A DNA stretch of 63,962 nt, counting the filler, from Chrysochromulina tobinii (taxonomy: Eukaryota), in the NCBI GenBank assembly GCA_001275005.1. It is 6 parts of 6 records of this genome, joined end to end, with 100 filler letters (N's around TTAATTAATTAA, not from the genome) between each part and the next. Parts side by side here need not be neighbours in the genome. Positions count along the whole stretch, not along the records: positions 1 to 20,083 come from JWZX01001112.1; 5 more parts are not named here. One strand, given 5' to 3'. This document shows, in pieces, positions 1 to 63,962 of this stretch (positions within the stretch are counted from its first letter, which is position 1; the number at the start of each line of letters is the position of its first letter). The notes below the pieces were generated by a model that saw only the letters and a program-made list of their open reading frames with translations, did not search any database and was not told the DNA's origin. The translations under genes were made by a program, and so were the position numbers.

Positions 1-3000
1 GGCGGCGGCGGCAGCGGCGGCGGCGGCGGCAGCAGACGATCCGGCGCCTCCGAGAGCCTCCCCAAAGTGCTCCGCAAGTACGAGGAGGGCAGCCGAGCCG
101 ACAGCGATGCGCGATCCAACGGAGACCCGAGATCCCATCACGATCAGGCGCAGCCGCATTTGTACCTGTACACGCGCCGCCGGCGCGGCCAAGTCCTCTT
201 GCTGCTCGTGCTGCTGCTCCGAGAGCGTGCGGGCAAGGCCATCGGGTATGACAGCGGCCCCGAGCGAGTCAGCGCCTCCGTTGTTGGTGGCGGCGGCAGG
301 TTGACTTTGTCTCGTGATAAGCGGCGGCGCCGCAGCGGTCATCGCGGCAAGCAGGTATTGGATCAAGGCGACAGGTGGAAGCATGCTCTCAAGCTGCCTC
401 AGCGTCTCCGCCTCACTCGGCACCCTAGCCATCAGGGACCCCTCGTGTGCCGGCACGACCGCTCCTGCGGACGAGCCCAGTCCCTCGAGCGCAAAACACG
501 CCGGGTCGCGCTGCGGCTCGTCGTTGGCCGTGGTGAGCAGGAGTGCAGCGACCGCAACATGGGCCTCGAAGACGAATTCGATGCGAGGCGTCTGCGAGGG
601 GAACCAACTGAGCTCCGCGCACCACTTGCGCCGATCGTCGTTTTGAAGGTTGTGGTATGATTCGGCGCCGTCGGCGTGCGCACGTGACTCGTTGATCGAG
701 AGCGTCGTGTACGGCAGCAGCTGTCCCCTCGCGTCTTGGAAGGCGACGCGCCCGAGCTGCACCGTGCCGCCGCTGTGCACCGACTTGATGATGAGCGCGT
801 ACCGCTTGAATGCGCGCGGCGCGCCCACATGCGTCACAGCGTGCCTTTGCTGGTACCAGCGATGCGGAAGCGCCGGTGCACGCCACTCTTGCAACGGCGT
901 CACCTTGTCCTCATCCGCGTGCTTGGACGACATTTTGGACCCTAGGGGCAAGAGCAGTCGAGTGGCGCACTGGCGGCGCCACGTGGCGCCTTCACTGGCT
1001 CCGTCGAGCTCTCGACCGAGCGGCGCAGTGGGCAGCGCTCGCAAAAAGTCAAGAAGTAGAGCGTACGCTGCGAGCCGGGCGTCCGGATCCGTTTCGAGCG
1101 CTGCGAGCGCCTTCGCCGCGCCCGGCGCATCCGCCGCCAAGCTGACGAGGGCCGCCTGCAGAGCGGCTAGCGGCGCAGGCGCCACTCGAGCGCAGCTAGA
1201 GGCGGTGCCGCCGAGCGCCACGCTCGGCGGGGCGCGTAGTGCGGGACGCTCCATGACGCGCACGCGGAAGCCGGTGATTTTACAGTTGATCCCGTGGCCG
1301 TCGAGGGACTCGAAGCGGATGCCTGTCACGTTGGCCAGCCCATCCTTTGGCGTGAGCAACTTACGCCACACGGCGGCGCTCGGCCGCTCCGAGATCTCCG
1401 TGGTGACGAGAGTCTCCCAGCTGGTGGTGCCCTCGCGCTGCACCTTGACCTTGATATTGCGGATAGAGTACGAGTCGTGGCCCTTGACGGCGACGGAGAA
1501 GTCAACGAGCTCGCCCTCCATGCCGTGCATCTCGACCCAATGCGGCTTGGTCTCTGAGGACGACTGCCAGTACGTCGACCCGTTCTTATCGAAGAGTTTG
1601 GGCAATTCCGACTGAGCAGACGAGCTCGTCACCCGTTTGGGGGTGACCTCGCGCACCTCACCCTCGGCCGGCTCGGCCGACGGCGGCGGCGCGGACGGCG
1701 GCGACGCGGCGGCGGCGGCAGGCGATATGGCGGCCTTGGTGGCTGCGGCCTGCCGGTAGTAGCCGAGGCCGCGCCGGCCGTTGAGGAACACCCATCCCTT
1801 CCACTCCCCCCGCATGCGCGTACTCGGCACGAACTCGACTGCGGGACCGAAGCTCACGCCATCCGCAGACCGCTCGCCCGAGTCGGAGTCCGCGGCCCAC
1901 GCCGCATGCGCCATCTGTGCGGTTTGGGCGAGGTGCGACCCAAGGAATCCGATGAGGCGGCCCACGAGCCAAGGCACCTTGTCGGGGGCGAGGGGCAAGC
2001 CGAGGCCGAGATCTTCGAGCGAGATCGAGGTGACCACCCGGCTGATCATCGCGCTCAGCGTGCGTGCCGGATCGGCGCTGCCTGTGCGCACGTACTCGGC
2101 TGTGGTCGCCTCGTCGAGTCCGAGCCTGGCGCCGTGCTCGCGCAGCACGGTCTCGGCTCCCTCGGGCGGCGGCGCGCCCTGCATGCACGCGGGCACTGGC
2201 GTCAACGACCATGCCGCCGCGCGCTGGCTCAGCCCCCATTCGAGTTGCATCGCTGCCTCGCGCGACACGAGCGCCACCGCAAAACATGGGGCTGCCTCTG
2301 CCTCAAACGGCACCGCCGAGACGGACGCGCCCTCTGCAGACGCGGCGGCATCGGGGGGCGCCCCAGCTCTCGCAGCGCAATACTCAACCCACCGCTGCAG
2401 ACGGCCATAGACACCCTTCTCCTCGCGCTGTTTGCGCGCCCACTCCAGGTAGTCCGGGTGCTGAGTCCGCACTTGCTCGAATGACAGCTCGGCGTACTTC
2501 CCGAAGCCCATCTTCTCGTCCATGCTGGCCGCCGCCTCGAGATGGGAAGCGCTCGGGAAGGCGCTCGTGTCCCCTGTAGTTGAGCCCCCGGTGGAAGCGC
2601 TCGAGCCCCCGGTGGAAGCGCTCGACGCGTCCGGGGCAGCGCATGGCAGCACGACCATCCCTGGCGGCTGACGCGGCGAGTCCCTTGCGAGAGCTCGGAA
2701 ACTGACACCCATCTGATTCGTGCGGCTGGTGCGATGCTCGTCGAGCCGGCGCACCTTCTGCATCTTCTGACTCCCTGGGTCGCTGTCCTCGTGGAACGGG
2801 CCGAGCATCAGGCCGTTGGGCTTGAGCAGTTCCACCCAGCGTGCCGAGTCGCTCATGCTCGCCGCAGCACCCACGTAGATGCGATCAAAGCGCGCCGACT
2901 CCGCGAGGTTGAGCTCAAAGGCGCTTGCATGCACGAACTGCACCTTGGCTAAGCCGATGGCCTCGCATTTGGCCCTTGCGCTCGAGACGGCGCGGTCGTC

Positions 3001-6000
3001 GACCTCGACCCCGACGTGATGAGCCTCGGGCCCGATGAGATGAGCGACCATGGCGGAGAAGTAGCCGCTGCCGCTCCCAATGTTGAGGAACGAGTGCCCG
3101 CGCTCGAGCTCCAGGTCGGCGAGAGCGCTGATGTAGATGCTGGGTGCCGAGAGGTGGTACACACCGTCAGGGGTGCGGAATGGCTCCCTCTCGTATGCCT
3201 TGTCGGCGAATTCTGCGGGGAGGAAGTGGGCACGGTCCACTGCACAGAATGCGGCCTCAACGGCCGAATCGCCTTTGAAGGCCCCCTCCGACGTGTAGGA
3301 TGCGCAGTACTGGACGTGCTTGTCGGACAGCGCAGGCGCTGGCCTCGCTGGCGCCACACCGCCACGCGCGACGCGCGCAGGGGCGCAGTCGGGGCACAGA
3401 TCGTATCTGCAACTCGCGCAGTGATAAAAGAGCGGACACGTGCGGTGGAGATCCTCCCGGCGGCAGCTGTCGCAGACGACGGACGTCTTGTACGTGGGTG
3501 GCAGCAGCACGCGCCCCTCCATGGCATGCTTCTTGGCGCAGCACACCACCGGCAGCGGGCCGAGGGAGCCGGAGAGATCGCACGTGATCGAGCCGAGCTC
3601 GGACACCCGCAGCACCGCTCGGCTGAGCAAGGCTCCGTTAGAAAGCCCTGACCTGTCCCTTACCAGTTGCTCCCGCAGCGAAGACGAGGCCAGCACGGCA
3701 AGCGTGTGTCCTTCTTGACGGACCGCGTCGAGCCACTCAACCACGTCGAAGTCCGCTGCACCCGCCGCACTCGGCAAGAGGAAGGCGGCACGGCGCGCAC
3801 CATTGGTGGCGATGCCGTCGGTGCCCTCCCCGTAAGCGATCGGCTGAGCGTCCGCACCGACGGGCACGAGAGCGAGGGGTGCCCCCAACGGACGAAGGGC
3901 GGCCGTGGCCGTCTTGCCAGCGGCTGCGGCAGCTGGCACAGGCTCGAGTGCCCGCACCCTCTTTTCGCTGTTCGTCGCAGGCAGGGCCTCGAGGCTGAGG
4001 GTCGAGTAGTCGCGAGTGGTCTCACTCATCTGGCGCTTGCTGGCGTCCCAGCTGCCCAGAGGCACCGTAGTGCACACACCGGACTGTGAAAAGTTCCAGC
4101 CCGACTCTTCTGGGCCAGTGCCTGCCTGGCAAATCTTCCAGTACGAGCCGTCATAGTAGATGGCACCGGTAGTGTATGGCGGTGGGCCCTCACGCGTGTA
4201 GCATGGCCCTCCATTGCGCAGTTGGCCTCGGACGAGATTGTACGTACCCGAACAATTTACCCCACTGTCGCCCGAAACCACACGGATGCGCGCCGGGGGG
4301 CCAAGAGGCTCGGGTGGCGGCGGCGGCTCGGGCGGAGGCGCGGGCGGCGGCTCGGTCGGCGGCGGCTCGCACAGCAGCGAGTCGGAGGGTGGCTGTGGGA
4401 AGTGCTTGAGCGCACAAGACGCGCACGCGTCAAAGTCGCAGCCACGGCAGTAGTAGGAGTGGCCTGCCCTAAAGGAGCCGCGGCACACGTCGCACGTGTG
4501 CCCCCCCCGGTTGTTCCAAGTGAGGACGTGCTGATGCTCGGGCACTTTGACCTCAGGGGGCCGCCAGCATAGCTTGAGGACCATCAAGCCCTCACCCGAC
4601 CAATCAAACCAGCCGCCGCCGCCAAAGACCATGTCCTCTTCCGCGCTCGGCGGCGCGGGCGGTGGCGCGCCGTTGATCTCGAGCACATAGGCCGCGCCCC
4701 CGCTCGCGATCAAGCTCTCGAGGCAAGCTGAGTCGATGTAAGGGCTACCTGCCAACCCAAGTGCATGCAGGGCCGGCTGCCGCACCGCTACGACCTGCAC
4801 CACCATAGCCTGTGCCCCGTGCCTCGTGGCGGCTTGCTCTTGCGCCCATCGCAACTCGAGCCCGCACGGGCTCCGGGGCTCGTGAGCTGGCCGGCGCAGC
4901 ACGAGCAACGACTCGCTCGGGCCCAGCACGGCGCTTCGGTGGCGCGCGATCGTCGCGCAGGGCAGGACGCCGTCCTTTGCCTTTTCCCACTCGCCCAGCG
5001 GCGGTCGCCCCTCGGCGCACTTGATGCGGTAGTAGTCGCCGGTGTCACGATCGAGATTGTCCTTGTCGGCCAGATACCAGTACTGGTTGCCGCTCGGCAG
5101 CGTGTACCGGATCATCCAGATCTGACCCTTCTCGTGCACATACTTGGCCGTGCCGCCGTACTCGCCTTCGCGACTGTAGACGCCGTTGGCGGGCGTGAAG
5201 CCAGCGCCACTCACCACGTACGCGTCCTGCATGGAGGCGGCGTGGTCGCCCTCGCCAGCCGCCCCAAGCAGGCGCCGTGTCGAGCTGTCCATGGGCGGCG
5301 CCGCGCCCGCATCGAGCACTGAGAGTGTCAGAGGCATGGGTGCGGGTGCAAGGCGGCGCGTGAGCGCGGCCGACGCGCGCCATAGGTCGCTACGGCGCAG
5401 CCAAAGCCCATCCTCGGCGCACGGCACCGGCGGCAGCGGCGCGGCGCACACGCCCAGAACGGCGCGTAGCAGCGACGGCGCGGCCGCGACGCTTGTGACC
5501 GGCACGGCGCCCGCGCTGACGAGGCTCTCGAGCGCGAGCACTCCAAGCGTCACGAGCGTGAGCGACGCATGCGACGTGGGCGACGAGTCCGCAGAATCCG
5601 CAGAGTCCGCAGAGGGGAGAAGGCCCGAGCGTGGCAGATGCTCCTCGACAAGGGCAGCGATCGCGCGTAGCAGCCTCTCCGCATCGGGCAGCTCGGGGCG
5701 GGGTAGGGCGAGCTGCAACGCCGAGCGCCCCGCCGAGCCAAGGAGCACCTGGACCTCGTCCGTGAGCGTGGGCAGCAGCCGAGCCACCTCAGCCGTGGAC
5801 GCATCCGCCGTGTCGAGCAGCATGAGCGTCGTCGCAGGCGCCGCGCCCGCCTCCACGCCACCCCCGCTCGCGCCATCGGCATGGCTCAGCGCCGTACCGA
5901 GCGCACCACGGCGCAGCGCGTCCTCGCGGGCGCCGAGGGCATGCAGCGCGCCGCTCGCGAGGCAGATGGCGCGCGCGCTCGGCCGAGGCACACTCGCCTC

Positions 6001-9000
6001 CCGCAGCGCCGCCTCGCACGCGAGCAGCGCGCCGCTCGGCTCGACGCGCCCATCACGTCGCGGTGCGTCGCGGAGGAGCTGGCGTACAAGGATGATCGTC
6101 TCCAAGTGCCGCTCGACCGGCGAGCTGTCGGGTGCGACCTCAGCGTACAGCGGCTCACACTCGATCGGGCTCTCGAAGCAGTGCCCGAGGGTAGGAGGCT
6201 TGGTGCCGGAGGACGCGCCCCCGGCGGCGATCGCTCCTCCGACTGGGAATGTGAGCAGCGGTGGCATCCCCTCGAGCCAAGAGCCCGCCGTCAGCCGCCG
6301 TATCGCCACGAGCTTCACCTTGTAACGGCCATAGTAACGGCCGACGCAGAAGTGGAACGCGGCGGCGCGGCTCACGGCTCGCGGCAGCTGCACAGCGGTG
6401 CCGATGGCACGGGACTCGGCGCCGGGGGATTGCTTCTTGCCCGCTTGGATGGTCATCTTGGCCGTATCGAGGGTCAGGGTGAGCGTGTCGCCCGGGCGCC
6501 ACGAGCTTTCGGGCGGGCCGCACGTGTCGGAGCCCTCGAGCTTGAACGCGGTGGGGCCACCTGCGGCTTTCCACCCCCACGAGTTGGCGCCAGAGCCGGG
6601 GTAAACTGCGAGCTCGGACTGGACATCACTCGGGTTCCGCTGAGCGGGCGGTGTGCGCTTTGTGACCCACTGCACACCCACGTACGCACCATCGGGGTCG
6701 AACGAGTCGGACGGCATGACCTTGAACTCGGCCTGCCACGTGCCACTCTTGAGAGCATGCCCAACCTCGCAGAGTCGCATCCCATCGTTCCCGAAGGTGA
6801 CCACCGTGTTGCCCTCGCTCAAATCGCCGCCACACCGTTGGTGCCACTTGGTGCAGAACTTGACGTTCTTGAGCTCGTGACCTCCCGCCGCTGCCCCGTC
6901 GCCCACCGGCGCGAACGTCCACGCCGCGAGCGAAGCGCAGGCGGAGGAGCCTGGCACGCTCGGCTCCTCGCTAATCTCGGCCATTGAGGCGCTGGCGGGT
7001 CTACCGGCTGCCAGCGCCTGCGCCAGTAGACCTTGTGGAGATGGCAGGCACACAATGCCAGTGACCTTGTACTCCTCGTGGCGAACGTTGCGATTCTGTG
7101 CGCTGTCCCACGTGTCCCCAATTGCGCCAGCATCGATGGGAAGTAGATTACCCACGTGGGCGCGGCCTTCCATGAACACTGGCGTCGCTGTCAGACCTGG
7201 GATCTTGAACGCAGCCATCTTTGTGTGCCCATCCTCGTGCACCGCAAATACATACGTTTCTGGCTCACGAGGATGAAGGAGACCAGGAACATTCGGAATG
7301 GTTTTGCCGCTCATGAATGTGCCGCTCATGGTACCAGTCACCATCATGCCGCTCGCCGGCGCGGGCGTCTCCGCCATCTTGGGCAGAGCAGACGGGCGCA
7401 ACGTCACGTACACGAGCTGTGCGGCACATGGCAGCCCGATGCGCACCGATCGGCCGCCCTCTTCGAGCTCTACAGGCGCGCTCTGCATAGCCTTGATGGC
7501 CTTCGGCTCGACGCCTTCGCCGAGCCACTTTTGGATCTCGGCGGAGTCGGTGTGCGAGAGCGGCAGCAGCCACGCCGCCATGCCCGAGGTGCACCCCGCG
7601 ATTGCCCCCGTTAGAGGCATGCGGATCCCTTGCAGCAGTGGCTGCTGCTTCCCCGCCGCGCCGGCGGCGGCGGGCCCGGGGGTGGCGGGCGCGGGGGTGG
7701 CGGCGGTGGGCTTGGGCTCCTTGGCCGGTAGGCGGATGAGGAGCGCTCGGACGATCGAGCACTCGAGTACCCGCGGTGGCGCACCCCACACGGCGCGCCG
7801 GGCCGCCGCCGCCGCGTCGCCCTTGCTTGGTGCTGAGGTGTAGCCGGTTGGCGACGGGGTGGGCGGCGGTGGGGCGGCCGGCCAGATTGTGAATCCAATC
7901 TGCGCGAGGAGCTCCGAGGTGACGAGCTCAGGCAGCACACCGCCCGAGGCAGCGGCTGCGCTCGGCAGCAACCGACCGAGAAGTCGCTGGCTCAGGAGTG
8001 CCACGTCATCGTCGGGTGCGCCCCGCTTAGCTAGGGCCAGCAGGGTGGGCACAGCGGCCTCGGCAAACGGCGCCGGCGCAGGCTCGTTTGGCGCGGGCGG
8101 CAGCAGCAGCACGAGCAGCTGCAGCAGCCGCACGCGCAACTGCGCACTCACCCCTTCGTCCGACAGCTCATGCAGCAGCACACGCACCAACCAGAGCGGC
8201 GCCGTGACGGGCGCATCCGAGCCCTCCCCGGCGTCAGCGGCCGCGGGCGCACCGAGCGCGTGGACCACCTGAGAGAGCACCCAGTACGTAGTGAGGCGCG
8301 CGTCGTCCGGCGCGTGGGACGCGAGCCCGTGGATGTGCTCGAGCAGGCGCGAGCGCTCAATCCACGCCACGTCATCGCGTCCGTACGGGAGGCGCAGCCC
8401 CTGCAGCACGAGCCGCGCCTCCGCCGACCCTATCGAGGGAGTCGTGAGCACCGCCAGCAGTGCGGCGTACAGCTCATGCATCGCGAGTCGGAAGGATCGA
8501 GAGAGCTCATGGCCGCACCCTAGCACACTCGTCGAGCACAGCTGCAGCGTGCCAATGCTTCGTGCGAGCTCGCTGAGCACTGGGAGGCGAAGGGAGCGGT
8601 GGCACGTTCGGAGCGCCCGTGCGAGCGCCTCGAGAGCAGGCACCGCCGCTCCTACGGCGTCGCGCCGACGCGCCATCTCGGCACGCAGCGGTTTCAAGCC
8701 CGCCGGCAACAGCGACACCTCACGCACGTCCGGCTCCAAAAAGTCGAGCACTTCCGACGTGAGCTGGCCGTACTTGTGATTGTCGAGCAGCGCGCCAAGC
8801 ACGTCGCCGCGCGAGCCGAGGCTCGAGCGCGAGCCACCCTTACTGCCCGCTCGGCGCAGCGCGTTGCGCCGCTGCTCAAACGACATGGCGAGCTGCTTGG
8901 CGCGCGCGAGCTGTGCGGTGGCCGCCAGACTGCCGCCCTTTATCTGGAGTTTCAAGCGCGCGCGCTCCCAGCTCGTGCCGCGCGTGAGCGGCGGGGCCAT

Positions 9001-12000
9001 CGAGCCGCTCGACGTCCTCGCGAGGTCGAGTGCCGCGGTGCTGCCGCCGCTCAGCTCGTCACTGCTCATGGCGACGCCCATGACGACCTCGCCCGTAGAT
9101 GCCATCCGCTTGACCGGCAGCGGCGGCTCACTCCTCGTGCGCTTCGGCAGCAGCGATGTCATCTCCGGCGGACGCTCGTCCGCTTCGCCCTCGTCCCCCG
9201 TGCCTCCGCCCCCTCCTCGCGCCGGCACCAGCATCACCGCGACAGCGCTGTCGTCGATGCTCACGGAACCGTGGCGGCGCTGAGTCGCGGGCATCACCCC
9301 CTTGAGAAGAAAGAGAGCCCGCTCCAAGATGGGTGCCGCCACGCGCGCCTCCTCCGCCACGATGAACTTCATGTGGCGAGCCTCGACCACCAGATCGTCC
9401 AGGCCAACGTCGTCCCGGGCGTCGTCCGCGTCTGACACCGCGCTCTCGCCGCCGACGCTCACACGCTCGGCCACGCGCGCCGCTCGCTCGGCCTCCTCGC
9501 CGGCCGTGCTGTGAATGTTCACACCCTCGCCGCCCGTGCTCGACGCCGCCGCCGGCAGGTCAGCCTCGGAGGAGTCCTCGGCGGTTGCACCTCCACCCCT
9601 CCGGAGCGCGGCGCCAACGCGCCCCGCCACCCATCGGCGCACTTGACGCGCGGCCTGCCAGAGCACCACCAGCGATGTGGGCGGGCGCGCTGCATCGAGC
9701 GCCGCCGCCGCCGCCGCCGCCTCCGCCACGAGGTGGTGGTGGCGCAGCAGCACACACACGACGATGCGCTCGAGGCGCGCGCCCGCGCCTCCCTCGCCCG
9801 CCGAGCACTGCACATTCTTCGAGGCGTCGCGCTCAAACTTGGCGAGCATCGCCTCGTGCAGCCGCGCCGCGCCGCTCAGAGGCGCCGTACCGGGCACGCT
9901 CACGTGCGCGGCGAGGTGCTCTAAAAAGGCGGTCGCCTCGTTGACCATGTGCGCGGGCGCGGTCGCGGAGCGCTTGGGAACGAGCGGCACATCGGCGCCG
10001 CCGTCGGCGTTGGATCCGGTGCCGCTACCCGAGCCCGCAACGCCAGCACCAGTGCGCACCAGCCCCCCCCGCAGCAGCTGCCCTTGCAGCGACTCGACCA
10101 AGGGCCCCTCCTCCGGGCCAGCGCCCACGGCGCTCACGGCGGCGAGGCACACACGGGCGAGCACTTGGGCGGCGAGGGTCGCGAGCTTATGCAACTCGTG
10201 CATGCCCGCGGGAGAGGTCAGCCGCCCTTGAACCCACAGCACGGGCGCCACGACGAGAGGCAACTTGGCGCCGCCACCGCCCCCGCCGCCACCGCCGCTG
10301 GCGGCCTCGGTCTTGACGGACCGCCTGGCCTTCACCTTGCCCTTGCCAGCCTTCCCACTCTTGCTAGCCTCGGACGACGACGACGACGGGGTAGCGGCAA
10401 AGCCCGCGAACGGATTTGGCGCATCGATTGGAAGCACGCCATGCCCCAAGAGAGAGCCGCCGGCAGAGGCCGGCGCGGCCGACGGCGCGGCCGACGGCGT
10501 GGGCGGCATCGTACGCACCCACGTGAGACGCACGGCGGCAGCGCGCACGACGACGCGCCGTACCGGGCGTTCGACACGCACGTACGGCGCTCGCTCCGCC
10601 TCGGCCATCGCCGACCACTCGGCCTCACTCACCGACACATCGGGTGCGCCCGTCGTGCCCTGTGTTACCGCCGGCGCGAGCGAGGCGTAGCGCACGAGGG
10701 AGGCGGGCGCACCGACAGCCAGTACGTCGTCACACCAGAGTTCCCACAGCTCGTTCGCCCCCTCCTCGTCGCCGTCGAGTGCCGACAGCGCCGACAGCGG
10801 CACGCCGGGGCGGAGCACCTCAACACGCAGCGACGCACTCGCCACGAGATTCGCGTTCGGACCGCCGCCGGTGGGCAAAGGGCTGCCGCCCGCGGCGGGC
10901 GCGGCGGGCGCGGGCGTGGCAGCGCGGTAGCAGTAGGATGGAACGTGGCGGTTTGAGAACGCTTCGCAGAGCCGGCAGCACGATGGGCATGCCGGCCCGT
11001 TGTCCGGCCCGCAACGGCCATCGGAGCCCGGGATGGCTCTCGTCCCCTTGTGCTTTCCACAGTAGAAGGTCCCCTGACAGCCGATTGAAGTCCCAAAGGC
11101 GACGACGTCTCCCTCGTCGTTGACGAGACTCGCCTGGAAGCGTAAGCACGAGGCGCACGCAGGGCCGCCGGTGGGACCACATCGGCCGTCCGAGCCCGGG
11201 ATGGCGTCCGAGCCGAGGAAGCGGCCGCAGTAGAATTTCAGTCGGCCGTCGTGACGCGTGCCCACATACTCATCATTGCCGCCAAGGCCCACCTGCGCGC
11301 CCTCATCATTCACCGGAGCCGCAGGCGGTGCAGGCGGCGCGAGCGGTGCGGGCGGCGTGGGCTGCGCGGCGGCTGGGCGGCCAAATGTGATCGGGGCACT
11401 TCCAAAGGTGAAGGTCGGCGGAGATCCACCACCAGCAGGCGAGGCGGCGGCAGGGGCAGCAGCGGCACTTCCAAAGGTAAAGGCGGACAGCGGCGCTTGC
11501 GGCGGAGGGGCGGCAGCGGGCAGCGGCGGACCGGCTCTGCCAAATGAGAAGACACCAGGTGCCGGCGGAGATGCACCACCAAATGAGAAAGGGCTGCCGC
11601 CGCCAGTGCTGGGCGAGCCAAAGGGCGAGGCGGCGGCAGGGGCAGCAGCGGCACTTCCAAAGGTGAAGGCGGGCAGCGGCGCTTGCGGCGGAGGGCCAAA
11701 GCTAAAGCCGCCAGGGGCTGCTGACGGTGCGGCGGGGGCGAACACCAAAGGGGCGCCGCCAAAGGTGGGCGCTGCTGGAGCAGCGGCGGAGAAGGGGGCG
11801 GCTGCTGGCGCCGGCGCTCCGAAGCTGAACCTGCCGGCGGGTGCGGGCGTGGCGGTGGCGCCAATGGCAGAGGCGACGCCAAAGGGCGTGGCACTGAAGA
11901 TGGGTGCGGGCGCAGCGGTGCCGCCGGAACGCGGGCGCTGCGGCGCGGGGTTGGCGCCAGAGCTGAAGCTGCCGCCGACTGGTCGCGAGGGAGAACTGAA

Positions 12001-22175: not shown

Positions 22176-25100
22176 TCAGCCTTTGAGTTTCTCATTCTCC
22201 GGATCGTAGAGGGGGCGGAGCGAGGCGCGCGCGGGGTAGCGCACTCCCGCCACGTCCACCTCCCATTGGCCCTCCCGAACCCAAGCGGCTGTGATCGGCT
22301 CGCCCACGCCCTCGATCATGGAGAGGCCCACAGCGCCGCCGAGGGAGTGGCCGTATGAGGCGATGCGCACGTCGCCCATGATCCTGCCGTTGCGAGGCGC
22401 CAATCAGAGTGAGACCAATCAGAGTGAGACCAATCAGATCCAATCAGATCCTGCCGTTGCGAGGCGCCAATCAGAGTGAGGAGCTAATCAGAGCCAATCA
22501 GATCCTGCCGTTGCGAGGCGCCAATCAGAGTGAGAGGCCAATCAGAGCCAATCAGATCCAATCAGATCCTGCCGTTGCGAGGCGCCAATCAGAGTGAGAC
22601 CAATCAGATCCAATCAGATCCTGCCGTTGTGAGGCGCCAATCAGAGTGAGACCAATCAGAGAGAGACCAATCAGAGTGAGACCAATCAGAGCCAATCAGA
22701 TCCTGCCGTTGCGAGGCGCCAATCAGAGTGAGACCAATCAGAGTGAGACCAATCAGATCCAATCAGATCCTGCCGTTGCGAGGCGCCAATCAGAGTGAGA
22801 CCAATCAGAGCCAATCAGATCCTGCCGTTGCGAGGCGCCAATCAGAGTGAGACCATTCAGAGTGAGACCAATCAGATCCAATCAGATCCTGCCGTTGCGA
22901 GGCGCCAATCAGAGTGAGACCAATCAGAGGCCAATCAGATCCTGCCGTTGCGAGGCGCCAATCAGAGGCCAATCAGATCCAATCAGATCCTGCCGTTGCG
23001 AGGCGCCAATCAGAGTGAGACCAATCAGAGTGAGACCAATCAGATCCAATCAGATCCTGCCGTTGCGAGGCGCCAATCAGAGTGAGACCAATCAGAGCCA
23101 ATCAGATCCTGCCGTTGCGAGGCGCCAATCAGAGGCCAATCAGAGGCCACTCTGAGGCCAATCTGAGGCCAATCAGCACGCGCCTGCCGTTGCGATACAC
23201 GATCTCGCCCTGGTACATGAGGGGCATCGGGTCCTCGAGCAACACCGAGACGAGTCGGCGTGATAAGCCCGCCGCACCTCGCCCCTTTTGGTCGAGCGTC
23301 GCCTCGCGCCCGACGAAACCCAACGGCTTGTCGTAGGCGGCTGTGAAGCCGAGGTGTGAAACCGAGGTGTGAAACCGAGGTGTGAAGCCGAGGCACACAT
23401 CGCGAGCAGCGTGTCATCGGTCGCAATCAGACGCAATCAGTCGTGAGCAGCATGTCCTCAGTCGCAATCAGACGCAATCAGAGGCCATCAGCAGCACACA
23501 CCAGTGAAGCCGAGGCCCACCTCGAGCAGCGTGTCGAGATTGTCCATATCGTGGCCGTAATCGCGGTAGCCCTGCTCGAGCAATCAGTGGCAATCAGTGG
23601 CACTCAGCGGTAAGGAGAAATCATGATCGATTAGTAGCCATCAGTAGCCATCAGTAGCCATCAGGAGCCATCAGGAGCCATCAGGAGCCATCAGACGCAA
23701 TGAGCACGTACTTTCTCGAGGCGGAGGGAGGCGAGGGCCTTGAGGCCGCAGTGCTCAAGACCATATTCCGGTTCCCGCCCCACGCGTACGATCTCGTCGT
23801 ACACGTGCACCTGCAATCAGGAGCAATCCAGAGCAATCAGCAGCAATCGTAGATCGCAATCAGGGTTTGCAATCAGTCAATCAGTCGCCAGTATTCGCTA
23901 TCAGTGGCCATCAGTCGCCATCAGTCGCAACCAGTCGCCATCAGTCGCCATCAGTCGCCATCAGTCGCGTACCGCCATCTCGGTGGGTACGAAGAGCTCA
24001 TAGCCGAGCTCGCCCACGTACGTGATGCGCGTCGCAATCAGGGAGGCGCAGCCGAGATCGATGCGTCGGGCGGCTCGGAAGGGGAAGGAGGCGTCGGAGA
24101 TGTCGATGCTTGTGAGGCGAGCGAGCAGCGCACCTGATGAGGGATGTCATCAGAGAGGTCATCAGAGAGGCTATCAGAGGGGTCATCAGGGAGATCATCA
24201 GAGAGGTCATCAGAGGGGTCGTCAGAGAGGTCATCAGGGGCAATCACGTGACATCTCGGTGGGGCTCACGCGAGCGAGGCCCTGATGAGGGAAGTCATCA
24301 GGTGAACTCACGCGAGCGAGGCCCTGATGAGGGAAGTCATCAGGTGGACTCACGCGAGCGAGGCCCTGATGAGGGAAGTCATCAGGTGGACTCACGCGAG
24401 CGAGGCCCTTGCAGATTGATCTGCGCGTAGGCGCCTGTGATATCTGTCACACTGGCTGCTTGGTCCTCCCCGACGGCATCCTGGAGGAGGCGCTCAACAT
24501 GGCGCTGCTGCGTGTCGGTCGCAACGACCATGAAGGCAGGGCTGTTGCGATGGCTGCCGAGGCTGCCTGGGGGCAGTTTGGTGATCGTGAGGTCGGCCTC
24601 GAGAGTGCCAAAGGGGGAGAGCACCTGTGGGTGGGTGTGAAACAAGGGAAGGGGGGAGAGGGGTGAGGGAGGGTGTGAACGGGGGAGTGGAAGGGTGAGC
24701 GAGAGTGTGAATGGGGAGGGGGGGAATAGAAGGAATGGGTTCAGTGCCGTGCGGCGAGGGTACCTGCGTGTACGTGATGGTGCCTGCCTCGCCATCAATA
24801 TCAGCGGTCACCAGCCGATTGAGTACAGCGCCCGCGTCACGCCCCTGCACAAGGAACTTGGCCATAAAGCTCATGTCGATGAGCCCCACCTGATGAGGGA
24901 GGCAATCAAGGATGTGGTCCACCTGATGAGGGAGGCAATCGAGGGGACAATCAGGGGGCCATCAAGGGGCAATTAAGTGGGCAATCAAGGGGATCGTCAA
25001 TTAGGCAATCAAGAGGCAATCAAGCTCAAGCTCGATGAATATCCCGAACAGCTCGATGCTCCTGATCAGGCAATCAGTGGCAATCAGTGGCAATCAGTGG

Positions 25101-27848
25101 CAATCAGTGGTAATGAGTGGCCATCAGTGGCAATCATTGGCAATCACCGCCTCCCGAACAGCACGATGCTCTTTAGCCCATTGGCCAAACCACGCGGGCC
25201 GACCATATGTGAGAGGCCCACATTGGGCGACCTGCCCTGGCCCGGCGAACCAATCAGCACCCTCCCACCCAGACACATCTCGAAAGTAGGCACCCTGCGA
25301 CACGAGAAGATGAGGCGCGCAATCACTTCAGCAGAGGTCATCAGAGGTCATCGGAGGTCATCGGAGGTCATCAGAGGTCATCAGAGGTCATCAGAGGTCC
25401 TCAGAGGCCATCAGAGGGCATCAGAGGGCATCAGTGGTCATCAGTGGTCATCAGAGGTCATCGGAGGCAATCTCACCTCTCTCGAAAGCAAACACCCTCC
25501 TGGCACGTGTGCTCTCTCTCAATCAGCGCCAAGCAGCACCCATCGATTCAGCAATCAGAGCGATCAACAGAGTGGCAATCAATCGGCATCAGTCGCAATC
25601 ATTCGCAATCAGTCGCACCTGGTCCACAAGGCGCTCGCAATCAGTCGCAATCAGTCGCAATCAGTCGCACCTGGTCCACGAGGCGCTCGCAATCAGTCGC
25701 AATCAGTCGCAATCAGTCGCACCTGGTCCACGAGGCGCTCGTGCAGTGGGGAGCGCTTGACGAAACGCGCCGTCTCGGTCGGCCGGTTGGGGTAATGACA
25801 CTTGTACACCTGATGACGCAGAGACAATCAGAGCTCAATCAGAGCTCAATCAGAGGCGCATCAGGCACAGGATGGCAGAGGGTAGCACGTGCCGACCTTG
25901 CCTAGGGACTCGACGACACGAGCGCGTCGGTAGGCAGGGGTCGCCTGGTATGGCTGCAACCGGCCGGGCAGGTAGCCCGTTACGTCCTTGTCCGCGCGTC
26001 CATGGATCATTTGATAAGCGAGCATCTGCCCCACCCCTCCGCCCGTCAGAATCCCAATCGAGTTGAGGCCCGCCGCTACCCAATAATGGCGCAGCTCGGG
26101 TGCCTCTCCCACCTGATGAGGCAGGCAATCAATGGGGGCATCAGATGGGCGATCTGAGGCCCATCAGATGACAATCAGATCTGAGGCCCGCCAGATGACA
26201 ATCAGATCGAGTGGAAGGCCATCAGTGGGCTAATTAAGTGGACAATCAAGGGGGTCGTCAGATCGAGCGGGAGGCCATCAATGGGCTAATTAAGTGGACA
26301 ATCAAGGGGGTCGTCAGATCGAGTCGCTCGCTCACAATGGGCCTCAGGTCCGGTGTGAATGACTCTGGTCCGCAGAAGAGCTTCTTCGCCCCCACTTGGA
26401 GGGAAGCGGGTACGCGCGCCATCGCTTTCTCGAGGAACGGTGCGATGCGCTCCCAATCTGGCTCGATCTCGCCAAAGGAGAAGTCCTTCGGGATGCCCTC
26501 CACCTGATGAGGGAGGCAATTACCTGATGAGTGACTCACTTGATGAGGGATGTCTTTCGAAGCGACGCATCCCCTCCACCTAATGAGGGAGGCAATCACA
26601 CCCGCCGCAGACGCCATCAGACGCCATCAGACGCCATCAGACGCCAATCACACACGCCAATCACACACGCCATCAGACGCCAATCACACAGGCGTCATCA
26701 GGCGTCATCAGGCGTCATCAGACGCCATCAGACGCCAATCACACACGCCAACAGACAGACGCCATCAGACGCCATCACCTTCCACTCGGCCGCGTCGGTC
26801 TCAAACAGACCAACCATCAACCCACCGCCCTCAGGCCGTATGTACCTGATGAAGGAGACCAGCACGCGTCATCAGGCGTCACCAGGCGCCATCAGGCGCC
26901 ATCAGGCGTCATCAGGCGTCATCAGGCGTCATCAGCGCACGTGCACGAGGATGGATCCTCGACCACCGGCCACTCGCGCCCAACGGCTGCCATCGGCTCC
27001 GTGAGCAAATAGTAGTGCTCGGCCGCCTGGTTGGGGATCGTCACGCTGCTCCGCTCGCCCAGCTGGCGCGCCCACATGCCGCATGCGTTCACAAAATGTT
27101 CACAGTTGATGGTGGCCCCCGTGCTGGTGTGAACGCCCGTGACGCGCCCAGTCGCGTGTGCCACACCCTCGACAGAGACGCCCTCGACGATGCGCACGCC
27201 GCGCTGCTTGGCCGCACGCGCGAGCGCGCTCGTCGCGTCCACCGGGTTCACACGCCCATCTGTCGGCACATAGAAGCCCGCAAGGACGTCATCGACGCGG
27301 CAGAGCGGGAAGAGGTCGCGCACCTCTGTCGGCGAGAGCTCGTGCACGTCGACGCCGCACTTGCGGTTGAATGCGGCGACGCGCCGGAACTCCTCGAGGT
27401 AGCCCGCGTCCGTCGCGAGCTCGATGAAGCCGCACGGCTTGAAGCCGGTGCTCATGCCGGTCTCCTCTTCGAGTATGCGAGAGTAGAGCTCCTTCGAGTA
27501 CTTGCGAAGCTCAGTCGAGGTCTCGGAGAGCGAGCCAAAGGTGACCATCAGGCCAGCCGCGTGCCACGTCGTGCCCGATGTGATCTGATCGCGCTCGAGC
27601 AGCACCACGTCCGACCAGCCCAGCTTGGCCAGATGGTACGCGATCGAAGTGCCGATGATGCCACCGCCGGCGACGACGACGCGCGCGTGCGTTGGTAGCG
27701 GCGCTGGAGAGTTCGAAAAAAGCCGGCGGTGCTCTCGCGGCGGTGAGAGGCGCGGAGCGAGCGCAGCAGCTGCTGGTGCAAACGAGGAGAGCCGCCGGTG
27801 CACGCGCGCGCGCGCGGCCTGCACACAAGATCGCCCTCCCCACCCCAT
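22176..27848 (-). CDS. Dimethylglycine/sarcosine dehydrogenase-family protein (FAD oxidoreductase plus GcvT folate-binding domains), about 13 exons, likely mitochondrial
   Basis: Motifs VVVAGGGIIGTSIAYHLAKLGW, TSGTTWHAAGL, GPESFTPD, ITYVGELGYEL, SLRLEK/GYRDYGHD and PLYDP. Approximate exons: 27848-26941, 26845-26779, 26503-26336, 26112-25895, 25809-25723, 25294-25148, 24889-24764, 24624-24397, 24133-23973, 23810-23712, 23571-23502, 23340-23184, 22383-22176. The N-terminus is Arg/Ala/Ser-rich like a transit peptide. Confidence 0.9.
22384..23183 (-). repeat. 800-nt intron built from about 13 tandem units, each containing the exon-junction sequence
   Basis: Plus-strand unit ATCCTGCCGTTGCGAGGCGCCAATCAG with variable CCAATCAGA(G/T) subunits. 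The intron has an apparent GC donor and an AG acceptor. Confidence 0.85.
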
Positions 27849-28022
27849 GGACGGACGCTCGCGAAGTCCCCCCCAGAAATTTCACAGTCGAGTGGCCCTT
27901 CTGGATGAGTATTGCAGCGCCTCCTATCGCGCTCCCGCCGCGCTCGGCTTCAAAAACTATTAGTTTCGTCAGATCTCGTCCAAAAATGGTCACCCCAGCA
28001 GCACTATAGATGAAGCCCAGCG

Positions 28023-30059
28023 ATGCTCCGCGTCGCCGTGCCGCCCTCGAGGCCCGACACCTCGCACATGAATGTGCTCTGTAAAAACTTTGCGAACACG
28101 ACGCTGCTGAGCTCTGATGCCGATTTCACGGCGGGGTACGAGATCGGTGAGGAGCTGGGCCGTGGCGGATGGGCGACCGTATACTCCGCTCGGCGAAGGA
28201 CGTCAGCAGCAGCACTAGGTGCTGCTTCTGCGGCGGCATCTGCCCCGCTCGCAATCAAGGTGATGGACAAGTGCACGATCGGCGGACGTGCCGGCGAGGT
28301 GTCGCAAGTCGTGCAGCGCATGCGCGACGAGTGCCGTGTTCTCTCGGAGCTCGCACACCCTCGGGTTGTGAAGATGATTGAGATCGCCGAGTCGCCGCAC
28401 TGTGTGTACATCGTGATGCAGAATGCCGCCGGTGGCGCGCTGCTGGAACGCATCCTCGAACGTGGCGTCTTCTCGGAGGCGAACGCCAAGCATGTGATGC
28501 GCCAGGTCCTCGAGGTGCTCTCCTTTATGCATGCGCACGGCGTGATCCATCGCGATATCAAGCCTGAGAATATCCTTCTCGAGGCGCCGGACCGGTGGGA
28601 TGTGGTGCTCACCGACTTTGGGCTCGTCAAGATCTTCTCCGACCGCGACTCGCTCGCCACCTCTATGCCCCGTGCGGGCTCACTCCAGCTGCTGGACAGT
28701 GGTGGCCGGCGTCCTCCTGCTCCGTCCTTTGGCATGCCGGGCGGCAGCGGGACGACGCTGCATGCGAGTGCTCACCACGGCGCCTCTTCCTCGACGCTCG
28801 AGCGGTGCGCCACGCGCGTGGGCGGCTCGCCCTTTTATCAGGCGCCCGAGCAGGTCTACTGCACGGCGCCGTATCCGACCACCTACGGAGCCGGCGTTGA
28901 TGTATGGTCATCCGGAGTCGTGCTCTACATTCTCCTGAGCGGCACCTTCCCTTTTGACGAAGCGAGCATCCCGCCGCCCCCTTTTGACGAAGCGAGCATT
29001 CCACCGCCTCCGCTCGCGGCAGCGGCGGAACGCGTCGAAGGGCGCCGTGATGGGCGCCGTGATGGGCGCCGTGATGGGACTGCTGCTGCTGCTGCTGCTG
29101 GGACTGCTGCTGGGCGTGGCGCCGATCACGTCGCCGCCATCGCTGCTAAGGCGGCCCAGACATGGAATGCCGATCGAGAGCGGCGAGGTCTCATCAATGA
29201 TGCGTCATCAGTGCCCATCAGGTCTCAACATAGGCCTGATGACGTCTTAGGTCTCATCAATGATGCAGACGGCGGCGGCGGCGAGGGCGTTCGTGGCACT
29301 GCGAAACACTGGCCATCGGGCGCATCGTCCCCCTCCGTACCCATCCCCGTTCCCGGTGTCACCCCGCCCCCGCCAGCAGCGTTCGCGCCGTCTCGGGCGT
29401 CCGGGAGTGGCATCTTCCACAGCTTTCCCGCCGAGCGTTTCGAAACGGTGAGCGAGTCGGCGCGCGATGCGATCAACGCGATGCTTTCAGTCGACCCGAG
29501 GCGACGTCCAACGGCAGAGACGATGCGTCGTCACCCATGGCTTCTGGACGATGCTCAGGACGACGCGAGTCTGCCGCCCACCGGCGTGCTAAAAGCGAGC
29601 TCCTTGTCAGCGAGCTATTTGGTCGATATGGCCTTTACGGTGCGGCTGGCGAAGCGCGCGCGCGAGGCGGCCCATGAGGGATTGCGCTCGGGCTCATACG
29701 GACCATATGGGAGCAGCTTTGAGAGTGACGGACCCGACGCCCGGTGCGGCGCGTCGTTCGGCACGTCGTTCGGCGCCCGTGACGGCACGTCGTTTGGCGC
29801 CCGGAACGGCGCGTCGTTCGGCACGTCGTTTGGCGCCCGTGACGGCGCCTCGTTTGATGACCGGGACGGCGCCTCGTTTCTGCTCGAGGGCTCACCCGTC
29901 AGAGGCGGCTTTGGTGCCCCGTCAGCGGCCGTCTTGCGCACGTCCCGCCACACGCACATCTCGGGCAACGACTCGGGCAAAGTCTCGGCGCACCCGCTCA
30001 AGATGGCCAGGCAGCAAGGGGGGTTTGAGCGTCTGGAGGCGAAGCCAGCGCTCAACTAG
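28023..30059 (+). CDS. Ser/Thr protein kinase, CAMK group
   Basis: LGRGGWATV, AIKVMDK, HRDIKPENILL, DFG, YQAPE, DVWSSGVVLYILLSGTFPF, RRPTAETMRRHPW. Long low-complexity insertions, and a possible 63-nt intron at 29188-29250. Confidence 0.92.
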   Translation: MLRVAVPPSRPDTSHMNVLCKNFANTTLLSSDADFTAGYEIGEELGRGGWATVYSARRRTSAAALGAASAAASAPLAIKVMDKCTIGGRAGEVSQVVQRMRDECRVLSELAHPRVVKMIEIAESPHCVYIVMQNAAGGALLERILERGVFSEANAKHVMRQVLEVLSFMHAHGVIHRDIKPENILLEAPDRWDVVLTDFGLVKIFSDRDSLATSMPRAGSLQLLDSGGRRPPAPSFGMPGGSGTTLHASAHHGASSSTLERCATRVGGSPFYQAPEQVYCTAPYPTTYGAGVDVWSSGVVLYILLSGTFPFDEASIPPPPFDEASIPPPPLAAAAERVEGRRDGRRDGRRDGTAAAAAAGTAAGRGADHVAAIAAKAAQTWNADRERRGLINDASSVPIRSQHRPDDVLGLINDADGGGGEGVRGTAKHWPSGASSPSVPIPVPGVTPPPPAAFAPSRASGSGIFHSFPAERFETVSESARDAINAMLSVDPRRRPTAETMRRHPWLLDDAQDDASLPPTGVLKASSLSASYLVDMAFTVRLAKRAREAAHEGLRSGSYGPYGSSFESDGPDARCGASFGTSFGARDGTSFGARNGASFGTSFGARDGASFDDRDGASFLLEGSPVRGGFGAPSAAVLRTSRHTHISGNDSGKVSAHPLKMARQQGGFERLEAKPALN

Positions 30060-30367
30060 TCTGAGGGAGAAATAGGAGGTCTAGTAGTTGGTGTTCTAAG
30101 ACGTCATGTAAGACGTACAGCCCTACGGGTATCTGAAAATCTAATTCTAAAGCCCTAAACAAGTACACGGTACCAGCCGTACCGTACATACGCAACACGG
30201 TGAGGTACAGAAGTCTGAGTTGTCAGCGTACTAGCGCTACCACTACCCGAACACGGTAGCCACATGCGATGTTGTACGGTAACCATCTGTAAAGTACGCG
30301 TGGAGAGCGGATGTGGAGCGCCGTGACGAGCGCGAACCGCTGATTGTATCAGATGCGATGCGGGTCA

Positions 30368-32182
30368 TCATCGATTGGCGGTCTGAAGACCAGATGGCGA
30401 CAAGGTCGTTACATAAGGCCCTTCGCAGGCGCGTGCTTGGTCGGAAGCCCCGAACATCAACGGGCGGAGGCGATCTGCCGCAAACTCGCCATGCGCGTTC
30501 ATGTACGGGAAGGCACTATTTGTCGCCGACGCGGCCCTCCAGCCGCCTTGCGTGCCTGGGCGCGTCAGCAGTTTCATTCTCATGCGTCCGTTCGGATCTC
30601 GCGCCGAGATGAGGATCGGTGCACCGGACGCGCGTGCAGCCACGTGCGTGAGAGGGTTGCGCGAATGGATGGCTGGCATGCTCAAGGCCTCGCGGAGCAG
30701 CGTCGGAGGGGTCGAGGGCCATCTCGCGATGCCCGCAGGTGACAGCGACACCTCGGCATGCCTCTCGCCGATGGGTGTCAGCGGAGCCTGCCTGCGGAAG
30801 GGCTTGAGCGCCTGCACTGCTCGTCGAGGCCTGCGCTTGAGGTCAGACTGCAGCACGCTGCTCCAAAGATACTCGCCCTGCACAAAGTTGGCCATGGAGT
30901 GGCACTCAGAGTCAATCAGAGCCACTCAGAGCCACTCAGAGCCACTCAGAGCCTCTCAGAGCCACTCAGAGCCACTCAGAGCCACTCAGAGCCACTCAGA
31001 GTCACTCAGAGCCACTCAGAGCCACTCAGAGCCACTCAGAGCCACTCAGAGCCACTCAGAGCCACTCAGAGCCACTCAGAGCCACTCAGAGCCACTCAGA
31101 GCCACTCAGCAATTACCTGCACAAAGTTGGCCATGGGGGTCGTGCAGCGTTGCCCGAAAGTGTTGGCGACGACTCGTGATCGATTGGAGCTCGTCGAGTC
31201 TCGGGACAAGGACTGATGTATCGATGCTGCACGCGTCGGCGGCGAGGAAGCTCGCTCAGCTGCTGAGATCGACGAGTCAGATGCCCAAGCTCCAAGTCCT
31301 AGCCCGTGCTGTGCATGCAAAGCAGAGTCAGGCAGGGGATGTTCGTCCTCAGGTGCACCCACTCTCTGCGTGGTCACCGCAGGAAGACATCCAACTTGCG
31401 CGACGCCCTCCGCATTCAGCTTCGCCGTCATCTTGAGGCCAGCCATTGGCGTGCGTGCTCGAGGAGGCTCGCATGGGAAGTCCAGCGACGAGGGCGTGAA
31501 AGGCCGTTGCGACGCATAGGGAGTGCTGAGCCGGGTCAACGTCGGGAGACCGTTACGATAACGACCGGGTGGGGGTGCATGTGCAGCCCTCTCTGCAGCC
31601 GCCGCCGCCGCCGCCTCGTCCGAATAGCAAAGGCGAGGATCACCGGAGTGATGTTCATAGTGATGCTGAATCGGGTCGTTGTGGCGGTGATCAGGTGGGT
31701 GCTCATGTGCAGCCCTCTCCGCCGCCGCCGCCGCCGCCGCCTCGTCTGAATAGCAAAGGCGAGGATCACCGGAGTGATGTTCATAGTGATGCTGAATCGG
31801 GTCGTTGTGGCGGTGATCAGGTGGGTGCTCATGTGCAGCTCTCTCCGCCGCCGCCGCCGCCGCCGCCTCGTCCGAATAGCAAAGGCGAGGATCACCGGAG
31901 TGCCGACGCATCTGCTTCCCTCTGCAGCTTGCTTGAATAGAGATGGCTGCCTTCTTTGCTTTGGCGAGCTCTTTGAACGCCCTTGCTGCCCGAAACACGT
32001 TCTGCATGAGGGTGATGGCCTTGAGCTGCTGTTGGCCCGCTTTACGCACGATTCTGTGAGCCTCGACTGCAGCGCGCCGCGCTCGCTCCTTCCCCACCTC
32101 AGTCATACCATTCCCCTCATCGTCTCCACCTTTGGCGTGTTCGGTTCTCTCGCCGCCGCTGCCGCCGCCGCCACCGCCGCCG
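30368..32182 (-). CDS. IQ-motif protein (5' partial; intron 31116-30878)
   Basis: Two IQ-like motifs (LMQNVFRAARAFK, IQASCRGKQMRR) and about 2.5 copies of a 42-aa repeat. Splicing GT(31116)..AG(30878) joins ORFs 31096-32106 and 30368-30925 in frame. Confidence 0.7.
30900..31110. repeat. Intronic 10-nt satellite (GCCACTCAGA)n
   Basis: About 20 near-perfect copies. Confidence 0.95.
31575..31902 (-). repeat. Coding 126-nt tandem repeat
   Basis: HSGDPRLCYSDEAAAAAAAERAAHEHPPDHRHNDPIQHHYEH repeated with a 126-nt period (31641 vs 31767). Confidence 0.9.
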
Positions 32183-32282
32183 NNNNNNNNNNNNNNNNNN
32201 NNNNNNNNNNNNNNNNNNNNNNNNNNTTAATTAATTAANNNNNNNNNNNNNNNNNNNNNNNNNNNNNNNNNNNNNNNNNNNN
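32183..32282. other. Artificial contig linker
   Basis: N44-TTAATTAATTAA-N44. Confidence 0.97.
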
Positions 32283-33989
32283 TCACGACCAGCGGCGCCG
32301 GTGACTCCTTCATGGGATGTACGCGGCGAAGACTGGACCATGCGCGGTTGGGTCTGAGTCGTAGTAGTAGCAGTAACAGACTGAAGCGTCGAGTGCCTCG
32401 CGTGGGCTCCTCTTGCATCTGCAGCCGAAGGCTCACCCCGAACCTCGGACCCCAAACCAGTACGTTCATCACTTCGCCATCCTCACTTGGCACCTCGGCT
32501 TCGGCCACCCCGTTCAACTCGGCCTCGGCAAATCTCAGCAGTGCCGCCGCTACTTGGCTCCAACTTGAGGCCTCTTCCGCTGCCAAAATGGACAACATTG
32601 TGGCGGATATTATCAATTTGGTCGACAACTTGCGCAAGGTTTCCGCCTCCGACTCTCGAGCCACTTGCTTCCTCTGCTGATTTCGATGCTCGAGTTGCTG
32701 CGGCTGTCGCTGTGGCTCTTCGTGCTCATGGTGTCTCGCTGCCTCCAACGGGCTCCACTTCCCCTGACCGTGGTTCCCCTTTCGATGAGCCCCCTCCTTC
32801 ACCCCCGCGTGGGTTCGATTTGAAGGGCCTGACTCTCGAGGTTGCCGTTCGTGAGTGCCTGGCTGAAAACTTTATGATTCAACCCGTTTGGTATGGTTGC
32901 GGTCCCCCACCGGGCCGTGTGGACGGTTCGACCAACTCGCCCGCCGCATGGTCGACTCATCTGCACCAAGTCTGTGTCCAATTACTGAAGGGCCGTGAAT
33001 TCAACACGCACTCCCAGACCTTCTCTAACCGTCTCTAAATTCGAGGCTGACGTCAAACGTGTCCTTACTGATCCGGATTCTTACCGCCTCTGTCGTCCAA
33101 GCCTTCACGAGGCTCTCGCCCGGTTGTTTCTGACCAAGGGCGTGAACGACTCCGCCACAAAGAAGGAAGCTACTCAGTATGTCATGCAACAACTCGAATC
33201 TACCCTTCCGAAATCTCCGCCGAAAGGGTGCCTGCATTACTCACTGGAGGAGGTCCAACGGTTTCTCTTGCATTCCATGTCGCACCGCGACGACACTGAT
33301 GACGATGCTGATGCGTATCTCCTGCAATTTCTCCACATGCTCGACAACTTTTACCTTTCGCAAACAGTCTCAGACCCGTACAACCGCTCTGCGAGGAACG
33401 TAGGAAAAAAGCTGTCCAGCGGAAGGTTCTGGGCGACAATGAGGGCCGCAAATTGGTGGAATGGGGAGTGGTGCACCAGAGGGATACCCGCCTCGCCGAG
33501 CAGGACCTCCACATGCGACGTGAGAGCACGTTCAGCCCACTCGCTGATGAATGGCAACGTGCAGGATGCGACTAGCTCGTCGTCGCTCATGCTGGTCGCT
33601 TCAACAACGAACAGAGAAGTGATCAGGTCGTTGACAAGTAAGTACAAGATTGAACAGCCGGATGAGTGTTGGTATGTTGTGGAGTCGACCAGTCAAATAT
33701 CGAATCGCGTCAGACTGTACTTTGGTGACGGGCGGAGTCGGAATGGACCCAACCTTGTGAGTGGCATGATGGCAAAGCTTGGCATCAGCGACGTGCTGTT
33801 GCTTGTCTTTAGGAGAGCGCTACCGGCGAAGGTTTCGAATGCAGTCTTAGCAGTGTCCCAAAGTTCTCTAGAAAGTTCCTCTGCTTGATCCACTGAGGGG
33901 TCGGAAGATGACCGCTTCACGTAACGCAAGGCATTCCTGATCACGAACACCATATCGTGTCTCTTCGGGAATGAAACGGCGAGACCAAC

Positions 33990-35153
33990 ACGCAAGAGGG
34001 CGGTAGGGTCGTTTTCGTCGGTACGCTGACTAAGGACAGCACCTATACCACAGCTCGAAGCAGCGTCAACGTCGATGTAGAAGGGTTTGCTGGAGTCCGG
34101 ACGTGCAAGTGCGACGACGTTAGCGAGGGCGTGCTGAGTATACGCAAAAGAGGCTTTGAACGCGAGTGAACTCATGATCTTCTCGACATCAGCATTCTTT
34201 TGTTTGAGCTTGTCGAATTGTTCGAGTGCAGGGCCGAGATTCGGGATGAACTTTCGATAAAACCCGAGCATGCCGCTATAACGATGGGCGGCTGCTGCAT
34301 CGAAGCCAAGGTCTTCACACTTAATACTCAGGATAGGAGCTGTCTTGTTTTCCAGTGGTCGAGTACCATGTTGGCCGACTTTGAATCCCAGATAAGGGAC
34401 CTCAGTGTAACCAATGTAGCACTTGTCGCAGCGAACAGCAAAGCCAGCCTCGATGAAGCGTTCAAACACACGTTGGACGTCGCGCATGTGCTCCTCGTAC
34501 GTACCACAAGTAGGGATAATGACGTCGTCCACGTACGCGATGGCGATGTGGGGCGGGAGACCACGCAAGGTTGCGTCCACAATGCGCATGAAGGTACCTG
34601 GTGACGACGTGAGACCCATAGGCATACGAGCAAACTGGAACTGACCATACTTAGTGGTGAAGGCTGTCTTGTGTTTGCTATCATCATCGACCTCGATCTG
34701 ATGGAAACCCTGAAGAAGATCGAGAGTAGTGAACCAGTTGGCCTTGCCGAGTGCAGCGAGGTTCCCTTCAAGATTAGGGAGCGGATACGTATCCTTGTCA
34801 GTGTACTTGTTGAGATCGCGGAAATCCAGGACAACACGAAAAGTGCCGTCGGGCTTACGGATGAGCTGAGGCGCGGAACTGAAGCGACTGCGAGCCGGTT
34901 CAATAATCCGTTCCTTGGCCAACTTGTCCAGTGTCTTCTTCAGTGCCGCATCCTCTTCAGTACTCTGATTACGCGGTTGTCGATTCGGCGGAGGAGCTTC
35001 ACCCGAGTCGATTTGACTCGTAGGGATAACACACTTATATCCATGAGCATACCCAAGCTTCTCCTGAAACAGGCGCCTCACCTTGCTGATCATTGACTCA
35101 GTAGCCTTGACATCAGCCGCCGAGAGCGCCGGGTTGATATTCACTTTCTTCAT
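33990..35153 (-). pseudogene. Ty3/gypsy reverse transcriptase plus truncated RNase H
   Basis: RVVLDFRDLNK, YPLP, LDLLQGFHQI, KTAF, MPMGL, AYVDD, YLGF, GFYRKFIP, then RNase H start FYIDVDAASSCGIGAVLSQ, which breaks off. No integrase. Confidence 0.88.
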
Positions 35154-36532
35154 AATCTCTTCGGTGGTGCATCATAGCCGTCAACGCGACCGATCAGTCC
35201 ATTGAGCGCCACGTTTTCGAGACCGTGGAGCGTAGCAGCCCCAGATCGAGAGACCGTTAATGAGGTTTTGAGACACTCGTCATATGCATTAACGATATCG
35301 ACAGTCTTGAGTTCGCCCTCGCATAGGACGGCTGAGATGAAAGCCTGATTATCGACGTTGGAAGATGTGAGATGCAGGCGATTGCGGAGGTCGTGAAGGC
35401 CAGGCGTATCGAAAAGTCGGGCGCCCCTCCGCTTCTCCTCCCGTCGGAATTCCCGCTCCAACGCCTCACACGTCGCCTCGTCGAACTCATCGTCCGAGGG
35501 TGCGCCATCGGGTGCAAGGAGAGGTGAGGGCGAGCGTAGGGGCGTCGCAGTTGGATGGGGAGCACGATCGGATATGGCGGCATAGAAGCGATGCCAGTCT
35601 CGTGTGAAGGTTGGAAAGCGCGGAGAATCAGAGACGAGAGATGAACACAAAGTCGGAGGACAGCCGGTATAAGGCGTCAAAGACCAGCAGACTACAGAAG
35701 CGGGCTTCGACACTCGCGGGCGCCACTGGAGCGGGTCCACATTCCTCCGAAGTTTGAAGAAATAGTACTCGAGTTCAGGCTCCGTCAGTGAAGATGTGTT
35801 CGGGACATGAGGGAGAAGTCGGGTACCGTATTCACGTGCAGGAGTCGCGTAGCCTGTGAAGTACTTGACATGTTCTACTTCGAACCATACGCACGGACTA
35901 GAAGAAGAGAAACGGCAGCAGAGAAGCATACCGGGCCGAACCCATGAATAAGCGCCTGTATTGAAGCGTGATTCAATAGTCTTGGACAGAGAGAGCACGT
36001 CGTGGAAGACATCGAGTGCGAACCATAACTGAATCCAAGGGCGGAGAGATGTCGAGCGAGGCAACATGGCAGGCTGGACAACTAACGTGGTCACGTCGGA
36101 CACTGATACGCCAAGCATGTGGGGTACAAAGCAAGACGGTTGCAGATAGCTCTGTAAGACCCCACTCGCAACAGCATAGACACTTGCAGGGGTGAGACAT
36201 TGGTCTTCGGCGAGAAGGCTGAGTGCAGACACTGGAAGGGTATCAAGCGGTACGCGCCAGAGACACGCGGTGACCTCGAGATGCCCGCCACCCGAAGCAA
36301 AGGAAACGTCGTACACGATAACCTGGGGGACGTCACGCTGAAGCGTGGAGGTGATGGCGAAAAGGAATGAGCCATCGCTGCAGTTAGCGTCCGTTCCAAT
36401 GTGTCGGGCACAGGCTTCCGCGTGTGGGAGGGAGTAAGGCGTGAACGGCTCTCCCATTTTAGGGCGCTGGACGTGCCGAATGCACGCGAAGGGTCGAACA
36501 GTAGCAACGGTATCGGCGATGCACATGAACAT
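35150..36532 (-). pseudogene. Retrotransposon polyprotein segment upstream of the RT, with an ASCH/PUA-like domain (about 35750-36040)
   Basis: FHDVLSLSKTIESRF...VRPGMLL...VWFEVEHVKYF...YGTRLLP resembles the ASCH KxxExR pattern. Out of frame with the RT. Confidence 0.55.
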
Positions 36533-37443
36533 GCCATTCGTATGCGGGACGACGACTCCTGGTGTTCGCCCTGTACGTCATCCGCCCGCCGTGTGTGTCG
36601 TCAGTCAGGAGGCTGTGGATGCCGTTGGCCAAGATGCACCACGACTCGTCTGCTGGACTGGTAAGGACATCTCTTTCCCATCTACTGTGGCGCTATGAGT
36701 TCAAAATTACCCTCACTGGCCGTCGTGTCAAAGCAGCGTGCAATTCAGCACGCATGGCGTCTGCTGTTGCTGCCACTGCATCGGGTGGTCTTCTTCACCT
36801 TGCTTCGTTTCATACGTCTGCGGATCATTCAACAGGTTACGTATCTCTCCATCCTCGCAAGAGCTTCACCCCTCGAAGAGGCCGATGATGGCATACGAGA
36901 GTCGAGACCGTAAAGCGGGACAGATTGGTTCGCAAAATCACGACCAGCGGCGCCGGTGACACCTCCAGGGGATGTACGCGGTGAAGGCTGGACCATGTGT
37001 GGTTGGGTCTGAGTCGTAGTAGTAGTAGTAACAGACTGAAGCGTCGAGTGCCTCGCCAGATATCGCCATGCAGAATCCAACTTACGCACCTCGCCCTGCG
37101 ATTTGGAAATTGAAAGACAAAATACAGATTCCAAATTCCGAGACAGCAGTTTCTGTTTACGCTCCTGTACTCTGACTTCATCGAAAATACATTCTTAGGA
37201 AGCGGGTGGAACACATTTTTCGAATTCCTGCATTTGTACACACATTCCCGGCGGCAGTTTCGATTTGCGACAAAATGGAGGCTGCCGAGGCGGACACGCA
37301 CCAGCACGGCACGCAGCCTCACAACGCGAGTCACAATCCATCCGAGGATCATTGGTCTATCGTTCTCAAAAAGCTCGGTGCGTATTCCGATGCGAGTGCT
37401 GATGCTGCATCTGATGCACCCGTGTGCGTAAACATCCATCCGC

Positions 37444-39873
37444 ATGACCGTATCCTCCGCACAACGTCACATTCCTCTTGCAGCGCCTGCTGGCTACCAC
37501 AAAGCTCCACAGTGGCAGCAGGAGCTTATCAGCAAGGTTGTCAAGCAGATGAATCGCCGGCAAAAGTATGGCACGCCGGGAGGCGGCATGTCCAAGGAGC
37601 AGCTTCAGCGCACCATCGACCTGTCGGCGCTTGGCGTCTCCCCAGAGGTGGCAGAGACCTTCCGACTCGAAGAGCAACGCGTGGCGAAAGCGATGCGTGA
37701 ACTGCCCGGCCCAGGCGGTACCGGAGCCCCTGGTACCAAGGATGGAGCCTCTTCCGTCGCCGCCGACTCGCTTTCTGTGGTTGAGAAGCAACTTTCGGAC
37801 AGGTCGAACCAGGTGCACTATTACATTCGCGCCATCCAAATGGAGTCACTGCTCGAGCAAGACCTGGAGGCTGACCTGAAAGCGATGCGAGACGAGGTAG
37901 GTTCCGCTGTCAAGGACGAGAAATTCGGCCAGTCCAAGGCAGCAAGCGTTCGGCTCCGCCTTGAGCGTCAGTTGGGCATCATCAAGAAGCGCTGCGACGC
38001 GGTGCGTATCTGGGATCGCGCAACCGTTCACATGGCCGCCAATGCTTGCCCCTTCCTTCCTTTCCTCAAATCGACTGCCTCGTGTTGTATCGGCGGCCGT
38101 ACGCAGCTTACTGTCAAGGCTTCGGAGATCGGTTCCGACAACGGCAACGTGCGCCTTAACATCGACGACCTGCGCAAGGAGAAGATGTCTCACCGCGAGC
38201 AGCTCATGCGTATGAAGGCCAAAGCGGAGAAGATGGACACGGACATCGCCTTCCTCACACACCAAGCGCACGCGGCTCTCGACCAGCGCGAGAAAGTTCG
38301 CGGCAAGTTCCTCATGGCGCAACGCGACATGATGCAGGAACGCGAGCAGAAACTCGCGGTGATTGCCGAGCTCGTCACCCGTGCCAACGCCCTCGACGAC
38401 GACTGGGCAGAACGGCAGACGCAGATCGCCGACACCGAGGAGCAGCGTCGTCGGCGATCGTACGGGTCAGGCCGCGAACGGCGCGAGATGTACGAGTCGG
38501 CGGAGGTGCGCTTTGGCTTCCTCACCGCTCAGTCACGCGGCTGGGAATCGGAGTTTGAGCGCCTTCAGGCCTTTACAGGCATGGAAACCAAGTTCGATCC
38601 GCGCGAGAAGGAGGGCAAGCAGGTAGTCGAAGAGATCACCTCGAGGTGCGCCGCACGCACTCTGCCGACGTTAACAGACGGTCTGAAAACTGTGCGCTGA
38701 CCGTGGCTGCTTTTCTTGGCCAGGTATGCCGAGAAGGAGCGAGCAAACACGTCACTGCTGCGCTACCTGAACGAACAGCAGGCTGAGATCTCAGCGCTCG
38801 CCGAGCAGCACAAGGAGATGCAGGGGCGGCGCGAGGAGCTGCAAACGCTGCTCGGGCTGGTGCCGTCCGGCTACGGTGGCGGGCTCACGCCCGAGTCACT
38901 GTTGGCAGCGGCGTCGGAGGAGGACGCCCGCTGTGACCGCGTCGAAGCGCGGCTCGAGGGCGTGGCCATCCACGTGCATGCGGCATCCAAAACACTCTTT
39001 CGCGAAGGGCATCACCCCGCTGCGAGCGGGCTCGGGAGCTACTCCGAGACCAAGTGCACTATCAAGACCCTCGATCGGTGGCTCGCAGCGCTCGAGAATA
39101 AGCTCTTCGACGTGTATGCGATTTGTCAAGCGCTGTGCATGCCTGATGGCGAGGGGAACGCGGCCATGGAGCGCCCGCCGCTTGTCCTGAGCGATTGGTG
39201 CCAACGCGATAGGGTGCAGAAGGTGCCGAAGGTTACTGTGCCCGAGATCCACGACGCGCTGTGCCTGCAGGCTGCACAGCAGCGCCGCGGCGGCGAACTC
39301 GAAGACGACGAGGAGGAGATAGGCGATGATGCGAAAAAGGACCACTCGCCTTTCCAGCGCACCAAGGTCAACAAGGCGCAGGAGCGCCAGCGCATTATTG
39401 AGTGGGCGCGAAAGCGGCAACCACAGGCGCAGCCTCAAGTGCGTCAGGCCGTGGAGAGCGCTGCGGCGAGTGCAGGAGTGGGTACGGCGCCTGTGCGCAC
39501 GAGCGCCTCGGCCCCCACGTTGCGCCGGCTGCCTGCGGCGGAAAGCAACGGCGCCTCCAACGTGGGTGTGGGCGGGCTGTCAGTGGCAAATGGCGGCACG
39601 CTGCCGGTCATCGGCGAGGGCAAGGCGGAGCGGGCTGCGGCTTTCACCGCGCAGCACGGCTCGGCCCCACCCCTGCCTGCTGGCCCTGCGGGATTGAAGA
39701 GCAGCGGGAGCAGCGGCTGCGCGCAGCGGCTGCGCGCATCAGCGAGCGCATCGATGCCGGCGCCCACGTCGACCGTGCCAAAAGATCTGGGCACTGTCAT
39801 CTACCTGCTCGGCACGCAGAGCAACTCGATGAACGCGCGTCGCTTCCTCGATGGTCGCTCCGGCCAAAGCTGA
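37444..39873 (+). CDS. Coiled-coil protein, ODAD1/CCDC114/CCDC63 (outer dynein arm docking complex)-like
   Basis: NGNVRLNIDDLRKEK, FERLQAFTG and EKERANTSLLRYLNEQQAEISAL match the ODA-DC2 family pattern. GT-AG introns at 38002-38106 and 38646-38723 join the two ORFs in frame. Confidence 0.72.
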
Positions 39874-40691
39874 GGACGTCGCTGGCCAGGAGGACCCTCG
39901 GTTGCAGCCTGCGCTGGCATGAGTGGCGGCCTGATCGGCCGGAAAGACCTGAGCTGAATGAGTGGGGCAGACCTGAGCTGAATGGCATTGAGAGGGGGGC
40001 ATAATTGCCGCGGCGTGACAGCCGAACGCACTTCATCGTGTTCGCGGGCGCTTGAGTTTCATCGTATTCGCGGGCGCTTGAATTTTGGACCAGCGACCAG
40101 CGTCTACAGTTCAAGATGGTGACACTTAAAAATTGGGCTCTGGACGTAGGACGTCTGGAGGTTTTGGAGAACCTCTAGTTGACATAGCGGTTGTTCGAAC
40201 GCATTACAACGCCGGTCGCCGCATCGTACGCTGTCCCGCGTGAGACCGGGATGGTCTCACCCCTCTAAGTGAGGGTATACCCACCGCCCTGGCATGCATG
40301 CGGGTTTGTCGGAAGGTGTTTCCTAATTTGCGGTTTGACAGAAAGTGGTGTAAGAGCCCGCCGCGCTCGCCGCAGCATTCCCGAACCCTACCGTTCTCGG
40401 GTCGTTTCCACTGTAATGAAGGTCACTTTTGTGCCACAGGCTGTTTTCCCCCCGTGCTTCCGGATAGGGTCTCAGGACGCGAGCTCGGGTGCAGGCACTC
40501 GCGAGCGCGCCCGCGACGGGTGCGGCTGGTACCCGCTCTTGAAGCTGACATCGTGCTGCCGGGGTCGACCTCATCAAAAGTCGGCCTCAAGATCACCGTG
40601 GATGAGTTTCGAGCGGCAACCTGTGCTTGACCTGCTCGCCTCGCCGCGGCTTGACGACGCGCCTAAGCTCATCGCTCAGATGGAGGGAGAA

Positions 40692-40791
40692 NNNNNNNNN
40701 NNNNNNNNNNNNNNNNNNNNNNNNNNNNNNNNNNNTTAATTAATTAANNNNNNNNNNNNNNNNNNNNNNNNNNNNNNNNNNNNNNNNNNNN
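40692..40791. other. Artificial contig linker
   Basis: N44-TTAATTAATTAA-N44. Confidence 0.97.
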
Positions 40792-40952
40792 GGTCTGTCG
40801 AGATAAGATGTTGAGACCCAACCCTCGAACACATGTTCACATGAACGACCGCAAAGGCGCCGCAACGTGAAGGCACAACGCGGAGGAAGGGCTCGCTGAG
40901 GAGTTCTCGCACTCGCGCGTGGCCTACTCCTCCGTCGCATCGCTCGGAAGCC

Positions 40953-41757
40953 ATGGACGAAACCGAGACGGAGCACGTCGACGTGGCCGTGGTCAATGTG
41001 GAGCACCTGATGGCGTACGTAGACTCGCAGCGTGAGGAGGGCAACACCGCTTACAAGGCGAAACGGCACACGGAGGCGCTCGAGGCGTGGCAGCGCGGGC
41101 TTGACGCGCTTGCGCAGGCGGACGGCAAGCCGATGCGCGCGGTCGATGTGCCAATCGTGCAGCGCGCGACTGTGACGCTGCATAGCAATCGCGGCCAGGC
41201 GCTGCTCTCCATGCAGTTCTGGCGGCGCGCCATCCATGACCTCGACGAGGCACTCAAGATCGACGCGTGGAACGCCAAGGCGCTCTGGCGGCGGCACCAG
41301 TGCCACAAGGCGCTGAAGGCGTGGGCGGCTGCGGAGGCAGACCTTGAAGCACTCATCGCGCCGGAGCTGCAGCAGGACAGCGCCAAGATCCTGGCCGACG
41401 CGGGCCTCGGTGCGGAGCAACTCGCGGCAGAGCGCCAGATGTTGCGTGAGAAACGGCTTGAGGTGGATCGGGTGGCCGCGGAGACGTTCGAGGAGCGCGT
41501 GGAAGACGCGGCGGCCAAGGGCATTGAGCAGCTGCGCGTGCGCTTCGAGGAGATCATCAAGCGCAACGGCTTGCACGGCAATAAAGAGCTCTCTGCGGAA
41601 CTTGCGGACATGATGACGCGGCCCGGCGGCGTGAACGTGCAACTGCTGGCGAATGTGTACCAGATCGACGAGGAGGATGCGGAGGTGCTGGTGACGTGGG
41701 CGCAGAAGGCGTGCCAGATCCGTGACGAGATTGGGTACGACGGGATCGACGCGATAT

Positions 41758-41759
<2 letters not shown>
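40953..41759 (+). CDS. Tetratricopeptide-repeat protein (co-chaperone-type TPR)
   Basis: REEGNTAYKAKRHTEALEAW, LHSNRGQALL, ALKIDAWNAKALWRR (three TPRs). Confidence 0.85.

Positions 41760-41760
<1 letters not shown>

Positions 41761-41798
<38 letters not shown>
41761..41798. repeat. (GA)19 microsatellite
   Basis: Direct observation, just after the TPR stop codon. Confidence 0.95.
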
Positions 41799-41800
<2 letters not shown>

Positions 41801-42420
41801 GGTGCGTCAGGACTCAGAACGGAAGCGACACCGGCCGACCAGCCGGGGGCGAGGACCGACAGCCGTCAAAGCATTGACTTTCAACTCAAAAGATAGTCAC
41901 CATTTCCAACTCCTCTTGTCGTTATGCTCTCACACCATGTCTCACACCCACGAATGTGCCCGGATCCCGAGCTCTCGCAAGCGAGTGAAGAGTTCATAGC
42001 TCTGTGCGAGCGTCTCGTTCGGCCAGCCGTGCGCGCCCCACCCCTGGTGGATCATCGGCGACGTGTGAACCTCGTGCTCCCAGTAGAGCTCATCCACGCG
42101 AGATCGCACCTCCGAGTCCGCAAGCACTTGGTCGATGAGGACATTGTACTCGCGACGCGTGAAACAAGTTTTGCGGTGGATCGGGGGAGGCGGGGGAGCT
42201 CGCGCTTGCATGACAGCTAGCTCGCCCCAAACGTAAGTAAATCGTGATCATGCGTGCACTGCTGCTGTTCCTAAATCGTGTGAAGAGCACCTGTGTCACG
42301 TCGTAAAATGCCGTTCCGTTTTAGATTGCATGCAAACGACGATGTTGCACACCACCAGGGCCAAACGGTATTCCGCTTTCGACACGCTCAATTTCAAACC
42401 GCCCAACTCCACCTCAAGCT

Positions 42421-45400
42421 TTACACCAACCGTTGCAGCAGCCAAAACTGGACGGGCTCGCGACAGTACGGGCAAATCTTCATCTTGGCCGTGCAGCGCT
42501 CGCACGCGAGCTGATGGCCACACGGCACCGCAAGGTGCGACTTGGGCCCCACCATGCACACGATGCACGTGGTCTGGCCACCGATGGACGATTCGGGCGC
42601 CTCGTCGAGCACACGGCCGGTGATGTTGCCCACGTCGGCGAGCGTCAGATGCCTCTCCGCTGGCATCAAACCTGCAGCCAGTGCTGGGGCTGTTGGTGGC
42701 GCAGGGGCAGGAGGCGGCGGATGCACGGTAGTCGGGCCGCGCCCACCGCGCCCTCCACGCCCCCCTCGCCCCCCTCGCCCGCCGCGGCCAGCGTTCTCTG
42801 CCACGGCCAGAGCCGTCGCGCGCTCCACCTCAGCCCTCTCCGCCTCCTCCCTCTCCGCCTCCTCCCTCTCCGCCTCCGTCGCCGCAGCCGCCTCAGCCGC
42901 TGTAGCCGCGGCCGCCTCCGCTGCGGCTGCCACTGCTGCTGCGGTCGCCTCCACGTCCTCCTCAGCCTCAACGGCCTCCGATGCTGGTGCTGGTGCCGCC
43001 ATCGCCAATTCCTCTGCCGCAGGCTCCTCGATCTTCTCTTCTGCCACCAACTCCGCTTCCGTCGGCTCTGACTGCGACGCCGACAAGCCGATGCCCGCCT
43101 CGCCTGCGGCTGTGGTCGCCGCTCTACCCTTTTTCGCCTTCTTCTTCGCCTTCTTGGACGCCTTCGCGGCCTCCGCTTTGGCTCTCGCTTCCTCTTCAGC
43201 GATCAGGCGTGCCATCATCGCGTCAGCGCGGGCCTGTTCGTCCTCGCGTGAGAGGCTGCCTCGAGCGCCGCCAGCCACGACGGACGTGACACCTGCACTG
43301 GACGCTGCTGCCGCGCATGATGAGGCGATGTGCTGAGTCGCAGCTATGAATCCAAGTTGGCAGAGCGCCCAGGCATCGCCCTGGTCCGCAGCGAGCTTGA
43401 ACAGCTCTGCCGCCCGCTTATCATCTTGGGCCACACCGCGTCCCTCACGGTGCATGTCTCCAAGTGAGCACTGCGCCGGAGCATAGCCCTGGTCCGCAGC
43501 GAGCTGGAACAGCGCCGCAGCACGCTTATCATCTTGGGCCACACCGAGACCCTCACGGTGCATGCCTCCAAGTGCGCACTGCGCTGAGGCATCGCCCTGG
43601 TCCGCAGCGAGCTTGAACAGCGCCGCAGCACGCTTATCATCTTGGGCCACTCCGAGTCCCTCATGGTGCATGACTCCAAGTTCGTGCTGCGCTGCGGCAT
43701 CACCCTGGTCCGCAGCGAGCTGGAACAGCTCTGCGGCCCGCTTATCATCTTGGGCCACACCGCATCCGTCACGGTGCATGGCTCCAAGTGCGCCCTGCGC
43801 TGAGGCATTGCCCTGGTCCGCAGCGAGCTTGAACAGCGCCGCAGCCCGCTTGTCATCTTGGGCCACACCGCGTCCGTCACGGTGCATGAGTCCAAGTGAG
43901 CACTGCGCTGCGGCATAGCCCTGGTCCGCAGCGAGCTTGAACAGCGCCGCAGCCCGCTTGTCATCTTGGGCCACACCGCGTCCCTCATAGTGCATCATTC
44001 CAAGATAGCCCTGCGCCGCGGCATCGCCCTTGTCCGCAGCGAGCTGGAACAGCGCCACAGCCCGCTTATCATCTTGGGCCACACCGCGTCCGTCACGGTG
44101 CATGAGTCCAAGTGCGTACTGCGCCACGGCATCGCCCTTGTCCGCAGCGAGCTTGAACAGCGCCGCAGCCCGCTTATCATCTTGGGCCACACCGCGTCCG
44201 ACAAGGTACATGGCTCCAAGTCCGCACTGCGCCGCGGCATCGCCCTGATCCACAGCGAGACTGAACAGCTTCGCAGCCCTCTCCGCCTCCGCCCTCTCCG
44301 CCTCCACCCTCTCCGCCTCCTCCCTCTCAGCCTCTGCCCTCTCTGCCTGTGCCCTCTCTGCCTCCGCTCCTTGCCTAATTACCTCAGCCTCCGCCTGAGC
44401 CCTGGCTGCCCGCGTGGCCTCCGCCTTGGCGGCCTTGAGCGCCGCTACCCGTACCGCCGCCTTCTCGGCCTCCTTTGTCGCCTGCTCAGCCGCTGCGGCC
44501 GCGGTCGCCGCGGCCATCTCCGCGGCGGCCATCTCCGCGGCGGCCGCCTCCGCTACGGCCGCCGCTGCCGCCACTGTCGCCTCCACGACCTTCTCAGCCT
44601 CAATGACTTCCGATGCTGGCGCCGCTTCTGTGGATGCTGAGCCTGCGGCAGGAGGCGACTGTGTGACCTCTTGCAGCGACAGCCTCGACAGGCTGGCTTG
44701 CATCTCCATCTCCGCCGCGTGCTTGCGACGCAGCTTCTGGCTCGCCCTAGACCTCTTGCAGCGACTGTGTGACCTCTCCTGCTTGCGCTTCTTGTGCAAG
44801 CGCTCGTGCATCGCCATCGCCTCCGCCAAAACACCCTCGCTTGCGAGTGCTTGGTGTTCCTCGATTGCACCAATCAAGCCCTCGTACTGCGCAGCCGCCA
44901 TGGCCACACGCAGCGCAACGTCGGCGGCGGCAGAAGGAGCGGGACCCATGACGCCCTCGTCGCCAGCCGCCGCCAACACCTCGTTGTCCGCCTCAGCGAG
45001 GCCACTCGCGGCCGCTGATGCACTCGCTACCGGCGCTCTTGCCTCGCTCGCCCCTGCCTGCTCGGCCTCGATTTTCATGCTCGCTATCTTTTTCTGCGGC
45101 TGCTGCTTGTGTGCGCCCTCCGCCTCCTCCTCAGCCAGCAAAGCCGCAGCGGCAAGCTCGGCTGCCTGCTCAGACTGGGCGCGCGCCGCCTCAGCCTCGG
45201 CCTTGACGCGCCGCTCCTTTTCGCGAGCCTCCACCTCGAGAGCCTGCTGAACGCGCCGTCGCTCCTCACGCTCGCGTCGATTCACCTCGCGCGCCTGAGC
45301 TTGGCGCCGGATCTCGCGCACTTTCTTGATGCCCTCGACTGCCGACACGGCTTCCTCTTGCACTCGAACCTGCTCCTCGCTGAACTCGACGTGCTGAGTG

Positions 45401-48400
45401 AGCGCCTTCGTCACAATGTCCTTGATGTCGAGTTCCTCGTCGAGCACCTTCTCGTCTGCTTCGTTCAGATGGAGGGTCACAGACTCTTGCAGCTCATAGA
45501 GAGCGTCGACACATTCGCGCTCAACGCTCTCAAGAATCTCGTCGGACGACGTTGCATCGGCCTCAGCCCCATGGGCCGCGATCGCCGCCTGCTCTAGCTG
45601 CTCGCACAGCCGGCTGTCCTCGCGATCGATCACATTCTGCAAGTGCTGCAGTGCGCTGATGGCGCCACGGACAAAGAGGTTACGCTTCGCGTCGAGAAAG
45701 CCGGGGGAGATATCCATTGCATTGAGCTCTGCGACGACCGAGCGGAGGATGGTCGCAAACAGCCGAAGCGATGGGAAGTGACCGCCCTTGTCAGCCGGCC
45801 GTCCGAGGCATACTTGGATGAACATCATCAACGTCCAAATGGCCTTGAAGAGCTTCGAAGCATCGTCGTGAACCTCGATCTTGGCATCGTTCTGTGCGAT
45901 GTCGTGATTCTGGACGAGGTCGTAGCAGCTGAAGACCGCGCCCTCACCTCTGCCGTCGGCATCGAAGATCGCCGACTGCATGGCACGCATCCAGCCGAGC
46001 GCCAGCGCGTCGAGACCGTCGGATCGAACGCACCGTGATGCGCCGCTCTCGAGCAGCACTTCGACGCAAGCGACGTCGCCGCGCTTGCATGCGAGCATGA
46101 GCGGCGTCTCACCGTCCCTGCCAGCTTGATCGAGGTGCGGATCGCGCTCGAGCAGGCTGCGCGCGCACTCGATCACACGTCGCAGCGCATTGAGCCGGCC
46201 GTAGCGTGCAAGCACGCAAAAGAGCGTGTCTTCGGGCTCGCCGTACTCGTCGGAGAGTGGGCCTTCGACGAACACGTGGAAGCCTTCTGGACGCAGCCTG
46301 TAGAGCTGTGCGATCTCATCGGCGAGACGGCTCACGTGCGGCTCGACGTCGAGGACGGTTTGCTTGAGCGCCGAGATCATGTCCTTGAGAGCCATGGCAT
46401 TGATCAGCACGGCGGACCTCGCGTCCATGTCATCCTCATCGATCGACGAGGGCGACGAGGGCGGCGAGGGCGACGTCGCGGTCCGTGCCCTCGAAGTTGG
46501 CGACGACGGCTCGGCCGATCGCGTGCGTACCGAGGGGAAGGTGCGAAACTTCTTCGGCGGCGTCGAGAACTGTGCAAGCGCGCTCGAGGTGAGTGCGCTC
46601 TGGTCGAGCGCGCATTGCAGGAGCTTCTTCGTATCTGGGAGTGCCTCGAGCGAAGGCGACGACGAACGCGTGGGTGTTGGCTTCTTCACACGCTTTGGCA
46701 CTAGCTTGAGCGGCGCCTTGGGAATCGCGGAGATCGCACCTGCGTCGATGCTGTGGTCGCCGACGCGCGCGCTCGGCTCGGGCGGCGAGGACATCGAGAA
46801 CGAGAAGGTGGCATCGGGTGGTGTGAAGGTGAAGCTCTGCGCAAGCGGCGGCACCACCCCAACTCCGAGCGACTTGAGCCCAGCTTGAATGGCCGCGATG
46901 GGCACGGCGGAGAGCGGCACGTGCGTCGGCTCGGCACCCTCGGCCACTCCCTCCACCTTCGTCACCGCCTGCTCGCCCTCGACGTCACTGTCGACTTCAG
47001 TGGATTCGCCCGCGTTCACGGAGCCGGCCTCGTCGTGGTCCTCGAGCTCGATGGTCTTGTTGTCATCGTCGGCGTTCGCATCTCCGCCCTCGATCGGCGC
47101 CTGCTCGGCCGTCTCCTGCGCCGGTTTCGTCATCGGGCTCGCCGCCGGCTCCTCCAACTCCTCCACGACGTCCTCCATCTCCTCCACAGCGTCCTCCGGC
47201 TCCGCCTCCTCCGTCCGTTGCGAGGCTGCTTGCTCCTCCGCTTCCACGTCCTCGCCAGCGTCGGCCGTCTCCTCCTTCGCCTCCATCATGGTGAGCTTGC
47301 ACAGCACCTTTGCGGGAATGCCACTGACCGTCAGGGAGTACGCAGCGAGGCCCTCCGTCGTCCTGTCTTCAGGGCGGAACGAAGCGAGCGTCGCACCGGG
47401 CGCGACGATGCCGAAGGCGTCCGTCGAGAAGGAGAGCAGCTCCTCGGGAAGGCCCGATTTGCGCGCGAGCGCCGTGAGCACCTCGTCGAGCGGTCGGCTC
47501 TTCGGCCAGTAGAGGAGCAGTGCGTCCGATTCGATGGGAGGACGGCCATCGGCATTGGCCGTCGGCCAGACAGCAAGCACCACGGTCTCCATCGCGAGCA
47601 CCACGGAGCCGTTGCGTAGCTTCAGGGACGCGGGCGTGGAGTCCGGCTGGATGAGCTCGCCCTGCTCCGTGTGCAGTTCGACGCGGGCGACGTGGCGCGA
47701 TCGGCAGAACTCGGCTTGGAGGAGTTCCATCGGCGCATACACGAACAGCATGAAGCGCAAGACCTCATCGTCGTCGTCGATGACGGTCAGCTTGACGAAG
47801 TACGAGCGATGGAGATGAACATGGCCGCAGCCCGCGCAGCTCATCTCGTGGCGGCCCACGTACGCGCACCCCACGTACTTGTCGGGCTCCGGAGGTTGGC
47901 ACGTGGCAAGTGCCGTGCTCGAGGGGGGGACGTTCGAGGCGCTCGACGCGGACATCTGAACCACGGAACGCGCGTCAGCAGCGGGCGCGCCGTCGTCACC
48001 GTTGGAGATCTTCACGTCGTCGGACGGCGCGCCCGCGTCGGTCGGCATCGCCTGCTTGATCACGAGCATGCGTTGCGTCATCACGCCCTTGATGAGGTCC
48101 AAGACCGCCAAGACTTGGTCCAAGGACTCGTCCGGCTTGCTGAAGTTCTCGTGCGCGAGGAGCCTCTTGATGAGGAGGAACGCGGTGCTGGCGTGCCGCA
48201 CGAGCGTCGAGAGCGAGCACCCCTCGAGGACTACCGTCAGCGGCGCGAGGCACCACTGAAGTAGGGTACGAGTGGCCACCACACGCATCGGCTCGGGGAG
48301 GATGGCCTTGCGCATCTTCGACAGCATGGGCAGGCTCCCCTTGCGCTCGTTGATCGCGACGGCGGCCCAGGAGATGAGACCGGCGAAGTTGAGCATGTGC

Positions 48401-48705
48401 TCGTCGTCCAAGGGCTCGTCGTGCTGGCCGATCATGAGGCCCACGAGCGTACATTGCAGCCCGGCCGGGAGCTCGGGCGTGTTTTTGAGGAGCAGGGCGT
48501 TTACATCGCTGATGCCGCCGATCATGGCGGCCAGGGCGATCTTCGCACCCACATCGATGGGCGGCGGCGGGATGCCGGTGGGTACTCCGCTCACCACTGC
48601 AAAGATCCGACGCAGCTCACGGAGCTGGCGGCGCTTCTGATGATCTTGCGACTCGCGGTCCGCAGTGCCAGTGGCTGTGCACGCAGACTCGGGAGAAGTC
48701 GGCAT
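42421..48705 (-). CDS. Multidomain protein with ubiquitin/SUMO-like region, ankyrin repeats, coiled coil, 8 Sel1-like repeats and a C-terminal RING finger (probable E3 ligase)
   Basis: Ubl-like GELIQPDSTPASLKLRNGSVV; ankyrin GETPLMLACKRGDVACVEVLLESGA; AQxxLGxMHxxGxGVAQDDKRAAxLFxLAADQG x8; RING CIVC...VPCGHQLACERC...CPYCR. First ATG at 48705 (the track starts at GTG 48744). Confidence 0.88.
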   Translation of the reverse strand: MPTSPESACTATGTADRESQDHQKRRQLRELRRIFAVVSGVPTGIPPPPIDVGAKIALAAMIGGISDVNALLLKNTPELPAGLQCTLVGLMIGQHDEPLDDEHMLNFAGLISWAAVAINERKGSLPMLSKMRKAILPEPMRVVATRTLLQWCLAPLTVVLEGCSLSTLVRHASTAFLLIKRLLAHENFSKPDESLDQVLAVLDLIKGVMTQRMLVIKQAMPTDAGAPSDDVKISNGDDGAPAADARSVVQMSASSASNVPPSSTALATCQPPEPDKYVGCAYVGRHEMSCAGCGHVHLHRSYFVKLTVIDDDDEVLRFMLFVYAPMELLQAEFCRSRHVARVELHTEQGELIQPDSTPASLKLRNGSVVLAMETVVLAVWPTANADGRPPIESDALLLYWPKSRPLDEVLTALARKSGLPEELLSFSTDAFGIVAPGATLASFRPEDRTTEGLAAYSLTVSGIPAKVLCKLTMMEAKEETADAGEDVEAEEQAASQRTEEAEPEDAVEEMEDVVEELEEPAASPMTKPAQETAEQAPIEGGDANADDDNKTIELEDHDEAGSVNAGESTEVDSDVEGEQAVTKVEGVAEGAEPTHVPLSAVPIAAIQAGLKSLGVGVVPPLAQSFTFTPPDATFSFSMSSPPEPSARVGDHSIDAGAISAIPKAPLKLVPKRVKKPTPTRSSSPSLEALPDTKKLLQCALDQSALTSSALAQFSTPPKKFRTFPSVRTRSAEPSSPTSRARTATSPSPPSSPSSIDEDDMDARSAVLINAMALKDMISALKQTVLDVEPHVSRLADEIAQLYRLRPEGFHVFVEGPLSDEYGEPEDTLFCVLARYGRLNALRRVIECARSLLERDPHLDQAGRDGETPLMLACKRGDVACVEVLLESGASRCVRSDGLDALALGWMRAMQSAIFDADGRGEGAVFSCYDLVQNHDIAQNDAKIEVHDDASKLFKAIWTLMMFIQVCLGRPADKGGHFPSLRLFATILRSVVAELNAMDISPGFLDAKRNLFVRGAISALQHLQNVIDREDSRLCEQLEQAAIAAHGAEADATSSDEILESVERECVDALYELQESVTLHLNEADEKVLDEELDIKDIVTKALTQHVEFSEEQVRVQEEAVSAVEGIKKVREIRRQAQAREVNRREREERRRVQQALEVEAREKERRVKAEAEAARAQSEQAAELAAAALLAEEEAEGAHKQQPQKKIASMKIEAEQAGASEARAPVASASAAASGLAEADNEVLAAAGDEGVMGPAPSAAADVALRVAMAAAQYEGLIGAIEEHQALASEGVLAEAMAMHERLHKKRKQERSHSRCKRSRASQKLRRKHAAEMEMQASLSRLSLQEVTQSPPAAGSASTEAAPASEVIEAEKVVEATVAAAAAVAEAAAAEMAAAEMAAATAAAAAEQATKEAEKAAVRVAALKAAKAEATRAARAQAEAEVIRQGAEAERAQAERAEAEREEAERVEAERAEAERAAKLFSLAVDQGDAAAQCGLGAMYLVGRGVAQDDKRAAALFKLAADKGDAVAQYALGLMHRDGRGVAQDDKRAVALFQLAADKGDAAAQGYLGMMHYEGRGVAQDDKRAAALFKLAADQGYAAAQCSLGLMHRDGRGVAQDDKRAAALFKLAADQGNASAQGALGAMHRDGCGVAQDDKRAAELFQLAADQGDAAAQHELGVMHHEGLGVAQDDKRAAALFKLAADQGDASAQCALGGMHREGLGVAQDDKRAAALFQLAADQGYAPAQCSLGDMHREGRGVAQDDKRAAELFKLAADQGDAWALCQLGFIAATQHIASSCAAAASSAGVTSVVAGGARGSLSREDEQARADAMMARLIAEEEARAKAEAAKASKKAKKKAKKGRAATTAAGEAGIGLSASQSEPTEAELVAEEKIEEPAAEELAMAAPAPASEAVEAEEDVEATAAAVAAAAEAAAATAAEAAAATEAEREEAEREEAERAEVERATALAVAENAGRGGRGGRGGRGGRGGRGPTTVHPPPPAPAPPTAPALAAGLMPAERHLTLADVGNITGRVLDEAPESSIGGQTTCIVCMVGPKSHLAVPCGHQLACERCTAKMKICPYCREPVQFWLLQRLV

Positions 48706-48958
48706 GGCGGGAGACGCCCTCGCCTTGGCCTTGCGCGAGCCCACCTTGGGCTTCGTGGTGGCGCCTTAGGCTCGTGCACGTCCGCGCGCGCGCACGGGCT
48801 TCCCGCTTGGACGTCTTCGACTACATAATGATGACGCGCAATCAACCTTAAACGCATGAAGGGGCGGGACAATTACGAAAGCCCCTGGTCTTGTGTGTGT
48901 ACCACACGTGCAACTCATGTTGTCGGTTCACTGTGAATACGTCCAGGAACGGAAATCA

Positions 48959-49900
48959 ATGTCTTCAATCACTACGACCGTCCGGAGCGTGGCTGCTTCA
49001 ACGCTCATCCAATCGACGGCACGATGCAGGTGCTGCCGCCGGCGCTACGTGGTGCACCAGCTCCGCCGGCGTGCAGCGGCGCGCCGACTCGCACACGTGT
49101 GGTGGCTTGTTCGATCTCAGAGATCTGAGCGTCGGGCGGCGACCATGATCCAACGCATCCAGCGTGGCCGGAGCGACAGGCTCGCGGCGCGTGAGCGAAC
49201 CTTCGACGATGATAGCCACTCGGACATGGACGTGTGCTTTCAGACCGTGCCAAACACGGTGGCGTTCCACGGCATCCTGGAGACTGAGCCGCACGTGACG
49301 GTGATCGACGGCTTTCTCGCGCCGCTCGAGTGCAGCGAGTTGATCGCGAAGGCCTCCTTGCAGCGACGCTCGGGCGTGAGCAACGATCTTGGCACCGGTT
49401 CGGAGAGCAAAGGACGTAGCAGCTCGACGGCGCTGCGCACGCCCGGCCTCGTGCGCGCCCTCGCGCCACTGCGCCAGCGGCTGACCGAGCTCCTCGGCGT
49501 GCCCGAGGCGCGGCTCGAGGGGTCGATGGTGCTGTGCTACGAGGTGGGCGGCGCGTACCGCTGGCACTTTGATGCCTTCAACCTGTCGTCCGTGCGCGGT
49601 GCCTCGAACACGGCGGCGAGGCACGGCGGCCAGCGCCTGCTCACGTCGATCGCGTACTTGAACGACGTGCCCGAGGGTGGCGAGACCGCCTTTTTCCACG
49701 CGCGGCGCGCGATCGCGCCCAAGGCCGGCCGGCTGCTCGTGTTTCGTAACGCGGTGCCGCGCACGGCGCCCGACGGCCGCACGAGGTTTGAGGTCGACCG
49801 GCGCAGCCTTCACGCGGGGCTGCCCGTCAGGGCGGGAACCAAGTGGATTGTGACCACCTTTGTGAGGGAGCGGCCACGCGGGATGGAAGAGGAACCCTAG
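48959..49900 (+). CDS. Prolyl 4-hydroxylase-like 2OG-Fe(II) dioxygenase with N-terminal IQ-like motifs
   Basis: YRWHFDAF (HxD), GGQRLLTSIAYLNDVPEGGETAF, RSLHAGLPVRAGTKW. N-terminal LIQSTARCRCCRR and MIQRIQRGRSDR. Confidence 0.85.
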   Translation: MSSITTTVRSVAASTLIQSTARCRCCRRRYVVHQLRRRAAARRLAHVWWLVRSQRSERRAATMIQRIQRGRSDRLAARERTFDDDSHSDMDVCFQTVPNTVAFHGILETEPHVTVIDGFLAPLECSELIAKASLQRRSGVSNDLGTGSESKGRSSSTALRTPGLVRALAPLRQRLTELLGVPEARLEGSMVLCYEVGGAYRWHFDAFNLSSVRGASNTAARHGGQRLLTSIAYLNDVPEGGETAFFHARRAIAPKAGRLLVFRNAVPRTAPDGRTRFEVDRRSLHAGLPVRAGTKWIVTTFVRERPRGMEEEP

Positions 49901-50320
49901 CGATGGCATTAGGACCAAGGATAGACCCATAGCGGACACTGTTATAGCGCGGGTGCGGGCAAGGAAAGCGACATCCGACAAAGCATCCGATCCGGGTATA
50001 CCGTACAAGCAATGAGTGTACCTCAAGGCGTGTACCAGTACACGGCAGAAATCGAATCAGAATCGAAAGTGGAATGAATCGAATGTTGCCGCCGCGCCAC
50101 TATTTTTTTACGTAAGGTGTCGTGTTTCCCCGGGGTACGCTTCCCCGCGCGAGGTAAAGTCGAATTTTGAGGGACCGATGGTGCATCACGTCAAGCTGTT
50201 GCAGGCATGCTCGGCTGAGGCTGCACTGAGGATCGATCTGCGGACTGCGCCCGACCCTGAGCCACACACAAAAGAGTCTCATTTCTGAATTCACTAGGCG
50301 CACGTTGTCCGTTCAGAGCC

Positions 50321-52309
50321 TCAGAGGAGCTCGCTGCATGCACAGGCCCAGGCCCCGTCCATGGCGAGATCGTCGCCCTCGACCGTCACCACGTACAGCG
50401 GGCAGCCGCTGTACGCTGCAACGCTGCGCCCCTTGCCCAAATACGCGCTGCGCAGCCGTTCGCAGAACGCGCCGCGGCCCATCGCCCGATCCGCGGGAAG
50501 CGCCGTGTCGGGCGTGAGCATATGGGCGAGCTTGGCGGCGACTCCGCCGGCGATGAAGACTCCGCCGTGCGCCTGCACGCGCAGCGCGAGGTTCGCAGCC
50601 TCGGCGCCGAGCGCGTCGACGAACATCTGCATGGCCGCCGTGCACGGGGGGTCTGCGGGGCGGGCGTCGGCTGGCACGCTGAGCGCGGCGATCACCGCGG
50701 ATGGATCGGCGGCATCGCGGACGGCGGCATCCGCTGCGCTCTCTGGGATCAGCTCGGCCGTTGCATCGCGCCGCACTCTCACAAAGTCGTACGCTCGCTT
50801 GATGCCGCTGCCCGAGACCACATGCTCCACCTTGACGTGACTCGTCGCAAGGGCCGCCCCGATGTGCGCCCGCAGCGCCCACTCCTCGGGCGTGCGCGCG
50901 ACAAAGTCGGACTCGCCCCCTTCGGATGGGCACACGACCATGGGCGCGCCGGGTGCCGGGAAGACTCCAAACACTTGGCCGAGTCCGGTGCCCGGGCCGA
51001 GGCATGCAATCGGCCGGCCGGGGATCGGCGAGCCGGCGTGCACGATCCGTCGATGCGATGGGGGCACGTGCGGCAAGGCAAGGCCCACGGCGACGAAGTC
51101 GTTCAGGAGACGGAGCCGGTCGGGGCTCAGGCCGAGGCTCGTCGCCAGATCGGTCTCCTCGAGACGCCAGCCGTTTGGACCAAACGTTTCGTTTTGGCAG
51201 ATGGCGACTCCGCCCACCACCGGTCCGCACACGGAAATGGCAGCGGCCTCGATCGCGCCTGCGGAGACGGCGCCCGCCTGTACCGCCTCCGCTTGGAAGA
51301 CTGCGAGCGCCTCGCGCAGGTGGCCAAAGTCCGCCGTGCGATAGCGGGCGATGAAGCGAGTCTTGTCGGGTCGCGAGCCCCGCGCCGCTCCCGACGACGG
51401 GTAGAGGGCCAATCGGATGTTGGTCCCCCCGAGGTCACCGATCAGGATGAGCGCCTCCGTCTCGGCCGCTGCGGCGGCGGCTGTGTCGCTCGTCGTCGGC
51501 GGCGTCCTCGTCGGCTGCAGCGCGCGCACGACCGCCGCCACGCGTGCCACATCGGTGCACCGCGTCTCGAATTCGGTCGTCGGCCCGTTGAGCTTCGGGG
51601 CGCCCATCGCGATCGGGATGGCTGGCCGGTAGGCCATGGCGGAGTAGAGCGTCGCACGGAGGGATCCGTGGAGCTCGTCGGCGCCAGAGGCGGCGGCGAG
51701 TTCGGACGCGTTGAACTCGGTCACGCCGCCGCCGGCGGCGATGGTCAGGCGACCGGCCGCTGCCGCGACCATGAGGCGCAGCATCGGCGCGCCCTCGAGC
51801 GCCTCGGGCCGACCACCTGAGCTGAGCACGCGATGGACGCCGCAGCGCACGCACACGTGCACTGCCTCGCACGGGTCGCGACTGACGTCGATGGCACGGT
51901 GGAAGGTGACCGGCAGCGGCGCCGCGAGGGCGACGAGCTCTATCAGGAACGGCTCGTCGACCGCGCCGTCGGGCAGCAGGCAGCCGACGACGACGCCGTG
52001 CACGCCCGCTTCCTTGAGCGCCTCAATCTCGGCGCGCATCACCTCGCGCTCGCCCTCGTCGTACAAAAAGTCGCCGCCCCGGGGGCGCACCATGGCGTGC
52101 AGCGGCAGCGCGACCCTTGCGAGCAGCGCGCGCACGAGGCCGAGGCTGGGCGTCGTGCCGCCGTCGACGAGGTTGGCGCACACCTCGAGGCGCGCAGCGC
52201 CGCCCTGCTCGGCCGCCACGGCCGACGCGAGCGAGTCGACGCACACCTCGAGGGGAATGGGACGCCGCGGAGCGACGCCGGGCGAGGCCGCCGTCGCCAT
52301 TCGCGGCAT
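50321..52309 (-). CDS. CutC-family TIM barrel fused to a bacterial-type glucokinase (Glk)
   Basis: N-terminal LEVCVDS...GGAARLEVC...GGTTPS...MVRPRGGDFLY...TFHRAID...RVLSSGG (CutC). C-terminal LIGDLGGTNIRL...GPV...LLNDF...GPGTGLG...SEGG...EHVVSGSG...GGVFIAGGV (Glk). One uninterrupted frame. Confidence 0.92.
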   Translation of the reverse strand: MPRMATAASPGVAPRRPIPLEVCVDSLASAVAAEQGGAARLEVCANLVDGGTTPSLGLVRALLARVALPLHAMVRPRGGDFLYDEGEREVMRAEIEALKEAGVHGVVVGCLLPDGAVDEPFLIELVALAAPLPVTFHRAIDVSRDPCEAVHVCVRCGVHRVLSSGGRPEALEGAPMLRLMVAAAAGRLTIAAGGGVTEFNASELAAASGADELHGSLRATLYSAMAYRPAIPIAMGAPKLNGPTTEFETRCTDVARVAAVVRALQPTRTPPTTSDTAAAAAAETEALILIGDLGGTNIRLALYPSSGAARGSRPDKTRFIARYRTADFGHLREALAVFQAEAVQAGAVSAGAIEAAAISVCGPVVGGVAICQNETFGPNGWRLEETDLATSLGLSPDRLRLLNDFVAVGLALPHVPPSHRRIVHAGSPIPGRPIACLGPGTGLGQVFGVFPAPGAPMVVCPSEGGESDFVARTPEEWALRAHIGAALATSHVKVEHVVSGSGIKRAYDFVRVRRDATAELIPESAADAAVRDAADPSAVIAALSVPADARPADPPCTAAMQMFVDALGAEAANLALRVQAHGGVFIAGGVAAKLAHMLTPDTALPADRAMGRGAFCERLRSAYLGKGRSVAAYSGCPLYVVTVEGDDLAMDGAWACACSELL

Positions 52310-53672
52310 GGTGTTCACACGTGCACATTGCGCGAAAGTGTGCAAGTCACGTCAAGTCAACTAACAACTATGGACTTCTTGATAATTCCAAGTAGCCCAC
52401 CCCAGTAAGTAACGCGCACCTCTGGGGAGGTTCAAGACCCCTAGCAAGTAACGACTTTATTCAAAAAGCCGTTCACGTTCTCACGTTATCCGATAAAATG
52501 CCCACTCGGCAAGACGCATCATCACAGGTCCCGTGGAGACACAGCGTGGAGGGCGTAGACTACTTTTCAAAAAGCCGAGTACTTGACTTGACAAAAAGCC
52601 GAACTTGAGAGACCAAAGTCCAGACCGATCGCCTCTATCTGTACAGTCAGTGTGCTCAGTCAGTTCAGTTGAGAATAAAGACGATCGGGAACCCCCCAAT
52701 GGCAATGCCCAACGAAGGCTCGCCGCTCAAGCGCTTGCACATCACGCTCGCCGAGCTGAAGCTGAAGCCCATCGCCAACCTTGTGCCCAAAGTAGTAGCC
52801 GACGGCCTTCGGCCGCCGCCGCCGCGCCTGCAGGCCACCATGGCAGTGGGCTCGTTGAGAAAGGCCGCGGGGGTGCTGTCGCCCGCGCTGTCCGCGTATG
52901 CGCAGCGCTCGTCATCCGGGTTGCACCACATGACGGGGGTGTCAGTACTGTCAGCAGACGCGCCCCGTTGGCGCGCCCCCCGAAGGGAACGCAAAGAAGC
53001 CATTCGACGCCGCCGTCGCGTGACGACGACGGTGTCGAGTAACGACGCTGCCGTGGCGACCGGCAGCTTGCCCGCCGCCTGATTGCTGCCTGCCGCCATC
53101 TGCGCGGTCGTGCCAAGCATGGAAAATGGCGCGTGACCCAGCATGGTGACGACGCGCCCGACACGAAGACAGCGGCCCCCCAGCGGACAGAGGCCCCCAG
53201 CAGATGAGCAGCTCGCTCGTCGAGCACATCAAGCGCCTGCGGCGGGCGCAGGAACATAGGAGTCAGCCCGAGCGCAGATATTCGCAGTGCGCGTCATGTT
53301 TTCGGTGTGCCACTGCGCGTCCGACTGACAGTGAACACCGCACACAGATCGAAGCGCCAGCTCGACTGAGCCGGCCGCGTGCCAGGCGAGAAGATCTGCC
53401 GGTGACGAACGCGCGCGCTCTGGTTCCAGAGGAGCAGGGCCACCATGGGCAGTTTTCTAAGAAGTTCTCGCACGACGGTCGGGGGGGCTCGATCGTCCCT
53501 GAGGAGGTTTCGCATTACCCCGGCTACGATTTTCGGGTGGGCCCCTGGTGCTCCCGCGATGTCGGCCCGATTCGGCCCGGGTGTCGCGACGGGTGCCCGC
53601 ACGGGCGCGACGTTCCGTAACTATTAATGCTTATATTGGTCACACTTTCCCCTATCTGGGATGATGAAAAGC

Positions 53673-53764
53673 AGCGGTGTGGCGCAGTGGATAGCGTGCT
53701 GGGCCCATAACTCGAATTCGGGGGGTTTACCCAGAGGTCGAAGGATCGAGACCTTCCACCGCTA
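53673..53764 (+). tRNA. Initiator tRNA-Met (CAT) with a 19-nt intron (53710-53728)
   Basis: Acceptor stem AGCGGTG/CACCGCT (A1:U72), GGG/CCC anticodon-stem pairs, T-loop ATCGAGA (A54, A60), CAT at 53706-53708, intron at the canonical 37/38 position, TTTT downstream. Confidence 0.93.
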
Positions 53765-53978
53765 TTAGTTGTTTTGAAACCAGACCGGTCTCAAGCTTAG
53801 GCAACACTTTGGGAATAGTCGCCTATTAGTTGTTTTGAAACCAGAATAGCTGTTTTGAAACCAGACCGGTCTCAAGCTTAGGCAACACTTTGGGAATAGG
53901 CTGAATGTCGCCTATTAGTTGTTTTGAAACCAGACCGGTCTCAAGCTAAGGCAACACTTTGGGAATAGGCTGAATAGG
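53762..53978. repeat. Tandem repeat of about 60-70 nt at the tRNA 3' trailer
   Basis: Three full copies and one partial copy of CTATTAGTTGTTTTGAAACCAGACCGGTCTCAAGCTTAGGCAACACTTTGGGAATAG. Confidence 0.9.
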
Positions 53979-54098
53979 CGCGACGAGAATGAGGAGGGCG
54001 TTGGGGTGCAGCAAGGGTAGTCGACGGGGGTGTAACGGCGACGGGGGTGCTCTCGCGTCAGCGGGGCAACTTGATTACCATCGTTAGTACGCGTTAGT

Positions 54099-54198
54099 NN
54101 NNNNNNNNNNNNNNNNNNNNNNNNNNNNNNNNNNNNNNNNNNTTAATTAATTAANNNNNNNNNNNNNNNNNNNNNNNNNNNNNNNNNNNNNNNNNNNN
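54099..54198. other. Artificial contig linker
   Basis: N44-TTAATTAATTAA-N44. Confidence 0.97.
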
Positions 54199-57100
54199 CC
54201 GACGCCATCATGGCCAACGAGATGTTCACGCACTACGACAAGGCTCGCATCGGCATGCTGTGCGAGAAGGCGGGCCTGCCCGCGCGAGCCCTGCAGCACT
54301 ACGAGAACATCGATGACATCAAGCGTGCGCTCATGCGCACCGAGCTGATGCAACCTGACTTCATCGTCAAGTTCTTCGGCACGCAGTCCGTCGACAACTC
54401 GATCGAGTGCCTCAACCACATGCTCCGCACAAACATGCGCAAGAACCTACAGATCGTGGTGCAGGTGGCGCGCGAGTACTCGGAGCAGCTCACCCCGGCG
54501 AACCTCATTAAGATGTTCGAGACGTACAACTCGTGGGAGGGCCTCTTCTACTACCTGGGCGCGATCCTGCTCAAGACCGAGGACAAGGAGGTGCACTTTA
54601 AGTACATCCAGGCAGCCGCCAAGATCAACAACCTGCAGGAGGTCGAGCGCGTCTCCGTGGGCGGTGACATGGGCGGTGACATGGGCGGTGATATGGGCAT
54701 GGGCATGGGCGGCGCCAGCGGCATGATGGGCGGTATGCCCGGCCCGATGGGCAGCGGCATGCCCTCGGCGCCGAACGCGGCGATCAACAGCGACGGCTTT
54801 GGCGACTTTGGCAGTGCGAGCATGGGTGGTGGCATGCCAATCGGCGGAGGAGGCGCACTGTCAGCAGGAATCTTCGGCGCGCCAGCCCCCGCCCCAGCTC
54901 CCGCACCTGCCCCCGTACCCGGCATGCTACCCGGCGACATGTTCGGAGCGGCCGCGCCCGCCGCGCCCGCGCCACCCTCCGTGGGCGGTGACATGGGCGG
55001 TGACATGGGCATGGGCATGGGCGGCGCCAGCGGCATGATGGGCGGCATGGGCATGATGGGCGGCGGCATGGGAGGCATGTCGGACAGCGGCATGACCGGT
55101 GCCATGGGCGGCACGACTCCGCATGCGTGGACCGAGAACGACTATCCCGATGATGGAACGAAAATCAATTGCCCCGCTAACGACAATTCAGGGCTGAAAT
55201 CGGGCTCGAAGGCATGGTATAAGAAACCCGACGGCGCGCGCGTGATCTGTACCATCGTCAAGGTGTACTACGACGACCCCCCGCCCTACTACACGATCAA
55301 TCTCGATGGGCAAGAACGCTCGACGGTGCGCGATAAGCTGAGGCCCTACCTTGAGGGCCAGAGCACGGCGCCGCAACCGCCGGCCGGCCAGGTGGGCGGC
55401 GGCATGGGTATGATGCCGCCGGCCGGCCAGATGGGCGTCGGCATGGGTGGTATGATGGGCGGTATGCCCGGCCCGATGGGCGGCGGCATGCCCTCGGCGC
55501 CGCCCGCGGCGGTCAACGACGATGGCTTTGGCGACTTTGGCAGTGCGAGCATGGGTGGTGGCATGCCGAGCCAGATGGGCGGCGGCATGGGTGGTATGAT
55601 GGGCGGTATGCCCGGCCCGATGGGCAGCGGCATGCCTGGCGCATCGGCCGGCGGCTTCGGTGCTTTTGGCGCACAGCCACCCCCTACCACTGGTGATGAC
55701 GACTTTGGCGGCTTCGACTCAGCGCCCGCGCCAGCCCCGTCAATGCCAGCGCCCTCTGCTGGTGGCATGGGAATGGGAATAGGCGGCATGGGCGGTGGCA
55801 TGATGCCTGGCAACATGTTTGGAGCGCCTGCACCCGCGCCGGCGGCAGCCTCGTATGCCGCCGCTGATGACGACTTTGGCGGCTTCGACTCAGCACCTGC
55901 GCCGGCGCCGGCGCCGTCGATGCCGTCGCCTTCTGCTGGCGGCATGGGCATGGGGATGGGCGTCATGGGTGGAATGAGCGGCGGCATGATGCCCGGCGAC
56001 ATGTTCGGAGCGCCAGCACCCGCGCCGGCGGCAGCCTCGTATGCCGCCGCTGATGACGACTTTGGCGGCTTCGACTCAGCGCCTGCGCCTGCGCCGTCGA
56101 TGCCGTCGCCTTCTGCTGGCGGCATGGGCATGGGGATGGGCGGCATGGGCGGCATAGGCGGTGGCATGATGCCCGGCGACATGTTCGGAGCGCCTGCACC
56201 TGCACCAGCGCCACCGCCAATGTTCGGAGCACCCGCACCAGTACCATCCCAATACGCCGCCGCTGTCGATGACTTCGGCGATTTTGGAGGATTCGGCGGC
56301 GCACCCGCGCCCGCGCCGCCGCCGTCCATGCCGCCACCAATGGGGGGCGGTATGATGCCTGGCAACATGTTCGGAGCGCCTGCACCCGCGCCGGCGGCAG
56401 CCTCGTATGCCGCCGCTGATGACGACTTTGGCGGCTTCGACTCAGCACCTGCGCCGGCGCCGGCGCCGTCGATGCCGTCGCCTTCTGCTGGCGGCATGGG
56501 CATGGGGATGGGCGGCATGGGTGGAATGAGCGGCGGCATGATGCCCGGCGACATGTTCGGAGCGCCTGCACCCGCGCCGCCCCCTCCTGTTGCGGCCGTC
56601 GGCGACTTTGGCGACTTTGGCGGCTTCGACTCAGCACCTGCGCCGGCGCCGGCGCCGTCGATGCCGTCGCCTTCTGCTGGCGGCATGGGCATGGGGATGG
56701 GCGGCATGGGTGGAATGAGCGGCGGCATGATGCCCGGCGACATGTTCGGAGCGCCTGCACCCGCGCCGCCCCCTCCTGTTGCGGCCGTCGGCGACTTTGG
56801 CGACTTTGGCGGCTTCGACTCAGCGCCTGCGCCTGCGCCGTCGATGCCGTCGCCCTCTGCTGGCGGCATGGGCATGGGGACGGGCGGCATGGGCGGCATG
56901 GGCGGCGGCATGATGCCCGGCGACATGTTTGGAGCGCCTGCACCCGCGCCGGCGGCAGCCTCGTATGCCGCCGCTGATGACGACTTTGGCGGCTTCGACT
57001 CAGCACCTGCGCCGGCGCCGGCGCCGTCGATGCCGTCGCCTTCTGCTGGCGGCATGGGGATGGGGATGGGCGGCATGGGTGGAATGAGCGGCGGCATGAT

Positions 57101-58523
57101 GCCCGGCGACATGTTCGGAGCGCCAGCACCCGTGCCGCCCCCTCCTGTTGCGGCCGTCGGCGACTTTGGCGACTTTGGCGGCTTCGACTCAGCGCCTGCG
57201 CCTGTACCCACGCTCGCGCCCGCGCCCGCCCCTCCTGCTGCAGCAGCTGATGACTTTGGCGACTTTGGCGGTTTTGGTGGCGCGACGCCCACGCCAACGG
57301 TTGCGGCACCACTGTATGTTGGTGGCCGCCAAAACACCTTTGGGGGCTCCCTCGCTGCGGCTGCGCTGGACTCGGACGACAGCTTTGGCCAATTTGAGCC
57401 CATAACGCCCGCGGCTGTTATGGGCGGCGGGGGCTTCATGGAGATGGGCGGCGGCATGGGTGGTGGCATGGGCGGCGGCATGTTTGGGGCGCCCACGACG
57501 CCGATCGCGACGCCCGCGCCCCCCTCTACAGTCCAGATGGGCGGCGGCGAGGGTCTCCAGGCAATCTTGGACGCTTTGCTCCGGCAGGAGCGATATGTGG
57601 AGGCATCTGCATGCAAGGCCCACATCGCCTCCATAGCCGACCTGAGCGTACAGCAGAAGGCCTACGATCGGGCCAAGGAGGATGACGATCTCGATGTCGC
57701 AATGAACCTGAAGAAGAACGTGTTGCCCAAGCTCAAGGCGCTCGTGCAGCCGGATCACATCGTGGCCGGATGGTCTAAGCCCTCGCCGACCCACCTCACC
57801 TTGCATCAGATTGGCGCCAAGGCGACTGCGGCGCTCGGCCCGGCGGACGCGGCCCCCTTTTTGACGCGCTGCTGCTCCCAGAACCTGCAGGCGCTCGCGG
57901 CCACGTCGGTCGAGGACGCGGCCAAGTTGCACGCGGTGGCCAGCTCGACGCTTCAACTGCTCCTCGAGCTACCTACAGCCGAGCAGACCACCAAGCTGAA
58001 GCAGCTCGATGAGCTCATTACGGCGCTCTTGACGCAGCTACGCGCCGCGGCCGAAGCGCTTCAGGCAGCCCCCCAGGGCGACCCTCAGCTCAGTTTGCCT
58101 AAGGTGGTTGACCTTCTCAAGGCGCTCGTGCAGCTTCGCAAGCTGGGCGGCCGCCTCGTGGCTGCGCGAGCCTTCCTCGGCGCCGTCTTCGCCGCGTCGG
58201 CGGCTCGCGCTGCCGCGGGCAGTGCACCCGCCGCCAACTGCCGCGCCGAGATGGTACGGCTGGTGCGGGTGAGCTTGAGCGCCGCCGGCCGCCCTGTGGA
58301 CCAGGCGGAGGAGGCAGATGAGGAGGTGGCGTTCGCAGAGGATGGGCTTACGTACTGGGGCGCATTCGTGCCGATTGGTGAACGGTGCGCCCTCTCCCTC
58401 CTGCCGCTGAAGTCGGTTGCTTTCCCCGAGCTGCCCCCGACAGTTGAGTGGGGTGGTCGCAAGCTGCACGCACCTGCGGCGAACACGTGGGCCCACTGCG
58501 TGCGCGACGAGCCGCCCTCGTGA
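54199..58523 (+). CDS. Chimeric ORF: clathrin heavy-chain repeat fragment fused to a gamma-synergin-like AP-1 accessory protein (5' partial)
   Basis: 54199-54653 reads MFTHYDKARIGMLCEKAGL...EGLFYYLG...VHFKYIQAAAK...EVERV (clathrin heavy chain). It continues into G/M/P-rich repeats with many DFGDF/DFGGF motifs, a small SH3/Tudor-like domain (55200-55350) and a C-terminal CALSLLP...VEWGGRKLHAPAANTWAHCV resembling the synergin-gamma C-terminus. Confidence 0.8.
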
Positions 58524-58690
58524 GCACCGCCGTCGTGAGCACCGGTATGTGCGCCGGTATGAGCGCCGTCGTGAGCACCGGTATGTGCGCCGGTATGAGC
58601 GCCGTCGTGAGCGCCGGTATGAGCGCCGGTATGAGCGCCGTCGTGAGCGCCGGTATGCGCGCCGGTATGCACGCCGTCGTGAGCGTTGGC
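58518..58690. repeat. Low-complexity tandem repeat in the 3' UTR
   Basis: Mixed 12-nt units GAGCGCCGGTAT and GAGCGCCGTCGT. Confidence 0.85.
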
Positions 58691-58998
58691 ACACGCGTCG
58701 GCAACGCCGGCGTCCCACGCGCATGCTCATGAAGCGCACGTGAGCGCGGGGTAGGACGAGGGATGAGGTCGTGGGGGAGGGGGCGAGCCGCGGCGGCGCT
58801 GTCGTGAGCGAGCCGCGGCGCCGCGAGCGGATGCAACAGGCCGGGGCGTGCCATTCCGAGTAACGAACGGCTCGCACTCGACAGCAGATGATGCGCGAAT
58901 GCATGCGTGTATGGGTGCGTGGCAGAGGGGAGGGCGGACGGCGGCATCGGGGGCTGGGTGGGGAAGAACGCATGACAAGAGAGCCGCGGATCGATCCG

Positions 58999-59051
58999 TT
59001 TGGATTGATGTCCAAATTTGGATTGATGTCCAAATTTGGATTGATGTCCAA
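58999..59051. repeat. 3 x 18-nt hairpin-forming tandem repeat
   Basis: TTTGGATTGATGTCCAAA x3; each unit has complementary TTTGGA/TCCAAA arms. Confidence 0.85.
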
Positions 59052-59536
59052 GCTTGGCTTCGCGATGGCGAGGGACGGCCACGCCTCACTCGGTTGGGCT
59101 CAGTCACCCGGCCCGTCGAGCCCAACTCGGCGCGATGGGGGGATCCGCGGGCAGCGGGGCAGTGGGCAGCCTGCAGCCGTGCGCGGCTCGGCTGGTGCAC
59201 AGTGCGGAGAGTCCGGTGTCGATGCTGTATGTCGATTCTCGTGAGTCGTGCTGTAGTATGAGGGTGTCTCCCGAGAGAGCCGCGAGCAAGGGTGCGCGTA
59301 GCGTAGCAAGGGTGCGCGTGCGCGTGACTGTGAGGTGTGCATGCGTGTTGCGTGTTGGCTGTTGTGCTTGGTCAAGGTCGGGTTCGGTTAATGAGCCGCC
59401 GACGAAATCGCCGTACGAGCGGAGGAAAGAGGAAATCGCCAAGTTTCTAATAAAGTAGCATCCTCGCCTCTCTGGCCGCTGGTCCGGCTTTAAGGCCTAA
59501 ACTGTGGTGAGTTGCGTCAACTGATTCACTCTCTTC

Positions 59537-59679
59537 GCAGTGTCGGCCATGCCTCCGTCCATTGCGATAGCGGCCCTCGTGCTTGGGGGTTCGGTGCGCG
59601 GTGGTGGAGTGAGCGTGGGGGGACCGCGAAGAAACTGAACTGAACTGAACTGGTGCGCGCGTTGTGTTTCACAGCAGCA
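59537..59679 (+). repeat. Dispersed non-coding repeat, copy 2 (with an internal insertion)
   Basis: Two blocks matching 21931-22020, separated here by about 55 extra nt including (ACTGA)3. Confidence 0.8.
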
Positions 59680-59714
59680 TTCTCTTCTGCATCTCTTCAC
59701 AAGACCTTCCCGAA

Positions 59715-60440
59715 ATGGCAGAAGCTCTGCCTCCATCACCTCCGCCCATGACGAGTGCCGCATACGAACAGGATGGCGAAGCGGCCAAGCGCATCGCCGC
59801 CGTCATCCCCTACTATCCCTTCAAAGGCATAGCGCGCTTCTACGACATCACCGGCTTCCTCACCAGGCCCGACATCTTCCAGGAGGTGGTCGACATCTTC
59901 GTCGCGCGATACCGCGGCAAGCAGATCGACTCGATTGGCGGATTTGACGCGCGTGGCTTCGTGCTCGGCCCGCCGATTGCGCTCGCGCTTAAGATTCCCT
60001 TCTTCATGTTCCGCAAGCCGGGAAAGATGCCAAACGGCATCTCATCGAGCGCCTTCAGTGTCGAGTACGGAAAACGCGAGGGCATGTGCCTGCCGCGCGG
60101 CATGCCGCTTCACAAGGGCGACCCGATGATGAAGAGTACGGTCGTCAAGGAGGGCGACCGCGTGCTCCTCATCGACGACCTCGTCGCGACCGGCGGAACG
60201 CTCAGCTCGGGCATCGAGCTCGTGCGCAAGGTGGGCGCGACCGTAGTCGAGTGCGCGTGCGTCGTCGAGCTCAAGTTGTTTATCGACCCTCCGCCCGAAT
60301 CGGGTCTGCCCAACCGTACCAAGATGTGGAAGGAGAAGGGCATAGACGATGTACCCGTCTGGGGTCTTATCAGCGAAGACGTGCTCACGCTTCAGGGAGA
60401 ATTACCGGAGGGATACGTGGACGATGGCGAGGAGCACTGA
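59715..60440 (+). CDS. APT: Adenine phosphoribosyltransferase
   Basis: FYDITGFL, GFDARGFVLG, RKPGKMP, VEYG and the PRPP-binding motif VLLIDDLVATGGT. Confidence 0.93.
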   Translation: MAEALPPSPPPMTSAAYEQDGEAAKRIAAVIPYYPFKGIARFYDITGFLTRPDIFQEVVDIFVARYRGKQIDSIGGFDARGFVLGPPIALALKIPFFMFRKPGKMPNGISSSAFSVEYGKREGMCLPRGMPLHKGDPMMKSTVVKEGDRVLLIDDLVATGGTLSSGIELVRKVGATVVECACVVELKLFIDPPPESGLPNRTKMWKEKGIDDVPVWGLISEDVLTLQGELPEGYVDDGEEH

Positions 60441-61177
60441 AAGTCTGTGCGTGCGCTTCGGAGCTCTATCCGTATCGCACAGATCGACGGCAAATACGTA
60501 CCTGCACTTATTGCTCCCATACACATAGTCGACGCACAGATCGCTGTATGTGTGATGTATGTGTGATGTCGGGCGGGCATGCGGGCCGGTCCTTCGCTGT
60601 GACATTGTAAATGCCAATGCGAAGCCGCGAGCGCCAGGGGAGATTCTGCAGTTTTCCCCTGTGAGAGCGTCGGCCGTCGCGTCCGGTCGTGTTTACGTAG
60701 CGTAGGGGCTTACGGATTACGCGCAATCGCAGCAATGTGCTATGCCGCCTATGCGTGCGGCCAATTCGATTACGTAGTTTTCTACAACATTCGGGAAGAT
60801 CATACGATAATCAAATCGTCGCGCGTCGTGGGTGCTTTCATTCGCGCGCGTCGGATCACGGATGGGTGGGGGATTATCGTATGGCGCACGTAATTTAGGC
60901 GCGTAATTACCTCATTATAGCACATAGGCTATTTCGTATTTGAACACTGTGGCCCCGCGCGGCCGCGGCACTGTCGTCAAGTACTATCAAAAGTAATGTA
61001 TTCTCAATGTTGAAGAGAGGACCGAATAGACGAGATACACACCAGTATTTGATTCTCGCTCGTGGTTTCATGGTTTCCCCACACCTTGTCCAGCCGAGAT
61101 GGTGGCCAACGACCCAACGTGGCCAACACAGAAACATGAATGCTGCATGGGGTGCTGACGGCTCCTTGACGCGCAGC

Positions 61178-61768
61178 TCACATGGCGAACGGTACCGACG
61201 AGTGGTGCAGGTAAATGCGCACCTGGCCGTCGTCATTGCGCTTGTACCCAAACGTGTACTCGACACGAACCTCGTCGCCCGACGTCGCGTCCGTGAACAC
61301 ATAGTCGCCCATCGCCTGGGCAGTCGGACCGTTCAGATCAATCTTGTGGTTGCGGAAGACGACGCTCGACCAGCCCTTGCCGCCGTTGATGGCGAAGCCG
61401 GCGTCCTCGCCCTTGAACTTGTCGTTCTTCATCACCTCCGCGCCGACAAAGTATGACATCGCGTCTGAGGCCGTCGGGCGGAACGGGTTGTTCGTCGCCT
61501 TGGTCGGCTTGAAGAGGACATCGGACTTGCCATAGCCATAGAGCTTGCCGGCCGCCTCGGCCGCCGCCGCAACGTAGTCGCCGCCCTCGAGGTAAACCTT
61601 CGAGATCGATGCGATCGAGTTGGCCCAGGCCTTCTGCGCGGCCCTGACTTCATCCACCGTAATGGGCGCCGGCTTTGCCTCGAACGGTACCGACGAGTGG
61701 TGCAGGTAAATGCGCACCTGGCCGTCGTCATTGCGCTTGTACCCAAACGTGTACTCGACACGAACCTC
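61178..61768 (-). CDS. Iota-class (COG4337-type) carbonic anhydrase with tandem domains, 5' partial
   Basis: VLFKPTK, SYFVG, EDAGFAI, AMGDYVF, VEYTFGY and RIYLHHSSVP. The HHSS-containing end occurs twice, 495 nt apart. Confidence 0.85.
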   Translation of the reverse strand, partial: EVRVEYTFGYKRNDDGQVRIYLHHSSVPFEAKPAPITVDEVRAAQKAWANSIASISKVYLEGGDYVAAAAEAAGKLYGYGKSDVLFKPTKATNNPFRPTASDAMSYFVGAEVMKNDKFKGEDAGFAINGGKGWSSVVFRNHKIDLNGPTAQAMGDYVFTDATSGDEVRVEYTFGYKRNDDGQVRIYLHHSSVPFAM

Positions 61769-61868
61769 NNNNNNNNNNNNNNNNNNNNNNNNNNNNNNNN
61801 NNNNNNNNNNNNTTAATTAATTAANNNNNNNNNNNNNNNNNNNNNNNNNNNNNNNNNNNNNNNNNNNN
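61769..61868. other. Artificial contig linker
   Basis: N44-TTAATTAATTAA-N44. Confidence 0.97.
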
Positions 61869-63962
61869 CGACGACAGCGACTCCAACTACGTGTACTCGT
61901 TCAACTCGGACACGCACACGACCGAAGTCTTGATCAACTTCTTGTCGCACGTCGTGGCGGCGGAGAAGATGCTCGGTCATGAGGTCAGGGTCTTCAAGTT
62001 CGATCGCGCCCCCGAGATCGACTGCGAGACCCTCAAGCGGCGCGTCGAGAGCGAGCTACACGTGCGCGTCCTCATAGGTCCGTCGGGCGAGCACGAGTGC
62101 GTCGCGCGCGCCGAAGCGCTCATGGACATCACGTCACGGGCAACCGAGGCGATGATCCAACGCGCGAAGCGCAACCTCGGCTCTGAGCCGCGCCGCTTCC
62201 AGGCCCTCGCCACCAAGTTCGCGGTGTGGCTCAACAACATGCGCCCCGACAAGGACGGCAAGCCGACGCACATGCAGCGGCACTGCGGCAGAGTACCCGA
62301 CTTCGGAGACAAGAACGGCATGACCCCCTTCGTCTTCGGCTGCAAGGTCATCAGGCTGCGCGACGAGATCGAGCGCACCAACTGGAAGGGGGCGGGCAAG
62401 CGCGTCGCCGACGGCATCTTCGTCGGCATCGAGCACTCGAGCTACATCGTGTACAACCCCGAGACGGGCAGGCTCACGTTCGAGCCGTTCATCTGGGCGC
62501 TCGACGAGCTCGAGCTCTCGCGTACAGGCATGGCGGCCGGGGCGTCGCATCACGACGCGGCGAGCCAGATCGAGATCTCGACGGCGGAGCCGCTCGTGCT
62601 CCTCCCGCCCAAGAACTCAACGCGAATGCCGGCACCCAAGGCGCCAGCGATCGTGATCGACGCGCCGATCGGCACACGCATCAAAGTGTTCTGGCAGGGC
62701 GTAAAGGGCCAGCCCGAGCTCGACAAGTGGTACGAGGGTACGATCGTGTCCATCTCCACGCTCGCCAATGGACAGATGCGCCACGCCGTCAAGTACGACG
62801 GCTGGGGGGACATCGAGCACGTCCATGACCTCGTCAACGGAGGAAAGCCGTGGATGCGGCTCGGCGAGGATGGTTGGACGTTCACAACGGTGGGTGGCGT
62901 CACGACCGCGAGCACGGCGATCGAGTCCACCTCGCTGTTGATCCCGGTGGGTGGCGACGAGTTCTCAGAGCCATTACCGGCCCCAACTGTCCCTCCTTCG
63001 ACACCAATCACGGAACAGTGGGCGACCGTCGGGCAGAAGCGCAAGCCGGCGGTCAAGGCTGCCGACGCGCCTGCGCAACCCACGAGACGCTCGACGCGCG
63101 TGACGTTCGACCAGTCCGTCCCGCCCGCCAAGACGCAGGCGAGAACGACGCGTCACTCGGGGAGCGCCGTCAGCGTCGCTGAACTCACCTGCTCGGCGCT
63201 CGAGCGCACGCAGGCGACCCCAGGCATGGCTCAGATCATCGTAGAGCATCTGCTGGGGGACGAAGCGCCGGCATCTCTCAAGGGCGACACCATCGAGTCC
63301 ATCCTGGAGCGCGTCACCGAGGTGCCGTACCAGCCAGTCCTGCATCAGCTCGCCGACGACGTCAGCCCCGAGGCGTCGGGCACGCAGATCGAGTACATCA
63401 CCGAGGCGGGCACCAAAGCGGTCAAGGATCAGCCGAAGGGTGATGGCGTCGCCGAAGGGTGATGGCGTCGCCGGATCGCGACGAGTGGCTCGAGGCGAGC
63501 CGGCAGTCGTTCGTCGGCCTCAAGAACGTCAGGGGCAACAAGATGCGGCGCATCGAGGAGGCCACCGTGGAGGGCCCGATCTTCGACGTCGTCTCGGTCT
63601 ACAGAATCAAGCTCGACCCGTCGACGAACAAGCTCGACAGGGTGACTGTACGCCACAACGTCGACGGCAATCGCGGCAAGCGCGTGTTGGCCAGGCTCGG
63701 CATTGCATACGCGGTGCCCACGTCCTCGACGACCCTCGACGAAGTCGCCTTCAAGATGATCATCTCGGACTCCGCCAAGAGGCAGCGCCACCTCACCAAG
63801 GCGGACGTGAAGTCGGCCTACACGAACGCCGCGACGTCGAGGGGCAAGCGCTTCCTCCGATGCCCTGATACGGCGCCGGAGTTCGACGAGGACGGCACCG
63901 AGATGGTGCTCGAGCTAGGGCCACCGCTATTCGGCGAGCCGGAGGCGGGTTACGAGTGGCAA
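61869..63962 (+). mobile_element. Ty1/copia LTR retrotransposon pol fragment (integrase, Tudor-like domain, RT), frameshifted
   Basis: Integrase core (KFDRAPE...RAE), FVFGCKV and GIFVGIEHSSYIVYNP. The RT in a shifted frame from 63462 reads SPDRDEWLEA...ADVKSAYTNA...PLFGEPEAGYEW. The IN-before-RT order is that of copia. Confidence 0.85.

Follow-up and report, generated by a model that had tools for sequence, protein, structure and literature searches.

A giant stop-free exon of Chrysochromulina tobinii is predicted to encode a HECT-type ubiquitin ligase with exchangeable domain slots

What is encoded by a reading frame that runs uninterrupted through an entire 20-kb contig of Chrysochromulina tobinii, and does it stand for one protein or several? 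The window analyzed here, the whole stretch of 63,962 nucleotides from assembly GCA_001275005.1, is made up of six eukaryotic contig pieces with N spacers, and the frame lies on contig 1 (positions 1-20083). The first-pass annotation had described it as a hidden single-exon frame of about 6,670 codons for a giant mosaic, E3-ligase-like protein, with the catalytic domain expected beyond position 1.

Translation of the reverse complement of contig 1 yielded no in-frame stop over the 6,694 codons of the minus frame 20082..1, which bears out the stop-free frame that had been claimed. Each of the remaining five frames carries 57-172 stops. Among 200 base shuffles, stop-free runs reached 604 codons at most (mean 334), and the GC3 of the frame stays at 0.68-0.85 along its whole length. 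The ORFs listed on this contig are, as the first-pass annotation held, shadows of the giant frame.

The frame does not appear to be coding from its very first base (Table 1). Its first 77 bases consist of a 9-base repeat plus a C-rich tract that runs up to a CAG (78% C/T over 60 bases of the pyrimidine-rich part), and the coding part then opens with half a zinc finger at 20005. A splice acceptor is likely at 20006, with the exon beginning at 20005. Since the first Met of the frame appears only at aa 274, upstream 5' exons are probably missing from contig 1. The single-exon description thus holds over the part read, and the gene as a whole is probably not single-exon, since 20006-20083 resembles the 3' end of an intron.

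Table 1. Features of the giant frame on contig 1, listed in the direction of the minus strand (window positions; aa numbers are those of the frame)
Feature	Position	Strand	Remarks
Likely intron 3' end	20006..20083	-	9-base tandem repeat, pyrimidine-rich tract, CAG acceptor; contig break
Window part of giant coding exon	1..20005	-	frame aa 27-6694; on into L001 beyond position 43
ZZ/C1-type finger, second half	19933..20005	-	Pfam ZZ 0.084; first half probably in upstream exon
Beta domain common to Ctob_000132 N-terminus	18553..19080	-	local score 68 vs shuffle maximum 47 (500 shuffles)
H2B-H2A doublet	14605..15561	-	aa 1508-1826; 3.8e-9 to single-chain H2B-H2A
DOC/APC10 domain 1 (DOC1)	13255..13719	-	aa 2156-2276; Pfam ANAPC10 9e-8; APC10 in PDB 0.002
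FxFG tract	11401..11829	-	7 F[ST]FG in aa 2752-2891; 72-base internal copy at 97%
Two tandem Cys-rich motifs, unnamed	10963..11310	-	probably zinc-binding
Conserved scaffold block	7783..10245	-	30-45% identity in distant homologs
SPRY domain	6283..6855	-	aa ~4410-4600; also in P0007, P0019, Ctob_000132
Beta module A, unnamed	4933..5220	-	~95 aa; distant kin of module B and a P0030 module
C1-type zinc finger	4411..4539	-	aa 5182-5224; Pfam C1_2 3e-6
Module B, unnamed	3988..4290	-	~100 aa; second copy in extension
460-aa cassette	2302..3684	-	finger, PCMTD1-like domain, ExoX-like motif; absent from P0029 and P0030
ZZ/C1 finger of cassette	3370-3495	-	Pfam
PCMTD1-like domain	2638-3270	-	PCMT 3.8e-27
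ExoX-like C-terminal motif of cassette	2434-2505	-	
DOC/discoidin domain 2 (DOC2)	1243..1653	-	aa 6144-6283; Pfam F5/8 type C 4.5e-5
Unnamed beta domain	463..885	-	aa 6400-6540; conserved in P0029; resemblance to discoidin by eye only
Poly-Ala run start	1..42	-	window contig breaks here; L001 reads through; HECT beyond

When metagenome contigs were scanned using the final 580 aa as query, 1 locus, L001, emerged from 221 pattern matches. If placed in + orientation, L001 begins at window position 20028, in the same 9-base repeat. It shows 0 mismatches to the window over an 11.8-kb overlap, passes through the poly-Ala run and adds 1,666 open codons before the stop at L001:16739-16741. The giant frame thereby totals 8,346 codons, of which 8,320 follow the acceptor (24,964 coding bases; ~860 kDa), so that at least 8,320 aa would be encoded in what appears to be a single exon. 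Linker rich in Ala, Gly and Pro makes up much of the protein.

The frame ends in a HECT domain (Pfam PF00632, 1e-52) that covers profile positions 27-305 of 306 up to the stop, and the complete domain includes a predicted catalytic Cys at aa 8314, where HTC aligns with the STC of HECTD3. The catalytic domain anticipated beyond position 1 is thus present in L001. Among solved HECT structures, HECTD3 is the best match by sequence (110.6 vs 95.6 bits) and with a profile (135.9 vs 97.5 bits), leading the next solved HECT by 15 and 38 bits, respectively. The giant protein is therefore a predicted HECT E3 ubiquitin ligase, and its membership of class I (HERC/HECTD3-like) is likely, given HECTD3 as best solved match together with a SPRY and APC10-type domains. 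Of the kinships first suggested (HERC1/2, CUL7/9 and HECTD3), the HECT type stands and the cullin type falls, as no cullin domain was found by Pfam in the giant protein. Within the 8,346-codon frame, the 5' exons lying outside it, there was no Pfam match to an RCC1-like domain, and none to Cyt-b5, MIB-HERC2, Cul7 or WD40. Downstream of the stop, L001 carries a PX domain and ankyrin repeats (17155-18069 and 18513-19817, +).

Relatives of the protein were sought from both ends. A query of aa 3280-4080, in the scaffold, gave 24 matches among 1.84 billion representatives, and a search with the HECT end among longer proteins gave 7, three of them close (72, 53 and 45%). Together they tile most of the frame: Ctob_000132 (KOO20864.1, C. 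tobinii) is colinear over aa ~340-4696 at 31-44% identity in blast blocks, P0007 covers aa 3433-4902 and P0029, the closest homolog with a HECT domain 80% identical, covers aa 5261-8345; no single homolog spans aa 4902-5261. The scaffold query found no homolog among proteins of 3,681-11,715 aa and nothing usable in the Atlas. A pre-HECT query found none among proteins of 605-1,925 aa, a search that missed P0031, which is in that range and has shared blocks. The scaffold may resemble HERC2. P0027 and P0030 are each recorded on a contig of 14,439 bases and are probably consecutive pieces of one homologous gene (aa 3908-4856 and ~5385-8345).

The colinearity of P0029 extends to either side of the poly-Ala run, which gives the join between the window and L001 independent backing. 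It is very improbable that the mosaic is an assembly chimera that unites separate genes at repeats, even though repeats that break other assemblies occupy both contig ends as well as several internal sites: the frame is kept over every repeat, the second contig agrees base for base (the samples may be related), and homologs preserve the order of blocks across the poly-Ala join and along aa 340-4696. The frame and shuffle controls, the identity with L001 and the homolog tiling jointly support the continuity of the frame.

For transcript evidence, three RNA-library runs and one DNA run were mapped on window positions 1-20000; the contig 1 stretch is present in 19 of 22 listed runs, 6 of which are RNA. 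All four mapped runs covered 30 of 30 bins, with the proviso that RNA libraries may carry DNA. No splice-type ends were seen in the RNA runs among the 15 listed of 28 joints. A 1-base deletion occurs in a single RNA contig and in none of the other three runs. A loose end at 3989 in two of the three RNA runs corresponds exactly to L001:12340-12369, showing that RNA-library contigs include part of the L001 extension. RNA contig depth is 25-33 near 2000-4700 and 3-9 near 16700-20000 (37-48 for long DNA contigs); this fall would fit 3' bias on one long mRNA, but it was left out of account, since the depth of contigs is an unreliable measure and GC climbs in parallel. One continuous mRNA for the giant frame is likely on these data. 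Further loose ends common to two or three RNA runs occur at 3342, 12072 and 18099, each a shared stretch followed by divergence; the one at 3342 falls where the finger borders on the PCMT-fold domain, and its continuation is in neither the window nor L001. These ends could reflect a nearly identical module in some other gene, or brief overlaps that arose by chance.

A real frame might nevertheless give several shorter products through internal promoters, in-frame introns, early polyadenylation or cleavage, in which case there would be no 860-kDa chain. We consider this improbable. The 8,320 codons contain no stop, against one per 40-120 codons in the other frames; RNA covers the bins without a gap, and homologs overlap most junctions. 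The longest RNA piece is indeed only 3,188 bases, with RNA contigs ending at repeats, and the database gene calls are all fragments (76-2,696 aa), but the latter are explained by short contigs.

The single long protein remains the preferred reading, and its domain content could be largely upheld from the first-pass list: two DOC domains, one SPRY, C1/ZZ fingers, an H2B-H2A doublet, FxFG repeats and a methyltransferase fold were recovered. Two further SPRYs fared less well, one in the L001 extension (aa ~7400) being weak (0.008) and the other (aa ~335-510, the beta domain at 18553..19080) being SPRY-like by eye only and unsupported by Pfam, a small HMM and hhalign. The proposed separate discoidin domain at aa 6400-6540 was named by no tool, with no family match in the Pfam, DOC and hhalign comparisons.

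The SPRY domain at aa ~4410-4600 is supported by a fold comparison and by profile methods. Its top Foldseek match is the SPRY of HERC1 (1.7e-5, lectins next) from a low-confidence model (37.4 overall, usable around the SPRY only), and the small HMM gave 8e-4 against 0.76 for the best reversed control. Across 55 hhalign pairs, SPRY2 alone was linked to Pfam-called SPRYs (prob 45, E 2e-4). Pfam itself finds no SPRY anywhere in the giant protein and one at 5.6e-15 in the homolog P0029. DOC2 is paralogous to DOC1 (blastp 3.5e-12) and weakly matches the DOC domains of CUL9, CUL7 and HECTD3 (0.012-0.13). One of the three C1/ZZ fingers is firm and the other two are weak (0.03-0.08). Module B recurs at aa ~6784-6880 with 86% protein identity and 90% DNA identity over 375 bases and is, judged by these values, a recent internal duplication.

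The histone doublet retains all helices in order and is interrupted by a Pro-rich insert as well as an acidic/charged repeat. Its single-sequence fold reached a pLDDT of 52.5 with no Foldseek match under 0.001; the fold model being poor, the assignment rests on the sequence match. Neither for the doublet nor for the pre-HECT part did a weak search find a viral relative, leaving a giant-virus source unsupported. The F[ST]FG motif occurs 0 times elsewhere in the 6,694 aa, and the tract has no Pfam FG match. Weak nucleoporin FG matches in P0007 (1296-1361) and P0030 (141-182) differ in position from this tract, and such tracts may have arisen repeatedly. For the twin Cys-rich motifs, Pfam gave no family match and the Atlas nothing usable.

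The methyltransferase-fold domain is closer to human PCMTD1 than to the repair methyltransferase PCMT1 (78.7 vs 46.3 bits), and PCMTD1 is its best solved match (4.7e-21). The domain retains the SAM-binding motif and has HLSAP, as does PCMTD1, where PCMT1 has TISAP. According to passages of PMC12590147, a Thr-to-His change closes the channel in PCMTD1, which binds isoaspartyl proteins in a SAM-dependent manner with no methylation; the His of HLSAP would correspond to this channel-blocking residue. A repair methyltransferase identity was therefore rejected in favor of a PCMTD1-like domain. The match stops at PCMTD1 residue 240 and is followed by a low-complexity linker with no BC-box/Cul-box for CUL5; the BC-box of PCMTD1 starts at about that residue (PMC12590147, in part). 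We infer that the domain may act as a PCMTD1-type isoaspartate reader in cis with the HECT.

Comparison of the homologs shows a common colinear scaffold with different domains, as predicted from sequence, at the same slots. The slot at aa 5467-5927, which holds the cassette here, measures ~13 aa in P0029 as against 18 aa in P0030, so the methyltransferase cassette is missing from both of the two homologs spanning this slot. The present protein has little at aa ~6556; there P0029 carries a SPRY plus more (270 aa) and P0030 a weak MIB-SH3 and a beta module; P0031 contains SCA7, FHA and a C1 finger in the same half. After aa 6758 the module B copy is found here and unrelated sequence in P0029. 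The DOC1 slot holds a laminin G domain in Ctob_000132, whose gene model has neither histone doublet nor FxFG tract (introns could conceal parts). Slot swapping, the internal duplication and the PCMTD1 character are additions to what the first-pass annotation had described.

Such variability could also arise if the locus encoded one giant HECT ligase in which most inserts were neutral passengers, its long loops simply tolerating domain copies that are gained and lost with no effect on the choice of substrate. Even P0029, whose HECT is 80% identical, does carry different inserts, one module was duplicated recently, low-complexity runs split the histone doublet, and much of the chain is Ala/Gly/Pro-rich linker. 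We regard this as unlikely, though less so than the other two alternatives: the inserts are mostly whole domains of a binding type known from other class I HECTs, both the SAM-binding and the PCMTD1-like motif are retained in the PCMT domain, and DOC2, module B and the SPRY are conserved at 31-58% in homologs.

The explanation that we consider probable is that the giant exon encodes a HECT ligase in which a conserved scaffold carries loop-borne inserts that would serve as sensors of substrate or location. In HECT ligases the N-lobe binds the E2 and the C-lobe Cys transfers ubiquitin (PMC9547173, in part). An E2 would pass ubiquitin to the HECT Cys and from there on to a bound substrate, with the scaffold positioning the inserted binding domains around the HECT. 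The DOC, SPRY and finger domains may bind proteins; the PCMTD1-like domain may bind isoaspartyl-damaged proteins with SAM as cofactor, wired to the HECT rather than to a cullin; the histone doublet could bind histone chaperones or chromatin factors; and the FxFG tract could bind nuclear transport receptors. A bolder and only tentative reading is that the haptophyte giant HECT family forms a plug-in platform, its slots reloaded by copy-in fast enough to differ among close relatives, and includes a single-chain isoaspartate-sensing ligase that has converged on CRL5-PCMTD1.

Among known systems, the class I HECTs (HERC1, HERC2, HECTD3 and KIAA0614/HECTD4; PMC3673628, in part) are alike in their HECT, SPRY, DOC/APC10 and ZZ/C1 domains and in large size, whereas the part read here lacks matches to RCC1-like, Cyt-b5, MIB-HERC2 and WD40 domains. 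The predicted length of at least 8,320 aa exceeds that of HERC1 (4,861), HERC2 (4,834) and HECTD4 (3,996) as listed in part of PMC9547173, and the largest human E3 is given as RNF213, at 591 kDa, in a passage of PMC7311170. Size is nevertheless not unique: Plasmodium yoelii PyHEUL, a protist HECT with a 22,500-bp predicted ORF, precedes it, in a passage that names a HECT domain only (PMC5548792). HECTD3 combines APC10 and HECT in ~860 aa; the giant protein is ten times longer and resembles it only in the HECT and a weak DOC match. CUL7/CUL9 share a weakly similar DOC2, but catalysis here would be of the HECT type, with no cullin. Human PCMTD1, a CRL5 substrate receptor whose complex has yet to be shown to ubiquitylate according to a passage of PMC12590147, is alike in fold, HLSAP and E3 link; the domain here lacks the BC-box/SOCS part and is fused to a HECT in one chain. 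Ctob_000132 (1,954 aa, hypothetical) shares the scaffold and SPRY, and its model ends before any HECT.

In the parts of the 2013 survey used here (PMC3673628), SPRY is exclusive to class I HECTs, APC10 is limited to HERC2 and HECTD3, and APC10-containing HECTs are confined to animals and choanoflagellates; the two DOC domains described here lie outside that range. The same survey includes haptophyte members in the KIAA0614 family, for which none of the present searches brought up a reference sequence, and expects further unusual HECTs; 'histone', 'PCMT' and 'methyltransferase' are absent from its main text, and the parts used mention no FxFG tract. A literature search, outside which most subscription papers fell, found no prior description of this giant ligase family and no HECT with a histone doublet, and no PCMTD-HECT fusion appeared among the matches listed. 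A lineage-specific family is plausible; among 20 homolog clusters, one had a member assigned to a named organism, C. tobinii.

In the other pieces of the window, a scan of 19 frames found coding sequence for a kinase, a protein like ODAD1, a clathrin/VPS repeat protein and a retroelement, which points to a GC-rich and probably flagellated eukaryotic host. A 676-codon stop-free frame at 50324-52351 (-) combines CutC (3e-58) and glucokinase (5e-56) in a possible fusion, and 42424-48765 (-), on another contig, spans 2,114 codons with ankyrin repeats, 8 Sel1 repeats and a C-terminal RING, and is thus E3-like. Reverse transcriptase and RNase H pieces of the retroelement lie at 33696-36577 (-). One stop divides two in-frame stretches at 37432-39870 (+) that weakly match the ODAD1 coiled coil; they probably belong to a dynein docking gene with an intron.

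Every database homolog of the giant protein is a piece, which indicates that gene callers fragment such genes and leave the family largely invisible. The 2013 survey rated haptophyte HECTs, those of Emiliania being numerous, as domain-poor (PMC3673628, in part). The exchangeable slots offer a natural experiment in how E3 ligases acquire substrates. If the pairing of a PCMTD1-type domain with a HECT is true, it would provide a one-chain system in which to test isoaspartate as a degron, a question left open in passages of PMC12590147.
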